Part shown: positions 1-53,668 of the stretch, piece after piece | Position numbering within the stretch: position 1 is the stretch's first letter | How the letters are laid out: every line of letters starts with the position of its first letter | Assembly (NCBI GenBank): GCA_003166335.1 | Contig: PMWA01000062.1 | Location: 1 to 53,668 of the forward strand | Length of the DNA: 53,668 nucleotides | Direction: 5' to 3' | Origin: Methanobacterium sp. | GTDB lineage: Archaea > Methanobacteriota > Methanobacteria > Methanobacteriales > Methanobacteriaceae | Translations under genes and position numbers: made by a program | Notes under the pieces: generated by a model | Databases searched by the model: none | Told to the model about the DNA's origin: nothing | What the model saw: the letters and a program-made list of their open reading frames with translations, nothing else

Positions 1-1301
1 GCTTTACTTCTCCCACCAGCGGCGGCTGTTTTCGCTGCAATAACTCCTTGACGATATATTTTACCATTCTTACCAATCTCAAAACCATAAGAACCGGAAA
101 GTGTAGCATCACCATCTGGATGTACTGCTAAGGCGTATTTCTTGTATTCATCGATATCACTGTCAAAGTCTGCGAATGTTGGTTTTTTCCATGTTCCATT
201 ATTAATTTCACCCGCTTTAATCTGCTTAACCGCATTATCATAACAGGTCTGGTTAACAGTGTAATCACTTTTCTTTGCCTGTGTGAACATTTTACCTTGC
301 ATTGAATCTGCGATAGAATACTGATTATTTCCAAAAGCAGCCTGAGCTTCATTCGGCGTACTAGTTGTAAGGCCTGCTCCGCAAACTGCACATGTTGTAG
401 CTTCAGGTGTGTTAGTTGCTCCACATGAACATGTTATTGTTTCATCATCTTCCTCACCCTCTTCATCGGAAGATTCATCTGCAATAATGGCATCTATAAG
501 GGCATCATAGGCACTTTGGAAATCCTGTAAAGCACTTCCAACAGCACCATCATCAACATCCGCATTATTGGTAGATGCGAATTCAACATTATCAAAATCC
601 TGTTTCAATTGTTTCAGTTTTTCAAGAGCATTTAATCCAGCTGTGTTTAATTTAATTCCTTCAGATAGACCCTCAGCATCTGGTAGGTTTGGTATTCCTG
701 AGATTATTTGCTGTGCTATCTGGCCACATACACCATCACTACACACAGCTTCACTTACAGCTACTGAACCGTCACTGGATTTAACTGCGTTCAATGGTGT
801 TACTGTCCACTCAACTAGTTCAGCATCTTCAACTTCAATTGTAAATCCTTGCGCGGTTTCCGGTGCTTTACTTAATTCAAATTTCTCTGTGATACCTCCA
901 ATACTCAAACCTAATGGTATATCCTCTTCAAGACAGCTTTCAACCTCCACCATGGGTTTATCAACTATCTGGTTTCCTGTTTTTTTCCTGACCTGAATTA
1001 CTGGTTTTATTTCATCATTTGCACTTTGTTCTACTCCGAGTACTTTTCCAACGATTTGGCTAGGGTCATGGTGCCATAAACTGATTTTACCTTTACTAGT
1101 TCCTTTGAGTTTGGTTATAAGGGCTTGGCTTAGTCTGTGACCGGTTCGTGATCTTTCAAATTTAGATCCCAATCCTTCAATTTTTATTCTGCCGGTGCTA
1201 TCCTGGTGAAGTGTGGCTGGTATATGGACAAAGAAGGGTTTTTTACCATCCTTAATTGCTTGTCGAACCCATTGCGGATTATATTTGTCTATAGTAATCA
1301 C
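1..1301 (-). CDS. HK97/S78-like prohead protease with long C-terminal extension; 3-prime end runs off the window
   Basis: I translated an uninterrupted minus-strand frame by hand; it is absent from the ORF track because no stop occurs before the window edge. The only candidate start is GTG at 1301-1299, directly after GGAG. Motifs ISLWHHD..IVGKV and IPLGLSIGG resemble the S78 His/Ser regions. An internal CSCG..CAVCG zinc-ribbon-like segment is present. The gene sits downstream of portal and MuF. Confidence 0.6.
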   Translation of the reverse strand, partial: MITIDKYNPQWVRQAIKDGKKPFFVHIPATLHQDSTGRIKIEGLGSKFERSRTGHRLSQALITKLKGTSKGKISLWHHDPSQIVGKVLGVEQSANDEIKPVIQVRKKTGNQIVDKPMVEVESCLEEDIPLGLSIGGITEKFELSKAPETAQGFTIEVEDAELVEWTVTPLNAVKSSDGSVAVSEAVCSDGVCGQIAQQIISGIPNLPDAEGLSEGIKLNTAGLNALEKLKQLKQDFDNVEFASTNNADVDDGAVGSALQDFQSAYDALIDAIIADESSDEEGEEDDETITCSCGATNTPEATTCAVCGAGLTTSTPNEAQAAFGNNQYSIADSMQGKMFTQAKKSDYTVNQTCYDNAVKQIKAGEINNGTWKKPTFADFDSDIDEYKKYALAVHPDGDATLSGSYGFEIGKNGKIYRQGVIAAKTAAAGGRSK

Positions 1302-1719
1302 CTCCTTTGGTGAATTAAAGAACTTTTTAAATAAAATTTAAAAAAAAGAATTTAGAATATTAAATAGATACATCACTTTTCATGTTCTTTTTTACACTTG
1401 AAGTGCAAGACTAAATATTTGTTTAATTTAAATTTTGAATTCAAAATGAAAAGATCAGTAAATATTAAAATTAACTATTTCTTAAAAAAATCACATTCAA
1501 AGGGATTTAATAGGATTTATAAAAATATCACCTAAAAATTAATTTACATCTTTCTTTTACTGATAAATAGGGTTCAAATTACGTATTTTAATTTAAAACA
1601 AACTAAAAATTCTTGGAATAGAATTAGTATTACTATTTTAGAGGTCTTTTATATGTAACATATAAAAACATGGTACCAATATTTCGATTTTTAAAACAAA
1701 TTTATTACTCATTTCATCC

Positions 1720-1747
1720 TCTTCGTTATATTGCCATATTACGAAGT
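1720..1747. repeat. dif-like palindrome copy a: TCTTCGTTATA-TTGCCA-TATTACGAAGT
   Basis: 11-bp inverted arms with a 6-bp spacer. It is intergenic, between the protease start and the 3-prime end of the adhesin-like gene. Confidence 0.7.
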
Positions 1748-1905
1748 AAAATATATATTTGCTAATAACTTATTCCATCTTCAACACCCTAGCATTTTAC
1801 ACTAACATGGATTTAAAAAAAGAAATATGAGAAAGTGAATATATTATGATTCACAATAGCTAGTGCGGGCTTGTTCTTTTTGTTTGTGCTGAGTAAACCT
1901 AAAAT

Positions 1906-1921
1906 CCAGATAAAAATCTGG
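1906..1921 (-). terminator. Hairpin CCAGAT-TTTT-ATCTGG downstream of the adhesin-like gene
   Basis: 6-bp stem, 18 nt after the stop at 1939, followed by a T-rich tract on the minus strand. Confidence 0.3.
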
Positions 1922-1938
1922 ACTATTCAGTTACGTGC

Positions 1939-2946
1939 TTAAATACGTTCAATACTACCATAAAATTCTGGTGTGTTTCCACTTATTTTTGTATTTATAT
2001 CGTAATAAACCTGACCTCTATCGTTGTCGATTCCTCCACCACGTTCTGCTTTGTTGTCGGTGATACTGGACTCACTTATAGTTACAACACTACTACGCCC
2101 GTTGTAGATTCCTCCACCCCACTTGACAGCGGTGTTTGACGTGATAGTTGATTGTTGTAAAATCACCATACCGCCATTGTTTAGGATTCCTCCACCCCAA
2201 TTGTCAGCGGTGTTGGAGTTGATAATGGAAGAGTATATATTTAAAGTACCATACCCACAGTTGTAGATTCCTCCACCATAATAGGCTTTGTTGGCGGTGA
2301 TATTGGTAGAGTATATATTTAGAGTTCCATAGTTTATGATTCCTCCACCATTATATGCTTTGTTGTCGGTGATATCGGAAGACCGTATGGTTACAGTAGC
2401 CTTCCTCGCGTTGTAGATTCCTCCACCATTAGTTGCTTTGTTGTCGGTGATAATGGAAGACTGTAATGTTAACTTACCCTCGTTGTAGATTCCTCCACCA
2501 TCAGTTGCATCTCCATGTGTGATGGTGAATCCACTTATATCAGCAACAATGTTAGGCTGAATTTTTATTACGCTGCCTTTATTTTCTCCATTTATAATAG
2601 TGTTTTTGGTGGCTTTGAGAGTAACATCTTTATTGATATTCAGGTTTTCATTGTATGTGCCTGGTTCTACATACACTATTCCACTTTTTGCCACGGTGTC
2701 TATTCCTTTTTGTATGGTTTTCAATGCGGTTTCAGGTGTTGTACCATTGTTCTCATTACTGCCATTGGTTGCCACATAAATAATTTTACTGTTAACGATA
2801 TTTGCAGTAGCTAAATGAGTATTAGTACTAATGTTATTTGTGTTATTAACTGTTGCTGCACTGGATGAACCTGCAGCAAACATAATCACACTGAGAAATA
2901 GCAGAAATAGCATTAATTTCTTAATATCTAATTTGCATATTTTCAT
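1939..2946 (-). CDS. Secreted adhesin-like protein with PMP-type (GGGIYN) parallel beta-helix repeats
   Basis: N-terminal hydrophobic signal/anchor, then about eight repeats of the form S.I..N.A..GGGI.N of roughly 25 aa. The second ATG (2946) is preceded by AAGGGGGGT. Confidence 0.65.
   Translation of the reverse strand: MKICKLDIKKLMLFLLFLSVIMFAAGSSSAATVNNTNNISTNTHLATANIVNSKIIYVATNGSNENNGTTPETALKTIQKGIDTVAKSGIVYVEPGTYNENLNINKDVTLKATKNTIINGENKGSVIKIQPNIVADISGFTITHGDATDGGGIYNEGKLTLQSSIITDNKATNGGGIYNARKATVTIRSSDITDNKAYNGGGIINYGTLNIYSTNITANKAYYGGGIYNCGYGTLNIYSSIINSNTADNWGGGILNNGGMVILQQSTITSNTAVKWGGGIYNGRSSVVTISESSITDNKAERGGGIDNDRGQVYYDINTKISGNTPEFYGSIERI
2020..2520 (-). repeat. Tandem coding repeats of about 75 nt inside the adhesin-like gene
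   Basis: GATTCCTCCACC recurs at about 75-77 nt spacing (near 2031, 2108, 2184, 2265, 2338, 2414, 2488). Confidence 0.6.
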
Positions 2947-3138
2947 TTTTCGACCCCCCTTGATCATATAACATCATAAATAATGTAGTATTCATCAAGA
3001 TAAATATTTTATGATAAATATACATAAATATTCTTATAATAATAAAAATTTAATATAAGCATTCATTGGGTTAATGTCGGTTTAAATCTTATAACTTAAA
3101 AAAAGTCATTTAATTTTTTTATTATAAATAAATTCGTC

Positions 3139-3149
3139 ATGTACGAAGT
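3139..3149. repeat. Isolated right arm of the dif-like palindrome (ATGTACGAAGT)
   Basis: Matches the right-arm consensus TATNACGAAGT. It lies 4 nt from the MuF-like stop, and a short TTCGT..ACGAA inverted repeat overlaps it. Confidence 0.4.
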
Positions 3150-3153
3150 TCAT

Positions 3154-4164
3154 TTATCCAAAAGTTATAATCGGAGCTCCAGGCGGATCATTACATTGAC
3201 ATAAATCATGTAAAGTTGATGGTGGGAAATTATCTATAGGGTAAGGTCCACCAGCAGCCATATCCTCACAATCTTCACAAGGACCGTTACGGGTACAGTT
3301 TCCATTATCTTGGCAAGTTAACCATGGTAGTAAAATTGTTAAATTTGATATTAAAGCCGTTGCAAGAAGTCCTGCGACTAAATAACCAGCCATGAAACTT
3401 TCAAGCCATCCGAACATTCCCAGTTGGTCTAAATTATCCTGAGCATTATTAAATACATTATCTGTACTGCTGTCATCTTCTTCGCAGTAGCTTTCTAATT
3501 CTGCTTCAGTCCAATCTGGATGTAATTGGTGCTGCTGTTTCATGCACGGTGTATAATCAGACTGTGCTTGTTTCAGTTTTTTAGGGGCTTTGAAATGATA
3601 ATAACTTTGAATATCATTCATATCCACTTTCTGTCTTAAACGACCCCTTATTATAAGTCCGATATCCTCTAAATTTTGTAATTGCTGTCTAAGAATACTT
3701 TGAAGCCGTGGCTGTTCATTTGCTTGAATTGGTGGATTGACTTTTGCTTTAGTTAAATATCCGTTCATTGAGTCATAGCCATCTTGGTAGCGGGTTTGAA
3801 CTGTATTTTTAACTAATCCTTGTGTATCGTTGATAAATGTTTGAACAGAATTATCTATCTCAGATATTTTATCGTCTGCTGTTAACGCATTATTATAAAT
3901 AGTTTTTTTAGCATCATCATAAAGATCGTGCAGTGAATCTAATAATTTTTGACGGTAATCAACCTGTTCTTGTGTGGGTTTTGTTTCGCCTTTTTGTTCA
4001 TCTACATCGAATGTGGGTGCTGATTGATTCAAAATAATGGACTTGTTATTTGCTTTTATTATTAATTCCTTCGTGACTTGGTTAAGGAATTCTTGACTTG
4101 TTGGAAATTCATTGAGGCCTGTAGCGTCTAACAGTTCTTTTTTCATAAGAACTGTGGGTTGCAT
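3154..4164 (-). CDS. Head morphogenesis protein, SPP1 gp7 / Mu F-like
   Basis: The C-terminal pattern W..C.D...C..C....GGPYP....PP..LHDLCQC resembles the MuF/gp7 motif (W..D..C..C..G...P.HP.C.C). The position after the portal fits. Confidence 0.5.
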   Translation of the reverse strand: MQPTVLMKKELLDATGLNEFPTSQEFLNQVTKELIIKANNKSIILNQSAPTFDVDEQKGETKPTQEQVDYRQKLLDSLHDLYDDAKKTIYNNALTADDKISEIDNSVQTFINDTQGLVKNTVQTRYQDGYDSMNGYLTKAKVNPPIQANEQPRLQSILRQQLQNLEDIGLIIRGRLRQKVDMNDIQSYYHFKAPKKLKQAQSDYTPCMKQQHQLHPDWTEAELESYCEEDDSSTDNVFNNAQDNLDQLGMFGWLESFMAGYLVAGLLATALISNLTILLPWLTCQDNGNCTRNGPCEDCEDMAAGGPYPIDNFPPSTLHDLCQCNDPPGAPIITFG

Positions 4165-4296
4165 GGTTGATCAACTTTTTATTTAAAATAATTGTAGAAA
4201 AAATAAGAATAAATTCTATCATCAAAAATAATTATAAACAATTCATTTATCCTTTTTAAATGTACCATAATCTATAAATCTTATGAAATAATTAAT

Positions 4297-4307
4297 ATTA
4301 ACGAAGT
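4297..4307. repeat. Isolated right arm of the dif-like palindrome (ATTAACGAAGT)
   Basis: Intergenic, between the MuF-like start and the plus-strand receiver gene. Confidence 0.4.
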
Positions 4308-4399
4308 TTTATTTAGATATCATTTATGAAAATAGTGAATAATACATATAGGGGTAAATTTTCTGGTTTTTATTTTCGCTATTGAATGGATGTTAAAAG

Positions 4400-4831
4400 A
4401 TGGTAATGAAAACGATTAAGCCTGTTGAGATTTTGTTGGTTGAAAACAATCCCGGTGATTTGCAAGAGTTCAGTTTATTGTTTAAAGAATCATCTATTCC
4501 CAATAATTTCCGTTTTGTAGGCAATGGAGATGAAGCATTAGAAATGCTGTTTCAAATGAATGTATTTAGTGATATTCCACGGCCAGATGTTGTAATATTT
4601 GATATTCATTCTTTTAGAAAGGAAGATTGGAATTTATTACAAGAGATTGCCAAAGAAGCGGGTATAAAATGTATACCAGTGTTATTTTTAACCAAGGATT
4701 TAGGCATTAAAGAAGAAGCTGAGAAACATTTTAGCTGTCCCATTCATTCTTTAAACGAACCAAATAGCATAAATGAATACAAAAATATAGTGAAATCTGT
4801 AGAGGATTTTTGGCTTAGTAAACAAAAATAA
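4400..4831 (+). CDS. Stand-alone CheY-like receiver domain, degenerate (pseudo-receiver)
   Basis: ILLVENNPGD, VVIFD and FLT are receiver-like. The second acidic residue of the ED pair is N, and the conserved K-P is replaced by E-P (SLNEP). It is a paralogue of the canonical host copy at 45185-45619. Confidence 0.7.
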   Translation: MVMKTIKPVEILLVENNPGDLQEFSLLFKESSIPNNFRFVGNGDEALEMLFQMNVFSDIPRPDVVIFDIHSFRKEDWNLLQEIAKEAGIKCIPVLFLTKDLGIKEEAEKHFSCPIHSLNEPNSINEYKNIVKSVEDFWLSKQK

Positions 4832-4934
4832 AAGTATTACATAAATTATATTTATTCAATAATTCTTAACTTATTCAAAAAATACGTACCTATAACTTCC
4901 AAAACATTAAAAATATATTTGAATAGGTGATTTA

Positions 4935-5681
4935 ATGAGTAAAATTACTTCTAAAGATGACTATAATTCGAATTTTAACCAGTTATTGAGCCGGCTTGGA
5001 TTCTTCTCAGCGGTTCTGACGGTTTTAATTACGGTTGTGTTTCTCCTGGCTGGTATCTTGACCCCTGCGAGATCAGGACCTTTCGCCACCTCTGCTGTTA
5101 ACGCTATTCACTATCCCTATACGAATGTGGCTGCTTTTATTCCTGGTGATTACTTATGGATTTATCCGGGAATTCTATTAGCACTGATATTCATAGTGCT
5201 AATGGTGTGTATTCATTATTACTCCTCTGATGATAAGAAAGTTTTTAGTCAGATTGGTTTGTCATTCGCTTTAATTTACGCTACGGTGATACTCATAGAT
5301 TATTTTATTCAGTTAACTGTGATCGTTCCCAGCATCATAAATGGTGAAACAGCCGGTTTATCATTGCTTACGCAATATAATCCGCATGGAATATTCATTG
5401 CCCTTGAAGGCCTCGGATATTTAATGATGAGTGTGGCTTTCCTCTTCATGGCTGCTGTTTTTAATGGTGGACGACTCGAGCGTGCAATAAGATGGATTTT
5501 CATTTCAGGTTTCCTGATTGCAATCATCTTTTTTACAATTCTTTCTTTGTTGAAATATGATATTGTAGCGTTTGAAGTAGCTATTCTCACTATAAATTGG
5601 ATAGTATTGATAGTTAATGGGTTGTTATTGAGTGTTTTGTTCCATCGAGCTGCTCAACATTCTCCTTCACTATCCCAATAA
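4935..5681 (+). CDS. Polytopic membrane protein of unknown function
   Basis: About 6-7 hydrophobic helices. It is co-oriented with, and directly downstream of, the receiver gene. Confidence 0.6.
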   Translation: MSKITSKDDYNSNFNQLLSRLGFFSAVLTVLITVVFLLAGILTPARSGPFATSAVNAIHYPYTNVAAFIPGDYLWIYPGILLALIFIVLMVCIHYYSSDDKKVFSQIGLSFALIYATVILIDYFIQLTVIVPSIINGETAGLSLLTQYNPHGIFIALEGLGYLMMSVAFLFMAAVFNGGRLERAIRWIFISGFLIAIIFFTILSLLKYDIVAFEVAILTINWIVLIVNGLLLSVLFHRAAQHSPSLSQ

Positions 5682-5745
5682 AACATTTTTAAAATAATTA
5701 CAAAATTTCTTTGGTAAAATAATTTAATTTAAGATTATTAAATCT

Positions 5746-5772
5746 ACTTCGTTAAACTAACTATTACGAAGT
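5746..5772. repeat. dif-like palindrome copy d: ACTTCGTTAAA-CTAAC-TATTACGAAGT
   Basis: 11-bp arms with a 5-bp spacer, in the convergent gap between the membrane protein and portal stops. Confidence 0.7.
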
Positions 5773-5776
5773 ACCA

Positions 5777-7258
5777 TTATAAAACTTCAATTAGCCCATT
5801 CTCTTCAAGTAGTTTCTGAACATTCTGCTCCAATAAACTCTGTTTCTGCTTCTTTCGAGGAGTTAAACTAGCCTGCTGAACTCCCTCTCTACATAATTCA
5901 TTTTTCATCGCATCATTAATTGACTGTTTAATTGGTGTAGCGGGCTGTGAAGGACTTGTAAGTAAATTCGCAGGTGACATCTTATCTAATAACCAGGGTT
6001 GATCACCAACACCGAGACCTTCAAAATCTTCTGGATAAGGGTCATCACCTCTTGCAGTCCTAATTTCATTCCATGTCCTACTACCATTCTCCCAAGCCTG
6101 AGTATCTAATTCCCCTTGTCTGACTTGATCAGTTTTAGTTAAATTTCTAAATCCAAGAATTGTATCCTCAATACCTGCAAATTCAAGTAAACGGAAATTC
6201 AAGTGAGAAAGAATCATATTCATATTATTGTTAAGGGTGTCATTCATCATGTCATCTTGATTCTCACCCTCACCATTACCAATAGATCCTCCATTTCCAA
6301 ATCCTATTTTACTTTGAGGAACATGGTAAGCTGCTTTAACCGCGTCTATGATGTTTTGGGTGATAGATGGTGTAAGCATATCACTGTTAGTGCTGCTTAA
6401 CAATTCATAAGTAGCACCGAAAATAGCTATATTCCCGTTCTTTCCCTCTTCCTCTAATGATTTTATCTGTCTACCTACCCTATCTACTTCTTTCTTCGCT
6501 ATCTCATAAGGAATTGTTTTATCAAAACTAAGAACTCCCTTGAGCATGTCACTAGTGAAATATCGGAGGTTATGCTCTACAACCGCCTCATCAAGCATTA
6601 AATGATTGAATAAACCAACCAATGGTGTTAATCCTTTAGAATCATCAAAAGGATTCGGGTCAAATATTGGTATTATGCCATTGTCTGGGAATACATAGCC
6701 ATTCTGATTTATGAAAAAGATTTTATTATTCACTTTTTTAGCTTTAATATGTGAAGGTGCAATCCTATCCAACCTTGCAGGCCATCCAAACATATTATAA
6801 GTCACTTCAACATAGGCAGATCCACACTGTTTATAATCGGTTGCAATCATCTTAGCAAACACATTCTCGGGTTGCAATGGGTTGGGGTGGTTGATTAAGT
6901 TCTCTAAATATTCTATTTCAAGTTCATTAGGATGTTGAAGATCCTTCGCAATCCCTATAATATCAGCATTGCTTATTGGATCTGCTATTGCATTTATGGC
7001 GCTGGATATCCATACATTACTGGTGGCTAATTGTGCGCATGTGAATGGATTTAAGTTTAAGTAAGCTGTTTTAAAGTAGCTGTTTTTGTAATAACTGATG
7101 AAATCTCCTATATTCTGGAAACGCATGCCCGAAAATTCAGATAATGTGTCAAGTAAGTGTGTGGGGTCGAATGTATCAGAGTGTTGAGATGGAAATATCC
7201 TTTTTCCGGCGTTGGTGATGCTGTTTAATGCATTTCCAATGCCTTGTGTTATTTTCAT
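5777..7258 (-). CDS. Portal protein
   Basis: About 490 aa in the terL-downstream position typical of a portal. I did not identify a diagnostic motif. The start was chosen at MKITQG (GGGAG 9 nt upstream); the ORF track allows 7300. Confidence 0.55.
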   Translation of the reverse strand: MKITQGIGNALNSITNAGKRIFPSQHSDTFDPTHLLDTLSEFSGMRFQNIGDFISYYKNSYFKTAYLNLNPFTCAQLATSNVWISSAINAIADPISNADIIGIAKDLQHPNELEIEYLENLINHPNPLQPENVFAKMIATDYKQCGSAYVEVTYNMFGWPARLDRIAPSHIKAKKVNNKIFFINQNGYVFPDNGIIPIFDPNPFDDSKGLTPLVGLFNHLMLDEAVVEHNLRYFTSDMLKGVLSFDKTIPYEIAKKEVDRVGRQIKSLEEEGKNGNIAIFGATYELLSSTNSDMLTPSITQNIIDAVKAAYHVPQSKIGFGNGGSIGNGEGENQDDMMNDTLNNNMNMILSHLNFRLLEFAGIEDTILGFRNLTKTDQVRQGELDTQAWENGSRTWNEIRTARGDDPYPEDFEGLGVGDQPWLLDKMSPANLLTSPSQPATPIKQSINDAMKNELCREGVQQASLTPRKKQKQSLLEQNVQKLLEENGLIEVL

Positions 7259-7451
7259 CAATTGATATCTCCCATTATTTTTTATTGAAAGTAATTTCAA
7301 TAGCAGAATAATTTAATAAAACTAAGCACATTTCGAATGAATATTTTAGATCCAAAATGATAAAAAAATATGAATTAAATAGTTCATCAGTTTATGAAAG
7401 TTTTAAATAATATAATTAACTACTCCTGTAATAACATGGGGATGGTAACTA

Positions 7452-8669
7452 ATGATTTTAAAAAATGAAATTGTAATTCCTAGAGGGGAAAAAGAGTATT
7501 TAGAAGTTCGTGGAATAGCTGTTAAGGGCTCTGATTTTGATATTGGAAAAGACTTGGCAGAAGTAGGAATTAAAGAGTATGAGATACAATTGGATAAATA
7601 CAAAACTCCTGTTTACGGTAAAGCTAGACAGAATTATATGAAAAGAAATTTTCCAGCTCTAGCCGAAAGGGCTCGTGGAGTGGCTGATGCATTTAAACTG
7701 GATCTAAATGAAACCAATTATGATACTACTATTTTACCTTTCGATTTGGGTGATATGGCATGTTCTGCTATTTATTTCCCTGCTTCTTTAACAGAAAATA
7801 ATCATCCTTGTGTTTGCCGAAACTTGGACTGGTATGAGGAAAGTGTTACTGAATTGGGATCAGCTTTGATGGTTATAGAAGGTAAACCATCCAGAAAATC
7901 ACTTTCTAGAATAACATCTGTGGAATTTTATCCCGAAAATGGGTATAATACTGTACAATTTGGATCGCATGATCTACTTAACCCTCCCTTGGATGGAATT
8001 AATGAAAAAGGACTTTTTGTAACCATTCTCATAGATTTACAAGGATCAACAACTCCAATGCCATTTGGAGGAGCCATAGATACAGGAATGTCTTTTTCAC
8101 AACTTACAACCATGATCCTTAATAAGTGCGCAACTGTAGAAGAAGCCAAATTTGAGATCCTGCAACAAAGAGTTTATATCCCATCTAGGGCTATGCATTT
8201 CCTTATCGGAGATAAGGACGGTAATGTAACACTTTTTGAAATTGATGGGAAATCTGGTTTATACTACTTTATAGATGGAATCCCTGAGCAACCATTTATA
8301 GTAACCAATCACTCTATGCACATGTATCCAGAACCTTCCAAATTCCCTGAATATGATCCAAAGGAAGGATACAACACATTCAATCGCTGGAATCGCCTAG
8401 ATGAATACATTAAAAAACATGAAGGTGTTTTCACCAATGAAGATATGTTCGAAGCCATGAGCTTAGTTTATTCCCATTACAAGGATTCCATAGCAGCTGG
8501 AGGATCTTTCCCATTCACAGAAAGAACTATGTACACCTATGTAGCAGATATAGCTGAAAAAACCATGGAAGTCAAATTTTATAGTAAAGACGGCCCATCA
8601 GAAGATGGAAGCGAAAACCCTTCGATTATTTTCCATGATCCTGTAACTCTAGCTTTAAACTACGAGTAA
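7452..8669 (+). CDS. Ntn-hydrolase, peptidase C45 / choloylglycine-hydrolase-like, with roughly 100-aa propeptide
   Basis: Cys104 in ..[10 protein letters not shown].. is followed by CRNLDW (R-N-x-D of linear-amide Ntn hydrolases). The N-terminal region [21 protein letters not shown] is like C45 precursors, which self-cleave before Cys near residue 103. Confidence 0.6.
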
Positions 8670-8955
8670 ATAGATAAAATTAAGAGACCTATTTAATAAC
8701 ACAAAATTAAGGGAAAAAGATAGTATTCAACTATATTATCTATTATTTTTCTTTTCATTATTTCATTCAGTTAAAATAGTTATTTCTGAAATTTTATACG
8801 CTTTTTTAAATGGTAATATATATAATATATTAATTAACGGAGGGCTAATATAAGCTTATTTAAACATACACCCCACTCCCTCATGATCCACAATATATTA
8901 TAAAATTATGTGGAAATATAATCTCTAAATATACAAATATGGTAAAAATTAATAA

Positions 8956-9099
8956 TTATTCTTTCAACATAGCATCATTCATAGTCTGATTACTAAGTTC
9001 AACCATTCTCAATGCTTTAACCCTAACCTCTTCATCAGATAAGTTAGGATTCTCCTCTCTTACAAAGCTCATAGCTTCCTGTAAACTTAAATTAACCAT
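8956..9099 (-). CDS. Small hypothetical protein (47 aa) directly after terL
   Basis: The ATG lies 2 nt after the terL stop. The ORF is below the track's size cut-off and was translated by hand. Confidence 0.35.
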   Translation of the reverse strand: MVNLSLQEAMSFVREENPNLSDEEVRVKALRMVELSNQTMNDAMLKE

Positions 9100-9101
9100 T
9101 A

Positions 9102-10592
9102 CTACCACGTTCCTATTTCAACATATTCATTTGGTTCCTCTGGAATATCTAACTCACTAAAAGAACCTGAAAGAGCATCAACGAAATCTTTATGTTTATT
9201 ATTGGGGAAATCAGTGACAACTGTGATAAAACGTTTAATCGCCCCTTCTTTACTTCCATGAAAATTAGTGATGATTTCTCCAGGTGCATTCCTATAAATA
9301 TAAATTTTATTTATTTTCGCCCAACTACCAGGCGCTTCAGCCCTATATTCTTTATCACCAGATTCTATAATTCCTTCAAAATTATAACCTGGCATCATCA
9401 AAGAATATTTTTTAACTTGACCTTTGGAAGCTTGGCCAGGATCTTGAGGTATACAATATTTTGGTTTTTTACCGCCGAGTTTGACGCTTTGAATTATATT
9501 CTTAGTTACAGTATCCTCTTCTTCCCACATTTCCTCTAAATATGTGATAAATAAACGCATATCTTGTGTTAAAGCTAATCGAACCGTTGCAGTTGCAGCT
9601 CCTCTCTGTTTTATTGGCACTTGTGGGGGATATGATGTAGCTGCAAGGTCGGACCATTGTACCTCTTGAATAATATTATCTGGTAAGTAATCAACAATTT
9701 CAAAATCTTGTTGTCTGTAAAATTTACCTTCACGTTCTTTTGGGTTTCCTTGGTGAATCGCATTAAACCTATGTTCACCCATTGTATTTTTAAGACGTTC
9801 TGCTTTTGCTTTATCAACTCGTTCATGCCATATTGGTTCTCCAGGTTCACGTCCTAATATATCATTTTCTTCAGCTAGTAATGGTAAATTTAAAACCACC
9901 CAGGTATCTTCAGGTATACTTTCTCCATTTCTAAGGAGTTTTATAGCATCTTTAGCTAATATGTACGGTTCTGCATCTAATATTTGACCTGCAAGATCAC
10001 AAATATCCAATCTTTGAGCAATATAAACCATTGCTCCAGGCATACCGTCTGTTATATCCTTTTCTACTCGTTGCAATCCGATGTTAAGATACCATTCCCA
10101 TGTTCTCTCTTGATATGTGGGTGATCGGGCTTCTTCAATGTTTTTATGAGGATCATCGATAATGAAAAGGTTTGCACCTTCACCCATAATAGGACCACCA
10201 GAACCTCCGGTGACCAATCCACCTTTATGTCCTTTTATATCCCATTTATGGGAAGCTTTACTATCATCTTTTATAAGAACATCAGATAGGAACATATCAG
10301 TTCCATAATAATGTAATAGATCTCTTGTTTCACGTCCCCATTTAGCTGCAAAACCTGCACCATAACTGGTGAGTATAGCTCTTTTTTCTAAGAATGTTCC
10401 AAGATACCAAGATAAAAAATATTTACTTATTAATTCACTTTTACCATGCCTTGGAGGCATGAAAATCATTAATCGATTTAACTTACCTTGAATTAAAAAT
10501 AATAAAAATTCAATAACTATAATTAAATGTTTAAGAGGTTTCCAACGTTTCTTAGATGCCTCAATTGCATAAGTACCCACACCATAGGGCAT
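9102..10592 (-). CDS. terL: Terminase large subunit
   Basis: Walker A-like PPRHGKSE and Walker B-like LFIIDDPH, followed by a C-terminal nuclease-sized domain. The start at MPYGVG lies 1 nt after the upstream stop; the track's longer N-terminus overlaps terS. Confidence 0.85.
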   Translation of the reverse strand: MPYGVGTYAIEASKKRWKPLKHLIIVIEFLLFLIQGKLNRLMIFMPPRHGKSELISKYFLSWYLGTFLEKRAILTSYGAGFAAKWGRETRDLLHYYGTDMFLSDVLIKDDSKASHKWDIKGHKGGLVTGGSGGPIMGEGANLFIIDDPHKNIEEARSPTYQERTWEWYLNIGLQRVEKDITDGMPGAMVYIAQRLDICDLAGQILDAEPYILAKDAIKLLRNGESIPEDTWVVLNLPLLAEENDILGREPGEPIWHERVDKAKAERLKNTMGEHRFNAIHQGNPKEREGKFYRQQDFEIVDYLPDNIIQEVQWSDLAATSYPPQVPIKQRGAATATVRLALTQDMRLFITYLEEMWEEEDTVTKNIIQSVKLGGKKPKYCIPQDPGQASKGQVKKYSLMMPGYNFEGIIESGDKEYRAEAPGSWAKINKIYIYRNAPGEIITNFHGSKEGAIKRFITVVTDFPNNKHKDFVDALSGSFSELDIPEEPNEYVEIGTW

Positions 10593-10593
10593 C

Positions 10594-11160
10594 TTACGAT
10601 TCAATTTTTTCTTCTTTTTCACTGAGGACACGCAAGACACCTAATTCCTGTTCCCTAAACTCATCAGTGCCTAATAATTCTAATGTATGCTTAAACCTAT
10701 GTTCTGATCTGACTTCAGCGTCCAACTCAATCTTAGTTATATCTTCTCCTTGAGCTGTTTTAATCATGTCCTGGGCAATTTTACCACTTTCAACTGTGAA
10801 CTTCAATAATGTCACTGGGATAAATGCCTCAGCATCTAATTTTCTATTGATTATGTCTAATTGTTTTTGAGCTACTTCTAAAGCTTTACGTCCGAACTTT
10901 TCACATAATAAATCATCTTCAACTATATCATCTGCAAGTAAATCTGACTTTTTTTCTAATGATTTTTGCTCGGTCCTTGCTCGGAACTTTGCTCGTTCTC
11001 CTTTCCAATTTTCATTAGATGCTCTTTCACCTAATGTTCCAGGACTACATCCATGAATTTTACATAGTTGTTTTTGGCTTGGGAATCTTTTTGTACCATC
11101 TTCTTCTTTTATACCTTGTATATATTGTTTTTTGATTGTTTCCCATCTATATTTGGCCAT
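10594..11160 (-). CDS. Putative terminase small subunit (N-terminal HTH)
   Basis: Sits immediately upstream of terL. It has an HTH-like segment QKQLCKIHGCSPGTLGERA followed by coiled coil. Confidence 0.45.
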   Translation of the reverse strand: MAKYRWETIKKQYIQGIKEEDGTKRFPSQKQLCKIHGCSPGTLGERASNENWKGERAKFRARTEQKSLEKKSDLLADDIVEDDLLCEKFGRKALEVAQKQLDIINRKLDAEAFIPVTLLKFTVESGKIAQDMIKTAQGEDITKIELDAEVRSEHRFKHTLELLGTDEFREQELGVLRVLSEKEEKIES

Positions 11161-11194
11161 ATTAAATCACTCGTTTTTTTGCTCGGTTGCTCGG
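10966..11194. repeat. Cluster of TTGCTCG(G/T) repeats (pac-site candidate)
   Basis: Copies at 10966, 10977 and 10989 are phased 11-12 bp apart inside the terS 5-prime region. Tandem copies lie at 11179 and 11187 just upstream of terS. Confidence 0.45.
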
Positions 11195-11280
11195 TGAATA
11201 TTTTTTGTTCTATTTTTTAAATATTTTAGAAAATTTAGGTGATCTTGAGCTGTTGGAAATTCATTATTTCTTTCATTCAT
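11167..11280 (-). CDS. Small hypothetical ORF (37 aa)
   Basis: Hand-translated; fills the gap between the zinc-ribbon ORF and terS. Confidence 0.2.
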   Translation of the reverse strand: MNERNNEFPTAQDHLNFLKYLKNRTKNIHRATEQKNE

Positions 11281-11285
11281 TTGGA

Positions 11286-11507
11286 TTACCAAATTGTCCT
11301 TGAATCTGATAATATTTTTGAAGGTTTAATACCTGCTTTAACCATAGGATGACCACACATTAAACAATTAAATTCCCTTACCTTACCGGTGACTGGATTA
11401 ATTTTACCATAATCAAATATAGCTTCAGCTGCCTTCCTATCCTTGGATCCAACTATTACTGTTAATCCGCAGTCTGGATTATCACATTTCAGAGTTAAAA
11501 TTACCAT
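11286..11507 (-). CDS. Small zinc-ribbon protein
   Basis: CDNPDC ... CLMCGH four-Cys pattern. Confidence 0.5.
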   Translation of the reverse strand: MVILTLKCDNPDCGLTVIVGSKDRKAAEAIFDYGKINPVTGKVREFNCLMCGHPMVKAGIKPSKILSDSRTIW

Positions 11508-11525
11508 AATTTCAATTCCTTCTTT

Positions 11526-11768
11526 TTATAGAATATGGAAAACATTTACTAATGAATAAACTATTACCCAAACAATTGCACCAAAAATAACACCTATAAT
11601 CGTGAATACTCCAACAGTTTTAGTCCAATGCCACTGTTTCTGTTCGGTATATTTACCAATATCTATAGATTCCTGTTTATCTTTCTCCTCTAATGTCCCT
11701 ACTCTCTCTGAAACTTTACAGATTTTATTATCCTGCTCTCTGAGTATTTTAACAACTTCATCATCCAT
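11526..11768 (-). CDS. Small protein with charged N-terminus and C-terminal TM helix (holin-like topology)
   Basis: Hydrophobic segment VGVFTIIGVIFGAIVWVIVYSLV. Confidence 0.45.
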   Translation of the reverse strand: MDDEVVKILREQDNKICKVSERVGTLEEKDKQESIDIGKYTEQKQWHWTKTVGVFTIIGVIFGAIVWVIVYSLVNVFHIL

Positions 11769-11805
11769 AACTAATCAGCTCAGAAAACACTAATACCATC
11801 TTTCA

Positions 11806-12180
11806 TTAAATCCGACCTTTATGAATATAAAAATTATGTATAATTAGATAAATTTTATAAATAGTATAAATTAATAAAATAATTAAAAGAATTTCAAATC
11901 CTTGTGCAATTTGGGTGGCTGGAAAGGGAATATTATTTAAAAAATTAGCCAATGCTGTCGGCACTACAACCCTATTCATTGAATAAGCGTTTGTATAAGC
12001 AACAAAGAATAATGCAATGAATTGAGCTAAATCTATACGGAATTCCCATGTTTTATAAAATTTCTCTTGTGGTTCTTCTTGAATTTGACAAGTCCGCCAT
12101 TCATCCCACTTTTCAGCTTCTTCCTTTTGGAGTTGGGTATTCTCCTTAATAGCTTTTGTAAGCTCTTGCAATTCACTCAT
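11806..12180 (-). CDS. Small membrane protein
   Basis: Charged N-terminal helix followed by 2-3 hydrophobic segments. Confidence 0.45.
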   Translation of the reverse strand: MSELQELTKAIKENTQLQKEEAEKWDEWRTCQIQEEPQEKFYKTWEFRIDLAQFIALFFVAYTNAYSMNRVVVPTALANFLNNIPFPATQIAQGFEILLIILLIYTIYKIYLIIHNFYIHKGRI

Positions 12181-12186
12181 AGTTAA

Positions 12187-12555
12187 TCACCATAAATGTA
12201 CTGCTAAACCTAAACAAAAACAAAATGCACCTACACCTACTATTATACTAATTTCAGTTCGTGTATTATTCCAAAAACCAGATTCAAGTGCTATTTCTTC
12301 ATTTTGTAGTTGTTTTTCCTGCCTTTTTTCAGCAGCATTATCTCTTGTTTTTTCAGTTGCTTTATCCACATATTCTTCTACTGCCTCATGTCCTGTGATA
12401 TACTTATTAATATCGTCTACAATTGTCTTAATACCTTTTAATTCTTTATTAGTATTAATTAAATAGAGAATAAGAACATTATGGGCTGGACATACTTTTT
12501 CTGGTAGTTTACCATCCATATCTTTGAGTAATTGTTTTTCGATTTCATCTTCCAT
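12187..12555 (-). CDS. Small protein with coiled-coil region and C-terminal TM helix
   Basis: C-terminal segment ISIIVGVGAFCFCLGLAVHLW. Confidence 0.45.
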   Translation of the reverse strand: MEDEIEKQLLKDMDGKLPEKVCPAHNVLILYLINTNKELKGIKTIVDDINKYITGHEAVEEYVDKATEKTRDNAAEKRQEKQLQNEEIALESGFWNNTRTEISIIVGVGAFCFCLGLAVHLW

Positions 12556-12592
12556 AGCCGTCCAACCTCCTAAAAAAAAATAAGAAAAGAGA

Positions 12593-13207
12593 TTATTTAG
12601 GGCTAGCTGTCAATAAATTTTTAACTTCAACAATACCTTGAGTGATTATATTCTGATCACCATTAGGTGCATTGGATAGTACTGATGCAAGTTTGGTTAA
12701 TAAATCTGGGTTTTCCTTTACAGTATTTGCAACATTAACTATATCCTGTAATAGTGCTGGGTTATTTTGGACTACTGCAGTGGCCTGGTTTATTATATCC
12801 TGGGCTGCTGGGGCCTGTATAGTGGCAGCTGCAGGGGCGGCGGTTTCAGCCACTGGTGTACTTGTTTCTGCTGGAGCTGTGGTTGCTTGTGTTTCAGGTG
12901 GGGTTGAATTTGCATCTGCAGGTGCAGCATTAAGGTCTACTGCTACTGTTGGATCAGTTGTTGCAGTTGTACTATCCGAATCATCATCACTATTACCTGA
13001 CGCATCTACTAATTCTTGTTCCCTATTAATCACATCATTTAAATAATCTAAAGCATCCAATTCATCTTCCACTGCTTTCACCGCTACAACTACATCATTC
13101 GGTGATGCAGCTGCTGAGATTGCGGTTACAAAATTAGCTTTAGCTGCTGCACTCATAGCAGTGTATTGTGTTTGTAATCCATCTATTTGTGTTTGAGTTA
13201 AAACCAT
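12593..13207 (-). CDS. Hypothetical protein with Ala/Thr/Pro-rich linker and conserved C-terminal NNP.LL..I.NV repeat domain
   Basis: Its C-terminal roughly 70 aa align with those of 13334-13903. The start was chosen at the second ATG, which has GGAGG 11 nt upstream. Confidence 0.55.
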   Translation of the reverse strand: MVLTQTQIDGLQTQYTAMSAAAKANFVTAISAAASPNDVVVAVKAVEDELDALDYLNDVINREQELVDASGNSDDDSDSTTATTDPTVAVDLNAAPADANSTPPETQATTAPAETSTPVAETAAPAAATIQAPAAQDIINQATAVVQNNPALLQDIVNVANTVKENPDLLTKLASVLSNAPNGDQNIITQGIVEVKNLLTASPK

Positions 13208-13333
13208 AAATATCATTCCTCCATTCTCCGTTTTATATCACTTATATATGCATCATTCACGAATTCATTAAAATCATCTTCATATTCCTTAAAAGGATTT
13301 GATTTATAAGTGGAGTTAATAACTACCAACTAA

Positions 13334-13903
13334 TCAGGCCCCAACTGGAACGGTATTATCATTTGGAATTAAATTTTTAACAGCTGCAATTCCATTACTT
13401 ATCAGATTCAAATCACCATTACTATTATTCAGGACAGTTTGCACTTGACCTAATAAGTTCTGGTCACCTGAAACGACACCTACTACATTTATTATATCAT
13501 TAAGTAATGTTGGGTTGTTTTGTACAAGGTTTATTGCCTGTGTAATTACATCATTTGGGTTTATAACAACTGGAGTTTGAACTTGTGCTGCATCACCATT
13601 ACCAGTTGTTGAACCTAGAGTTGGATCTGTTATAACAGTAGAATCTGCATCTGGAACTACCACATTATCATCTGATGCATCCCCATCAGTTACCGGTGTT
13701 TCATCAACTACTGGTGTAATCGGCAGCGCTGCTGCTAGCACTGGGGCTGCTTTCCCAACTGCTGGAGCTGTTAAGTATCCTATAATACCGGAAACTACAA
13801 CTAAACCTATATTACTATTTCCGGTGATCAAAGCTACAATTCCTATGGCAGCTATTCCACCTATTCCTATCACTTGTACAGTGTTATTTTCAAATTTTGT
13901 CAT
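13334..13903 (-). CDS. Membrane-anchored paralogue of 12593-13207
   Basis: Has an N-terminal Gly/Ile-rich TM region, a Pro/Val/Asp/Thr linker and the shared C-terminal domain. The start at MTKFEN is preceded by GGAGG. Confidence 0.55.
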   Translation of the reverse strand: MTKFENNTVQVIGIGGIAAIGIVALITGNSNIGLVVVSGIIGYLTAPAVGKAAPVLAAALPITPVVDETPVTDGDASDDNVVVPDADSTVITDPTLGSTTGNGDAAQVQTPVVINPNDVITQAINLVQNNPTLLNDIINVVGVVSGDQNLLGQVQTVLNNSNGDLNLISNGIAAVKNLIPNDNTVPVGA

Positions 13904-13942
13904 TTTTATACCTCCAAAGGTTTTATATTTTTGCAAAAATTT

Positions 13943-13958
13943 TTCATCAATTGATGAA
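13943..13958. promoter_or_regulatory. Perfect 16-bp palindrome TTCATCAATTGATGAA
   Basis: Lies about 40 nt upstream of the 13903 start. A related palindrome occurs at 14232-14251. Confidence 0.4.
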
Positions 13959-13984
13959 GTTGTTTTGATAATTTAATGAGAATT

Positions 13985-14024
13985 AAAAAAAAAGGTTTTT
14001 AAGGGTGAGAAAGTCCTTAAAACC
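13985..14024 (-). terminator. Stem-loop followed by a T9 run (minus strand)
   Basis: GGTTTTAAGG-loop-CCTTAAAAACC followed by nine T on the minus strand. Confidence 0.5.
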
Positions 14025-14231
14025 CATATCTACATCTGGAGTAAGGTAAAATAGTAGGTGGTTTGGGGATTTATCAGATGTAAGACTAAATATTAAAACC
14101 CCATAATGGCATGTAAACAGAGGTGATTAATCTCTCATACAGGGTTTTAAAAATGAGGAGGTGCTCTAAATGGCAGTAAAGAGCACTCACAAAGTGATCT
14201 AAGATCGGCTTTTTATTGCAGAAAAAGCTAT

Positions 14232-14251
14232 CTCATCAATGAATTGATGAG
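14232..14251. promoter_or_regulatory. Palindrome CTCATCAAT-GA-ATTGATGAG
   Basis: Shares the TCATCAAT/ATTGATGA arms with 13943-13958. Confidence 0.35.
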
Positions 14252-14403
14252 TTTAAACCTTCCCCGAAGGGAAGGAAAAATTTACACAATTACCTATTTT
14301 TAATGTAAAACAGGGTTTTTTAGTCATTTGATTATACAAATGCCAGTAAATTCTGTGAATTAATAATTTGGATGCACCCTTTTTTAAAAAGTGATGTATT
14401 AAA

Positions 14404-14446
14404 ACCGTCTCCAAATAAAACAGTTTTCCGACCATGAATTTATGAT
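14404..14446. repeat. Direct repeat, copy A, flanking the HNH-AP2 gene
   Basis: ACCGTCTCCAAATAAAACAGTTTTCCGACCATGAATTTATGAT matches copy B at 14935-14978 apart from a few mismatches and indels. Confidence 0.6.
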
Positions 14447-14448
14447 AT

Positions 14449-14937
14449 CTATAATTCACAAATCAACTTCTCACCTGTTAATTTATGGACGGCATTTTTA
14501 TAAGCTTCAAATGCTTTCTTTTCACCTTTTGGGGTTTTTTTAAAACTACCTAAATATTTATTTTTGCCCTTAATATTAATAACAGCACGAAATCCATTCT
14601 TACTGTTAACTACCCCAGGATATTTACTAAACCTTTCATCATGTCTATTCTGAGTATTCTGTCTTCTCGTTACGATTCTTAAATTACAGCGACGGTTGTC
14701 AAGTCCATCTCCATTAATATGATCACATTCTTGACCATCTGTAGCATTAGAAATGCATCTATGCATCCTATAATATGGTCTAGGTTTTTTAGAACGACTT
14801 CCATTTCTACATGCATAATATACATTATTAGAATCTTTTTTAGCAAACCATTTATATTGGTTTAAAAAATTAAAGTCTTCATCATCGACTAAAGCAATTT
14901 TATCCTGTGTTAATGAAATTTCTTTAACTATTTTACC
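14449..14937 (-). CDS. HNH endonuclease with one AP2 domain; no canonical start codon for the full-length frame
   Basis: DHINGDGLDNRRCNLRIV (HNH) and YPGV...GFRAVI..KGK.KYLGSF....EA..AY (AP2). The frame stays open upstream of the track's internal ATG at 14766 and aligns with the N-terminus of the 20526-21242 paralogue. GGT occupies the position where that paralogue has ATG. Confidence 0.6.
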   Translation of the reverse strand, partial: GKIVKEISLTQDKIALVDDEDFNFLNQYKWFAKKDSNNVYYACRNGSRSKKPRPYYRMHRCISNATDGQECDHINGDGLDNRRCNLRIVTRRQNTQNRHDERFSKYPGVVNSKNGFRAVINIKGKNKYLGSFKKTPKGEKKAFEAYKNAVHKLTGEKLICEL

Positions 14938-14978
14938 GCCTCCTAAATAAAACAGTTTCCTAACCGTGAATTTTTGAT
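14935..14978. repeat. Direct repeat, copy B, flanking the HNH-AP2 gene
   Basis: See 14404-14446. Copy B overlaps the GGAGG and the first codons of the HNH frame. Confidence 0.6.
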
Positions 14979-15092
14979 TAAAACTTTTAAAAGTTTAGGG
15001 GATAGGAAAAAAGATGTTGAGCGAGTAGTAAAAAAAAACCTATCCCCCTTATATGGTGATTCAATTGAAGAAACTCGTAAGTTCCGTCAAAG

Positions 15093-15551
15093 TCAATTCT
15101 TTTGTATAAATACTTTCTTCTGATTTTTGGGTTCAGTGTCATAGAAATTCAAATGCCAAGGATATATAATATCATTGTCAGCAGGTCCTGCGAGTACCAA
15201 TCCACAGCTTTTACAAACAGTGTTGCCATGTTTATATATTTCTTCAAATTCTGTTCCATTACAATCTGGGCAGTGGTCTTTAGTTACGAGGTAATAAGGA
15301 TTTATTATGGTTATTTTATCATAAGCTACCAGCATGGGGCTTCCATATATTTTCAATGTGCAATTAGTACAGCTTCTTATAATGCCCTTTTTAGTCATCT
15401 GTTCTTCACAATCGGGGCATTCCTTATTTAACACTTTTTTTAACCATTCATGGTTATATTTAAAGTGATGTTTAGGTTTGTTTCCAACTGTTTGCATTCC
15501 ACCATGTCCAAGGGGTGTAATGTCCCCCTTTAATTTTGATAAGCTTATCAT
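15093..15551 (-). CDS. Double zinc-ribbon protein; the C-terminal ribbon is TFIIB/TFB-type
   Basis: CPDCNGTEFEEIYKHGNTVCKSCGLVLAGP matches the TFB N-terminal ribbon pattern CP.CG......D...GE.VC..CGLV. An additional CPDC...CTNC ribbon lies upstream. Confidence 0.6.
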   Translation of the reverse strand: MISLSKLKGDITPLGHGGMQTVGNKPKHHFKYNHEWLKKVLNKECPDCEEQMTKKGIIRSCTNCTLKIYGSPMLVAYDKITIINPYYLVTKDHCPDCNGTEFEEIYKHGNTVCKSCGLVLAGPADNDIIYPWHLNFYDTEPKNQKKVFIQKN

Positions 15552-15558
15552 GAGAAAA

Positions 15559-16029
15559 CTACATCAACATTGAACTGTTCTTTACTTTCTCTGTAGGACA
15601 CAGTGGGGATAAGTATATATTGGTCTGGAATTGAGCAGCCAAGCGTGTAACAATCATAGAATAAGTGGAAAGGGTTAAATCATTCTCCCTACATACTTTA
15701 TATCTATGTATCTGGCTAGTTTTGCAATTATGATAATAACATTTCACATAAAAAGCAATAGCAATTACAATTGTCTGCCATTTACAACGCTTACATAAAT
15801 CATTCAAACTATCCAAATTTTTAATGATATGTCTAATCCTTTTTCTGTGATTCTTTATATTCAACTCCTCAGCGACATAATTAACATAATTCAACCGTTC
15901 ATATAACCTCTGCTGCTGTTTCGCATCTTCTTGAAGTTTTTTAGATTCCCCTTTTTGTGGATTTTTATATAAATTTAATAACATACCTACAGGTCTTCCC
16001 GGATCTGTATTACAATCTATCATAATCAC
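15559..16029 (-). CDS. Possible single cyclin-fold (TFB core-like) protein
   Basis: RLNYVNYVAEELNI....R.RI..II ... TIVIAIAFYVKCYYHNCKTSQIHRYKVCRENDLTLSTYSMIVTRLA resembles one TFB cyclin repeat. The similarity was judged by eye only. Confidence 0.3.
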   Translation of the reverse strand: MIMIDCNTDPGRPVGMLLNLYKNPQKGESKKLQEDAKQQQRLYERLNYVNYVAEELNIKNHRKRIRHIIKNLDSLNDLCKRCKWQTIVIAIAFYVKCYYHNCKTSQIHRYKVCRENDLTLSTYSMIVTRLAAQFQTNIYLSPLCPTEKVKNSSMLM

Positions 16030-16050
16030 CGCCCCTAAAGAAATTAGATT

Positions 16051-16731
16051 TTAACCTTCTAATGGAATAGTAATTTTTTGAACTGTACTTTCCTGATCGA
16101 TATGGAGTTTAACTAAGCTTTTCAAATGATTCGGCAATGTTTCATATAAGTCCAATAATGATTTTTGCTGAGGAAAATCAGCTTTTAAGATATTATCCTC
16201 AGGATCTATCGTTATCAAGGCAGCATTGATAAGACTTGGTAATAATTCAGTGATAAGGAGAATTTGAGTAGTAGTCTTAGGAGTATTTTCAGGATCTGCA
16301 TAAGTTCTATGGTCTGGTGTATTTGCAACTGTTTTTGGTGATTCAATAGGTCTATTTTTAGACTTAATTTCTTCAACTGGTTTTGAAATTTCTTCCGCGA
16401 CAGTTTTTCCAGGTAAAGTATAATAATTTTTATTACCATCTCTACGGACATTTAAAAGTTTATTATCAATTAGAAACGCTGTTAACTTTTGAATATAACC
16501 TACTGGCTTGTCAATCTGGCTTTTAATCAAGCTTGTAATTATTTCATCATATTCACCGAATAAAGGTTTTAATTTAACATCAAATAAATTCCTGAATTCC
16601 CTTTCCTTACACTCCATACACGTTTCCCAATTAGATTTTTTAACTCCACCACAAATCGGACATTCCTGAGGATTTAATTCTTTTCCCACATTTTCCACCT
16701 CTGAATTATTTACTTCTTTTTTATTAACCAT
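16051..16731 (-). CDS. Zinc-ribbon plus winged-helix-like DNA-binding protein
   Basis: CPICGG...CMEC, then GYIQKLTAFLIDNKLLNVRRDGNKNYYTL. The start was moved to MVNKKE to avoid overlapping the upstream ORF. Confidence 0.45.
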   Translation of the reverse strand: MVNKKEVNNSEVENVGKELNPQECPICGGVKKSNWETCMECKEREFRNLFDVKLKPLFGEYDEIITSLIKSQIDKPVGYIQKLTAFLIDNKLLNVRRDGNKNYYTLPGKTVAEEISKPVEEIKSKNRPIESPKTVANTPDHRTYADPENTPKTTTQILLITELLPSLINAALITIDPEDNILKADFPQQKSLLDLYETLPNHLKSLVKLHIDQESTVQKITIPLEG

Positions 16732-16756
16732 TGACTTGATTATATTCCTATTCTTT

Positions 16757-17014
16757 TTACTTTCCAAAAAATGAAGTCCATCTCGCGCCAATATTAACAC
16801 TTCCCTTAGTATAACCCCTTACAGCTAAAATCCAGAATATAATATATAAAAAAACAAGATTCCATGAATTTGATAAATAAGTCTGCAATATAATTAATGG
16901 ATTGCTGCAACACCACACTAAAAAACCTGCTTTATTACCTTCAGCTATCCAATAAGCACCTAAAAGAGATAAAAAAGACGCAAACCAAAATAAAAATAAA
17001 CTAAAATTAATCAT
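16757..17014 (-). CDS. Small 3-TM membrane protein
   Basis: Three hydrophobic segments in 85 aa. Confidence 0.45.
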   Translation of the reverse strand: MINFSLFLFWFASFLSLLGAYWIAEGNKAGFLVWCCSNPLIILQTYLSNSWNLVFLYIIFWILAVRGYTKGSVNIGARWTSFFGK

Positions 17015-17214
17015 TCAACAACCTCAATTTTAATTCCTGCATTATCAAATTTTTTTAAAACATTTTCCCATTTATTAGTAGCTCCTGTAAAACTCCAATC
17101 ATGCTTAAATTCCTTATACTGCTTTTTAGTTAATTGAACTGTATAAAAAAACTCCACTTCACCATTACGAGTTCGTGTACCTGTTAAAACAGTTCCCTTA
17201 TCCATAATATTCAT
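17011..17214 (-). CDS. Hypothetical protein
   Basis: Compact ORF whose stop overlaps the next start by 4 nt. Confidence 0.4.
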   Translation of the reverse strand: MNIMDKGTVLTGTRTRNGEVEFFYTVQLTKKQYKEFKHDWSFTGATNKWENVLKKFDNAGIKIEVVE

Positions 17215-17328
17215 TTAAACCAACCTCTCTAAACCGGAATCATGCAATAGATTAGGATCATAAAAACTCATATACGTGTAAAACTCTTCAAAATTAAATA
17301 AGTCATTGCAATCTTTTGATTCAATCAT

Positions 17329-17616
17329 TTAACCCACCATCTCTAAATCCTCATTCAACCTATATGATATTTCCAGCAACACATCTAAACAATGTTTACA
17401 GAAAAAAGCTCCTTCAATGAGCTTCCAACGGTTAACCCAGTCATCACACGTGCATCTCCAATAAGCAGTTATACAAGTGACAAATTCAGTATCTCCCTTA
17501 CTATTTTTAACTTCAGCCTGGACCATTGTATCATCAAAAAAGAGAATAGTAACTGTACCTTTCCGTTGGTACAGATCATAACCAGCTTTGATTCTTGTAT
17601 TCTTAGGATAACTCAT
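17329..17616 (-). CDS. SWIM-type zinc-finger protein
   Basis: CTCDDW...(16 aa)...CKHC fits the SWIM pattern C-x-C-x(n)-C-x-H. Confidence 0.6.
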   Translation of the reverse strand: MSYPKNTRIKAGYDLYQRKGTVTILFFDDTMVQAEVKNSKGDTEFVTCITAYWRCTCDDWVNRWKLIEGAFFCKHCLDVLLEISYRLNEDLEMVG

Positions 17617-17618
17617 TC

Positions 17619-17969
17619 TTAGTCTTCAACTCTAGATATTCCAACTTCAAGATCATCATTTTCTTCATTCAGCTTATCTTCCACCTTCTTTAAATCCTCA
17701 TCATTGAGTATAAAACGGTCTAAAGAAGCTCCACCATTGATTTTTTCTTCGATTAATTCCAGTTCAGCATTCACATCTGCTAGGCTACATTCAGTTTTAT
17801 TAAGCTCTTTTTCAACATCTTCACACATTGGAGAACCTGCATACTTTGAATGTTCCAACAATGTTAAACGAAAACCTAATTCAGATTTTTTACTTTGTAA
17901 ATTATCTCGTTTCTTTTGAAGTTTCTGATAAACACCTACTAAAACTTCAGCCATATTCTTATAAACCAT
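17619..17969 (-). CDS. Coiled-coil hypothetical protein
   Basis: Charged and heptad-like throughout. Confidence 0.4.
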   Translation of the reverse strand: MVYKNMAEVLVGVYQKLQKKRDNLQSKKSELGFRLTLLEHSKYAGSPMCEDVEKELNKTECSLADVNAELELIEEKINGGASLDRFILNDEDLKKVEDKLNEENDDLEVGISRVED

Positions 17970-18599
17970 TTAATCAATCTCCTTAGCTCGTTTAATTTCA
18001 CCGGCTTTATGCATCCTCATTAACTCGAATTTAACCCTGGTCATATCCTCACTATTCTCATCAAAATCAGGATCAGATTTAATATACACAATAACAGCTT
18101 CGCAGGTAATCACCAAATGCTGGTCTTTCATGACTTCAATATAATGATCTATTGTGTTACGTGCCTCTCTGTCTTCAGCTGTTTTCATTTCTGAATTATG
18201 AGGTTTATTATTCTCATTAAACTCTACAGGATATAATTTCAAATATAATGGATCCTTTTTACTGATTTCCGCATAAACATCATATTTTTTGAACGCTTTA
18301 TGCATAGGGTCGCTGGCAGGTTTCTCACCCTGGTAAATTATTTTAATCTTATAACCAGTTGGTATGTCATCCATAGCACTGTTCAAACCGGTAGTACCGA
18401 AAACAGTAACAACTCCATCAACAGCTATAGGGTGATCACATTCAATACAATACTTCCAGTTATCCCTTCCACGGAACGGACTTAAAACTCTTCTTAAATA
18501 GATTCCTTCTAACTGATCACCTATAGATTCACCTTTCCAAACACCAGATTTGCTCGGAACTTTAACCCATTCTTTTTTCTCAGTTTTTGCTTCAGTCAT
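17970..18599 (-). CDS. Conserved viral protein of unknown function (paralogue at 38005-38622)
   Basis: Alignable over its full length with the second copy. Shared motifs include GD..EG.YL.R, FRG, KYC.E..HP, V.V.G..GLN..M.DIP.G.K.KI.Y.G, SDPD and GEIK. Confidence 0.6.
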   Translation of the reverse strand: MTEAKTEKKEWVKVPSKSGVWKGESIGDQLEGIYLRRVLSPFRGRDNWKYCIECDHPIAVDGVVTVFGTTGLNSAMDDIPTGYKIKIIYQGEKPASDPMHKAFKKYDVYAEISKKDPLYLKLYPVEFNENNKPHNSEMKTAEDREARNTIDHYIEVMKDQHLVITCEAVIVYIKSDPDFDENSEDMTRVKFELMRMHKAGEIKRAKEID

Positions 18600-18953
18600 T
18601 TATTCCACCAGCCCTAACTCTTTTGGAGATTTCCATCCTTTATCTTCATTTTTAATAGCCATCTCTTCAGCTTCCTTTTTTTCCTCAATATCATTCTTAA
18701 TCATTTGCAGCCGGTAGTTTTGGACAGTTTTATCAATATGCTCCACAATCTCACTATCGATCCGAATTTTCTCTAAAACCAAACCTGCAAGGTAAGTATC
18801 CTCTGCAAATATTTTCTGCTCATCCCTGGAGAGCTTATCAGTGTACTCTATAACTTTTTTACTATCACCCCAAGTCCTCTTAGCTTTCCCTAAAACAGCT
18901 ACTAAGGATAAGCCACTGCCATCTAATTCTTTTTTAATTTCTTCATTATTCAA
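18600..18953 (-). CDS. Hypothetical protein
   Basis: Abuts the neighbouring ORF with no gap. Confidence 0.4.
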   Translation of the reverse strand: MNNEEIKKELDGSGLSLVAVLGKAKRTWGDSKKVIEYTDKLSRDEQKIFAEDTYLAGLVLEKIRIDSEIVEHIDKTVQNYRLQMIKNDIEEKKEAEEMAIKNEDKGWKSPKELGLVE

Positions 18954-18988
18954 CTAAATCACCTGCTTTTTTTCTCTCATAAAAATTT

Positions 18989-19279
18989 CTATGAGCGTGC
19001 AACCCGTTTACTAGGCGGAACCGTAGATAATAACTCCTCTTCAGTTTTCGATGCAACCTTTTTCAAAGGTCTCTGAGGATAAAAATTATTAGGATCAGCT
19101 TTCCAATCAGCATAATAACCCAAACCTAACTCCAAAGGATCCAATTCACAACTACACTCAACCGCTTTAAGTCCTCTTTCAGATTCGTTTTCTTCATAAG
19201 TCCAATACCACTGACTTATCACACCATCATTACAGTGGGGACATGATTTAAAAATCGGTTTAGCCATAGGAGAACTCAT
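18989..19279 (-). CDS. Hypothetical Cys-containing protein
   Basis: CPHC ... CSC pattern. Confidence 0.4.
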   Translation of the reverse strand: MSSPMAKPIFKSCPHCNDGVISQWYWTYEENESERGLKAVECSCELDPLELGLGYYADWKADPNNFYPQRPLKKVASKTEEELLSTVPPSKRVARS

Positions 19280-19429
19280 TAAATCACCTTAATAAATAAT
19301 AAATAAATTAATAATAAAAATATAATAATTAATAATATAATATATAATAATAGATACGAAGGTAGATCCGGATTTCGTGTATTCAATGTATTTCGTGTAC
19401 ATGAAATACATAAAAAATTAAGTTCAAAT
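19280..19429. promoter_or_regulatory. AT-rich intergenic region with iteron-like repeats (ori or operator candidate)
   Basis: About 60 nt of almost pure A/T is followed by ATTTCGTGTA twice (19372 and 19390, 18 bp apart). A palindrome GTATTTC-N8-GAAATAC lies at 19388-19409, and ACGAA..TTCGT arms are present. Confidence 0.35.
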
Positions 19430-19864
19430 TTAAATGAGGCTATCATATTTACTCCTCCCTTGAACAGTGTGTAAATGATGTTTAAGAATTTTATCACCCA
19501 TAGAATCAGGAATAGCACTTTTTAACTCCGAGAAACTAATATCTTGAACTGTAGCTATTTCTTCAATTCTATCCAAACCAATACTACCATCATTATCTAT
19601 AATTTTTAAAACAGTGTTTAATGCAAATGTTAATTTGTTTATATCTTCACCCTTCAATTCATCTTCAACAGACATTAAACCTATTTCTCGGTCATATTCT
19701 TTCATTAATTCCTGTTTTTTCATATCTAGTTCATCAATTTCCATTTTGATAATTTCTGCTCGATTACTGGTTGCTATTTTTCTTCTAAGATAATCTTCAT
19801 AGTCCTTAGTACGGTCAGGAATTAACGTTTTAGATTTCTTATAAAGGTCAAAATCAATGTTCAT
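19430..19864 (-). CDS. Hypothetical protein
   Basis: 144-aa ORF; AAGGAGG lies upstream, about 30 nt from the ATG, which is long for a ribosome-binding site. Confidence 0.45.
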   Translation of the reverse strand: MNIDFDLYKKSKTLIPDRTKDYEDYLRRKIATSNRAEIIKMEIDELDMKKQELMKEYDREIGLMSVEDELKGEDINKLTFALNTVLKIIDNDGSIGLDRIEEIATVQDISFSELKSAIPDSMGDKILKHHLHTVQGRSKYDSLI

Positions 19865-19940
19865 GTGAATTCCTTTACTATTTTGTCTTGTTTTTTTCCG
19901 TCCCGTTTCAATACCTCCTTAATTTTTAATTAAAATATAA

Positions 19941-20010
19941 GCCAGTAGGGAATCGAACCCCCGTTTCTCGGTTACAGGCCGAGCACATCACCAAACTATG
20001 TTATACAGGC
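19941..20010 (-). tRNA. tRNA-like element, non-canonical (anticodon position reads TGT)
   Basis: Has a D arm ACAT/ATGT with GG in the loop, an anticodon stem CTCGG/CCGAG and a T loop TTCGATT. The T stem has only 3 clean bp, the acceptor stem has a T-T mismatch, and position 33 is C. It is either a pseudogene or affected by homopolymer miscalls. Confidence 0.35.
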
Positions 20011-20023
20011 AATGAATTTAGGA

Positions 20024-20113
20024 GGCTGCCAGTCTTGTAGTAAGACGAAGAGAAGGATTTTTTTTAATAAAATTTTGGGGGTTTAATTATGAAATTTCCT
20101 TCAACTGGCAGCC
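20024..20113. repeat. 10-bp GC-rich inverted repeat GGCTGCCAGT / ACTGGCAGCC enclosing about 70 nt
   Basis: The arms are exact reverse complements at 20024-20033 and 20104-20113, immediately 5-prime of the tRNA-like element on the minus strand. Confidence 0.5.
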
Positions 20114-20125
20114 AAATGAAAATCT

Positions 20126-20338
20126 TTAATCCCCCACAATTTTATAAGCAATTCTAAACACCACAAATCGCCATAAGAGAAATAAGAAATGGAAAGTTTC
20201 ATTATAAAGGCTTTGGACTTCTTGTTTCCGTAAATCTCTTGGTGCGGGTGTGGTCTTATTCATCACAGTTCCACATTTACCACATTTAAAGTGGGATATG
20301 TGTTCTTTCATTTGATTTTCACATACAGGACATTCCAT
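20126..20338 (-). CDS. Small zinc-ribbon protein
   Basis: CPVC ... CGKCG. Confidence 0.4.
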   Translation of the reverse strand: MECPVCENQMKEHISHFKCGKCGTVMNKTTPAPRDLRKQEVQSLYNETFHFLFLLWRFVVFRIAYKIVGD

Positions 20339-20340
20339 CC

Positions 20341-20538
20341 TTAACCACCTCCAATACTTGCGAGTGTCATTAATTCAAAGCTCCAGATTATGATCGCAGC
20401 CCACATAACAATTAATAATGCTAAAATGATAATTGCAGGTCTGGCTGTGAAATAATCATAAGCTTGGATGTAAGGATCTTTCTGGCGTGGTCTGAGTAAA
20501 TCTGCTCGTCTTCGTGTTCGTTCACTCATTTCAAACAT
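20341..20538 (-). CDS. Small membrane protein
   Basis: Hydrophobic segment IIILALLIVMWAAIIIW. Confidence 0.4.
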   Translation of the reverse strand: MFEMSERTRRRADLLRPRQKDPYIQAYDYFTARPAIIILALLIVMWAAIIIWSFELMTLASIGGG

Positions 20539-21242
20539 CTCCTCATAGATTTAATTACATCAGAATCTAAAATTCCAATATACCTTTCTTGAATTATTTC
20601 ACTAATTTTCACAGCTTTTTTAATATAAGCTAATGAAGCAGCTTCTTCTGACTTAAAATAACCCAGATTTTTACTTTTTTTATTAATCGTGATATGAACC
20701 TGCCATTTTTGAACATTCTTATTCCAACTAACCCCCTTAAATCGACTTGTGAAATTGGGTTTTTTAATAATAACCTTTTCCCCATTTATAAGGGCATTAT
20801 ATGCATTTTGATATTCTGCTTGGGCTTCTTTCGATGTGTTAAAACGTCCTAACCAATATTTCTTATTATCATATTGAACTTGAGAAATCCACTTTCCTGT
20901 TTGTTTACAAAAACAAACACCAGGATATTGACTGCTTCGTGGATGGTGCCTATTTTGACCATTTTCATTACCCGTAACAATTCTAAGATTTTCCCTTCGA
21001 TTATCCAACCCATTTCCATTAATATGATCGACTTGTTTCAATTTATGCGGATTTAAAATAAGTCTATGTAACAGAATATGCCCATTTCCATACCTTTTAC
21101 GGGCATATTTTAAATTATCAGGTCGTTTACGGTCATGGTGTAAATGCCATTTCTGGTTTTTAATTTTTTCATAATCTTCTGCATCGATTAAAGTGAAGTC
21201 TAGGCCGTTACTCAAAGGAAAAAAATATGTAACATTTTTCAT
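20526..21242 (-). CDS. HNH endonuclease with two AP2 domains (homing-endonuclease-like)
   Basis: DHINGNGLDNRRENLRIV plus two YPGV/FKGV...W.....K...LG.F...EA..AY modules. Confidence 0.8.
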   Translation of the reverse strand: MKNVTYFFPLSNGLDFTLIDAEDYEKIKNQKWHLHHDRKRPDNLKYARKRYGNGHILLHRLILNPHKLKQVDHINGNGLDNRRENLRIVTGNENGQNRHHPRSSQYPGVCFCKQTGKWISQVQYDNKKYWLGRFNTSKEAQAEYQNAYNALINGEKVIIKKPNFTSRFKGVSWNKNVQKWQVHITINKKSKNLGYFKSEEAASLAYIKKAVKISEIIQERYIGILDSDVIKSMRRCLK

Positions 21243-21391
21243 ATTTTATCCTTCCTTAAACTGCAGCAGAATCTGCATTCCATAAGCTCGCAGTCTTTAT
21301 CCGGTTCATCCTGGTTTATTCCACATTCATGCATGGTATGAATGCATGCTGCCATGTTACTGGCTTCTTCTTCTGCAATATGATCCATCAT
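21239..21391 (-). CDS. Small Cys-rich ORF (50 aa)
   Basis: Hand-translated. Its TGA overlaps the HNH ATG (ATGA). Confidence 0.3.
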   Translation of the reverse strand: MMDHIAEEEASNMAACIHTMHECGINQDEPDKDCELMECRFCCSLRKDKI

Positions 21392-21640
21392 TTAAATCAC
21401 CTGTTCAATTTCATTTTCATTAGTTAATGGAATGCTGCTTAAAAGACTGAAATCCCGTTTAGATTCTTTTATTTGCTTTAATTGGATTTCTTTGTTCAAC
21501 CAAAGCCTCATCCCTTCCATAAATGCTAAACCATACCATCCTCTTTTAAACTTGAATTTGGTGCATGCTTTTTGTCTGAATTTCAGATCTAACTTCTCAG
21601 GAATGCTAATGGTAACTCTGTTAATTCCTTTTTTTGTCAT
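21392..21640 (-). CDS. Ribbon-helix-helix (CopG/Arc-like) DNA-binding protein
   Basis: N-terminal RVTISIPEKLDLKF strand-helix pattern. Confidence 0.5.
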   Translation of the reverse strand: MTKKGINRVTISIPEKLDLKFRQKACTKFKFKRGWYGLAFMEGMRLWLNKEIQLKQIKESKRDFSLLSSIPLTNENEIEQVI

Positions 21641-21775
21641 CAGAAATCACCTACTTGTTATAACTCCTATTTCCTTTTCTTTCCCAATGTGCTCCGATTT
21701 GTATGCCCTCTCGTTCTAATGCTTTTTGGAAGAAATATTTACCAGCTGCATCTAAGAGTTTCTTTTTAGTTTCCA

Positions 21776-21982
21776 TCATCCAATCACCCTCTGCATTGAT
21801 TTATCCATATCACAGTTGCATAGGACTTCCCTATCCAAAACTGCTTTTTTCACAGCCTGGACTACTCCATCAGAAACACCGTAACTGTCTAATCTTTGCA
21901 TGACATCATCAGGTAATGTTCCTTCGATGGCTTCTCTGATGTCATCTTCAATTCCTAAAGTGCTTATTTGGATAATTAGCAT
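21776..21982 (-). CDS. Hypothetical protein
   Basis: Tightly packed in the early operon. Confidence 0.35.
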   Translation of the reverse strand: MLIIQISTLGIEDDIREAIEGTLPDDVMQRLDSYGVSDGVVQAVKKAVLDREVLCNCDMDKSMQRVIG

Positions 21983-21983
21983 C

Positions 21984-22154
21984 TTACTTAGCCCCCATTT
22001 TAACTAAATTTGATTCATAACCACATTTAACACAAATAAAACCTCTAGGACATTCCCATAAAACATCTTCTTCACAATTAGGGCAATCAGTAGTTGTTTT
22101 TTTACAGATTGCATTAACGAAATGTCTTCTATCGTTTCTCATGCTCCGAGTCAT
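21984..22154 (-). CDS. Small zinc-ribbon ORF (56 aa)
   Basis: Hand-translated; CPNC ... CVKCG. TAATG start/stop overlap with the upstream ORF. Confidence 0.35.
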   Translation of the reverse strand: MTRSMRNDRRHFVNAICKKTTTDCPNCEEDVLWECPRGFICVKCGYESNLVKMGAK

Positions 22155-22429
22155 TATTCATCACCTTCATATCCAGTGCAACTTTTTAACCAGATTGGAT
22201 CGAAGTTGAAAGGCCAGGAAGCCCATCCTTCCGCGAAAGCATCTTCATCTAATACAACTTTCAGGTTTTCATGAATCCAGGGAATCTTGTGTTTATTTAC
22301 AATTCCATCAAAAATTAGCATTAAATCCTCATGATTACCAATGTATTGTTCTACGATCGGATGTTTGCAGCTGCTATGTCTACTATTTGGTACAGATCCT
22401 CGATGTTTGCAGGTAAGGCATTCATTCAT
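22154..22429 (-). CDS. Hypothetical Cys/His-containing phage protein
   Basis: CLTCKH....H..CKHP at the N-terminus. Confidence 0.4.
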   Translation of the reverse strand: MNECLTCKHRGSVPNSRHSSCKHPIVEQYIGNHEDLMLIFDGIVNKHKIPWIHENLKVVLDEDAFAEGWASWPFNFDPIWLKSCTGYEGDE

Positions 22430-22430
22430 C

Positions 22431-22778
22431 TTAGAACCCCCTCACACTTAAAAAATAGTCAGAATCTTCTTCATAGGCGGTTTCACATTCAACGATTCCA
22501 CGTTCCATAGCATCTAAAGCTTCAGATTCTGCTTCCATTCCTTCCCGATCCAATTCTTGAACTGCGTATTTAACGTGAAATTCTTTAACAGTTTTCATAC
22601 CACTGTGAAATGTTACAAATACTGTTCTATGGATTATCTCATTCAGGGCATGTGCACCTTTATAATCTGCTAAGTAGTCTATAACAGCTTTACTTATCCT
22701 TACACCATGTTCAAATATCCAGTAGTCGCCTTCTTTAGCTTCTTTTTGAATTATTTTCCTTATTTCTGTTTTATTCAT
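22431..22778 (-). CDS. Hypothetical protein, first gene of the leftward early operon
   Basis: Borders the divergent intergenic region. Confidence 0.4.
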   Translation of the reverse strand: MNKTEIRKIIQKEAKEGDYWIFEHGVRISKAVIDYLADYKGAHALNEIIHRTVFVTFHSGMKTVKEFHVKYAVQELDREGMEAESEALDAMERGIVECETAYEEDSDYFLSVRGF

Positions 22779-22996
22779 TTTCTTCTCATCCCCTTTTCTT
22801 TTTGAAGTTCATTCCATCCATTTGGAGGGAATGGCAAGAGAATGAAGAAAAATTAGTTTTTCTCTTGCAAGTTACTATATTATTATAATAGTATATAATA
22901 GTTTCTAATAGAATAGAATAGAAAAGTATATTTAATATAAAAATAGATACTAAACTAAGGATATATAGAAAATAATAAAAGTAGAGAGGTGATACT
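22779..22996. promoter_or_regulatory. Divergent promoter/operator region (lysogeny-switch candidate)
   Basis: Separates the leftward early operon from the rightward RHH gene. It contains TATA-like TTTAATATAAAAAT, AATAG repeats and a CATTCC/GGAATG inverted repeat. Confidence 0.4.
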
Positions 22997-23140
22997 ATGA
23001 ACGTGAACATCATGAAAACTAAAGCTTGTTTTGATATAGAAGAAGAAGAACTAGAAAAAATAGATAAAATTGCAGAAAGTAAACAGCGTTCACGGTCATT
23101 TATCTTACGTGAAGCCGTGTCTAAATATTTAAATGAGTGA
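22997..23140 (+). CDS. Ribbon-helix-helix (CopG/MetJ-type) regulator, 47 aa
   Basis: Hand-translated, with GAGAGGTGA upstream of the ATG. The C-terminal segment SRSFILREAVSKYL is typical of RHH helix 2. Confidence 0.55.
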   Translation: MNVNIMKTKACFDIEEEELEKIDKIAESKQRSRSFILREAVSKYLNE

Positions 23141-23146
23141 TTTATT

Positions 23147-23344
23147 GTGGATCCTGAAAATGATTTAATATGTGGATTAAATCTTGAAGAAAGAATTGAT
23201 TTATTCCAAATAGCAAAAAATAATTTAGGAATATATGGACTTAAATCTGAATATATAAACGATAAAGAAGTAATTAATCTTCTTAAAAATAAATATAAAG
23301 AAGTTTCTGGATATGATTTTGAACAAAAATTATTAAAAGAATAA
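23147..23344 (+). CDS. Hypothetical protein
   Basis: GTG start 6 nt after the RHH stop. Confidence 0.4.
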   Translation: MDPENDLICGLNLEERIDLFQIAKNNLGIYGLKSEYINDKEVINLLKNKYKEVSGYDFEQKLLKE

Positions 23345-23379
23345 CTTAAACTACTTTTATTTTTAAATTCAAAATTAAG
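23339..23379. repeat. Direct repeat of about 40 bp, copy 1 (GAATAACTTAAACTACTTTTATTTTTAAATTCAAAATTAAG)
   Basis: Begins in the last codons and stop of 23147-23344. Copy 2 lies at 23549-23585. Confidence 0.55.
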
Positions 23380-23392
23380 AAAGTGATTGAAT

Positions 23393-23554
23393 ATGAACTG
23401 GATTGATTGGGAAGATACACTTTTATTTTTAGATGAATTAATAAAAATAAAGGATAATAAAGGCGAAGTTTTTACGTCTAAAAAAATATTAGGAATTAGA
23501 AAGAGATTAAGGGAATATATGAAAGAGAATAAATTAGGTATTAGTGAAGAATAA
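23393..23554 (+). CDS. Hypothetical protein (53 aa)
   Basis: Hand-translated. Confidence 0.35.
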   Translation: MNWIDWEDTLLFLDELIKIKDNKGEVFTSKKILGIRKRLREYMKENKLGISEE

Positions 23555-23585
23555 CTTAAATTACTTTTTTTAAATTCAAAATTAG
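23549..23585. repeat. Direct repeat, copy 2 (GAATAACTTAAATTACTTTTTTAAATTCAAAATTAG)
   Basis: Begins in the last codons and stop of 23393-23554. Confidence 0.55.
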
Positions 23586-23604
23586 ATGAGGACAGCATAA
23601 AAAG

Positions 23605-23820
23605 CTATCCCTGATGATTAATGAGATGTATCTGCTCTACTATTGCATCGTCTTCATCTAATATTTCATCATATTCAGGATCTGTTCGCTTAATTTTCTT
23701 CAATTTATAATGATTATCCCAGAACTTATTTTCTAATTCATGGAAATTTAAAGTTTTAATTTCTGGTTTTGATCCTATTTTATCAAAAGTTTTAATAGCT
23801 TCTTTAGAGATACATCCCAT
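23605..23820 (-). CDS. Hypothetical protein
   Basis: GGAGG lies 7 nt upstream of the ATG. Confidence 0.45.
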   Translation of the reverse strand: MGCISKEAIKTFDKIGSKPEIKTLNFHELENKFWDNHYKLKKIKRTDPEYDEILDEDDAIVEQIHLINHQG

Positions 23821-23840
23821 TTGTCAGCCTCCAAGCTGGC

Positions 23841-23883
23841 GGCGGGAGGGGAAATAATCTTGCAGGATTTGGTCCCTTCCGCC
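23841..23883 (-). promoter_or_regulatory. GC-rich 10-bp-stem hairpin in the 5-prime leader of 23605-23820
   Basis: GGCGGGAGGG pairs with CCCTTCCGCC (one G-T pair). The hairpin ends about 10 nt from the GGAGG. Confidence 0.4.
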
Positions 23884-24158
23884 TTTAATATCATTCCAAT
23901 TTAGATAAGCACAGCTGAACGTGCCCAATAAGAAAAACCTATGGAGTGGGTTTGAATATTGGTAGTTGGTGCTTTAAACATATAAATATTACCTTATTTA
24001 TTAGGTAATTTTTACAAATAAAATTTCTATTTGTCATTAACTTAAAATTGAATCAACACCCCAAATGAGAAATACTATTCCTTGCCATGTTTCAAAAGTC
24101 CAATATTTCAAAGGATTTATAAACCATCAATAACAAAAAATTAGATGGTGAACTGGAA

Positions 24159-24365
24159 TTGAAAAAATCTAATACTAAAATTGGATGTCCTTCCAAAATT
24201 AAAGGATTTTTAAACCGTTGGAAACATTATTATTATCTTAAAAATCAGAATAAATGTGATGAAATAAGATATGAAGCTGAAACTAAATTATCACGTACTT
24301 CTTTTTGGCGTTTTAGAAAAGAAATAATTAAGATGTTTCCAGAAGAGAAAGAATGGTTATTTTGA
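24159..24365 (+). CDS. Small HTH protein (excisionase/regulator candidate)
   Basis: LSRTSFWRFRKE resembles the recognition helix of resolvase/Xis-type HTH domains. The gene is convergent with the integrase. Confidence 0.4.
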   Translation: MKKSNTKIGCPSKIKGFLNRWKHYYYLKNQNKCDEIRYEAETKLSRTSFWRFRKEIIKMFPEEKEWLF

Positions 24366-24366
24366 T

Positions 24367-24387
24367 GAAACTTTTTATAAAAGTTTC
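24367..24387 (+). terminator. Hairpin GAAACTTTT-TAT-AAAAGTTTC
   Basis: 9-bp stem starting 2 nt after the stop. Confidence 0.45.
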
Positions 24388-24628
24388 AGGTAATACTTTT
24401 CAGATCCACGCGTTGGCCACAGCTGCATTATGGACCACATAGATCCCGAGCTCCAGGTCAACATTGAATAATTAGTAAGATGTTTCCAATTTGGAAAATA
24501 CTGATTAAAAAAAGAGTTATAATAAATTTCATTATAACTAAACTAAATAACATAAGTAATACTGTTTGAACTTGTTCCATTTTGGAACATGTTGAACTTA
24601 TAGGAAATTCCAATAAGTTAGTTTTGAT

Positions 24629-24649
24629 CCACCTTTTTCTAAAAGGTGG
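24629..24649 (-). terminator. Hairpin CCACCTTTT-TCT-AAAAGGTGG after the integrase
   Basis: 9-bp stem, 5 nt past the integrase stop. Confidence 0.45.
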
Positions 24650-24653
24650 TTAT

Positions 24654-25787
24654 TTATTTTCGTTTCTCATCTTCCCTATGTGCTTTAAGTATTTTATTTT
24701 CTCTTTCAAGTTTATTCATCCTTTCCTCAAGCTTCTTAACTTTTTCGTCAGTGAGATCATGAACTTCTACTTTACCATAAATCGTTACTTCATCCATATT
24801 TCGATAGTAACGTTTCTTTAAATCTTCGTAGTCATCTTTTAAATATCGTTGTCCAGTGTCATCCTGAATCTCATGACCCATCAAAATCCGTGTTTCAAGA
24901 TAACCAAGGTCTGTTTTTTTTAATTGATTTCCAAACCATTTTCTTAAATTATGTGGTCTGAAATATATATACCCATTTGCACTAATAGGGAACTGGCATA
25001 TTCCATTCAAACGCCTGAAATATACATTTACAGTTAATTTATGCATCTCCCTATCTTTTGGGTTTCGGAATAAAAAAGTATCTTCTTCCGGTTTTTTTGG
25101 TGGTTGATGGTGTAAGTATGCTAATATATAATCCAAGCTCTCAGGTGTTGAAAAACATGTGTGAAATTGCCTATTTTTCTGCATCTGGTAGTGCCAGGTG
25201 AGAGGTCCTATTTGTTCTGGGACTTTTTGGATTACATGATCCATATCAGTTAATTCATTTACATCGATTTTAATATATTCACTTATACAATCGACAAAAT
25301 TTTTTAACCTTAAATTTCTACAATCACCCTGCCTCATCCCACTACTGGCCATTAAAATAATCATAGCTTGATATTTTACATTCGCAAAGCTTAACGCCCT
25401 TTTAATATCATCTATGTTAGGGAGGTCTATTAACTCTTCATGAACTGCTGTTTTTAGGGGTCTTCGCTGGTATGGTGGTAATTCTATTGAATTCAAAGTG
25501 TAAAATGCCCTTATGATTTTGATTGAATTCTTGATGTGAAGTTCTGAATATTTTTGGTCTTCAAGGTAGAGTTCAAAGTCATCCAAGTGGTCATTTATAC
25601 TTCTACGTTTAAGACGTATCCTGTTTTCTTCTTCGTCATCAGCTTCTTTAATAGCTTCTGTTGGTGTTAAGCCAGTTGCTTTATAATATTTTTGGAAATG
25701 ATAAATATATATCCGTTGCGTTGATTCTACAACATGTCTTTTACGGAAATATTTTAATAACAATGGATCCTTATCTATATTATTCAC
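24654..25787 (-). CDS. int: Tyrosine recombinase / phage integrase
   Basis: ASSGMRQGD (catalytic R), HNLRKWF (H..R) and LMGH......QRY (H and nucleophile Y) in the C-terminal domain, with an N-terminal SAM-like domain. Confidence 0.85.
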   Translation of the reverse strand: MNNIDKDPLLLKYFRKRHVVESTQRIYIYHFQKYYKATGLTPTEAIKEADDEEENRIRLKRRSINDHLDDFELYLEDQKYSELHIKNSIKIIRAFYTLNSIELPPYQRRPLKTAVHEELIDLPNIDDIKRALSFANVKYQAMIILMASSGMRQGDCRNLRLKNFVDCISEYIKIDVNELTDMDHVIQKVPEQIGPLTWHYQMQKNRQFHTCFSTPESLDYILAYLHHQPPKKPEEDTFLFRNPKDREMHKLTVNVYFRRLNGICQFPISANGYIYFRPHNLRKWFGNQLKKTDLGYLETRILMGHEIQDDTGQRYLKDDYEDLKKRYYRNMDEVTIYGKVEVHDLTDEKVKKLEERMNKLERENKILKAHREDEKRK

Positions 25788-25917
25788 AAATTTTAGTAGG
25801 TGAAATTATAATTTAAAGGTTGGGAATACATTACATATTCGTAAAGTTATTTTATGTAAAGCTAAATAAAATAAATACAATAATAAGTGAAAAAAAATTT
25901 TTTAGGTGAAAAATTAT

Positions 25918-26719
<802 letters not shown>

Positions 26720-26823
26720 AAAATTTTTTAACCTTACCTTTTTTTTAAATTGATTATAAAATTATAAAAAAAAATAAATAATAAAAAGAAATATCCCATA
26801 ATTTATTTGTTTAAGTATTTATT

Positions 26824-26897
26824 GCCTCGGTGGCTTAGTCCGGTATAGCGCGGGATTCGTAATCCTGAGGTCGCGGGTTCAATTCCCGCCCGAGGCT
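26824..26897 (+). tRNA. tRNA-Thr (anticodon CGT)
   Basis: Acceptor GCCTCGG/CCGAGGC, D arm GCTT..AGC, anticodon arm CGGGA-TTCGTAA-TCCTG, T arm GCGGG-TTCAATT-CCCGC. No encoded CCA. Confidence 0.9.
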
Positions 26898-26946
26898 TCA
26901 AAAATAAGTAATTTTTATGTTTTCAAACATGATTTTTAGTGAATTA

Positions 26947-27102
26947 TTATTCCATCTCCCTTATCTCATCCACCACAAATTTACCACCACAACTACACTC
27001 CTCGATTAAATCTCCAAGTTCATAGGGTGGAAGATCACTTTCCACTTCAAAGATTCGCTCCTCATCACAAGTATCACATCTAGCTATTATAAACCAGTCC
27101 AT
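26947..27102 (-). CDS. Small Cys-containing protein (51 aa)
   Basis: Hand-translated, with GGAGG upstream; CDTC ... CSC. Confidence 0.35.
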   Translation of the reverse strand: MDWFIIARCDTCDEERIFEVESDLPPYELGDLIEECSCGGKFVVDEIREME

Positions 27103-27177
27103 TTAAAAATCCTCCATTATTTCTAAATTCACAAAAAAAATTCTATCTTATCATGTACGTATTAATCATATAAATTT

Positions 27178-28272
27178 TTAAATCTTAGATGGATGGATGA
27201 AACCACTCCTCAGAAGATGATCCACCAACACCATAGCCACCGACGCCTCTGCAACGGCAGTGACCCGAGGGCAGATGCAGGGGTCGTGCCGTCCCATTAT
27301 TCGAATTTCAACATCCTTACTACTATTTAAATCAACAGTTTCCTGAACTTGTGAAATAGAAGGGGTTGGTTTAACTGCTATTCTAACTACAATAGGCATT
27401 CCATTTGATATACCACCTAATATTCCACCCGACTGATTTGTGATGGTTTTTATTTTCCCATTTTTTGTAACATAGTATTCATCATTATTCTGATATCCAG
27501 TTATATGGGCAACTTCAAATCCTGCCCCAATCTCAACTCCCTTCACAGATCCAATAGCCATCATGGATTTAGCCAGATCAGCGTCCAATTTATCAAATAC
27601 AGGCTCACCTAATCCCACTGGCGGATTAATAACCAATGTTTCCACAATTCCGCCGATGGAGTCGCCTTTAGACTTAAGTTTGATAATTAACTCCTCCATT
27701 TTACGTGCGGCTTGAGGATCGGCACATTTAACAGGATTATCCTCAATTTTAGACTCAATATGATTAATATCCACTTTATCTGCTTTTATATCTCCAATTT
27801 GAGTAACATGGGATATTACTTTGATCTCTAATAATTCAAGAAGCTTCTTGGCAACTGCACCGCCTATAACATGGCCGATGGTAACTCTACCACTTCCTCG
27901 ACCACCTCCAAGGTAATCATAATTACCGTACTTGGTTTTCCAAGTGTAATCTCCATGCCCTGGACGGGGGATGTTTTTAAGTGCTTCGTAAGTAGATGAA
28001 TCAAATTCACGATTGTAAACCACTGCCGCAATAGGTGTACCGTCTGTTTTGTCCTGAAATAATCCGGATAATATTTGAACTTTATCTTTTTCACTGCGAG
28101 AAGTGGTAATTTTGCTGGTACCGGGTCTTCTCTTGTCAAGTTCTTTTTGTATATTTTCTACACTCAACTTAATTCCTGCGGGACAGCCGTCAATTACAGC
28201 TCCCAGAGCCACACCGTGACTGGAGCCGAAGGTGGTAACTTTGAAAATATTACCGGTGGTATTTCCTGACAT
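27178..28272 (-). CDS. aroC: Chorismate synthase
   Basis: [27 protein letters not shown] at the N-terminus, with family-typical length and motifs. Confidence 0.9.
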
Positions 28273-28311
28273 TAAATTCTACATCCTCTTTAATTATTTA
28301 AATTCTTTAAT

Positions 28312-28514
28312 TCAAACTTGTTTCATAGTCCATGGAACCCATAATACGACTGCTATCGCCGTTACAACCACAATTGACATGATAAAACTGCTATGTTTTG
28401 AAGAATACCATAAAGCGACCAAATATAATAACCATAAGGCTAAAAATAGAAGCCATCCTAAACCTAAGGCAATAGAGGCGTATATTTTTTTATATCCGGT
28501 TGTGCTTTAACCAT
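28312..28514 (-). pseudogene. Small 2-TM membrane protein interrupted at a homopolymer
   Basis: MVKAQPDIKK continues in another frame after the A7 run (plus-strand T7 at 28485-28491) as IYASIALGLGWLLFLALW... Confidence 0.3.
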
Positions 28515-28659
28515 TGAATCTTTCATTCCTTTATATTTTATAGTAAATATAATTAATATATGGAATCTATCTCTATTTATTATTATTATTTTGTAGAATA
28601 GAATCGATGCTAATGAAAATAAGTTTTAATAATTAAGAAAAAATTTATTAATTTGTAAT

Positions 28660-29144
28660 TTATTTATAATATTTACCTGTAAGTTCTTTAATGATTAGTT
28701 CAATTACGCCAGTACCTTCTATTTTAGTATCGGATATTTTTGTTCCATTGAAATGAGGAGCGTATTTTTCCACAATCTTATTAAGCACAATTTCTTTCAA
28801 ATTATAATCCTTAACAAGTGCTGCTGTACCCATAATAACAACACTTTCATATTCTGTATTCACATTACAAGGCGTTTCCCCAATATTAAAACCTTCCATG
28901 AAATAAGTTTCAAAGCATACTTTTCATTCGCCAAAATATTACTGATCTTCTGTCCTATGGGCAAACCGTGAATGTAAACTTTACCATTATGGTAAATGAA
29001 ATGCACCGGAATAACATAAGGATATCCATTCTCATTTATAGTAGCAATATTACCTACAGGTGCTTTTAATAAGATTTCCTTTATTTGCACATCGTTTAAC
29101 TGATGTTTACTCATTTCGATTTTGCATAAAATTAATTCTCCCAT
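28660..29144 (-). pseudogene. Pyridoxamine 5-prime-phosphate oxidase-like FMN-binding protein, split by a 1-nt frameshift
   Basis: The N-terminal part ends ..ISNILANE. The C-terminal frame continues KVCFETYFMEGF..YESVVIMG..TGKYYK. The junction is at an A4 run near 28905-28915. Confidence 0.6.
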
Positions 29145-29357
29145 ATCAAGATTTAAGTTTTATAAGCTAGTATAAAAAAAAATTTGGACAACTTTTTCCT
29201 GACAGATCAATAATTAACTATTTTACATATAAAGCTTCATCATTTTAATTATTATATTAATTTAAAATTCGTATAAAAAACATTAAAACTTTTAAAAAAT
29301 TTTATTATTCACCATAAACATGTAAAAAAAAATTTTTTTATATTAAAGTGAAAAAAA

Positions 29358-30053
29358 ATGCAAGACCTAATAATTAAAATATATGAAAAACTCTACAAAC
29401 TTTACGGTCCTCAAGGATGGTGGCCCATAAAAAACCATCATGGTACAAACCCAACAAAAACAGGAGCTACTAGAGGTTATCACCCTGAAAATTATGATAT
29501 ACCTAAACAACGGAATGATATATTTGAAGTAATTCTCGGAACAATTTTAACGCAGAATACAACCTGGCTGCAGGCTAATAACGCATTAACCCATCTAAAC
29601 CAGTTAAATGTAATAGAACCTGAAAAACTATTAGACTTAGATGATACAACTATTAAAGCTGCGATTCGTTGCGCGGGATTTTTAAATCAAAAATCAATCT
29701 ATTTAAGGGAAATTACCGAATTTTTCATTAAATTAAAAGGCAGAATTCCAACAAGAAAAGAATTACTGAAAGTTAAGGGAGTTGGCAATGAAACCGCTGA
29801 TTCAATTCTTCTTTATGCCTATAAACAGCCCGAATTTGTGGTGGATGCATATACTAGAAGAATTTTTAGTCACTTAAAAATTGTTGATGAAAGAATAAAT
29901 TATATGAAATTGAAACATTTTTTTGAATCCAATTTACCAAGTGATGTGCCTGTTTATCAGGAGTATCATGCTTTGATTGTAGAGCATGCTAAAAGATATT
30001 ACAGTAGAAAACCGTATGAAGATACAATTTTAAATGAATTTAGCATAAAATAA
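29358..30053 (+). CDS. HhH-GPD superfamily DNA glycosylase (endonuclease III-related)
   Basis: [20 protein letters not shown] ... [10 protein letters not shown] (helix-hairpin-helix plus catalytic Asp region). No C-terminal Fe-S Cys cluster. Confidence 0.7.
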
Positions 30054-30109
30054 ATAATGGTTCTAAAATTAAAAATTTCGATTTAATTCAAAACAAAAAT
30101 TTCAATAGA

Positions 30110-30871
30110 TTATTGTCCTGCGGGACAGTTTTTAATGCAATTGAAGCAAACATATTGTGAACCTAAAGTTAATTCATCATATAATTTCCTAAACTTATTA
30201 TCTTGGATCATCATTTCCTGCTCTTCAGGTGAGCTTTTAGCGAATTTCATCCAAAACTGCATATTTCCAACAAATCCATAGGGTCTGCACTTAAACATGC
30301 ATTTCATTACGTCAGTTTTTTTTTCTTCATCCAACGCATTAACCGGACATTGATTTACACAAATATCACAATCTATACATAATTCCTCTTCAATTGGAGA
30401 ATCAGATTTAATATTTAGATTAGTTATAATAGCCGTAAAAACTACTTTTGTACCCATTACAGGGTGAATCACCAAATTATGCCTGCCGAAGCATCCAAGA
30501 CCCGCAGCAACAGCAGCATGCCGTAAGGAAACATCTGCAAATATCAGACCTGTTTCAGTATTCCTATTTACCGGAGTCATGTTAGGTATACTTATTACCG
30601 TGGCTTTGAATTTCTGCTTTAAAAAACGAGATATTTTATAAGTACATAAATCTGCGAAATCTGATAGAATTTTACTACCTGCTGATGCAATTTGTATATT
30701 TTCACTTTCACAATTATCCAGTTGTTGAAAAGCTAAAACTATAATAGTACTTGCTTTGGGATAAATTTCTTTTATAGGGGGAGTATTAGGACTAATATAA
30801 CTTTCAACTGAAGCAAAACCTATATCATCAACTCCAACGTCTTTTGCATAATCCTTTATTTCGTTTTTCAT
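30110..30871 (-). CDS. 4Fe-4S cluster-binding protein (QueG/reductive-dehalogenase-like)
   Basis: CIDCDICVNQCP and CFNCIKNCP motifs. Confidence 0.5.
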   Translation of the reverse strand: MKNEIKDYAKDVGVDDIGFASVESYISPNTPPIKEIYPKASTIIVLAFQQLDNCESENIQIASAGSKILSDFADLCTYKISRFLKQKFKATVISIPNMTPVNRNTETGLIFADVSLRHAAVAAGLGCFGRHNLVIHPVMGTKVVFTAIITNLNIKSDSPIEEELCIDCDICVNQCPVNALDEEKKTDVMKCMFKCRPYGFVGNMQFWMKFAKSSPEEQEMMIQDNKFRKLYDELTLGSQYVCFNCIKNCPAGQ

Positions 30872-31339
30872 ACTTTTACTCTTAACAAATTCTAAATTTT
30901 TAGCAAAAACAATTTTTTACAGATTTATTATTACCTAATTTAATTTTATATATGTTATAATTAGCGTGAAATGTGAAATTCCTTTATAAACTGCTAATTC
31001 TAAACTAATTTTTTGTTAATCCTCGCGGTATATCCTCGAAGTACTCTTTTATTAATGTTTTACGCGTTGAGAGGTAATAAATGAAATATTTATTATCTCT
31101 GATTGTTCCTTTGATTTGCAAAATAACAAAAAATAACTCGGATAAATTACAAATAAACTTTTCAATAATTTTATGAAAATTTTTTTTATGAAAAATAATT
31201 TTCTTAATTTTCTTAATATATTAATAAATCTGTATTTATAGTAATTTTGTAGAATCTGATGCTAAAACTTAAGTTAATTAGAGTTAACTATTGATTAAAT
31301 GTATAAACTAATTGATATTTATTAACTGGGTGATAATCT

Positions 31340-33055
31340 GTGTCTGAGTTTTTATTTCAAGAAGATGTTTCTATAGTCCTTTGTGGTGAAGCAGGTCAGG
31401 GTATTCAAACTATAGAGTCCATATTAATCCAGTCAGTTAAACTTGGAGGACACCATGTTTGTTCCACAAAAGAGTACATGTCTAGAGTTAGGGGAGGAGA
31501 AAACTCTACAGAAATACGTGTATCTTCAAAGAGAATATGCGCATATGTCAATAGGATAGATATATTAATTGCAATAAGTAAAGGAGCCATATATCACCTT
31601 AAAGAGAGGATATCTAACGATACTATCATAATTGGGGACGATGAAACTTTAAAACTTGTGGAAAAAGAAGATGTAATAAAGATTCCCTTTCTAAAAACTG
31701 CAGAATACATTGGAGGCCCGATATTTGCAAATGTAATTGCTGCCGGGGTGATTTCAAGGATTTTAAATATTGATAAAGAAATTTTTAATGAATGCATAAC
31801 CGCGATGTTCGAAAGAAAAGGAGAAAAAATCCTTAAAGGGGACCTTAAAGCGGGTGAAGAAGGCTATAAAGTTGGAGAAAACATTTTAAAATCAGGTAAA
31901 ATCAAAATTGAAATAGAAAAAAACCCCAAAATTAGAGACGAACTTCTATTAGATGGAACAGAAGTTGTAGGAATGGGATGCATTGCAGGAGGTTGCAGAT
32001 TCATGGCATCTTATCCTATGACTCCATCATCCACACTTCAAGTTTTCATTGCTAAATACGGGGGAGAATTTGATATAATTTTTGAGCAATCCGAAGATGA
32101 AATAGCAGCCATAAACATGGGGATCGGTGCATTTTATGCTGGTGCAAGAGCACTCGTAGCAACATCTGGAAGTGGATTTGCACTTATGGAAGAGGGTGTA
32201 GGTCTATCCAGAATCAATGAGACTCCCTTAGTAATATATGTTGGCCAACGTCCGGGTCCTGCTGTTGGACTGCCCACTCGGACGTCTCAGGAAGATTTAG
32301 ATCTCACACTTTATGGACATGGCGAAACTCCTAAGATCATATTTGCTCCCGGTAACCTTGAAGATGCATTCCATCTATCTCAAAGAGCATTTAATATTGC
32401 AGATAAATATCAAATTCCTGTTTTTATACTTTCAGATCAGTATTTTGCAGATATATATTACAATTTACCTTCAATTTACCTGAAAAGCGTTGAAATTGAA
32501 CATCATATTGTAAAAACTGATGAAAATTATAAAAGATATGAATTAACTGATGATGGAATATCACCGCGTGGTATTCCTGGATTTGGGGATGGACTGGTGG
32601 TTGTAGATCCACATGAGCATGATGAAGAGGGACATATAACAGAAGACCAAAATTTAAGGACTAAAATGGTGGAAAAACGCATTAAAAAACTTGATGGAAT
32701 CAAAAAAGATTCAATTCCTCCAGAACTTATTGGATCAATTGATTATAGTATTCTAGTTGTAGGTTGGGGATCAACTTATGGAATCATAAAGGAAGCCTTA
32801 GATAACCTAAAAAGAGAGGATATTGCTTTTTTATACTTCAAACAGGTTTATCCTTTACATGATAGTACTAAAAAATATCTTGATAAAGCTAATAAGACTA
32901 TTATTTTTGAAAATAATGTTGAATCCCAATTTGCTAATCTTATTAAACTTCAAACAGATTTTATAATTGATAAAAATGTTTTAAAGTATAATGGGAGGCC
33001 TTTTTCTGTTGAAGAAGTTACAGAAAGCTTAAAAAGCTTCATGGAAGTGTTTTAA
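31340..33055 (+). CDS. 2-oxoacid:ferredoxin oxidoreductase, fused gamma-alpha subunit
   Basis: N-terminal [13 protein letters not shown] (gamma-type GxxGQG) followed by an alpha-subunit-sized region. GTG start with GGGTGA upstream. Confidence 0.75.
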
Positions 33056-33921
33056 ATGAAACCAGAAGTATTTGATGTTGAAAATGCGGATATTGCGTGG
33101 TGTTCGGGTTGTGGGAATTTTTCAATTCTTAGTACCTTAAAAATAGTTTTAGCTGAGCTTGAAATTGATGCTCGTGAACTAGTACTTGTATCTGGAATAG
33201 GTCAGGCAGGGAAACTTCCACATTTTCTTAAATCGCATACATATAACAGCCTTCATGGCAGATCTCTTTCTCCTGCAACAGCGATAAAAGCAGTAAACAA
33301 AGATCTTAAAGTGATAGTTACAAGTGGTGATGGAGACATGTATGGGGAGGGAGGAAATCATTTCATGCACACTATCCGTCGAAATCCAGATATAACTTGT
33401 ATTGTGCATAATAACATGGTTTACGGCTTAACCAAAGGTCAAGCGTCTCCTACAACCCTGCGGGGGATGAGAACATCTTTTCAGGTTGAAGGAGTATCAG
33501 AAGAACCTTTTAATCCATTAGTAGTTGCTCTAGCTCTTGATGCATCATTTGTTGCAAGAACTTTTAGTGGAGATATTGAACATATGAAAGAGACCTTCAA
33601 ATCAGCGATAAATCATAAAGGATTTTCACTTGTGGATGTATTCCAACCATGTGTGACTTTCAACAAAATAAACACTTATCAATGGTTTAAAGAAAACACT
33701 TATCATCTTGAAGATTTCCATGATCCTACAATAAAAATGAAGCATTTAAGAGAGTCATGGAAAAAAATAAATATCCTTTAGGAATTTTCTACATAAATAA
33801 GGATAAAAAAACATTTGAAGAGACTTTAAAAGTTTACACTGAAGATGAATCGCCATTATATGAAAGAGAAGTAGATATACATAAATTAGAGAATTTGATT
33901 GAATCTAGAAGGAGAATTTAA
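33056..33921 (+). CDS. 2-oxoacid:ferredoxin oxidoreductase beta (TPP-binding) subunit; C-terminus shifted at an A7 run
   Basis: [10 protein letters not shown] and [12 protein letters not shown]. The track ORF stops at 33781, but the family-like tail [18 protein letters not shown]... continues in another frame to 33921. One extra A in the 33761-33767 run restores it. Confidence 0.75.
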
Positions 33922-34087
33922 ACGTTTCTTAATTTTACTCCTATTTTCATTTAAATGAGATTAAAATTTTTTTTTAAAGTCGTAACTAATTGAAATATAA
34001 CTTTAAAAATTAATAATTACTGTCAAAAAATATACGAGTATAAAATGTCAAACTTATATAAAATTATTAAAAAGATAGTGATAAAAA

Positions 34088-35068
34088 ATGGAGTTCCCCC
34101 TAACGAGAATGCGCAGGCTTAGAAAGAATGTTCAAATAAGAAAAATCTTAAGAGAAACTAGGATCAATCCTGAGGATTTAATTTATCCTCTTTATATTAA
34201 GGAAGAGTTAAAAGATGGTCAAAAGGAACATATTGACACTATGCCCGGTCAATACAGGTATTCTCTTAATGATGCTGTCAATGAAGCTAAAAGATTAGAG
34301 GAATTAGAATTATCCTCTGTACTGCTTTTCGGTATGCCCCTAGATAAGGATGAATGGGGATCATCAGCATATGATAAGGATGGTATAATTCAAAGGACAA
34401 TTCATAAATTAAAGGATGAAACAGAGTTAGTAGTCATCTCCGACGTCTGCATGTGCCAATATACATCTCATGGTCATTGTGGAATAATAAGAGATGACAA
34501 CGTTTTGAATGATGAAACTCTCCAATATCTCTCCAGGATAGCTTTAAGTCATGCTGAAGCTGGGGCGGATATTGTAGCACCTTCAGATATGATGGATGGA
34601 AGGGTGAAAGCTATCAGAAAAACGTTAGATGAGAATAAATTCACTGAGACTTTGATAATGTCTTATGCTGCTAAATATGCTTCATCATTTTATGCCCCAT
34701 TCCGTGATGCAGTTTGCAGTGCACCTTCTTTTGGTGATCGTAAAACTTATCAAATGAGTCCATTTAATGTGAATGAGGCTTTAAGAGAGGTTGAATTGGA
34801 TATAAAGGAGGGTGCGGACATTGTGATGGTTAAACCTGCTTTACCTTATCTTGATGTTGTTAAAGCTGTTAAGGATAAGTTTAAAATGCCCACAGCGGCT
34901 TATCAGGTTAGTGGTGAATACTCCATGATTATGGCAGCTATAAATGCTGGTTACTTGACAAATGATTCTATAATTGAATCTTTATCGTCTATTAAACGGT
35001 CTGGGGCGGATTTAATCATATCTCATTTCACTCCCTGGTTTTTAGAGAATCAAGAATCAGAGTGCTGA
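34088..35068 (+). CDS. hemB: Porphobilinogen synthase (delta-aminolevulinate dehydratase)
   Basis: [22 protein letters not shown] (Zn site) and [11 protein letters not shown]. Confidence 0.9.
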
Positions 35069-35095
35069 GTATAAAAACATTATAAAAAAAATGGA

Positions 35096-36034
35096 GTGAC
35101 GATTATTTTGGATCCGGATTTAGTGGCTAAAATTGCTCAAATTGCATCGGTTTTAGAGGTTAGTGGTTATCCGAAGCCAGGAAATGTTCATCGCACCCAA
35201 GATTTTGAGGATATGGTCTTTGAAGATTTCCTTATAAGTGGCATTGTCGTTGGAGACGTAATGAAGAAAGCCGCAGAGAAGGGTGCAAAATATAAAGACA
35301 AACCAGATTCATTATATAAAATTGGATTAGGAGAATTAATTAAGGAAGCTGTAGAGGAAACTAATAAATGGATAGCTAATAATACTAACTTGGGTATAAT
35401 AATGCTTCTAACACCGTTATCCGCAGCAGCTGGTATGACTGATAATTTCCTAAAACTTAGAGATAATATAGATAAAATTATGAGAGCCACTACCTCAAAG
35501 GATGCTTTAAATCTTTATGATTCAATTAATATTGCCGATGCTGGTGGTATGGGTGAAAGAGATGAATTAGATGTGGGAAGTGAGAAAGCAAAAGAAGAAC
35601 TGCTTAAAAATGAGATTAACATGTTCCAAGTGCTTGATATATCCTCTGAATGGGATATGTTATCATTCGAACTCACAAACCAGATGCCAGTGACTTTTGA
35701 AGTGGGATTCCCATTATTTAAGAATGTTAAAATGAATTATGGAATTAATAAAGCCACAATTCAAACTTTCCTCACAATTCTCTCAGAATTCCCTGACACA
35801 CTTATATCCCGTAAATATGGAGTAAATGTGGCAATGGAAGTATTAAATGATGCTAAAAATATACTAAATACAGGTGGAATATTAAATGAGGAAGGATATA
35901 AGTTACTAAAGAACTTTGATCAAACACTAATATCAAAGAAACTGAATCCTGGAACAACTGCAGATTTAACTGCATCATCAATTATGGTCGCGTTATTAGA
36001 GGAGTATACAATAAAAAAAATTTTAATTAAATAA
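35096..36034 (+). CDS. Triphosphoribosyl-dephospho-CoA synthase (CitG/MdcB) family protein
   Basis: [10 protein letters not shown] near the N-terminus and NPGTTADL near the C-terminus. Confidence 0.6.
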
Positions 36035-36079
36035 ACATTAATTTAAAATTAATAAAATTTTTTAGGGGATACTATAAAT

Positions 36080-37621
36080 ATGCTGCAAAGTATAATTAAC
36101 GAGTTACACATCTACGAGAAAAAGGTATTGAAGGCGATAAAGGATGCAGAAGGCATAACCACACCAGATGAAGTTGCACGATCTCAAAATCTCAATATCA
36201 AACAAGTTATGAGTGCTGCAGGTGCCCTATCTTCAAAAGATATTATAAAAGTCCAGAAGGATGTTCATAAATTTATAAGTTTATCCCATGATGGAAAAAT
36301 TTATGCAAAAGAAGGATTACCTGAGAGAAGAATATTAAGTTCTTTAAAAGAAGATAAACACATATCCATGGCGGATGTAACTCAAAAATCAGGTGTTAAT
36401 CCGAATGATGTTAATATTGCTATTGGCTGGCTAATGCGTAAAAAATGGGCTACTATGGATAAAGGAATTATTAAATTAAACAGTAAGGGTGAAGAAGCAT
36501 TACCTACTAAGTATCCGGATGAAAAATTATTGGATGCTCTTGTACAGGAAGGGCACTTAATGGTTTCTAATTTATCATCAAATCTGAAAGAAGGATTTGA
36601 ATCACTGAAGAAGAGAAAAGGCATTATAAAAATTAAAGAAGAATCAAGCTATACATTCAAAATCACACACAAAGGTCAAGATTTATTGGATATTGGATTT
36701 GAAATACGAGAAGAAGCTACTCAATTAACACATGAAAATTTAAAGACGGGTTCCTGGAAGTCACTGCAATATAGAGAATATGATGTTAACGCAGAGTATC
36801 CTGAGGTTTATCCGGGGAAAATACATCCCTTGCAACGGATTATTGAAGAAGTAAGGAGTATATTCATTAAATTAGGATTCACAGAATCGAAGGGAACCAT
36901 CCTGGAATCTGCATTCTGGAATTTCGACTGCCTATTCCAACCCCAGGATCACGCCGCCCGGGAGATGCAGGATACTTTCTACATTAAAACACCAATGATC
37001 ACTAAATTGCCGGGAGATGAACTCGTACGAAGAGTTTCCAGGGTTCATACGGATGGTGGAGATACAGGCTCTGAGGGATGGGGTTATACTTGGGATGAGG
37101 AGGTGGCTCGACAATCAGTGCTGCGCACTCACACCACCTGTGTATCAGCTCGATTCCTGAAAAATAATAAGCCCCCACTTAAAATGTTTAGTGTAGGCAG
37201 AGTTTTTCGACGAGAAACAATCACATATAAACATTTACCAGAATTCCATCAGGTAGAGGGTATTGTAGCTGCGGAGGATATAAACTTCCAGAATTTACTT
37301 GGTATTTTAAAAGAATTTTATCGTAAACTGGGTTTTGAAGTAAGATTCAGACCCGCTTACTTCCCCTACACTTACCTCTCTACGGAATGTGAAGTTTACC
37401 TTCCTGAAAAAAAGTCATGGATAGAGCTTGGAGGATCGGGAATGTTCCGTCCCGAAGTTTTAGAACCATTAGGAGTGGAAACTCCCGTAGCCGCGTTTGG
37501 CTTGGGAATAGAAAGATTAGCCATGATCAGATTGGGAATTAAAGATATAAGAATGCTCTACCAAAGCGACCTCGGCTGGCTTCGGAATCTACCAGTAACA
37601 CAAGGCGTTAAATATGATTAA
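36080..37621 (+). CDS. pheS: Phenylalanine--tRNA ligase alpha subunit (archaeal type)
   Basis: About 510 aa with N-terminal winged-helix repeats. Class II core motifs include [23 protein letters not shown] and [11 protein letters not shown]. Confidence 0.9.
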
Positions 37622-37665
37622 ATTTTTTTTCAAAAATCAAAAATCTTTTTTTTACTTCCTTTAAC

Positions 37666-38001
37666 TTACTTTTTATCCTTTGTTGGAACATACAGTGTTA
37701 TCTGACTTTTAGGCAGCCAAATATCATCGGTATGTGGTGGCTGGCCCACCTGCAAAAGGATTGCTTTATTAGTTTCTTTTTGCACTGTACCACTGACTTT
37801 AGTTTGCACACCTTTATCATTGGCTAACCATTCAGGGATCTTATAAGTTACTAATTCCCCTAATTCATCATCCTCTGTTTCACCGCCATGATCTTCTCGT
37901 AGAACAGATAAAATTTTATCATAAGTAGAATGAAGGATTTCTTTTCCATCCTCATCCTCGAAAGTTAGTGTGTCTCCGGGTTGGACTACTATTTTAACCA
38001 T
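37666..38001 (-). CDS. Hypothetical phage-like protein (KAILL...IWLPKSQI motif)
   Basis: Lies directly downstream of the orphan viral paralogue. The motif is recalled from phage hypothetical proteins and was not verified. Confidence 0.4.
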   Translation of the reverse strand: MVKIVVQPGDTLTFEDEDGKEILHSTYDKILSVLREDHGGETEDDELGELVTYKIPEWLANDKGVQTKVSGTVQKETNKAILLQVGQPPHTDDIWLPKSQITLYVPTKDKK

Positions 38002-38004
38002 ATT

Positions 38005-38622
38005 TCATCGGCCTCCTAAAGCTGGTTTAATTTCTCCAGACTTCACCATCTCTACTAATTGGATTTTAACTCTAATCAAATCTTTATTTGCTATGTCTGG
38101 ATCACTTTCCGCCATCCGGATAATAGATCCATCAGTTATTGGTTGATACTGATCTTCCAGCAACTCTGTATAATGTTCAATTATATTTTTTGCTTCAATA
38201 TCTTCTCCAAATGCCAGTGTTGGACCATTTTTTTTATTATTATTCTTATTGAATACGAATTTTTTGTTTAATGTTTCAGTTTTACCTATCCAGGAATAGA
38301 CGTCAAATAATTTTAAAGCAGTTTTTTTAGGATCAGTGTTGTTTATATCTCCCTTATAAACGATCTTAACCTTATGTCCTATAGGTATATCTTCCATTGA
38401 ATTGTTTAAGCCGTCATTACCATAGACAGTGACCTTACCCCTTACATTCACTGGATGATTTGATTCCAAGCAATATTTATAATTAGGTTTTCCTCTAAAC
38501 AATGTAGATTCTCTTTTAAGATATTTCCCTTCGATTTCATCACCAACATTAACCGCCTTCCAAACACTCTTCACCGGGATTTCAAACCATCCTTTTTGTC
38601 CTTCATATCCATTTTTAACCAT
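38005..38622 (-). CDS. Orphan paralogue of proviral gene 17970-18599
   Basis: Full-length alignment by eye (see 17970-18599). ATG at 38622 with AGGTGA upstream. Confidence 0.6.
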   Translation of the reverse strand: MVKNGYEGQKGWFEIPVKSVWKAVNVGDEIEGKYLKRESTLFRGKPNYKYCLESNHPVNVRGKVTVYGNDGLNNSMEDIPIGHKVKIVYKGDINNTDPKKTALKLFDVYSWIGKTETLNKKFVFNKNNNKKNGPTLAFGEDIEAKNIIEHYTELLEDQYQPITDGSIIRMAESDPDIANKDLIRVKIQLVEMVKSGEIKPALGGR

Positions 38623-39221
38623 ACTGAAAATCACCTATTTTCACATTATAACTTGTTTAAGTGTAAAAAAATTTCTTTTATTATCCTATTTTCTAATTTT
38701 TTTAACTAATTATTGGATAAACACAAAATAAAATTTAAATGAACTAATAAATTTCTTTTGTTCTGGAAATGATTTATAATTTTTTTCTAAATTAACAAAT
38801 AATTTTCATAATTCATAATAATGTATTTTAGATAAATATTATAATGGTCCCCATTTTTTTTCATGATAGAATTTTTCATAGCTTTAAAATTTCATACAAA
38901 AAGTCAAGTTTCACTTTATTAAAAAATTAATATTAATTTTTTTTTACTTTTCAGTTTCCATAATTTATATGAAAAAACTTAAGAACTTACTGAATTATTT
39001 GTTTTATTAAATAAGATAACTTATAAAAATAGGATAAGAATTAATATTTGATTACTTACTATTCTTAGCTAATTTTATCTTATTATTTTTATTCATTTAA
39101 CTAAAAAATGATAAGATCGGAAAATTTTATTGAAAAATGAGGATTTTAATATATATCAAACAGATAAAATACACTGATTTTTACAAAAATCAAAAAAAAT
39201 GACTAGTTTGATTTGAGATTG

Positions 39222-39249
39222 ACTTCGTTAAACTTCTATATAACGCAGT
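39222..39249. repeat. dif-like palindrome copy e: ACTTCGTTAAA-CTTCTA-TATAACGCAGT
   Basis: 11-6-11 geometry with one arm mismatch, inside about 1 kb of ORF-free AT-rich DNA. Confidence 0.55.
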
Positions 39250-39454
39250 ACAATTTCAGCTGTAAAAAAAATGTACCAAAATAAATTGGAAATAAGACAC
39301 GGATGATGAATTGAAGGGATAAAATTATACTAAATTTAAAAAAATATAAAAAAGTTGGAATAAATAAAAAAATGGAATGGGGGAGGTTTTAATTTAATCA
39401 TCCCCCTATTTTTTTTTTAGATATTCTAGATTTCTAAGATTTTCTAATAAAAAC

Positions 39455-39886
39455 TTATTTTCCTAGCAGTTTATCTATTAAGGATTCCAAATATTTGTCT
39501 TGTTTTTCCAGATCAGTGATTTTCTCTTGATCTTTCTTAATTGTAGCTATGATAAATTTTTTACCTGAGCATACTTTTCCTGTTTCGTAGAGCAGGAATC
39601 TGTTTTTCAAGGTTATTATCTACTTTGGAAAGTCCTTGGATATCTGCCTGATTTATTTTTATTTTAGCTCCAAATTCTGTATTTCCTTGTCTTTAGTGGT
39701 ATTGGTGGTATTCACTGAAGTATTGGTTATACTATGGTTTACTGAAGGATATGTGAAAGTATTATTCACTAATTTAGTATAATTCGTAGTGTTCACTGGA
39801 TTGTTCGTTGCATTAGGTGTTGTGGCATAAATAGGTGCTGCACTGGCCACAATAACAAACATGCATAGTAAAGCCATTTTTCTCAT
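39455..39886 (-). pseudogene. Secreted Asn/Thr-rich plus coiled-coil protein broken by two frameshifts at A-rich runs
   Basis: Signal peptide MRKMALLCMFVIVASAAPIYA. The reading continues in shifted frames as KINQADIQGLSKVDNNLEKQ.. and ..IIATIKKDQEKITDLEKQDKYLESLIDKLLGK. Confidence 0.45.
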
Positions 39887-40056
39887 CGTATATCACCTCC
39901 GTTAAGTCTCCGTGATATAACATCAGCCAAGCATTATTAAAATAGTTTTCCAATTTTATACCCAAATTATCCCCTAATCATTCAAAAAACCCCTTAAAAT
40001 AAAAATTAGTGATAATTAATAAAAATTTATGTAAAAAATAATAAATAATATTTCTA

Positions 40057-40695
40057 TCATTTAGAAGCAGTTACGATAAAAGCACTTACACTTACTTGCT
40101 CCCACTCAAATCCTTTAAAACCTGAATTAACCAATAATTCACGGATTTCAGCTTCCGAATAAACTCTAACATCACCATCTTTAGTGAAAGGTATCAATAA
40201 ATTACCCAATTGCCTTAAGGGCTTGGGAACAGATAGATCTGCAATTATAATATGCCCCTCCTGCTTAAGCACTCTCTTAAATTCTAATAAAACATTTCCA
40301 GGATGAGGATAATGATGAAAGGAATCCGTACAAGTAACCACATTAAAACTTTCATCATCAAAAGGTAAACTTTCTGAGTCCCCCACTCTTAAATCAGCCT
40401 TCTCACCCAGTTTATCCCGGGCAATCTCCAGCATATCCGGTGAAAGATCAACCCCTGCAATTTGGGCATCATATTTTGAAGAAATTAGAGATAAGAGATT
40501 ACCCGTACCACAACTTACATCTAAAAGCTTATTAAATGACAACTGATCTAATTTATGGAGCACACTATCATGAAGTTTTTTACCATGCTTACCATAATAA
40601 CTAGAATCATATCTTTCAGCTTGTTTATTGAAACTCTCCCGTGATTCCTCTTTATAATCACTGGCCTTTTTCTTTAACATGAATTTTTTCTCCAT
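40057..40695 (-). CDS. Class I SAM-dependent methyltransferase
   Basis: Motif I LLDVSCGTGNL, plus acidic D at the end of beta-2 (AGVDLS). Confidence 0.8.
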   Translation of the reverse strand: MEKKFMLKKKASDYKEESRESFNKQAERYDSSYYGKHGKKLHDSVLHKLDQLSFNKLLDVSCGTGNLLSLISSKYDAQIAGVDLSPDMLEIARDKLGEKADLRVGDSESLPFDDESFNVVTCTDSFHHYPHPGNVLLEFKRVLKQEGHIIIADLSVPKPLRQLGNLLIPFTKDGDVRVYSEAEIRELLVNSGFKGFEWEQVSVSAFIVTASK

Positions 40696-40821
40696 TAAAA
40701 TATAAACATTTACTATTAACGAAACATCCTCACTATACAGTTCAAAATTTAGAAGCTAAATTCTAAATACTTCAAAATATATTTTTTTTTACTTCTTTTT
40801 CCCAGCCATATTATGCATATT

Positions 40822-41598
40822 TTATATTTTTTCTTGTAATTTTTGAAAATCAGTTAGCAATATAAGCAGATTAAATCCTTTCTCGGTAATCATGTAATCA
40901 CCACGTTCATGTCGCTGCAGTATTAGATTACATTCAACCAGTTTTTGTATATGGAATAGTAAATTACCGCCTCTTAATCCTGTTAGTTGAGAGAGCGCAG
41001 AGAAGGTCATGGTGTCGGAGGCCATTGATTTAAGTATCTGCAGCCTCTGTTTGTTTGATAAAGGTTCAAGGATGCTTTTAACTATAATCTCCTCAGGAAT
41101 AGCTGAAATTTCTGGTCTTTTCTCTTCATTATTACTGTAGATCTGAAGTGATCTAATAAGACTTAATTGTTTATTAAAAAGTGAATTAACTTGAGAGAAA
41201 CAAACGTCACATTTATCAAAGGGTGCATTTTTTCTAATTTCATTTAATTCCAACCTCTTCTCATTAATAATATTTCCAGAAACATTATCGCTACTGATAA
41301 AATCCGCATTGTTCACTAGAAAATCAGAGAATCTAGATTTACAGGTTTCCCTCATTTGACATGGATTCATCATATTATTCTCCAAGTCTTTTTCTATATC
41401 ATCGACCACATAAGATGTGATTGAATTTAAATAATCTTTCTTTAAATTAGTTAACATTAATTCAAGATATTCTTTATTGGATCTTTCCATTAATCGTTTA
41501 ATATCTTGGTGTATTGCATCTAATTTGGCGTTGATATCCACCATCTTTTCACTGTAAAGTTTATTCACTTTTTCCATGTTTAACATTTTTTTATTCAT
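40822..41598 (-). CDS. ArsR-type winged-helix regulator with Cys-containing N-terminal domain
   Basis: C-terminal LSNKQRLQILKSMASDTMTFSALSQLTGLRGGNLLFHIQKL. Confidence 0.65.
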   Translation of the reverse strand: MNKKMLNMEKVNKLYSEKMVDINAKLDAIHQDIKRLMERSNKEYLELMLTNLKKDYLNSITSYVVDDIEKDLENNMMNPCQMRETCKSRFSDFLVNNADFISSDNVSGNIINEKRLELNEIRKNAPFDKCDVCFSQVNSLFNKQLSLIRSLQIYSNNEEKRPEISAIPEEIIVKSILEPLSNKQRLQILKSMASDTMTFSALSQLTGLRGGNLLFHIQKLVECNLILQRHERGDYMITEKGFNLLILLTDFQKLQEKI

Positions 41599-41739
41599 AA
41601 ATAATAAAGGTTCCTGTTAAAACCTTAAAGGTCATTTTAGTAATTAAAATATATTTAGTATATTTTACTGACCATTAAGTATATTATATTCTCACGTTGA
41701 ACTATTATTATATAAAAAAAAATTCAGGGAGTGTTATTT

Positions 41740-42138
41740 ATGGTATTGAGCACAGAAATGATGGATGCAATTGAAAAAAATAATATAATATTTTTAGCCA
41801 CTGCAAACAAGGATTACACGCCTAATTTAGTTCCAATAGGACTTGCAAAGCCCTTAGATGATGAGACAGTGTTATTAGTCGCTAACTTCATGAATAAAAC
41901 ATATGAAAATCTCAAAGAGAATCCTAAAGCAACAATCGTAGTTGCGGACGTTACTAAATGCCCCTATCAATTCAAAGGTAAAGTAGAGATACATGAATCA
42001 GGTAAATATTTTAATGATGCTGTGGAGTGGGCAAAAAGCGTAATGGCCCAACTCAACCCCAAAGGTGCAGTTTTACTCAAAGTAGACGAAATATACTCCG
42101 TACAACCTGGTCCAGATGCTGGCAAAAAAATAGAATGA
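41740..42138 (+). CDS. Pyridoxamine 5-prime-phosphate oxidase-like FMN-binding protein
   Basis: IIFLATANKDYTPNLVPIG....DDETVLLVANFM.KT..NL..NPKATIVV pattern. ATG at 41740 preferred (AGGGAG upstream). Confidence 0.6.
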   Translation: MVLSTEMMDAIEKNNIIFLATANKDYTPNLVPIGLAKPLDDETVLLVANFMNKTYENLKENPKATIVVADVTKCPYQFKGKVEIHESGKYFNDAVEWAKSVMAQLNPKGAVLLKVDEIYSVQPGPDAGKKIE

Positions 42139-42356
42139 ACTTTAATATTTAAATTCATACTAGACATAAAATCACAGGCGAATGTTAAATGATGGTTAAA
42201 TTCGATTTACAACATTTCTGTTGTGACCCTAAAGGCTGTAAAATAGAAATAGAATATGGAAAAATGAGTGATGCAGAAGAATAAATAGGGAGCTTGCTAT
42301 TAGCCATCAATTGCGTTTCTTAAATTAATAAAATATTAAATGTAGGAAGAAAAAAA

Positions 42357-42596
42357 ATGAAAGTTAAAGAAGAGATACATGCACAAATAGTTGGAGCACT
42401 CGCCGGGACTAAATTCCCCATAAAAACCCCTGAAGCACTTCTAGCAGCATTTCCTCAAGGTGCAGAAACCACCTGCAAAGCAGATGGAGTAGAACTTAAA
42501 GCAGGAGATGCAGGTAAAGTACTTAAACCTGATGATTTCCCATTTAAAAGTGCAAAAGAAGTTGCAGACGTAATAGTGGAAAGAGCGGGGTTATAA
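42357..42596 (+). CDS. MTH865-like family protein
   Basis: Sequence pattern (IVGALAGTKFPIKTPEALLAAFP ... DFPFKSAKEVADVIVERAGL) recalled as matching the Methanothermobacter MTH865 family. Confidence 0.6.
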   Translation: MKVKEEIHAQIVGALAGTKFPIKTPEALLAAFPQGAETTCKADGVELKAGDAGKVLKPDDFPFKSAKEVADVIVERAGL

Positions 42597-42669
42597 AAAA
42601 ATCCTATCCAACATTTTTTTAATATAAAAGTACATAACAATAGTTAAAAAAAATAGGAGTTCATGAAAC

Positions 42670-42876
42670 ATGATAATACAAATTTCCGATGCAATGGGTG
42701 ATGATGAAGAAAAAGAAATCGAATCAGAAAAAATAACAGGTGGAGAATTACTAAAAAAACTGGGAATATCAACATTCGAAGCAACAATCATGAAAAACGG
42801 TAATATTGTACTTGAAAGTGAAATCCTCACCAGTAAAGATAAAATAAAAATCCTAAAAATGATTCACGGAGGTTAA
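42670..42876 (+). CDS. ThiS/MoaD/SAMP-like ubiquitin-fold protein
   Basis: 68 aa ending in Gly-Gly, with the pattern NG..V......L...D.I.IL..IHGG. Confidence 0.55.
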   Translation: MIIQISDAMGDDEEKEIESEKITGGELLKKLGISTFEATIMKNGNIVLESEILTSKDKIKILKMIHGG

Positions 42877-43098
42877 AATTAAATAAAATTTTTTTTATTA
42901 AAAAAAAAAAATAACACTGGTCAATAATCTGAGTCGAAATAATAGAAATTTCACAATCCCTACATAAAATGATAAATAGTGATTGAATAATTATTAATTA
43001 CTAATTTTTCCATAAAAAAAAATAATATAAGACAATTATTAATATAGAAAGTTTTAGAGGAAATACTAATATTTTCAAGTTTATTAGGTGCAACATAG

Positions 43099-44108
43099 AT
43101 GATTTCTAATCTAAAAAAAATTATCCTTTTCAACAATAATACCTCTTATAATAATCTTAACTATTCTTTCACTGGGAATTTTAATTCCCATATTATCTAT
43201 GATAATTTTCGGGGCTATATTATCCTATTATGTCCGTTATATAGCTAAAAAAGTTAGAATCTATATTAAAAATGATACTTTATCCGTGTTCCTGGGAATG
43301 ATCATATTAGCTGTTCCCGTTATTTTATTATTATATTTCACTTTCAGCCAGTTTGTAATCATTGCAGGGTCCTTCTTCGGCTCCTTACAGCATGCTGCTA
43401 CAGGTAATTCCACCATGAACATGACCCAGATAAATGATGCTGTCCAAAATCTCGGTTTACCCAGTAATATTTCCCTAAACCTAGCGGATACAATAAAAAC
43501 TGGGATCACACAGTTTATTTCGTATATCGCAGGATTAACAGTATCTTTGGTAAGCTCCATTCCATTTTTAGCAGCTCAAGTTCTCATATTAATCTTTTCA
43601 GTATTCTATTTTGCCCGAGACGGTGATAAAGTAATTCAACATAAAAGACATCATTCCTGATAAAGATAAGGAGTTCTACCAGCAAATATTCAACAGTGCT
43701 GACGATGTTCTAAAAAGCATCATTATAGGTAACGTTATTCCTGCTGTAATCCTAGGAGTACTCTCCGGAATTTTATATTTCTTCCTAGGATATCCTTACG
43801 TGATTTTATTAGCCATTATTAGCGGTATAGCCATGTTTATACCTATAATTGGCCCATGGATAGTTTATGGGGCTATTGGAATTTTCAGCATTCTCATCGG
43901 AAACACCGCACAAGGCGTGCTGGTCATTCTATTCGGTTGGATTATTGAAACCTCAACAGACTTTTACATCAGACCTAAAATTGCAGTTCAATACTCTGAA
44001 ATCCATCCACTAGTCTTTTTATTAGGTTTCATTTACGGTGCAGTGACACTGGGCATTCCCGGTCTATTCATAGGGCCTTTAATACTGGGAATCACATGCC
44101 GCCTATAG
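43099..44108 (+). pseudogene. AI-2E family (PerM/UPF0118) transporter broken by at least two frameshifts
   Basis: MISNLKK continues after the A8 run (43113-43120) as LSFSTIIPLIIIL..MIIFGAIL.. A second shift near 43640-43655 joins [11 protein letters not shown] to ..[18 protein letters not shown]. The third fragment is the track ORF 43800-44108. Confidence 0.65.
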
Positions 44109-44188
44109 AGTGTATCGTAAAGAAAAAGTAACATAAAACCAAGTATATAAAAAAAATTTTTTAAGAATTTATTTTTTATGGGTTAAAT

Positions 44189-44887
44189 TCATCCTTGGAA
44201 TTCTTCAGGTATAACAGCTTCTGCATCTCCCGCTGAGCATTTAGGGATGGCCATTATTAAATTATTTATTCGTTCATATGGCACTGAAAGGAATAATATG
44301 TCTGAATCAAATTTCTGGTTTCTCCTCGCCGTCCAATCACCCATAGATAAATTAGTCAATCCAGTCATTATACTATAAGATATTGCGGTATGACATAAGG
44401 ACCCTATAATTTCTTGTTTAGGTGATACACCATCCCAGTAAGTATCCAAAGTTATAAGGCGGCAAGCCTGTTCCGCATTACATAAGAATAACACGATATC
44501 TGGTCGTATATCCGTTTTATCAAGGGGGCATATTACAATTCTATCCGCCAATCCCGTGGGTGGTGGTGTAGCTAGTGTCTGCATTCTCTCAAATGATACA
44601 ATGGAGCTGGTGAGTTTCTCGCCTTTGGTAAGGAACCATTGCAACCTTCTTTTTTGTTCAGATTTAATTTCGGTGAAACCGCAAAATCTACTACCGCCTG
44701 GACAAGTGGATACATTTTCATCAATCACAAAACATTCGCCCTCAGCAGAACGTTTTAAAGCATGACAAATAGCTGTTTTCTCATATTTACCGCTTGAAAC
44801 TTCTTCATTGGTGAAAGAAATAGCTAAAGGTTCATATCTTAATCCTAAAACACTTTTAAATAAATCTGACTGTTCACTAAATTTCAT
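44189..44887 (-). CDS. DUF169-like protein
   Basis: LGLRYEPLAISF near the N-terminus and conserved Cys positions, recalled from the family. ATG at 44887 with GGTGAT upstream. Confidence 0.45.
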   Translation of the reverse strand: MKFSEQSDLFKSVLGLRYEPLAISFTNEEVSSGKYEKTAICHALKRSAEGECFVIDENVSTCPGGSRFCGFTEIKSEQKRRLQWFLTKGEKLTSSIVSFERMQTLATPPPTGLADRIVICPLDKTDIRPDIVLFLCNAEQACRLITLDTYWDGVSPKQEIIGSLCHTAISYSIMTGLTNLSMGDWTARRNQKFDSDILFLSVPYERINNLIMAIPKCSAGDAEAVIPEEFQG

Positions 44888-45184
44888 ACCAATAATCACC
44901 CCAAATTTAAGTATTTTAATATTATATAATTTTATTTGGAAAATAAAAGTTAAAAAACTTTTCATAATAATTTTAATACTCTATTTAAATTTTAGTCCCA
45001 TTTTTTTTTAATTAAGAAAAGAATAGCGTAAAATAGGCATTAAAAATTGATAGTAATATTTTTTATAATTTTAATTAATACACTCATAAAATACATTCTA
45101 AATGAATTACATAATATAATAAAGAAAATTTTAATATTAGTTATAATCTAATTAAGCTGTTTTATAGGAGATATTTTATTTATT

Positions 45185-45619
45185 ATGGACACTGAGAAAA
45201 AATCGATTGATATTTTGCTGGTTGAGGATAATCCAGGTGATGTAAGACTTATCATAGAAGCATTTAAAGATACGAAAATTCCCCATAATTTAGCAGTTGC
45301 ATCTGATGGAATTGAAGCTATGAATATATTAAAACGGGAATGTAATTACTGCGATGCAAACCGGCCCAACTTAATAATCCTAGATCTTAACTTACCTAAA
45401 AAAAGCGGACGAGAGATCATAAAAGAAATCAAACATAATGATAAATTGAAAATGATACCAATTGTAGTTCTAACAACTTCCAGTGCAGAAGAAGATATAA
45501 AGGAAACCTACAAAAACCATGTAAACGCCTACCTAACTAAACCTGTTGATCTAGATCAGTTCATTAATGTGATGAAATCTATTGAATATTTCTGGCTATG
45601 TAATGTAAGACTACCCTAA
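45185..45619 (+). CDS. Stand-alone response-regulator receiver domain (canonical)
   Basis: ILLVEDNPGD, IILDLNLP (Asp acceptor), VVLTTS, AYLTKP. Confidence 0.85.
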   Translation: MDTEKKSIDILLVEDNPGDVRLIIEAFKDTKIPHNLAVASDGIEAMNILKRECNYCDANRPNLIILDLNLPKKSGREIIKEIKHNDKLKMIPIVVLTTSSAEEDIKETYKNHVNAYLTKPVDLDQFINVMKSIEYFWLCNVRLP

Positions 45620-45693
45620 AATTTTTTATATATATTTATATGAAAATGTAAATATCATCATTTTCTTTTACTATAGAAAATTTGTATATTTTT

Positions 45694-46377
45694 TTAGGAT
45701 TCGTACGGTCTATCATACATTTTCTTTTTAACACTTTTATCCATCTGATTACCCCATAAAAATCTGCCAAAGTTACACATAACGAATTTAACTATACTTA
45801 ATGGCATTAATGGTTTTGAAGCAATGAGCATAGCTTCCCGTGGCACTGATTCACCCTTCATAAGAGCTTCAACTGCTATATCCAAACCATTGCAGAGATT
45901 TCTAGCCATTCTAAATTTTTCAAGTGATCTACCATCCAATGAAGGACCCATACCAATAGTAACACCACCCGCCCACTCCAATCCGGAATCAGAAGCGAAT
46001 TTTTTACACATATCCATAGCCAAATCATTATGATGTGGTTCTGGGAAACCACAATTAAATATAGCCATAAACTTTTGTTTCTTCCTTAACGAATTTTTCG
46101 TAAGTTTATAAAATTCTTCCAATACTTTAATGGTAATTGAAGGTATACTATCCACATATAATGGTGATACAAGAATCAATATGTCAGAATCTATAGCTTT
46201 TGAAACTAATTTATTCAAAGCATCATCAGTTCTTACTTGTTTAACAATAACAATTTTTTCAGCTTTAACTCCATTTTCATGGAATTTCTCTAAAATATAC
46301 GATACTATGTTATTTGATACGCTTTTTTCTCCTTTGGGGCTTCCCATTAACAAAAAAACCTTAGTATATTCACTCAT
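45694..46377 (-). CDS. Flavodoxin-like fold NAD(P)H-dependent oxidoreductase
   Basis: VFLLMGSPKGEKS N-terminus and ILILVSPLY. Confidence 0.55.
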   Translation of the reverse strand: MSEYTKVFLLMGSPKGEKSVSNNIVSYILEKFHENGVKAEKIVIVKQVRTDDALNKLVSKAIDSDILILVSPLYVDSIPSITIKVLEEFYKLTKNSLRKKQKFMAIFNCGFPEPHHNDLAMDMCKKFASDSGLEWAGGVTIGMGPSLDGRSLEKFRMARNLCNGLDIAVEALMKGESVPREAMLIASKPLMPLSIVKFVMCNFGRFLWGNQMDKSVKKKMYDRPYES

Positions 46378-46937
46378 GATATCACCTTAATCTTTCTTAA
46401 CATTGCCACACCCTTAACATCATTTATGTCACCGGTAACGACTTCAGCGTGGTTCGCCGGACTGTCCATGTTTATAGCATTTCTATGCACTAATTCTTTG
46501 AATATTCTCTCGCTTTCTTCATCATACTGAGGATGGTATCCTATAACTAAAAGCTTCGGATTTTTCTCATATCTTGTTTTATGATGTATTTCTCCATTAA
46601 TTTTCGTGAAAAGTGGTAATAGATTCGGTATAAGTCTATCTACCATTTTCTTTAATTCAAATGAATATCCTCCGAAGGTTACAGGTGTTAATAATACTAG
46701 AAGATCAGATCTTGCCACTGCTTTACATATCTTTACTCCGTTATCCTTCAGAATGCATTGGCCGGGAGTTTTAATCCAGCATCCAAAGCATCCAATGCAA
46801 GTGGATAACTTTATATTTCGAAGTTCAACCGTCTCTACTTCCCATCCCCTGTTCTCCAGTTTCTCAACAATGATATTTTCCCAAATATTCAGAGGATTCT
46901 CGTCTCTATTAGAACCATTAAGTACTACAGCTTTCAT
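46374..46937 (-). CDS. Iron-sulfur flavoprotein-like (Isf-type) flavodoxin-fold protein
   Basis: MKAVVLNGS plus the compact Cys motif CIGCFGCWIKTPGQC. Confidence 0.6.
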   Translation of the reverse strand: MKAVVLNGSNRDENPLNIWENIIVEKLENRGWEVETVELRNIKLSTCIGCFGCWIKTPGQCILKDNGVKICKAVARSDLLVLLTPVTFGGYSFELKKMVDRLIPNLLPLFTKINGEIHHKTRYEKNPKLLVIGYHPQYDEESERIFKELVHRNAINMDSPANHAEVVTGDINDVKGVAMLRKIKVIS

Positions 46938-46942
46938 AAAAA

Positions 46943-47581
46943 CTAAACAACCCCTTCCTGCTTCTCTAATGCATGTCTCATCAATTTTAAAGAATGCTCT
47001 ATAAAATCCTGATTACTCTTACCATGTGTCTCCATGGTATCATCGATATTTTCAGATAACTGCATTATTGCAGATGTTGACTCTACCAAGTATATTGCTG
47101 TCATAAAAGTATCTATATCAGTTCTGATTGTTCCATCAACCTTTCCCGTTTCAATGGCATCACACATAATCTCTAAATGATTCTTACCATGTTTTGACAA
47201 TTTCTGAAGATTCATACAATCCGTACACTCTGAAAATAAGTTATGAGCATACATCATCAGCCTGCAATAATCAGGATATTTCTGATAGAACATACAAAAC
47301 GCAACACCCGTAGCAAAAATCTTCTCTAAACCAGTTTCTTTAGAATATACTGCCTCTATCATCATTTTATCGAGAATACTCGTACCTCTAACCACAACAG
47401 CGAAATAAAGGTCTTCTTTACTCTGGAAATATCTGTATAATGCCGGTTTTGTAAGTTCTAGTTCTGCTGCTATATCATCCATGGTAGTTTTATTGAAACC
47501 TTTCAATGAAAATATTTCCTCAGCAACATCAATGATTTCATTACTTTTACGTTCTCTTTCCCGTTTTCTTCTATCTGACAT
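46943..47581 (-). CDS. TetR/AcrR family transcriptional regulator
   Basis: IIDVAEEIFSLKGFNKTTMDDIAAELELTKPALYRYFQSKEDLY. Confidence 0.85.
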   Translation of the reverse strand: MSDRRKRERERKSNEIIDVAEEIFSLKGFNKTTMDDIAAELELTKPALYRYFQSKEDLYFAVVVRGTSILDKMMIEAVYSKETGLEKIFATGVAFCMFYQKYPDYCRLMMYAHNLFSECTDCMNLQKLSKHGKNHLEIMCDAIETGKVDGTIRTDIDTFMTAIYLVESTSAIMQLSENIDDTMETHGKSNQDFIEHSLKLMRHALEKQEGVV

Positions 47582-47868
47582 AGTAATTTCAACCACGCAC
47601 CCTTATTTAGTAAAAAAATTAACTTTCAGGCACAATCCATTAATTAATTCTTGAGTTACTGATAGTAAATTATGTTACCATTAGTAACCAATGTTACTTA
47701 TAGTAACTTCTGATATTTAAAGATTCACTTTCAAAAAAAAATTTTTTAGAAAATACATTTCAGTTAACATAAAACTTTAACAAAATCAAAAATAATAGGA
47801 ATTATTAAATTAGATGTTATCTAATTTTGATAGATGAAAAGAAAATAGATTTTGGAGGAAATTATAAA

Positions 47869-48360
47869 ATGGCTACCATAGATAATTTAAAAGAAGCTTT
47901 TGCAGGTGAATCACAAGCAAATCGCAAATATCTAGCATTTGCAAAAAAAGCAGATGAAGAAGGATTTCATCAAGTTGCAAGATTATTCAGAGCTGCCGCA
48001 GCAGCTGAAACAGTACATGCACACAATCATCTCACAGTAATGGAAGGAATTAAAAGCACAAACGAAAACCTTAAAGAAGCAATCGCAGGAGAAGTACAAG
48101 AATTTAAAGAAATGTATCCTTCATTTATAAAAGAATCAGAACAAGAAGAAAATGAAGCAGCTACCTGGACCTTTAATGTAGCCAACAAAGTAGAAGAAAT
48201 CCACGCAAACCTCTACGAAAAAGCCCTACAAAACTTAGGAGAAAACATCGAAGTCACCTACTACGTTTGCAAATTCTGCGGAAACACCGTAGAAAAAGAA
48301 GCTCCAAAAATCTGTCCAATTTGCGGAGCACCCCAAACTGAATTCAAAAAAATTAACTAA
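47869..48360 (+). CDS. rbr: Rubrerythrin
   Basis: NLKEAFAGESQANRKYLAFA di-iron helices plus the C-terminal rubredoxin-like CKFCG...CPICG. ATG with GGAGG upstream. Confidence 0.85.
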   Translation: MATIDNLKEAFAGESQANRKYLAFAKKADEEGFHQVARLFRAAAAAETVHAHNHLTVMEGIKSTNENLKEAIAGEVQEFKEMYPSFIKESEQEENEAATWTFNVANKVEEIHANLYEKALQNLGENIEVTYYVCKFCGNTVEKEAPKICPICGAPQTEFKKIN

Positions 48361-48505
48361 ATAAACCCCAAATCCACGAAAATAACCAGATCCCATCTTT
48401 TTTTTAGACTCAAATAAATTCTCTTTAAACTTATAACTTTTAGATTCACTACTTATTTACATAAAATATTAAATTAAAAAAAAATCAATAAATATCCATA
48501 TGAGG

Positions 48506-48590
48506 ATGATTTACACTGAAATTTATGATAAACTCTTCTGCTAAAGTAGTTTGGAATATTCTCACTAATTTTGATAGTTTTCTTGAATAA
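48506..48590 (+). pseudogene. N-terminal remnant of an SRPBCC paralogue
   Basis: MIYTEI / INSSAKVVWNILTNFDSFLE matches the N-terminus of 48772-49209 (EIQINASASVVWDILTDFEKFGE) but is frameshifted and truncated. Confidence 0.5.
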
Positions 48591-48771
48591 TCTACGTTTT
48601 TACTATATTTTCGGATGTAATTTTATTATAAATATCATATGTATATATTCAAACAAGATTCATTAAAAAATAAAAAATGGAAAAAATGATTAGTGGATAG
48701 TTGCCAACATTGGCCATTGACACGAAATTCCAAACAAATTTTTTTATATTATTAAAAATATAATATTTATT

Positions 48772-49209
48772 ATGAAAGAAGTTTATAGTGAAATTCAGAT
48801 AAATGCTTCAGCAAGTGTTGTATGGGATATACTTACAGATTTTGAGAAGTTTGGAGAATGGAACCCATTCATTAAGGAAATTTCAGGAACCCTAAAAGAA
48901 GGATCTGAACTTAGAATATTTATAGAACCTCCAAATTCAAAGGGTATGGAATTCAAACCAACATTAAAGAAAGTTGAAACTGAAAAAAAAATTCAATGGC
49001 TTGGAAAAATATGGATTCCAAAATTGTTCGACGGAGAGCATAGTTGGACTATTAATCAAATTGATGATAATACTGTTTTATTTATCCAAAAAGAAAGATT
49101 TACAGGAATATTCATCCCATTTTTCACTAAACTATTAAAAAATACTAAATCTGGATTTGAAATGATGAATCAAAATTTAAAACAAAGAGCAGAGGAAATG
49201 ATGGGATAA
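48772..49209 (+). CDS. SRPBCC (START/polyketide-cyclase-like) domain protein
   Basis: VVWDILTDFEKFGEWNPF pattern and a size of 145 aa. Confidence 0.6.
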   Translation: MKEVYSEIQINASASVVWDILTDFEKFGEWNPFIKEISGTLKEGSELRIFIEPPNSKGMEFKPTLKKVETEKKIQWLGKIWIPKLFDGEHSWTINQIDDNTVLFIQKERFTGIFIPFFTKLLKNTKSGFEMMNQNLKQRAEEMMG

Positions 49210-50133
49210 AAACTCAATTTATTTCTTTATAAATTTGTATTATTGTATTTTACAAAAATTTCTAATGATTTAATATTTAATAAAATTCTTTGGAATTGAA
49301 TTCAAGGCATTATCAGATCATTCCAGAGCTTATTTGTACATTTCAAGTTATTAAATAAGATCATTATGATCAATTAATAAAATAAAATCGCATTTTATAA
49401 TAATCTACGGTTTTACTTTATTTTTTTAGATGAATATCGTCTAATGTATAATGTGGTTGAGTAATAGAACTATTATCTAATTAATATAATATTTTTCAAA
49501 TAGTAGCAATGATTATTCATAGTATCTTATAATATATTATAACTGATTTAAAATGTCGTAAAACAAATACTGGGTATCCTTAGATTTATAACTACACTTT
49601 AAGGCTATTTTCGATGTACTTTTACGAAAAAAAAGTATTATTGAATTCTTAATAAATTTGATGAAACGATAAGAATTAAGCAACATATGCCTAAATGGAT
49701 TTTAGATTTCAACATAAATGATTACAAAATTGAAGATTTGGAAAGAATGGATAATGATAACTTCAAAGTTTCAATATCGATTGAAAGGTGAAAAAGCTTT
49801 TATTATGTTCATTTATTTGGTGACTATATCATAAGTTACTTCTATAAGCCACTAACCCACTAGAACAATACAAAAATAAGTATTTTATTTAATTCTTTGG
49901 TTATTTTATAACGCACCTATTCCATCAATCATTCATCGCAATTAAATGCTATTCACTGATAAATATTTTTGTGGATAGTTTATTTTAATTAGACTTTATT
50001 GAGTTTTAATCAACATCTTGTGAATTACTTAAGATAACATTTAAATAAATTTAAATTCATTGTCATTTGATAATTTATCAAATAATCGAATAGTTAATGC
50101 ATAAATCTATTCTGAATAATTTTAATCTTATTC

Positions 50134-50161
50134 ACTTCGTTATAGATAGCTATGACGAAGT
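50134..50161. repeat. dif-like palindrome copy f: ACTTCGTTATA-GATAGC-TATGACGAAGT
   Basis: Near-perfect 28-bp palindrome in decayed intergenic DNA. Confidence 0.7.
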
Positions 50162-50214
50162 TGATTCAATAAATATCTCCCGGATATATGCAGTTATTTG
50201 GTGACTAAAGCTTT

Positions 50215-50637
50215 AATAGGGGATCAGGTGGACTAAAGAAAGATCCAAATGCAAGTTACAGTAAAACCCTATAATTCAGGAAGTATAACATATAAACCAA
50301 AGATTTGGAATTCAAACCTGAAGAGAAAATTAATGGTTAGGATACGGTGATTCGACATTTATTTGATGGTGAGCACAGCCTTATAATTAGAAAAATAGAT
50401 GAAAATAAGGTTTTATTCATTCAAAAAGAGAAGTTCACGGAAGTCTTAGTACCAATTCTCTCCGGATTATTAAGGAACACTGAAATCAGCTTCAAAATGA
50501 TGGATGAGGCTTTAAAAAAAAGGAGCCGAAAAAAAATTCAAGGCATAATAAGGTTTATACTACATTCTTTTTTTTTAACTCAAGAACTAAGTTTTCCCAT
50601 TTACTGGGACAAATTTTTTGCATATTTTAGGACCTAA
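50215..50637 (+). pseudogene. Decayed SRPBCC paralogue with in-frame stops
   Basis: DLEFKPEEKINGWDTVIRHLFDGEHSLIIRKIDENKVLFIQKEKFT parallels the intact copy. Stops interrupt the upstream part. Confidence 0.55.
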
Positions 50638-50714
50638 TTACTTGATATTTTTTTTAAAGCTAAAATAATTTAGGCGAAAAAGTACATAAATTACATTGGG
50701 AGTTGAAAAGATTT

Positions 50715-51107
50715 ATGAAAAATATAGTAGAAACCGGAATAGAAATGGGTGTTTTTGATACATTAATAGCGGCAGCTAAAGCTGCAGGACTTGTTGAAAC
50801 GTTAAGCAAGGAAACTTTAACTGTTTTTGCACCTAATGATAATGCATTTGGCAAATTACCTGCAGGAACAGTGGAAGGACTTCTTGATGATAAGGATAAA
50901 TTAACAGAAATTCTAACTTATCATGTAGTTGCTGGCAAGCATCTGTCTTCAGAACTCATGAATATGAGAAATATACAATCTCTGCAGGGTGGAGAATTAC
51001 AATTAGACATCAAAAGAAACATGGTAAACGATGCTAAAATTCTCCGAGCGGATATTGAATGCTCCAACGGAGTTTGCCACATGATCGATTCCGTATTAAT
51101 GCCCTAA
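50715..51107 (+). CDS. Fasciclin (FAS1) domain protein
   Basis: LTVFAPNDNAF ... ILTYHVV ... pattern. Confidence 0.8.
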   Translation: MKNIVETGIEMGVFDTLIAAAKAAGLVETLSKETLTVFAPNDNAFGKLPAGTVEGLLDDKDKLTEILTYHVVAGKHLSSELMNMRNIQSLQGGELQLDIKRNMVNDAKILRADIECSNGVCHMIDSVLMP

Positions 51108-51276
51108 AAAACTCTTAAAATCTAAAAATCAAAATTTGTAAATTTTAAAAAAAAATTCTCTATTAATTCTTTTTTACTATATAAAGCACTTTTTTTTATT
51201 TAACTTTGGATGTAGATGAACTAACTGAACATTATTTATCCCAGATTGTATTAGTTTCTCATTAGCTTACTTAGCA

Positions 51277-51679
51277 TTAATCCCCACAGCAATTATTTGA
51301 ATGAATTCCACTTAATCCAATGTAAATTGCAAAAATGATCGCTATTCCCGTGCCGCGATGATGCCAATAACTTGTTCAGATGAATTAAGTGGATAGAGAC
51401 CATCTGCAACGAGAGAAGCTCGTCCAATGATATTAGCGCCCAGCAGCAGGATTGCTAAAGCTCCAGCCCATTTTTCCATAGTTATGATATGTAAACCAGC
51501 AGCAATATAGAAAGAACCAATAATGGCTGCTGAGTAAGTTAAAGGTTTATCTGGGATGTGGTAATGCCGAAGAAGTTATGAGTTAAAACCAGTAATTATC
51601 TCTGCAATACCGAATAGAATCATCAAAATTGAATAATTAAGATTCCACGAGGAATATTTAATTTATCATTCATATTCAT
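51277..51679 (-). pseudogene. Small membrane protein broken by frameshifts
   Basis: Hydrophobic segments (ILMILFGIAEIITGF / AAIIGSFYIAAGLHII / ALAILLLGANIIG) fall in different frames. Confidence 0.35.
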
Positions 51680-51804
51680 TAACACACCAAAAAAATTTAT
51701 AATCTTTTAAAAAAATTATTCATATTCAAATTTTGATTAATCTCAATTATGAAAAGAATTTATGAAACTATAGGAAACCTAATACTATTTTTTTGATATC
51801 TGTT

Positions 51805-52674
51805 TTATAAAAAAAATCTTCGCAACTCACGCGCCACACGTTCCGGCTTGCCGCTGTTTGTTGGAGCCGCATGGTCAAGACCAAATAATTCACGCCGCTT
51901 AGCGTGCGGTAATACTTTGCATAAGGCATCGATGATATCTTTCAAAAATAAGGGGCTCTTACTGCCCTCGAGCAATAAAACTTCCGCTTGAACGGCTTTA
52001 AAGTTTTCAATCGTTCCCTCTGTTTCGACTAGGAGTTGATAATCGTAGTGTTGCGTGGGAACAAGCACCTGCAGCGGCACGTCATCTCCTGTGACTTTTT
52101 TAGCATCTTCCTCCAATGTACGTGTGAAAATTCGTATCAATACAAATCGTGGTAATAAATTAAACATTGAAGGCATGATTCCTAAACCTTTCAAGACGGT
52201 TACCAGTGCTGCTGCTATTTTACCCTCCGAAATCTCTTGATCAAAACGTTGCATAACACTGTTAAATTTGTTCAGTAATGAATGGTCTATATACAGAGGT
52301 GGCTCGTAGAGGGTGATTTTATGGATAACGGGTAAATTAAGCGCCGCCTGTAGGGAGATAAGTGCACCTGAGCTCAGTCCGAAAACATAGTGTGCATCGG
52401 TTATATTAAGAATTGCATCTAAATCTTCAACTTCTTTTTGTATGCTGTAGTTATTGCCGATGGGTCCGCTTAAACCCCGGCCACGGCGATCTGGAATATA
52501 TACGGTGAATTCATCGGATAGTGCCTCACCCAGCTTCATAAAATGCTGTGAGGATGCCATGCCACCGTGCACGAGAATAAGACCTGGACCATTGCCTAGC
52601 AACCGATAACCAATAATAGTACCATCTTTAGAGGTTAACGATCTCGTAGTGTATGATTGATTTGTAGTATCCAT
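51805..52674 (-). CDS. Alpha/beta hydrolase
   Basis: LILVHGG, PDRRGRG and the nucleophile elbow GLSSG. The start at MDTTNQ has AAGGAG upstream. The gene is visibly more G+C-rich than its flanks. Confidence 0.8.
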   Translation of the reverse strand: MDTTNQSYTTRSLTSKDGTIIGYRLLGNGPGLILVHGGMASSQHFMKLGEALSDEFTVYIPDRRGRGLSGPIGNNYSIQKEVEDLDAILNITDAHYVFGLSSGALISLQAALNLPVIHKITLYEPPLYIDHSLLNKFNSVMQRFDQEISEGKIAAALVTVLKGLGIMPSMFNLLPRFVLIRIFTRTLEEDAKKVTGDDVPLQVLVPTQHYDYQLLVETEGTIENFKAVQAEVLLLEGSKSPLFLKDIIDALCKVLPHAKRRELFGLDHAAPTNSGKPERVARELRRFFL

Positions 52675-52997
52675 AAAAAAATACTCCTTTCTATTACCAA
52701 ATAAAATAATCATCAATAAAATATTTACAAAGCATCGTGAAGTAGGATCAATGGTCTGCTGTGGCGTGAATTTTATAATATACGATTATGACCATTCAAG
52801 CTAGTATTATTGCTATCGTTTTTGTTCATAAAATGATTCTTATTCTATAAATAACCAGAAATGTTTATTATTATGGGTTTTTATTCTTATTAATTTTTTT
52901 CGATTTATAGATAGATTGATTTAAAAAAGAGTTTAAATTTAGATTTAAAATAATAATTTCTATTTCAATCATAATCCTTTACGGTAAGACAAAAAAA

Positions 52998-53497
52998 ATG
53001 TTTTATAATCTTATATTCCCAATGCTCTTACATATTTCAGGTTCATAGCGGCGGCTCTCTTTTTTTATACATTTTTTAATGATTTCATTCTAATTTCATT
53101 ACTCCTAATAGTTTTAGCAGGCATTACAAATATCTTAGATGGTAATATCGCCAGGAAAATAGATTCAACTTCAAATAAGGGTGCATACCTTGACGTGATA
53201 TCTGATTTTGCATTGATAATCACCTGTTTTTTGGCATTCGTTATCAAAGGCTGGTACAACCCTCTAATTCTCATATTAATTATCACCATGTTCATTCTAT
53301 TTATTGGAACATCAGGTCTTAAAAAACCGGTTTACGATCCAGTTGGAAAATATTTAGGAGCATATTTAATGGTAATGATTTTCATCTTACTTTTATTCCA
53401 AGAACCATTAATTAGAGAAATCTTACTTGTTTTATTAGTCATCATCTGGCTGGTTTCTATAATAAGTCGTTTATACAGTATTTTTATCCAGAAATAA
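52998..53497 (+). CDS. CDP-alcohol phosphatidyltransferase family protein with an apparent 1-nt frameshift near 53012-53016
   Basis: DGNIARKIDSTSNKGAYLDVISD fits D-G-x2-A-R-x8-G-x3-D-x3-D. The family-typical IPNALTYFRF is in frame with the motif but not with the ATG at 52998. Confidence 0.65.
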
Positions 53498-53668
53498 ATA
53501 GATTTATAGAATTGCGTTACTCAAGAAACTTTTTATGCTGATGAATTCTGGGATGAGTTCGACCAGAATACTTCTGCCTTCATTATAGCAGTAATTTATG
53601 TTTTTTCCTAAAAGATTTGCTTATGATTAATGAATAGAGCAGAGACATAGGCTATGAAGATGCTCTCT

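Follow-up and report, generated by a model that had tools for sequence, protein, structure and literature searches.

A dif-like palindromic site family in Methanobacteriaceae chromosomes and viruses, possibly a recombinase core site bounding gene modules

The gain and exchange of accessory genes in archaeal viruses and in methanogens are poorly understood. The known archaeal integrases account for the integration of whole elements, not for the gain or loss of single genes, and a conserved site that marks exchange would offer a concrete and testable mechanism. The locus described here raises the question of whether a short palindrome could be such a site. It lies on contig PMWA01000062.1 of Methanobacterium sp., of which a stretch of 53,668 nt (hereafter, the window) was analyzed, and it comprises a provirus in whose head module copies of the palindrome alternate with genes. 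A sequence-only reading of this DNA had proposed that these genes entered the virus as cassettes mobilized by a recombinase.

Sites and inserted genes in the window

Four full copies of the palindrome are present at the positions reported by the sequence-only reading. Site a (1720-1747; TCTTCGTTATA-TTGCCA-TATTACGAAGT; 32.7 bits) has an 11-6-11 layout and separates the adhesin-like gene from the prohead protease gene. Site d (5746-5772; ACTTCGTTAAA-CTAAC-TATTACGAAGT; 37.7 bits) has a 5-nt centre, and hence an 11-5-11 layout; it lies 5 nt past the stop codon of the portal gene and 65 nt past that of the membrane-protein gene, and is unchanged in two other contigs (L117 and L123). Sites e (39222-39249; 32.8 bits) and f (50134-50161; 34.8 bits), both 11-6-11, are located in the host chromosome, in a long intergenic region and in a 1.1-kb intergenic region, respectively. 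With a position matrix derived from about 94 related sites, the four copies score about 32-38 bits and shuffled sequences give none, which supports the earlier claim that their recurrence is not due to chance; elsewhere in the window, the strict matrix finds no other match even at 12 bits. The consensus first put forward is exact in d and f (expected number of exact matches, 0), but site a opens with a T in place of an A and the right arm of site e reads ACGCAGT, with one mismatch. The heptamer ACTTCGT/ACGAAGT occurs eight times in the window, against 2.7 expected, and all eight occurrences fall within the sites listed here. The perfect dyad measures just 7 bp (ACTTCGT-N13/14-ACGAAGT), and the inner arm positions are frequently unpaired. 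The proposed resemblance to the core site of a tyrosine recombinase, with conserved arms around a free centre, holds for this layout.

Two isolated right arms had also been described. One of them, site b (3131-3149), is really a compact, decayed palindrome, AATTCGT-CATGT-ACGAAGT, located 5 nt past the stop codon of the gene for a 336-aa head protein (p336); its hairpin is weak (z = -1.7). The other, site c (4297-4307), is a lone arm, ATTAACGAAGT, that retains 10 of the 11 bases and lies in the gap where the p336 and receiver genes diverge; it has neither a partner arm nor a fold. Both score under the half-site threshold of the position matrix, and removal of the full sites leaves two heptamers, against about 2.7 expected by chance. 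Their number is thus no better than chance and their position is what supports them, weakly: both lie at module boundaries, in the approximately 16% of the region that is intergenic. As had been stated, all six sites are intergenic. In three related contigs (L131, L121, and L119), a site lies near the start of the p336 homologue.

We propose that three modules, delimited by sites d, c, b, and a, lie between the portal gene (5777-7300, minus strand; Pfam Phage_portal, E = 3e-27), which is the upstream neighbor of the inserted block, and a prohead protease/scaffold-like gene (1-1292, minus strand), which is its downstream neighbor and is cut off by the left end of the window. The latter has 42-47% identity to the post-portal gene of contigs L118, L119, and L121, and in viral relatives the portal gene is followed directly by the protease gene. 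Module 1 (4400-5681), between c and d, is on the plus strand, opposite to the head genes, and encodes a receiver-domain protein (4400-4831) and a membrane protein (4935-5681). Module 2 (3154-4164, minus strand), between c and b, encodes a displaced p336: in L118, L119, and L121, two separate genes correspond to it, and these are found upstream rather than downstream of the portal gene. Module 3 (1939-2967, minus strand), between b and a, encodes an adhesin-like protein that carries both a signal peptide and PMP repeats; it matches Pfam Chlam_PMP and, weakly, a PHROG tail-fibre family, and is absent between portal and protease in relatives. The bracketing of the adhesin-like gene by a and b, and of the receiver and membrane-protein pair by c and d, was therefore correctly described. 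The inserted genes are of cellular type: archaeal genomes contain 1317 homologues of the membrane protein (60-76% identity), and the receiver resembles a host receiver in the same window (45185-45619; 33% identity). Homologues of the membrane protein also occur in other gene contexts without the motif.

The provirus ends at its integrase gene (24654-25787), and host genes extend from about 25900 onward. Because e and f lie in this host DNA, at two sites per 28 kb, the motif is not a feature of the virus alone, and the view that it belongs to virus or insert boundaries had to be abandoned: half of the full copies in the window are chromosomal. A role as provirus attachment site was ruled out, as no copy lies near the integrase end. 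For the provirus integrase itself, no relative was detected in the PDB, Cre included.

No sign was found that the modules of this provirus are moving, since all 19 contigs that carry it share one collinear arrangement, with no polymorphism at sites a to d. The portal-protease junctions of relatives that lack the inserts carry no motif, although these relatives are distant (portal identity, 47-61%). A third opposite-strand insert, an AAT-like gene (7452-8669), has no flanking copy of the site. The motif-free junctions, the collinear proviruses, the weak sites b and c, and this site-less insert were all counted against a recombination reading.

A lineage-wide family with exchanged flanks

In a search of 185,579 species genomes, about 100 of 116 matches were from Methanobacteriaceae, and AT-rich viral loci of IMG/VR yielded 27 further sites in 219 kb, against none in shuffles. 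The 28-mer belongs to a lineage-wide family of sites in the chromosomes of Methanobacteriaceae and in their head-tailed viruses. Each genome contains several sites dispersed along the chromosome: the 2.7-Mb chromosome OY969932.1 has at least five copies between 0.80 and 1.89 Mb, and other genomes have several on a single contig. The genome-wide scan suggested by the sequence-only reading thus reveals sites that are nearly always intergenic and are not specific to insert boundaries.

The family consensus is TTTA-CTTCGTTAWA-N6-TATWACGAAG-TAAA, roughly 30-34 bp; its spacing is fixed and its centre varies. Arm sequences are conserved from one genus to another, and the spacing CTTCGT-N14-ACGAAG is found in 102 of 103 genomic sites. 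The centre is 6 nt long in the same proportion of related genomic sites and in 23 of 27 viral sites; its sequence is free, with 78 distinct cores in 103 copies, and 53 of these 78 cores have unequal arms. Mismatches affect stem position 7 in 36% of sites and position 9 in 68%, and there is no covariation in the flanks. Since the inner arm positions are so often unpaired, selection appears to act on the arm sequence and not on the helix. Copies are almost always solitary in chromosomes (no second site within any of 103 blocks of 8 kb), and the similarity between copies fades within about 20 nt of the site. No transposase family is enriched near the sites, and a phmmer search with the integrase of the window found an integrase in one of about 150 loci, 3 kb from the site.

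Several comparisons suggest that sequences have been exchanged at these sites. Identical 26-mers occur in 19 pairs (1.3 expected), in 14 of which both flanks are unrelated, indicating that copies are related by descent. Within the family that has the centre CTATCC, the combinations X-site-Y1, X-site-Y2, and X2-site-Y1 are found with flanks that are 100% identical. At one locus, resolved into four arrangements (L142, L152, L154, and L156), a gene block of 0.7-3 kb is present or absent right beside an unchanged site; two such blocks have a decayed copy of the site at their far end, one of which shares the centre. In addition, one flank of the site is 100% identical between L154 and L152, the other about 88%. 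These patterns show that flanks were exchanged exactly at the site. In the window, homology with the related genome L079 begins exactly at site e, to the left of which the window has 596 nt where L079 has 2267 nt, and contigs L160 and L161 have a 264-nt deletion that ends 35 nt left of site f.

Solitary chromosomal sites count against recombination, as simple site-by-site insertion predicts two flanking copies and the far ends show decayed relics only. No single module was seen in two unrelated replicons with both bounding sites intact. Of 103 sites, 7 are no more than 50 nt from a contig end, against 0.9 expected, and three contigs (L159, L169, and L129) end at or beside sites f, d, and a of the window: L159 starts 3 nt before f, L169 ends inside f, and L129 ends 18 nt beyond a. 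Such contig breaks could have a technical cause.

Recombination weighed against other explanations

With moderate confidence, we interpret the motif as the core site of a tyrosine recombinase that acts in trans, probably the host's; the sites would bound gene modules as pdif sites bound the dif modules of Acinetobacter. The enzyme would be a conservative site-specific recombinase, most likely a host tyrosine recombinase, with XerA (which needs no FtsK) or another conserved paralogue as candidate. One monomer would bind each conserved arm and strands would be exchanged across the variable 6-bp centre, so that only sites with matching centres would recombine. Repeated rounds would insert, delete, or swap small gene modules that have no recombinase of their own. 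The absence of a recombinase in cis fits a host enzyme acting in trans, which is the logic of Xer-exploiting elements. Sites e and f would then be ordinary host copies, and the block in the provirus would now look frozen because sites c and b are decayed and the centre of d is 5 nt long. We infer the class and identity of the enzyme, as well as strand exchange inside the centre, from these features, and likewise the arrival of the three modules by recombination at the sites. The proposal that the cargo was mobilized as cassettes gains from the exchange seen at such sites elsewhere, from the lack of a nearby recombinase, and from the cellular type of the cargo, but not from any movement in this provirus.

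A serious rival, although we rate it as unlikely, holds that the motif is a hairpin or factor-binding element with a regulatory role at gene ends (a lineage-specific terminator, an insulator, or an RNA processing or stabilizing signal), for which recombination would be a passive by-product. Being palindromic, this element would act in either direction, and many of its copies, because they share 26-34 identical bases, would be passive substrates of short homology, much like the promoter-stem-loop cassettes that shuffle genes in T4-type phages. Viral sites occupy tight co-directional gaps, at 1-94 nt from the preceding stop codon and 2-76 nt from the next start, and in viral contig L136, a gene-site-gene-site array of five sites in 2.7 kb, one site follows each small gene, with a centre or loop of 4, 5, or 6 nt. 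These distances and centres, counted against the recombination reading, suit an RNA hairpin, as do the positions of d and b, each 5 nt past a stop codon. In chromosomes, the nearest genes end at the site, 10-56 nt away, while gene starts never come closer than about 70 nt, and the sites fold into hairpins better than shuffles do (z = -3 to -5). However, most chromosomal copies are 100-600 nt from any gene, the inner mismatches noted above point to conservation of the arms rather than of a helix, there is no match in Rfam at the gathering threshold, and 26-34 nt of homology is short for homologous recombination, whereas the junctions are exact. The more specific idea of bidirectional terminators, raised earlier as an alternative, has fared poorly: the motif has no T-run behind the stem, where the flank consensus is TAAA, and a terminator scan of positions 1-8000 found three candidates (3.6 expected), none of them at a to d. 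An intrinsic terminator with a G+C-rich stem and T-run was therefore rejected, which leaves an RNA hairpin role with the low probability given above. Even as such a regulatory hairpin, the motif would remain a cis element common to the whole lineage and bound by some factor.

Two further explanations appear improbable. A selfish palindromic repeat of the REP or MITE kind, copied by an IS200/IS605-type or RAYT-like transposase that recognizes hairpins, would be consistent with identical copies in unrelated contexts and with intergenic, palindromic sites confined to a single lineage. Yet its insertion cannot yield the three flank combinations of the CTATCC family with identical flanks, and the loss of similarity so close to the site is not in its favor either; REP/REPIN-type repeats, which reach tens to hundreds of near-identical, often paired copies per genome together with a RAYT gene, were rejected on the grounds of few copies per genome, diverse centres, solitary copies, and no enriched transposase. 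Even less probable is that a dimeric or tetrameric transcription factor of the host uses the motif as its operator in a dispersed regulon, possibly of horizontally acquired genes. The conserved dyad arms, the fixed spacing, and the free centre would suit an operator, and so would half-sites two helical turns apart, as the sequence-only reading pointed out; PAS/histidine-kinase genes are the only family enriched nearby (22 of 103 loci), and site c is 93 nt upstream of the receiver gene. Against this, the neighboring genes are otherwise diverse and occur in four orientations at near-even frequency, convergent gene ends included (++21, +-20, -+14, --14), and independent operators are not expected to have identical centres in unrelated contexts or swapped flanks. 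The operator alternative is thus poorly supported because gene starts stand in no fixed relation to the sites, with no preferred distance from the start codon.

Likeness to dif, loxP, and integron sites

The interpretation as a trans-acting recombinase site can be compared with four known systems. The pdif sites of Acinetobacter are numerous, dif-like, and 28 bp long (11-6-11); their arms are unequal and their centres vary, and they bound small accessory modules that lack a recombinase. These dif modules shuffle between replicons, and the host recombinase (XerC/XerD) is thought to act in trans. The motif is similar in forming chains of alternating sites and modules (d, c, b, and a in the window, and L136). 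It differs in its unrelated arm sequence, in its mostly solitary chromosomal copies, and in belonging to archaeal chromosomes and virus structural-gene modules, not to Rep_3 plasmids. Several dif-like sites bound recombinase-less modules in the window and in L136, L142, L152, L154, and L156. Consecutive sites of dif modules alternate in orientation (C/D, then D/C); in the few arrays available here, the arm order is alike in a and d, and sites 4 and 5 of L136 are mutually inverted. The unequal arms have no XerC/XerD explanation here, because archaea have a single Xer recombinase (XerA).

The archaeal dif site is likewise a 28-bp imperfect inverted repeat, with two 11-bp arms and a 6-bp centre, and is intergenic and AT-rich beside the centre; XerA acts on it independently of FtsK and recombines plasmid-borne sites in vitro. 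Unlike dif, which is present in a single copy near the terminus, the motif has at least five dispersed copies on OY969932.1 and two in the 28 kb of host DNA. The experimentally verified dif of P. abyssi, ATTGGATATAA-TCGGCC-TTATATCTAAA, matches the motif only in TTGGATATA against TTCGTTATA, each arm being shifted by one base: with this shift, the inner arm agrees at 7 of 9 bases, and the outer bases disagree. This difference in arm sequence and register from the verified archaeal dif was counted against the recombination reading.

Among lox-like sites, which also include rox, vox, and VloxP, loxP, ATAACTTCGTATA-GCATACAT-TATACGAAGTTAT (13-8-13, 34 bp), is the target of phage P1 Cre. Its outer heptamers ACTTCGT/ACGAAGT and their 14-nt separation are identical to those of the motif, and both have AT-rich inner arms and a variable centre; in Cre/lox, the centres of partner sites must match. 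Read as 13-8-13, the motif matches 8 of 13 bases of the loxP arm ATAACTTCGTATA, and it has one extra T in each inner arm. The loxP site lies beside its own recombinase gene, whereas the motif has no recombinase nearby, and the provirus integrase has no site near it. In a published survey, no direct link emerged between Cre and the tyrosine recombinases of archaea. The resemblance to loxP may be convergence.

Similarly, integron cassettes, archaeal ones included, form arrays of short genes parted by imperfect palindromic sites and have no recombinase of their own, and in both systems foreign cargo is inserted beside a fixed site. The attC sites of integrons are longer, roughly 60-140 bp, and have paired R/L boxes; they are recognized by structure, as folded single strands, and lie beside an intI gene and an attI site. 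The motif, in contrast, is about 30 bp long, conserved in sequence, and poorly paired in its inner arms (36-68% mismatches), with no flank covariation and no IntI or other integrase nearby, and identity with attC was rejected.

It is also possible, though we hold this only tentatively, that the sites belong to an undescribed system of dif-module- or integron-like shuffling in Methanobacteriaceae and their viruses, in which a partner-free host recombinase (XerA or a lox-type paralogue) would act on the dispersed 28-34-bp sites and move recombinase-less modules between chromosomes and viruses. The centres would then define compatibility groups, and modules would reach even the structural-gene block of a head-tailed virus. 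If true, it would be without precedent in archaea and would give archaeal viruses a means of acquiring host genes. More generally, a conserved exchange site would extend the Xer-exploiting dif-module principle from Acinetobacter plasmids to archaea and to virus genomes. Its sequence could serve to find mobile modules in Methanobacterium, Methanobrevibacter, and Methanosphaera, gut and rumen methanogens among them, and possibly as a lox-like tool for methanogen genetics.

Copies and distribution of the motif

Four full copies of a 28-bp inverted repeat, with 11-bp arms around a centre of mostly 6 nt, are present in the window: site a at 1720-1747 (TCTTCGTTATA-TTGCCA-TATTACGAAGT), site d at 5746-5772 (ACTTCGTTAAA-CTAAC-TATTACGAAGT, centre 5 nt), site e at 39222-39249 (ACTTCGTTAAA-CTTCTA-TATAACGCAGT), and site f at 50134-50161 (ACTTCGTTATA-GATAGC-TATGACGAAGT). 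A sequence-only reading had placed the four copies correctly, as the sequence itself confirms; the consensus that it proposed fits d and f exactly (0 expected) but not a and e. With a position matrix from about 94 related sites, all four score about 32-35 bits, shuffles yield 0, and the strict matrix finds no further match of 12 bits or more in the rest of the window. Two half-sites had also been claimed, b (3131-3149; a compact palindrome, AATTCGT-CATGT-ACGAAGT) and c (4297-4307). The heptamers ACTTCGT/ACGAAGT occur eight times in the window against 2.7 expected, and all eight lie inside these six sites; the two left over for b and c are about what chance would provide, and neither half-site reaches the half-site threshold of the matrix. 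Only their position speaks for them: both fall within the intergenic 16% of their region and border inserted genes.

Positions 1 to ~25800 hold a partial head-tailed provirus. Its genes, mostly encoded on the minus strand, include the large terminase (9102-10640), the portal (5777-7300), the 336-aa head-module protein p336 (3154-4164, minus strand), a prohead-protease-like gene that extends past the left end of the window, and the integrase (24654-25787). Beyond ~25900 the genes are those of a normal methanogen chromosome (chorismate synthase, pyruvate oxidoreductase, PheRS, rubrerythrin, and others). Sites e and f thus belong to the host, and the motif is not a device of the virus alone. A role as the provirus attachment site was rejected, as the integrase end has no site nearby. 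The provirus also contains a tRNA-Thr(TGT) gene (19939-20011, minus strand), which scores 41 bits, below the host tRNA-Thr(CGT) at 26824-26897; the neighbour of the TGT gene (20526-21242, minus strand) encodes an HNH endonuclease that carries AP2 DNA-binding domains. This tRNA could be virus-borne, or it could be what remains of an earlier attachment site.

A scan of one genome per species across 185,579 species, using CTTCGTTAWA-N5-6-TATNACGAAG, matched at least 116 loci. Among the matches listed, about 100 belong to Methanobacterium, Methanobrevibacter, Methanosphaera or unnamed Methanobacteriaceae and about 13 to bacteria; the latter, around half of which have a 5-nt centre and which lack the flanking A/T, look like chance matches. 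Genomes carry several copies, dispersed along the chromosome. In AT-rich IMG/VR viral contigs, 27 more sites were found in 219 kb (shuffles: 0), and contig L123 reveals two extra copies in the same provirus, just left of the window. No relatives of the virus were detected in the phage collection, by DNA or by portal protein, or in IMG/VR with a single-protein query, and the motif is not described in the literature searched on archaeal tyrosine recombinases, Methanobrevibacter viruses, and archaeal integrons. Two independent contigs of one related virus have a full copy 33-58 nt from the contig start (L119:54-89, L120:29-64); this could reflect a genome end close to the site in that virus, or an assembly break.

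The inserted block in the head module

In three relatives (portal identity 47-61%), the order is terminase, p336 (as two genes), portal, protease. The window instead reads terminase, an opposite-strand AAT-like gene, portal, d, a membrane protein and a receiver (both opposite-strand), c, p336, b, an adhesin-like gene, a, protease. Since portal and protease are adjacent in the relatives, the three modules bounded by d, c, b, and a are insertions between them, and one of the three is a displaced viral gene: p336 lies downstream of the portal here, and its homologues in the viral loci L118, L119, and L121 are split in two and lie upstream. A copy of the motif occurs near the start of the p336 homologue in L131, L121, and L119, and c may derive from this site. 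The second of the two p336-homologue genes in L121 includes an ADP-ribosyltransferase toxin domain.

The sequence-only reading had proposed that the inserted genes arrived as recombinase-mobilised cassettes. In favour of this, the inserts are bracketed by sites and their cargo is cellular in type; against it, the portal-protease junctions of the relatives lack the motif, and no polymorphism at a-d was seen across 19 contigs with this provirus, all of which are collinear. Also against it, the block appears frozen, because c and b have decayed and the centre of d is 5 nt. The membrane protein (4935-5681, plus strand) is a member of an extensive archaeal family that lacks annotation (1317 homologues). 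In cellular genomes its gene usually precedes one for a PEMT-family methyltransferase, instead of being paired with a receiver gene; the motif was absent from the donor contexts examined. The AAT-like gene (7452-8669, plus strand; Pfam AAT, resembling acyl-CoA:6-APA acyltransferase/Ntn-hydrolase) counts as a third insert of the head module, between terminase and portal, and no copy of the motif flanks its junctions, which likewise speaks against the cassette idea.

Exchange of DNA at the site

Identical 26-mers, centre included, recur in unrelated contexts: 19 pairs exist where column shuffles predict 1.3, and in 14 of the 19 the flanks are unrelated on both sides. A metagenome scan with one exact 26-mer, that of the CTATCC-centre family, returned the flank combinations X-site-Y1 (contigs L152, L155), X-site-Y2 (L154), and X2-site-Y1 (L142), with flanks at 100% identity over up to 500 nt. 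When two further contigs are added, four arrangements of the locus can be told apart: A, Glyox-SITE-membrane-121aa (L156, L157); B, MFS-Cys-rich-SITE-121aa (L152, L155); C, Glyox-[regulator, MFS, Cys-rich]-SITE-membrane-121aa (L142); and D, MFS-SITE-121aa (L154). Gene blocks of 0.7-3 kb are gained or lost directly at a constant site. In L152, the Cys-rich block is marked at its far end by a decayed copy that retains this centre (TTTACTTTATTATAGGATAG...), and the Glyox/regulator junction in L142 bears a looser relic. One flank of the site is identical between L154 and L152 and the other ~88% so, and the site is therefore a mosaic boundary.

Similarly, homology between the window and the related genome L079 starts exactly at e, and one-sided flank sharing occurs in the locus pairs L050/L059 and L060/L113. 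Of 103 sites in independent assemblies, 7 are no more than 50 nt away from the end of their contig (0.9 expected). At f, one contig (L159) begins 3 nt ahead of the site and another (L169) terminates inside it; L129 stops 20 nt before reaching d at one end and 18 nt past a at the other. No recombinase gene accompanies the sites in cis.

Other variation was observed in the host part. A second indel hot spot, at ~40745-40820 between a methyltransferase gene and an ArsR-type regulator gene, holds an extra 3.6 kb in the related genome L005 and 1.9 kb in L079, and its junctions lack the motif. The long intergenic region around f shows strain-level deletions of 264 nt (49835-50098; L160, L161), with one end 35 nt left of f, and of 52 nt (49483-49534; L166). 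Near f, a 59-nt host intergenic sequence (GATTTATAACTACACTTTAAGGCTATTTT..., 49584-49642) is 86% identical to L123:17492-17549, in a provirus intergenic gap left of the window; a further copy of the motif lies ~80 nt from this provirus sequence.

A proposed recombination core and competing readings

We lean, by a little, towards the site being a core for conservative site-specific recombination by a host enzyme encoded elsewhere, with matching centres needed. Each arm would be bound by one monomer of a recombinase acting from elsewhere in the host genome, strands would be exchanged across the centre, and recombination would be limited to matching centres, which would explain the families of identical sites. 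The host XerA is the obvious candidate: it is conserved, works on 11-6-11 sites, and does not require FtsK. Read as 11-6-11, the motif has the layout of dif, but it differs from the archaeal dif of P. abyssi in sequence and register, and it is multi-copy whereas a true dif is expected once. It has the same outer heptamers as loxP (ATAACTTCGTATA-GCATACAT-TATACGAAGTTAT), likewise separated by 14 nt, but lacks the recombinase in cis of lox systems, and it does not have the structure of an integron attC. The closest known system is that of the Acinetobacter dif modules bounded by pdif sites, which follow the same logic but differ in domain of life, replicons, and arm sequence.

The main rival, in which the site is a regulatory hairpin at the ends of genes and takes part in recombination only passively, seems to us unlikely. 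Its best support is that in viral operons the site closely trails stop codons, and centres of 4-6 nt are tolerated in L136. The sites nevertheless have no T-run and a terminator scan flags none of them, so they are not classical terminators, of which the motif lacks the defining features; apart from the two tRNAs, nothing in the window matches Rfam at the gathering threshold. The anatomy also argues against a hairpin. Across the extended consensus, TTTA-CTTCGTTAWA-N6-TATWACGAAG-TAAA, the spacing CTTCGT-N14-ACGAAG is kept in 102 of 103 sites and the centre is free (78 distinct cores). The arms are unequal in 53 of the 78 (CTTCGTTAAAC versus CTTCGTTATAG), with pairing failing at arm position 7 in 36% of sites and at position 9 in 68%, and the flanks show no covariation past 2 nt, on which ground an extended hairpin was rejected. 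What selection preserves is thus the sequence of the arms and their spacing rather than a helix, a pattern that points to recognition by a protein contacting double-stranded DNA.

Such a protein might instead be a regulator, but we rate an operator as very improbable: gene-start distance shows no preference, neighbours are diverse, and shared centres would not be expected of independent operators. Placement is nearly universally intergenic, chromosomal copies lie mostly in long gaps, and the four neighbour orientations are about equally frequent. Arm type bears no directional relation to neighbouring genes, and a conserved regulon or nearby regulator was rejected, with PAS/histidine kinases alone somewhat enriched. 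An MsvR-type operator, which we take to be TTCGTA-N4-TACGAA, was dropped because its spacing differs and a promoter relation is absent. A REP-like selfish repeat, only slightly less improbable than an operator, fits poorly, as the motif lacks the features of REP elements. A larger mobile element around the site was rejected too, pairwise similarity stopping within ~20 nt of it. At three loci (L093:3048, L110:2545, L098:1489), hybrid half-sites join the left arm and centre of the motif to another conserved sequence, TTTACCnnATGGTCGTTA; each has a full site 0.3-1.7 kb away, and L093 carries a 264-bp tandem duplication that contains one hybrid and one full site.

Follow-up and report, generated by a model that had tools for sequence, protein, structure and literature searches.

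A candidate structured RNA element at the early-late junction of a methanogen-type archaeal provirus

What is the stem-rich stretch of DNA that precedes the late genes of this methanogen-type archaeal provirus? In the window (the whole 53,668-nucleotide stretch of DNA analysed here), the non-coding element occupies roughly 300-360 nt of the minus strand, from about 14345 to 13985, with the late genes directly downstream. From its sequence and that of its relatives, we propose that it is most likely a viral regulatory RNA not described before; that it functions as a structured minus-sense RNA, either free-standing or as a leader, is probable.

Extent, strand and coding potential

The minimum-free-energy (MFE) structure of the element is a modular string of 8-10 independent hairpins. 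The preliminary description had listed seven stems, all of which we recovered at their coordinates by sequence check and in the MFE structure. To these we add two hairpins upstream of H1, namely H0 (14314-14293) and H(-1) (14342-14325), and the small H4 (14196-14206). The upper limit of 14448 initially given to the element was too generous, the region 14328-14448 being unconserved in relatives. Folding of 13980-14290 gave z-scores of -4.35 for the minus strand and -4.45 for the plus strand (0 of 100 shuffles equally stable), and folding of 14347-13985 gave -5.6 and -3.2, respectively. The element had also been called GC-richer than its surroundings, which holds against its immediate flanks (36-37% at 14000-14300 versus 27-30%) but not against the neighbouring gene (45% at 13600-13800).

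The minus strand, which had been preferred from the outset, is the better sense for this element, because of the wobble pairs, the cUUCGg loop, the hairpin followed by U9 at the end and the orientation of the genes; whole-element MFE values and automatic wobble counts on MFE structures did not separate the strands. No credible open reading frame had been noticed, and the longest ones have 34 and 68 codons, both with a GTG start. Furthermore, comparison of the window with near-identical public copies (at least 99% identical) revealed seven 1-nt indels and one 3-nt insertion in the element, as compared with a single in-frame 6-nt indel in the flanking genes. These single-base indels exclude a protein-coding gene.

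Hairpins and their variation among relatives

The element was found on at least 20 public contigs, which come from several sample series; a pattern scan of metagenomes and viral scans added only L036, and a search of INPHARED phage DNA returned no match. These copies represent about six independent sequence lineages for the study of covariation. The preliminary description had looked to related viruses for conservation and covariation, and the element is indeed conserved there with compensatory changes: the diverged copies keep the hairpins while the stem sequences change. Among close variants, about 10 of the 15 changes are located in loops or bulges, and U.G to C-G changes occur. Between lineages, the modules are too divergent for a single covariance model.

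Helices kept through compensatory substitutions, the generic sign of a conserved structured RNA, were found in H7, H5, H6 and H(-1) (all hairpins are given on the minus strand). First, H7 (14028-14086) closes a conserved 36-nt loop with ten pairs, six of which have changed on both sides; 92.9% of them are paired, versus about 40% in slid controls, and none of 500 shuffles reached the observed value, H7 being the sole helix tested formally and the shuffle control carrying no phylogeny correction. The same helix was independently predicted by RNAalifold. Second, H5 (GUGCUCU-UUACUGCCAUUU-AGAGCAC, 14157-14189) reads GUGCCCU/AGGGCAC in L038, i.e. a U-A pair turned into C-G by changes on both sides; in L034 and L036 its position is occupied by another stem, AGUAUUGUC/GRCAAUACU, and UGCCA is kept in the loop of all variants, including these two. 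Third, H6 (14093-14150), which comprises a 15-bp outer stem and a GAGA/UCUC inner stem, has 19 pairs that are 98.9% paired in five variants, and it also occurs in L036; read in the minus sense, two adjacent pairs switch from U.G to C-G and from G.U to A-U. Fourth, H(-1) (CAUUUG-UAUAAU-CAAAUG in the window) has arms that remain complementary through a compensatory indel and substitutions, as CAUUG/CAAUG in L023, CAUAA/UUAUG in L030 and CAUUGA/UCAAUG in L034.

The other hairpins vary as follows. H0 (CCUGUUUU-ACAUUA-AAAAUAGG, from the MFE structure) has lost one A and gained A14295G in L021/L023, where it still folds as CCC.GUUUUA/UAAAAU.GGG; its G.U pair is kept in all variants, and a conserved G.U also occurs in H5'. 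H1 (CCUUCCC-UUCG-GGGAAGG, 14258-14275) carries the C(UUCG)G tetraloop noticed earlier, on the minus strand only; it is present in window-like variants and absent from L033, L036 and L038. H2 (CUCAUCAA-UUCA-UUGAUGAG, 14232-14251) has a constant stem around a spacer of 6 nt in the window, 5 nt in L023 and 7 nt in L033. H3 (GCUUUUU-CUGCAAU-AAAAAGC, 14208-14228), also an MFE hairpin, differs between variants in its loop only (+AUA, U to A), with a stem extended to 9 bp in L033, and the weak H4 (GAUC-UUA-GAUC), again from the MFE structure, is degenerate in L033.

The element ends at H8 (GGGUUUUAAGG..CCUUAAAAACC, 13994-14025), followed by U9 (13993-13985), which together make a terminator-like 3' end (13985-14025). 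The T9 reported after the last hairpin is thus real, lying 3' of H8 on the minus strand (A9 at 13985-13993 on the plus strand). The H8 stem and a U6-U9 tract are kept, with a variable loop, in L032, L033, L034 and L036, and L038 has at this position a different GC-rich hairpin and AUUUUAUU. A 3'-terminal tract of at least five U, as in archaeal oligo-U termination, is found as U9 in the window and as U6-U8 in L032, L033, L034 and L036. Several hairpins followed by T5-T9 on the minus strand, together with co-directional upstream genes in the window, L023, L030 and L038, could also form a passive terminator or 3'-UTR cluster, which would insulate the late genes from early transcription through an RNA that has no function itself. 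However, archaeal termination needs U-tracts only, and ten hairpins, conserved loops (UGCCA and the 36 nt of H7) and enriched CACCU words exceed the needs of insulation. In addition, the gene upstream of the element is divergent in orientation in L033, so that in this lineage the element must be more than a 3' UTR. We consider a passive cluster decidedly improbable.

CACCU words and the proposed mode of action

An unbiased k-mer scan identified CACCT as the top word of the sense strand (15 observed versus 1.5 expected, p = 6e-11) and CACCTC as the top word at its length on this strand (9 versus 0.26), with antisense counts of 0-1. CACCU(C/A) matches the archaeal 16S rRNA 3' tail (anti-Shine-Dalgarno, anti-SD), the consensus of which is AUCACCUCCU (PMC7531240), and each element exposes two to three copies, L033, L034 and L036 having one CACCU motif each. 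In the window, motif 1 (CACCUCC, 14163-14157) flanks H5 on its 3' side, motif 2 (AUUAAUCAC-CUCU, 14128-14119) is in the apical loop of H6 and motif 3 (CCACCUAC, 14061-14054) is in the H7 loop, all on the minus strand; in the MFE structure, CACCUCC, AUCACCUCU and CCACCUAC sit in a linker or in loops. The ribosome-binding sites of the viral genes are GGAGGT and GGTGAT, to which the exposed sequences are complementary, as is the case in anti-RBS sRNAs. L001 and L002, which are TerL relatives, also have CACCT in the intergenic region before their late genes, where BLAST shows no similarity to the element. A duplex scan for antisense targets within the window gave no outstanding specific target; it returned only an identity of 15 nt in the same sense (14057-14043 versus 7726-7740) and one match in the host pheS gene, put down to chance.

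Read on the plus strand, motif 1 becomes a good SD followed by an ATG (GGAGGTG, then ATGGCA 6 nt further on). These could initiate a leader-peptide-like micro-ORF, MAVKSTHKVI (14171-14203), on a transcript divergent from the late promoter. The SD-spacer-ATG arrangement is found in the window, L033 (MAIKSTHSLI), L038, L002 (MVVCHIINDC) and L001 (MVEYTIIRGG), with a spacing of 6-8 nt, four of these five ORFs have 10 codons, and the plus strand is G-rich. However, the L038 version stops directly after Met-Ala, L034 and L036 lack the SD and have a TTG in place of the ATG, and the peptides are unrelated between groups. Furthermore, the stem and loop of H5 already explain the conserved bases, a plus-strand RNA would have A.C mismatches in H6, H0 and H5', and no U-tract follows the hairpins on that strand. 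Such a micro-ORF is very improbable indeed.

Returning to a minus-sense RNA that regulates late genes, we tentatively propose the following mechanism, to which, taken as a whole, we give somewhat less than an even chance. The element would be a self-contained viral gene for a non-coding RNA, oriented like the other viral genes. Its transcription would start at either of two TATA-like boxes (about 14366-14359 or 14303-14296) and end at H8 and U9, to yield a product of 290-360 nt. The hairpins would form a stable framework on which conserved single-stranded sequences are exposed, above all the CACCU(C/A) copies, but also the UGCCA loop. The RNA would then pair with GGAGGU/GGUGAU ribosome-binding sites, first of all those of the late operon, which starts 80 nt further downstream, after a promoter of its own and the palindrome P1, so that the synthesis of late proteins would be held back or timed. 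We infer the transcription of the element, its strand, its ends and the anti-SD action from sequence features.

As regards the two boxes, the candidate promoter T1 is the octamer TTATTAAT (14359-14366, minus strand), and in five unrelated upstream contexts (window/L026, L023, L030, L034 and L036) the first hairpin is preceded, at a distance of 15-25 nt, by a TATA-like octamer; the start predicted from T1 is about 6 nt inside H(-1). The candidate promoter T2, TTAAAAAT(A), is located within H0 (14303-14295, minus strand). This is the TTAAAAATA box of the preliminary description, which is present as reported but doubtful as a promoter, because it forms the 3' arm of the conserved H0, and because conservation and pairing continue to about 14345. 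Against the proposed mechanism, the start predicted from either box falls a few bases into the hairpin that follows, internal U5 tracts could stop transcripts early, and the CACCU motifs are few in L033, L034 and L036.

In its broadest form, the anti-SD proposal would define a new class of archaeal-virus multi-hairpin RNAs, which display several copies of the 16S tail and control translation initiation. The virus would use them either for the timing of its late proteins or in competition with host ribosomes for mRNAs that carry an SD. A core of GCACCUCC and AUCACCU in a hairpin would be common even to relatives with elements that no longer align. We regard such a class of anti-SD mimics as rather unlikely.

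Position at the early-late junction and comparison with known systems

The element lies at the early-late junction of the provirus. In all seven lineages it immediately precedes the first late gene and has the same orientation, and breakpoints never occur between them. In the recombinants L023, L030 and L026, everything upstream of about 14327-14368 has been replaced, and both the element and the late gene are retained. The diverged copies are found upstream of first-late-gene homologues with protein identities of 81%, 47%, 43% and about 50%. In the window, the upstream genes encode an HNH endonuclease and a TFIIB zinc-ribbon protein (15093-15551). The suggested partnership of the element with the HNH-AP2 endonuclease is not supported: the HNH gene is a recent insertion, with a 44-nt direct repeat at its flanks, and it is missing from L023, L030, L033, L036 and L038, all five of which keep the element. 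Together, the recombinants, the diverged copies and the absence of HNH from relatives indicate that the element moves together with the late operon rather than with HNH. As judged by both BLAST and pattern, the element is missing from the closest TerL relatives (76%, 57% and 51% identity), because the module recombines independently of TerL. The contigs anchored on paralogues did not reach the element.

Between U9 and the late genes lies the A/T box CATTAAATTATC (13967-13978, minus strand), a candidate late promoter outside the RNA; similar boxes occur 5-16 nt upstream of P1 in L033, L034, L036 and L038. P1 itself (TTCATCA-AT-TGATGAA, 13943-13958, no strand) is present in all seven lineages, with a spacer of 2 nt (AT or GC), or 6 nt in L038, and its arms are the same as those of H2. 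It is followed by the conserved AAAATATAAAACC, the SD and the ATG of the first late gene (13901-13934, minus strand; SD GGAGGT at 13915-13910, ATG at 13903-13901). The two TCATCA..TGATGA palindromes (13943-13958 and 14232-14251), which had been said to frame the element, both exist, but they do not frame it: the latter is H2, inside the element, and the former is downstream of U9, at the late promoter region.

A cis-acting leader would account for the strict position before the late operon no less well than would a trans-acting RNA. The element could thus be a terminated late-operon leader, a transcription gate like the lambda pR'-6S RNA-tR' unit, in which the sole late promoter would be upstream of the hairpins, the polymerase would stop at H8-U9 and the structured RNA would be a by-product. 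Late expression would depend on read-through, via a viral factor (e.g. the TFB-zinc-ribbon protein) or via the leader RNA itself (cf. HK022 put), and the anti-SD motifs could also mask the first late ribosome-binding site in cis. Besides the invariable contact with the first late gene, three observations are consistent with this proposal. First, a hairpin and U-tract are conserved just before the late genes. Second, a TFIIB-type zinc-ribbon gene is upstream in the window, L002, L006, L023 and L038. Third, in L001 and L002 a structured region of about 200 nt with CACCUCC is the only room for a late promoter, and has no clear U-tract, hence the look of a 5' leader. On the other hand, the conserved A/T box, the palindrome and the AAAATATAAA block between U9 and the ATG resemble a separate promoter/operator; archaeal RNA polymerase is expected to stop strongly at U9; and L034 accommodates, between H8 and P1, 150 nt of inserted sequence with additional T-runs. 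Moreover, no Q-like match was found among the genes upstream of the element, nor any other known antiterminator, and we know of no processive antitermination described for archaeal viruses. We regard the leader as a serious possibility, if on balance an unlikely one.

The same region could act as DNA: as a replication origin, as a site for packaging or related to cos, or as a binding region for regulatory proteins. The inverted repeats would then be cruciforms or protein sites, CACCT iterons, and TCATCA..TGATGA operators at two promoters. This would be in line with the perfect palindromes, the TCATCA/TGATGA arms occurring twice 290 bp apart, the CACCT direct repeats in one orientation, the high folding z-scores of both strands, and a location between the replication/early and packaging/late modules, next to an HNH gene, as in those cos phages in which HNH works together with terminase. 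However, the H7 arms covary across a conserved 36-nt spacer and the TCATCA palindromes have spacers of 2, 5, 6 and 7 nt, neither of which suits dimer sites of fixed geometry, and the G.U-type changes fit one strand. An iteron-type origin would combine direct repeats at regular distances with an AT-rich unwinding region and an initiator gene; CACCT repeats do exist, but at irregular distances (38 and 67 nt within the window, 7 and about 60 nt for L038), and a search for an initiator gene identified none. There is no skew inflection beyond a local G excess. A cos/pac site beside the HNH gene was rejected as the main reading, since HNH is dispensable and the TerS-like gene is 2.8 kb away. A DNA-level site is improbable.

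As to the minus-sense RNA, its suspected absence from described families agrees with our searches, in which membership called for a covariance-model score that reached the gathering threshold, or at least for E < 0.1. Rfam 15 yielded two tRNAs only in the whole window at the gathering threshold, chance matches only in the element at E up to 10 (17-20 bits versus thresholds of 42-96), and none in seven homologous loci at E up to 0.1. In the literature, we found no report of a non-coding structured RNA from any tailed methanogen virus. Other identities were considered. A C/D-box sRNA, in which RUGAUGA and CUGA boxes would form a k-turn with a guide between them, was rejected: UGAUGA occurs only inside perfectly paired stems (H2 and P1), and the sole C/D-box match in Rfam, snoR160 (14419-14479, E = 8.9, 18.6 bits versus a gathering threshold of 42), was treated as chance. 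For a likeness of ATTAAAACCCCATAATGGCATGTAAAC to a CRISPR repeat, as in an RNA anti-CRISPR, this contig has no array to compare with, and TTAAAACCC is not enriched. Mimicry of a tRNA anticodon or CCA end by the UGCCA loop was dismissed, since the loop geometry is not conserved.

The element sits right at the early-late junction and, as a candidate, is defined, conserved and widespread. If transcribed, it would give experiments direct access to the control of late genes in archaeal Caudoviricetes, whether by termination and read-through by archaeal RNA polymerase or by RBS masking. The 16S-tail mimicry, if true, would be a compact and testable idea of how viruses control SD-dependent translation in archaea.

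Similarly to the lambda late leader (pR'-6S RNA-tR', with read-through by Q), the element would be a short, co-directional, terminated transcript between a regulatory/early block and the first late genes, and it ends at a hairpin and a U-tract; as for HK022 put, leader RNA stem-loops themselves act in HK022. Unlike both, it occurs in an archaeal host with archaeal RNA polymerase and without a Q homologue, it exceeds them in length and has ten hairpins with conserved loops, a promoter-like block separates its terminator from the late genes, and it has no sequence or Rfam relationship with them. The anti-RBS sRNAs of a methanogen, Methanosarcina mazei sRNA154 and sRNA41, which mask ribosome-binding sites, including those within polycistronic mRNAs (PMC5867862), are likewise intergenic RNAs with exposed RBS-complementary sequences. 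They are chromosomal, shorter, nitrogen-regulated and experimentally shown, whereas the element is viral, larger and multi-hairpin, with 8-nt words resembling the 16S tail and a proposed anti-RBS role. The phi29 pRNA is also a structured viral RNA near packaging genes. However, nothing supports the packaging RNA envisaged earlier: the element matches no pRNA model in Rfam, has no complementary loop pair and is distant from TerS, and the virus has a TerS/TerL terminase, not a phi29-type motor. Finally, Staphylococcus aureus RNAIII (C-rich loops) and CsrB/RsmZ (GGA decoys) share with the element many independent hairpins and a short repeated motif related to SD or anti-SD. They have no homology to it, and the element has no known partner protein; CsrB mimics the SD to trap a protein, whereas the element would mimic the anti-SD.

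Genomic setting and modular exchange

The non-coding element studied here lies in a tailed provirus carried by the minus strand of the window, a complete public contig of 53,668 bp that is assigned to archaea because it encodes an archaeal-type PheRS alpha subunit and a 2-oxoacid:ferredoxin oxidoreductase; the relatives of its TerL bear the names Methanobacterium and Methanobrevibacter. From upstream to downstream along this strand, the provirus comprises the integrase gene (24654-25787), the early genes, a TFIIB-zinc-ribbon protein gene (15093-15551), an HNH-AP2 endonuclease gene (14449 to ~14932), the element, genes for small membrane proteins from 13903 onward, a TerS-like gene (10594-11160) and TerL (9102-10640). 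A host tRNA-Thr(CGT) (26824-26897), adjacent to the integrase end, may serve as the attachment site; the provirus itself contains a tRNA-Thr(TGT) (19939-20011, minus; weak score of 41 bits, mismatches in the acceptor and T-arm) and a second HNH_3 + AP2 endonuclease gene (20526-21242, minus). The first two late proteins (13334-13903 and 12593-13216, minus) are paralogues, each with a hydrophobic segment at the N terminus, then a linker of low complexity and finally the common C-terminal motif VQNNPxLLxDIxNV...GDxNxIxxGIxxVKNL, and neither matched a function in Pfam or PHROG. Further downstream, a plus-strand 405-aa ORF (7452-8669) lies amid the minus-strand structural module, and a 342-aa minus-strand ORF (1939-2967) holds a 78-bp tandem repeat (2211-2501, 3.9 copies, 75% matches).

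TerL was rejected as an anchor for finding copies of the element, as its nearest relatives (L001, L002, L006 and L009; nearest TerL identities of 76%, 57% and 51%) showed no DNA similarity to it. The neighbouring proteins succeeded: the HNH fragment and the 189-aa first late protein recur, unchanged, in dozens of contigs from the JGI, ENA and Logan assemblies, where the element is 99.6-100% identical to that of the window. The viral contig L011 (IMG/VR UViG_3300048041_000145) has a 4.1-kb block in common with window positions 12916-16999 (98.8% identity), with just two differing positions in 13779-16995, both within the element. Because the TerL DNA of the two is only ~65% identical, the module must spread by recombination, and this block indicates a recent modular exchange between distinct viruses.

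The preliminary description had suggested a possible partnership between the element and the HNH-AP2 endonuclease, which we abandon, since the HNH gene is missing from five relatives that keep the element (L023, L030, L033, L036 and L038). Furthermore, the recombinants L023, L030 and L026 are nearly identical to the window from ~14327-14368 through the late-gene ATG, but wholly different upstream. From these breakpoints and absences, we assign the element to the late operon. The HNH-AP2 gene itself looks like a recent homing-type insertion, given its absence from several relatives and the 44-nt direct repeat that flanks it (14978-14935 and 14446-14404, 84% identity). Within 14449-14978, this gene has no ATG, GTG or TTG start; the full-length frame opens at an ATA (~14932), 7 nt past AGGAGG, and public gene calls retain only the C-terminal 105 aa.

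Fold, strand and ends of the element

All the stems of the preliminary description were recovered, as were the cUUCGg loop and the T9 tract on the minus strand. The region 13980-14290 folds stably (z = -4.35 and -4.45 on the minus and plus strands, respectively), no shuffle being as stable, and an extended 363-nt version reaches z = -5.6 on the minus strand. The element matches no Rfam family, at or near threshold. In what follows, its hairpins are numbered H(-1) and H0 to H8, in the minus-sense order.

The element is non-coding: copies at least 99% identical differ within it by seven indels of one base and by an insertion of three bases (at 14301, 14283, 14241, 14230, 14218, 14118, 14106 and 14081), against a single in-frame 6-nt indel in the flanking genes. 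About ten of 15 events sit in predicted loops or bulges, and one stem change converts U.G to C-G. A role of the plus strand as a micro-ORF is less likely. The ten-codon MAVKSTHKVI ORF (14171-14203), which follows a perfect GGAGGTG and has ten-codon counterparts in L033, L001 and L002 (only Met-Ala-stop in L038), probably arises incidentally from hairpin H5 together with a word resembling the anti-Shine-Dalgarno (anti-SD) sequence.

The few diverged homologues of the 189-aa protein were found on L032 (81%), L033 (47%), L034 and L038 (43%), and L036 was obtained by a pattern scan of metagenomes. All these copies have a stable hairpin string in the same orientation before the late gene (z = -4.7 to -6.3, except for L034, -1.7), followed by a common block comprising a TTCATCA-(2 or 6 nt)-TGATGAA palindrome, AAAATATAAA, GGAGGT and ATG. 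The hairpins are modular across lineages: L033 keeps H2, H3, H5, H7 and H8 without H1 and H6; L036 keeps H6, H7 and H8 with a different H5; and L038 keeps H5 among otherwise different hairpins. In L034 (~352-505), a 150-nt insertion with a small hairpin of its own, flanked by the direct repeat AGTAATACTTTT, separates the H8 U-tract from P1, the palindrome (13943-13958 in the window) with the same arms as H2.

Covariation was observed in H7, H5, H6 and H(-1), in alignments of only ~6 lineages that were partly guided by eye. First, six of the ten H7 pairs are altered on both sides with 92.9% of cells paired, values reached in 0/500 shuffles, a control that leaves phylogeny uncorrected; pairing falls to ~40% when the partner is slid, and unaided RNAalifold recovers the helix. 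The 36-nt H7 loop is conserved even in L034, where the stem is entirely different; a 15-nt identity between this loop (14057-14043) and the 405-aa ORF (7726-7740) is probably due to chance. Second, H5 changes from GUGCUCU/AGAGCAC to GUGCCCU/AGGGCAC in L038 and is unrelated in L034 and L036, UGCCA being retained in the loop throughout. Third, two adjacent pairs of H6 switch between U.G/C-G and G.U/A-U. Fourth, the H(-1) arms read CAUUUG/CAAAUG, CAUUG/CAAUG, CAUAA/UUAUG and CAUUGA/UCAAUG in four contexts. DNA-level roles are less likely explanations; fixed-geometry dimer operators, in particular, are disfavoured by the variable spacers of H2 (5, 6 or 7 nt) and P1 (2 or 6 nt).

Whole-sequence energies and automatic wobble counts did not tell the strands apart. 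Nevertheless, four observations make the minus strand quite probably the RNA sense: wobble pairs in the conserved helices H0, H5', H6 and H7 would become A.C mismatches on the other strand, a UUCG loop is present, a hairpin with U6-U9 behind it is conserved, and the genes point the same way. The putative RNA most likely terminates at U9 (13993-13985); that these hairpins form a passive terminator cluster is less likely. The TATA-like box proposed earlier, TTAAAAAT(A) (14303-14295), does exist and predicts a start at ~14273, at the foot of H1, but it doubles as the 3' arm of the conserved H0. For a second candidate, TTATTAAT (14366-14359), similarly spaced boxes exist in five upstream contexts that are unrelated; this candidate predicts a start ~6 nt within H(-1). 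With the U9 end, these boxes give a putative RNA of 290-360 nt. In L033, where the upstream gene is divergent, the element would need its own promoter if transcribed in the minus sense.

Anti-SD-like words and proposed function

Every 5-mer and 6-mer was scanned, without prior selection, on the sense strand of eight intergenic regions preceding late genes (window, L033, L034, L036, L038 and the TerL relatives L001, L002 and L006). CACCT (15 copies versus 1.5 expected, or 2.2 if a first-order model is derived from the elements) and CACCTC (nine versus 0.26) each ranked first, against 0-1 copies on the opposite strand. Since homology links some of these copies, the p-values overstate independence. 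The instances, GCACCUCCU, (U/A)AUCACCUC and CCACCUAC, occupy a linker, the H6 apical loop and the H7 loop of the predicted fold, and L002 presents CCUCCU as a hexaloop. The archaeal 16S rRNA ends in AUCACCUCCU (PMC7531240); the ribosome-binding sites of the provirus genes are GGAGGT and GGTGAT. The search for antisense or duplex targets in the window singled out none for the element.

At the same genomic position, L001 (5249-5452) and L002 (863-1071; z = -4.8, one long hairpin) have shorter structured regions containing the words GCACCUCC and UAUCACCUACC of the window element, with no similarity by BLAST; judging from these words, a core may be distantly homologous.

Together, these data establish that the element is conserved, structured, non-coding and tied to the late operon; the feature itself is real. 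We favour a self-contained putative RNA, which would stop at U9 and the anti-SD-like words of which would act upon ribosome-binding sites. Its chief competitor, a terminated leader of the lambda 6S/tR' type, accounts equally well for the element always standing ahead of the late genes and for the short forms in L001 and L002. Our literature search found no paper describing an RNA of this kind, and we regard the element as a candidate for an undescribed viral RNA family of narrow distribution. The putative action of the self-contained RNA resembles that of the Methanosarcina mazei sRNA154 and sRNA41, which likewise act on ribosome-binding sites (PMC5867862).

Follow-up and report, generated by a model that had tools for sequence, protein, structure and literature searches.

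Two adjacent genes of a methanogen provirus, here called ORF-A and ORF-B, form a split, order-swapped pair resembling the archaeal transcription factor TFB. ORF-A carries a genuine TFB-type B-ribbon, and ORF-B is, at the level of its predicted fold only, a five-helix cyclin repeat. Such a pair had been proposed from the nucleotide sequence (hereafter the original prediction), and the proposal is upheld by a Pfam match, by searches of two fold libraries, by homologs in which both domains are fused in the canonical order and by conserved synteny.

The provirus and the gene pair

The window, that is, the whole stretch of 53,668 nucleotides that was analyzed, contains the following features in and around the pair:

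5777..7300, minus strand: portal protein (Pfam Phage_portal, E 3.2e-27)
9102..10640, minus strand: terminase large subunit (TerL; PHROG 38, E 3.4e-50), marking the packaging/late module downstream of the pair
14449..14766, minus strand: HNH homing endonuclease gene (Pfam HNH_3; PHROG 99 at E 5e-24)
14998..15048, minus strand: hairpin GGGGGATAGG ... CCTATCCCC around a T9 run, 45 nt 3' of the ORF-A stop
15093..15551, minus strand: ORF-A, 152 aa, a two-zinc-domain protein and the downstream member of the pair
15559..16023, minus strand: ORF-B, 154 aa, a cyclin-like protein and the upstream member of the pair, called 'hypothetical protein' in the sources
16051..16800, minus strand: gene upstream of ORF-B, 226-249 aa, with a CxxC...CxxC ribbon
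24654..25787, minus strand: tyrosine integrase (Pfam Phage_integrase), at the right edge of the provirus

Both ORFs are present on the minus strand in the order originally claimed, ORF-B first, with 7 nt between them. The coordinates of ORF-B require one adjustment: gene callers place its start at the ATG at 16023, whereas position 16029, which had been taken as its boundary, is an upstream GTG that would give a protein of 156 aa. The pair had also been ascribed to a virus, and an IMG/VR viral contig indeed carries a stretch spanning ORF-A and ORF-B that is 99-100% identical (protein-level tblastn); the copy in the window, however, is part of a provirus integrated in a methanogen-type chromosome. 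Past the integrase, from about 25940-27178, host genes begin (chorismate synthase, POR, ALAD, CitG and PheRS). The closest TerL to that of the window is the TerL of Methanobacterium virus Drs3, at 34% identity. An Rfam scan of the whole window returned two tRNAs and nothing else.

The pair sits tightly behind upstream genes and is followed by the hairpin and T9 run. Because the stop of the preceding gene lies only 27 nt before the ORF-B start, this gene, ORF-B and ORF-A are probably co-transcribed; the sole PHROG match of the preceding gene is a weak one to a 'DNA binding protein' (E 0.008). The RNA fold of positions 14960-15095 has a z of -2.5. Oligo-T tracts are established archaeal termination signals, and the hairpin with its T9 run probably acts as a terminator that marks the end of an early/middle operon. 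The HNH gene adjoins the pair directly downstream, and its open frame runs upstream to ~14949 with no canonical start codon.

Domains of ORF-A and ORF-B

Five segments of the two proteins are considered here:

15153..15161, minus strand: P131-W132-H133 motif of ORF-A, 16 residues past the last ribbon cysteine
15192..15272, minus strand: TFB/TFIIB-type B-ribbon of ORF-A, residues 94-120, CPDC...CKSCGLVL
15312..15467, minus strand: N-terminal folded domain of ORF-A, residues 29-80, pLDDT 84-88
15625..15918, minus strand: five-helix cyclin-like domain of ORF-B, residues ~36-133, similar to the N-terminal cyclin repeat of TFB
15943..16011, minus strand: conserved N-terminal segment of ORF-B, residues 5-27, DPGRPxxxLLxLYKxPQKGE

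The original prediction recognized a TFIIB/TFB zinc ribbon in the peptide CPDCNGTEFEEIYKHGNTVCKSCGLVLAGP, which corresponds to ORF-A residues 94-123. Residues 94-120 match the Pfam TFIIB zinc-binding family PF08271 with an E-value of 1.1e-8 and 34.9 bits, where the gathering cutoff is 29 bits, and PF08271 is also matched by 15 of the 17 other sequences (133-163 aa) in our ORF-A family alignment. When the profile of this family was compared to the PDB, the best match was the N-terminal domain of Pyrococcus furiosus (Pfu) TFB (1pft, E 1.6e-6), which scored ~10 bits better than ribosomal ribbons. The ribbon also matches the NCBIfam TFIIB model PRK00423 at positions 13-43. In the AlphaFold2 (AF2) model, which consists of two folded modules with disordered tails, it superimposes on the B-ribbons of Brf1, TFIIB and TFB at 1.0-1.6 Å over ~32 residues, and Brf1 (41% identity, rmsd 1.0 Å), TFIIB and Pfu TFB are its local matches in Foldseek. 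The ribbon of ORF-A is a genuine TFB-type B-ribbon, and this holds across the family.

Past the ribbon, ORF-A contains only 32 residues, which are predicted to be disordered, and the PF08271 match itself ends at model position 29 of 43. The claim that the ribbon lacks the B-reader, linker and cyclin core therefore stands as far as the core is concerned, and is to be qualified for the B-reader, of which the PWH motif may be a remnant. Within the family, H133 is invariant, at least 90% of members conserve P131, and a few have F in place of W132. HMMER aligns 'YPW' of ORF-A with 'SEW' of human TFIIB, and the spacing from C29 to W44 in Pfu TFB is 15 residues. Judging by these alignments, PWH is possibly what is left of the start of the B-reader ('P/S-E-W-R' in TFB/TFIIB), and could serve an equivalent function. 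The ribbon had further been described as 'free'; this description does not hold, as the ribbon shares ORF-A with a second domain, and the protein almost always comes with a cyclin-like partner.

The other domain of ORF-A (residues 29-80) comprises a helix (EWLKKVL), the knuckles C45-x2-C48 and C61-x2-C64, and an IYGNPxLVAY motif. C45, P46, C48, C61, I68, Y69, G70 and P72 are invariant in the family; the fourth zinc ligand is frequently His in relatives, and the second knuckle is CxC rather than CxxC in many of them. We regard the domain as a candidate docking surface for ORF-B, or for a second contact with RNA polymerase (RNAP). Both this conserved domain and the PWH motif had been missed in the original prediction.

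Part of ORF-A weakly resembles TFS4. Residues 43-79 match positions 2-38 of the NCBIfam TFS4 model NF047723 (E 1.1e-4, with 22.6 bits against a cutoff of 120 bits), and the top Foldseek matches of the full-length model are TFS4 (7oqy_Y, E 6.9e-3, rmsd 10 Å), Rpb9 and A12.2. A search of PDB sequences with the N-terminal domain alone gave no significant match and no TFS, and the Pfam domains expected of TFS/Rpb9 factors, the RpoM-type ribbon PF02150 at the N-terminus and the TFIIS_C ribbon PF01096 at the C-terminus, were absent from ORF-A (E<=10) and from its 17 relatives (E<=0.01). We rejected assignment of ORF-A to the TFS4/Rpb9 family (TFS4 hmmsearch E 0.78, TM 0.17-0.27, rmsd 10 Å).

ORF-B had been suggested, by eye, to contain a single TFB cyclin repeat. 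This suggestion gains support at the fold level and from the fused homologs described below, and it is marginal on sequence alone. The AF2 model of ORF-B (pLDDT 89, pTM 0.76) has helices at residues 28-53, 57-69, 82-98, 102-113 and 118-133, with lengths and spacing like those of cyclins. Foldseek searches with the models of both ORFs returned TFB/TFIIB matches for the ribbon and for the cyclin-like domain: for ORF-B, the top 13 PDB matches are all TFIIB core or Brf2 (probability up to 0.96, TM 0.46, E at best 0.49), with ~100 residues aligned to one TFIIB repeat, and TFB of P. woesei (1ais_B) ranks 19th. In BFVD, TFIIB of Pithovirus (probability 0.99), TFIIB of Orpheovirus and a putative TFB from rudivirus SSRV1 lead the named matches. 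After TFIIB/Brf, the nearest neighbors are cyclins C, A and D, and HTH, sigma and DnaA-C matches have probabilities of at most 0.2 in both searches; all E-values of ORF-B in PDB and BFVD are above 0.1.

Profile comparison with hhalign places ORF-B residues 36-97 onto Pfu TFB 105-165. For the domain by itself against a thin, two-sequence TFB profile, the P-value is 0.005-0.02 for cyclin repeat 1 and 0.035 for cyclin repeat 2, and in a column-shuffle null the real score was reached by 1 of 250 shuffles. Because of these weak P-values and this null, sequence does not by itself prove that ORF-B is homologous to cyclins. No family was matched by ORF-B in Pfam, NCBIfam or those PHROGs that have a function, and PF00382 was found neither in ORF-B nor among the 25 families most widely matched by the 84 members of the ORF-B family (E<=0.1); searching PDB sequences with the single sequence and with the 84-sequence profile gave nothing meaningful. 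ORF-B has six close homologs; when 1.84 billion representatives were searched with a profile, 80 clusters came up at E<1e-3, almost all of them 120-160 aa long. A second cyclin repeat is absent, such that the pair has one cyclin-like repeat, on a separate protein. The conserved N-terminal segment of ORF-B is set by hhalign opposite TFB ~84-100, with low per-column confidence, and is a possible counterpart of the B-linker region of TFB ('RKWQ / SKYQ').

Fused relatives, gene order and distribution

Two relatives, P0044 (231 aa, from a viral contig of 59 kb) and P0056 (242 aa), have both parts in one chain: a TFB-type ribbon comes first, as in the canonical order, and is connected by a linker of 80 aa to an ORF-B domain. 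Residues 16-196 of P0044 are collinear with positions 9-179 of the NCBIfam TFIIB model PRK00423 (E 5e-4), and a family alignment that includes the fusions is collinear with Pfu TFB and human TFIIB (hhalign probability 91.9%, E 6.8e-7). A separate ORF-A was not found near the fused gene in its virus. In another relative, P0022, two ORF-B domains occur in tandem.

The arrangement of ORF-B immediately followed by ORF-A on the same strand recurs in seven diverged lineages (the window, L001, L013/L032, L017, L019, L021 and L036, where L017 is counted with a partial ORF-A), among which the identity of ORF-B falls to ~33%. In L035, an ORF-A homolog occurs with no adjacent ORF-B. The swapped order of the genes makes it less likely that a TFB gene was simply split in two. 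In all five lineages that have the terminase and portal genes in view, the module, whether pair, fused gene or ORF-A alone, lies upstream of these genes: the window, L021/L022, L036, L014 (fused form) and L035 (ORF-A only, with the terminase assigned by gene size). The shortest distance is three genes (L021/L022 and L035) and the longest more than five. Homing endonuclease genes (HNH and GIY-YIG-like) recurrently adjoin the module or are fused to it, and such an association is typical for conserved, important viral genes.

Scanning metagenomes with the ORF-A alignment brought in a single new lineage, and 50,697 phage records gave no match to positions 14000-20000 by megablast, or to ORF-A or ORF-B by tblastn. 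When the Drs3 genome was scanned with profiles over its first 16 kb, up to and including TerL, no ORF-B homolog was found, and the ORF-A profile gave only a non-specific zinc-ribbon match of 14 bits. Scanning the TFB alignment against viral contigs returned nothing.

Proposed function and known systems

In TFB, the B-ribbon is the element that docks the factor on the RNAP dock/clamp, the first cyclin repeat is positioned on TBP-DNA and the wall of the polymerase, and the BRE is read by the second. We give an even chance to the pair being a TFB-like factor of two subunits, specific to the virus, that redirects host RNAP and switches on late genes, with late promoters as the probable target. In this proposal, ORF-A and ORF-B would be TFB-derived transcription factor subunits encoded by a temperate tailed virus that infects Methanobacteriaceae-type methanogens, and their genes would be the last of the early/middle operon. 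ORF-A would provide the B-ribbon for the RNAP dock/clamp, PWH at the start of the B-reader, and the extra N-terminal zinc domain; ORF-B would provide a single cyclin-like repeat comparable to the first repeat of TFB, and perhaps a B-linker-like leader. The two proteins would associate, with the N-terminal domain of ORF-A as the likely interface, and their complex would connect host RNAP to TBP at the promoter, or to a viral promoter element, working in place of host TFB or competing with it. The downstream packaging, structural and lysis genes would thereby be turned on, and the whole would be an archaeal counterpart of the sigma-like activators of phage late genes. We infer each of these steps, from heterodimer formation and RNAP dock binding to promoter targeting and late-gene activation.

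Redirection or activation is favored over simple blocking because the ribbon is nearly always paired with a cyclin-like partner and because the module occupies the slot upstream of the packaging genes. As support for a 'late activator', the position counts for little, because methylases, HNH and other non-regulatory genes also occupy this slot. Further points against the proposal are the marginal sequence evidence for the cyclin homology, the lack of PF00382 matches, the CxC knuckle of many ORF-A relatives and the solitary ORF-A of L035. A multi-lineage alignment of the region downstream of ORF-A was uninformative as to a common late-promoter motif. A stronger version of the proposal appears doubtful to us, namely that the pair is a two-subunit replacement of TFB (a 'split TFB') that, with TBP or a viral DNA element, brings RNAP onto BRE-independent late promoters. 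As there is no second repeat, a true TFB substitute would have to obtain its promoter specificity elsewhere; the additional zinc domain of ORF-A could possibly be a second RNAP anchor.

The pair may also be read as an RNAP-directed inhibitor or decoy, with the ribbon, perhaps together with the other zinc domain of ORF-A, on the dock and ORF-B at the TFB site on TBP-DNA, neither of which supports initiation; host transcription would then be shut off or the provirus held in check, as with RIP (ORF145) of ATV or cellular TFS4. A full B-reader, the B-linker and the second cyclin repeat, all needed for productive initiation, are indeed lacking, and from established structural knowledge of TFB/TFIIB, the TFB of Methanobacteriales is expected on the same dock site, making competition unavoidable. 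Moreover, viral and host factors have been documented as inhibitors of archaeal RNAP (PMC5123050, PMC8448823, PMC5715097), and one RNAP inhibitor, TFS4, tops the Foldseek list of ORF-A and weakly matches it in NCBIfam. A decoy, however, has no need for a conserved cyclin-like partner, or for ribbon-cyclin fusions collinear with TFB, and a temperate virus relies wholly on host RNAP for its late genes. The likeness to TFS4 is also weak, as the values above indicate, and none of the 17 ORF-A members has a TFIIS_C or RpoM Pfam match. We therefore consider such a decoy unlikely.

The same TFS likeness could mean that ORF-A is a TFS/Rpb9-type two-ribbon factor acting in the RNAP secondary channel and that ORF-B is an unrelated accessory. 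This seems highly improbable: TFS4, Rpb9 and A12.2 lead the full-length Foldseek list, and residues 43-79 have the NCBIfam match to TFS4 positions 2-38, yet the superpositions (rmsd 10-19 Å, TM <0.3) reflect simply two tandem ribbons, Pfam, NCBIfam and the PDB profile search all class the second ribbon as TFIIB-type, TFIIS_C and RNA_POL_M_15KD are unmatched, and the N-terminal domain alone finds no TFS in the PDB. Finally, the pair may be TFB-like merely in appearance, and act on DNA as a repressor or activator that does not dock on RNAP. Zinc ribbons cross-match many families, including eS27, eL43 and PaaD, ORF-B belongs to no sequence family and has weak profile similarity to TFB, and archaeal viruses are rich in zinc-finger/HTH regulators (PMC11375127; bioRxiv 10.1101/2021.07.29.453957), such zinc-finger genes being marked 'ZF' in the MSTV1 paper (PMC11375127). 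Against this, the ribbon scores above the curated TFIIB threshold and its family profile finds TFB as best PDB match, TFIIB-family proteins top the two fold searches, in which HTH, sigma and DnaA-C stay at a probability of 0.2 or less, and a fused homolog matches the TFIIB model over a stretch reaching from the ribbon to the end of the first cyclin repeat, so that we hold a DNA-acting regulator to be quite unlikely.

The redirection proposal gains its interest from how little is established about transcription in archaeal viruses. To our knowledge, how these viruses time their gene expression and commandeer the eukaryote-like host RNAP is largely unknown; we know of only a few regulators and two RNAP inhibitors characterized so far, and of no study of the TFB homologs of rudiviruses and Asgard viruses. 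The module is small, conserved and modular, with one protein contributing a ribbon that may dock on RNAP and the other a candidate cyclin repeat for the promoter complex, and it is found in tailed viruses of the Methanobacteriales, a group with members in the gut and the rumen. For related hosts, defined in vitro transcription systems are available, which makes the idea directly testable. If the proposal is true, basal-factor substitution, the strategy of phage sigma factors, has evolved in archaeal/eukaryotic-type transcription too, the minimal TFB parts for recruiting RNAP would be defined, and ~80 clusters of 'hypothetical proteins' would gain a function. The 'split TFB' version, if true, would correspond, in archaea, to the split late sigma factor of phage T4, and would be the first example known in which a virus reprograms archaeal promoter specificity by substituting a basal initiation factor.

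In phage T4, gp55 and gp33 form a split factor in which each protein replaces one sigma module, and genes of RinA/ArpU-type activators lie directly upstream of terS. In its proposed role, the pair would resemble both in consisting of small viral stand-ins for parts of an initiation factor, encoded at the early/late boundary beside packaging genes; these phage proteins act on bacterial RNAP/sigma and share no homology with the pair, and the analogy is one of mechanism and position only. With archaeal TFB and eukaryotic TFIIB, the pair shares the PF08271 ribbon, a cyclin-like repeat that matches the TFIIB/TFB core best and a W motif at the B-reader position, and the fused relatives keep the order of ribbon, linker and cyclin repeat (TFIIB model positions 9-179). 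Unlike TFB and TFIIB, the pair is virus-encoded as two polypeptides in reversed gene order, has one cyclin-like repeat with no BRE-reading C-terminal repeat and no PF00382, lacks most of the B-reader and B-linker, and has the additional N-terminal zinc domain in ORF-A.

Both TFB homologs of viruses and truncated paralogs of TFB (TFB3) have been described before, and the split pair is a variant on these. TFB3 of Sulfolobales is a truncated TFB paralog that acts as an activator in the DNA-damage response (PMC6101594, PMC6101591); it has no C-terminal HTH, requires its Zn ribbon and is bound at promoters (PMC6101594). Like the pair, TFB3 has an intact ribbon and no C-terminal HTH, and it works with the basal factors rather than as a stand-alone TFB, which makes it, by functional analogy, the best precedent for a 'partial TFB'. 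It differs in being a cellular single chain with a coiled-coil C-terminus that co-occurs with a TFB1 having a degenerate ribbon. TFS4 and RIP (ORF145) are, like the proposed pair, small direct binders of archaeal RNAP, TFS4 being based on zinc ribbons (PMC5715097, PMC5123050, PMC8448823) and resembling ORF-A in its two-ribbon layout and weak matches. TFS4, however, works through TFIIS-type ribbons in the secondary channel, and the binding site of RIP is the DNA channel, whereas ORF-A has a TFIIB-type second ribbon and a cyclin-like partner. Among viruses and mobile genetic elements (MGEs), TFB or TFIIB genes occur in the Italian rudiviruses SSRV1, MRV1 and ARV3, in Asgard wyrdviruses and MGEs, and in giant viruses; like the pair, they are virus-borne and presumed to recruit or retarget the transcription machinery, and unlike it, their BFVD models are single chains of 186-317 aa, annotated as TFB or TFIIB. 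In our literature search, no viral TFB was reported in tailed viruses of methanogens, and no viral TFB that is split or reduced to one cyclin repeat was found. The putative TFB of SSRV1 and the TFIIBs of pithovirus and orpheovirus are themselves among the top structural neighbors of ORF-B.

Setting of the gene pair

ORF-A, which encodes a TFB-type zinc ribbon protein, and ORF-B, which encodes a cyclin-like protein, lie in a tailed virus integrated into a chromosome (GC content of the window about 32%).

Features of the provirus and its host flank
about 1-25800: provirus, its left end beyond the window
5777-7300: portal gene
9102-10640: TerL gene
14449-14766: HNH gene, past ORF-A and followed by several small genes
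15551 to 15093, minus strand: ORF-A, 152 aa, starting 7 nt past the ORF-B stop
16023 (ATG) to 15559, minus strand: ORF-B, 154 aa; an alternative upstream GTG at 16029 is the start used in the original prediction
16051-16800, minus strand: upstream gene, its stop 27 nt ahead of the ORF-B start
19939-20011, minus strand: tRNA-Thr(TGT), the provirus's own
20526-21242: gene for an HNH-AP2 protein; like the tRNA, in a long leftward block of small genes after the integrase
24654-25787: tyrosine integrase gene
right of the provirus: host genes for chorismate synthase, pyruvate:ferredoxin oxidoreductase, ALAD, CitG and PheRS-alpha

The 27-nt gap between the upstream gene and ORF-B leaves no space for a separate ORF-B promoter. 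About 45 nt past the ORF-A stop, reading of the sequence revealed a 10-bp G/C hairpin around a T9 run (14998-15048), and the RNA fold of 14960-15095 has z = -2.5; this is a plausible archaeal operon end. An IMG/VR viral contig (L012/L033) encodes both proteins at 99-100% identity (tblastn), and a 325-kb metagenome contig carries this provirus together with its host flank. Among deposited viruses, Methanobacterium virus Drs3 has the closest TerL (34% identity), and a related pair is present in a MAG labelled uncultured Methanobacteriaceae. Given the provirus genes, the IMG/VR match and these relatives, the original prediction was correct in calling the pair virus-encoded, and the host is a Methanobacteriaceae-type methanogen.

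Domain identity of the two proteins

Residues 94-120 of ORF-A match the TFIIB zinc-binding Pfam model PF08271 (E 1.1e-8; 34.9 bits against a curated cutoff of 29 bits), with all other zinc-ribbon Pfam models under their own cutoffs. A profile search found 16 further family members of 133-163 aa; among the 17 members scanned, 15 match PF08271 and none matches TFIIS_C or the RpoM ribbon. Against the PDB, the top match of the family profile is the N-terminal domain of P. furiosus (Pfu) TFB (1pft, E 1.6e-6), about 10 bits better than the ribosomal eS27 and eL43 ribbons. The AF2 model of ORF-A is of moderate overall confidence (pLDDT 62) and contains two folded modules, the tails (residues 1-26 and 133-152) being predicted to be disordered. 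The ribbon itself is modelled as three-stranded at residues 92-122 (pLDDT 73-78), and Foldseek overlays it on the Brf1, TFIIB and Pfu TFB B-ribbons with an rmsd of 1.0-1.6 Å and 32-41% identity. The second module, which the original prediction did not include, spans residues 29-80 (pLDDT 84-88) and is built from a helix (EWLKKVL), two knuckles of the form CxxC...CxxC/H and the invariant motif IYGNPxLVAY. Downstream of the ribbon, G122-P123 and Y130-P131-W132-H133 are invariant; the HMMER alignment places the YPW opposite the SEW of human TFIIB, and the spacing from the last cysteine to this motif is 16 residues in ORF-A versus 15 in Pfu TFB. The PWH may be a remnant of the start of the B-reader.

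Membership of ORF-A in TFS4 was considered as well, with TFS4, Rpb9 and A12.2 as the top global Foldseek matches of the full-length model and a weak match of the N-terminal domain to NCBIfam TFS4 (E 1.1e-4, 22.6 bits against a 120-bit cutoff). We rejected this assignment on the basis of the rmsd of the global matches (10-19 Å) and of the N-terminal domain alone, which retrieved no TFS from the PDB; the resemblance amounts to two ribbons in tandem.

ORF-B has no sequence match in Pfam, NCBIfam or the PDB. An exhaustive profile search of 1.84 billion representatives yielded 80 clusters at E<1e-3 (22 of these at E<1e-10), almost all of them stand-alone proteins of 120-160 aa. Using this family alignment, AF2 gave a confident, all-helical model (pLDDT 89, pTM 0.76), in which a long N-terminal helix leads into a five-helix bundle with cyclin-repeat spacing. 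When compared with the PDB by Foldseek, ranks 1-13 were all TFIIB core or Brf2 (prob 0.63-0.96, TM 0.43-0.47, about 100 residues), followed by P. woesei TFB at rank 19, with cyclins C and A lower. In the viral library BFVD, the top named matches include the TFIIBs of Pithovirus (prob 0.99) and Orpheovirus (0.96) and the putative TFB of rudivirus SSRV1 (0.84). R4TKY1, an uncharacterised 200-aa protein of Halogranum tailed virus 1, also ranks among these top matches (prob 0.85, TM 0.46) and may be a further unrecognised TFB-cyclin-like viral protein. Since all ORF-B fold-search matches have E-values above 0.1, the fold argument draws on the agreement of both hit lists and not on any single match. 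The Foldseek check of AlphaFold models suggested in the original prediction, run for both ORFs, thus led to TFIIB/Brf2 for ORF-B, agreeing at the level of fold with the single cyclin repeat proposed there, and to Brf1, TFIIB and Pfu TFB for the ORF-A ribbon, where the proposed TFIIB/TFB ribbon is also borne out by PF08271 and 1pft.

Conserved pairing and a possible role on host RNA polymerase

Profile scans over all fetched loci place an ORF-A homolog directly behind an ORF-B homolog, both on one strand, in each of seven diverged lineages. These are the window type, L001 (60-64% identity), L013/L032, L017 (ORF-B just 33% identical, the ORF-A copy partial and stop-interrupted), L019, L021 and L036. 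The exception is L035, in which another PF08271-ribbon protein takes the place of ORF-B. Two genes upstream of ORF-A, at 738-1175 of L035, a different protein of 145 aa is encoded, in which a TFIIB-type ribbon (PF08271, E 9e-6) is joined by more zinc knuckles; these viruses seem to shuffle TFB-ribbon modules.

Wherever enough sequence exists, the packaging genes are found downstream of the module.

Gene order around the module
window: pair, HNH, small genes, TerS-sized gene, TerL, portal
L021/L022: integrase, ERF, ORF-B, ORF-A, three small genes, TerL, Portal_Mu
L036: pair, further genes, TerL, portal
L014: fused gene, further genes, portal
L035: ORF-A homolog, three further genes, TerL-sized gene, Mu-F-like protein

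Because terminase and portal types vary among lineages, this slot is kept independently of the structural genes. Homing-endonuclease genes recur beside the module (an HNH gene follows it in the window and precedes it in L015 and L019) or fused to it (the HNH- and GIY-YIG-like fusions P0050 and P0055), an association typical of conserved, important viral genes. In P0050 and P0055 the ORF-B domain stands in frame behind the nuclease domain; either the fusions are genuine, or gene callers have read through an inserted homing-endonuclease gene. The L001 virus, from a Methanobacteriaceae MAG, also has genes for a PCNA-like sliding clamp and a Dam methylase (1921-2700) in the same operon as the pair.

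Two relatives, P0044 (231 aa, on a 59-kb viral contig) and P0056 (242 aa), join an N-terminal TFB-type ribbon, an 80-aa linker and an ORF-B domain in one chain, which is the canonical TFB order; profile scans of the fetched locus found no separate ORF-A near the fused gene. Positions 9-179 of the 312 in the NCBI TFIIB model PRK00423 align with P0044 residues 16-196 (E 5e-4). The family alignment including the fusions is collinear with Pfu TFB and human TFIIB (hhalign probability 91.9%, E 6.8e-7), matching ribbon to ribbon, the ORF-B leader to the B-linker region and the ORF-B helices to cyclin-1 helices 1-3. With the ribbon columns dropped, the register is unchanged and support falls to P 0.005-0.02; of 250 column-shuffled TFB cores, just 1 reached the real score. 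A further relative, P0022 (283 aa), carries two ORF-B domains in tandem. The split, order-swapped pair described in the original prediction is thus upheld by the two packed genes, the PF08271 ribbon and the fold matches, and its TFB-like architecture by the canonical-order fusions and the recurrent pairing.

TFB and TFIIB recruit RNA polymerase (RNAP) through the B-ribbon, which docks on its dock/clamp, and their B-reader and B-linker work inside the cleft. Of their two cyclin repeats, the first is seated on TBP-DNA and the RNAP wall, and the second reads the BRE. The pair retains the ribbon (ORF-A) and one cyclin repeat closest to the TFB first repeat (ORF-B), possibly with vestiges of the B-reader (PWH) and B-linker (ORF-B leader); the BRE-reading repeat is absent. 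Compared with TFB proper, the pair has one repeat instead of two, lacks a PF00382 (cyclin repeat) match, and is split and swapped, and it therefore falls outside that family, although its parts are clearly TFB-derived or TFB-like. We consider it quite probable that the two genes make up a TFB-like ribbon-plus-cyclin module, and give roughly even chances to this module acting on host RNAP as a factor for transcription initiation or late-gene activation.

Beyond domain identity, pairing and position, we infer each step. On the most economical reading, ORF-A and ORF-B would form a heterodimer serving as a virus-specific TFB-like factor, which would be produced from the last genes of the early/middle operon and would bridge promoter complexes to host RNAP, turning on late genes. 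The dock is also the site of the host TFB ribbon, with which the viral ribbon must therefore compete, making inhibition of host transcription the main rival; such inhibition is compatible with activation by the heterodimer. As the example of Sulfolobales TFB3 demonstrates, a truncated TFB without HTH can serve as a ribbon-dependent activator at promoters (PMC6101594). TFB homologs are reported from Italian rudiviruses (bioRxiv 10.1101/2020.01.16.907410) and from Asgard wyrdviruses and MGEs (bioRxiv 10.1101/2021.07.29.453957), and giant viruses encode TFIIB (BFVD fold search). For tailed viruses of methanogens, we found no description of a TFB-like module in the literature searched; the MSTV1 paper gives just "ZF" proteins (PMC11375127), and existing annotation calls the proteins hypothetical or, wrongly, "ribosomal protein S27AE".

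Neighbouring features of the provirus

The HNH gene downstream of the pair is flanked by a 34-nt direct repeat (14413-14446 and 14945-14978; 85% identical, 532 nt apart) that looks like the footprint of a homing-endonuclease insertion with target duplication. Its frame is open upstream to about 14949, with no ATG, GTG or TTG before 14766. In the roughly 500 nt between HNH and the next gene (13937-14448, minus strand), near-identical contigs have no gene called, just a 68-aa mechanical ORF, and Rfam gave no match. This stretch contains several G/C-rich hairpins amid an AT-rich genome and ends in a palindrome (TTCATCAATTGATGAA) and TTTTTGCAAAAATATAAAA, right ahead of a Shine-Dalgarno sequence; its promoter-proximal block is recognisably kept in the L001 lineage (10460-10870). 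Candidate identities for the stretch are a late promoter/operator, a cos region or an ncRNA.

Between TerL and portal, on the opposite strand, lies a gene for an N-terminal-nucleophile hydrolase of the AAT/CBAH family (7452-8669, plus strand); an "NTN-hydrolase" is likewise annotated in MSTV1-like usuvirus genome maps (PMC11375127). The 342-aa protein encoded at 1939-2967 (minus strand) has Chlamydia-PMP-type repeats, coded by 72/78-nt tandem DNA repeats, and probably decorates the virion or tail as an adhesin-like protein. At the provirus edge, a host tRNA-Thr(CGT) (26824-26897, plus strand), about 1 kb past the integrase, may be the attachment site. Between the two lies a metallo-beta-lactamase (MBL)-fold gene (25940-26719, plus strand), for whose product identical contigs carry precomputed matches to PF23023 (Anti-Pycsar Apyc1); this gene may belong to the virus and specify an anti-defence nuclease, or be an ordinary MBL gene of the host.
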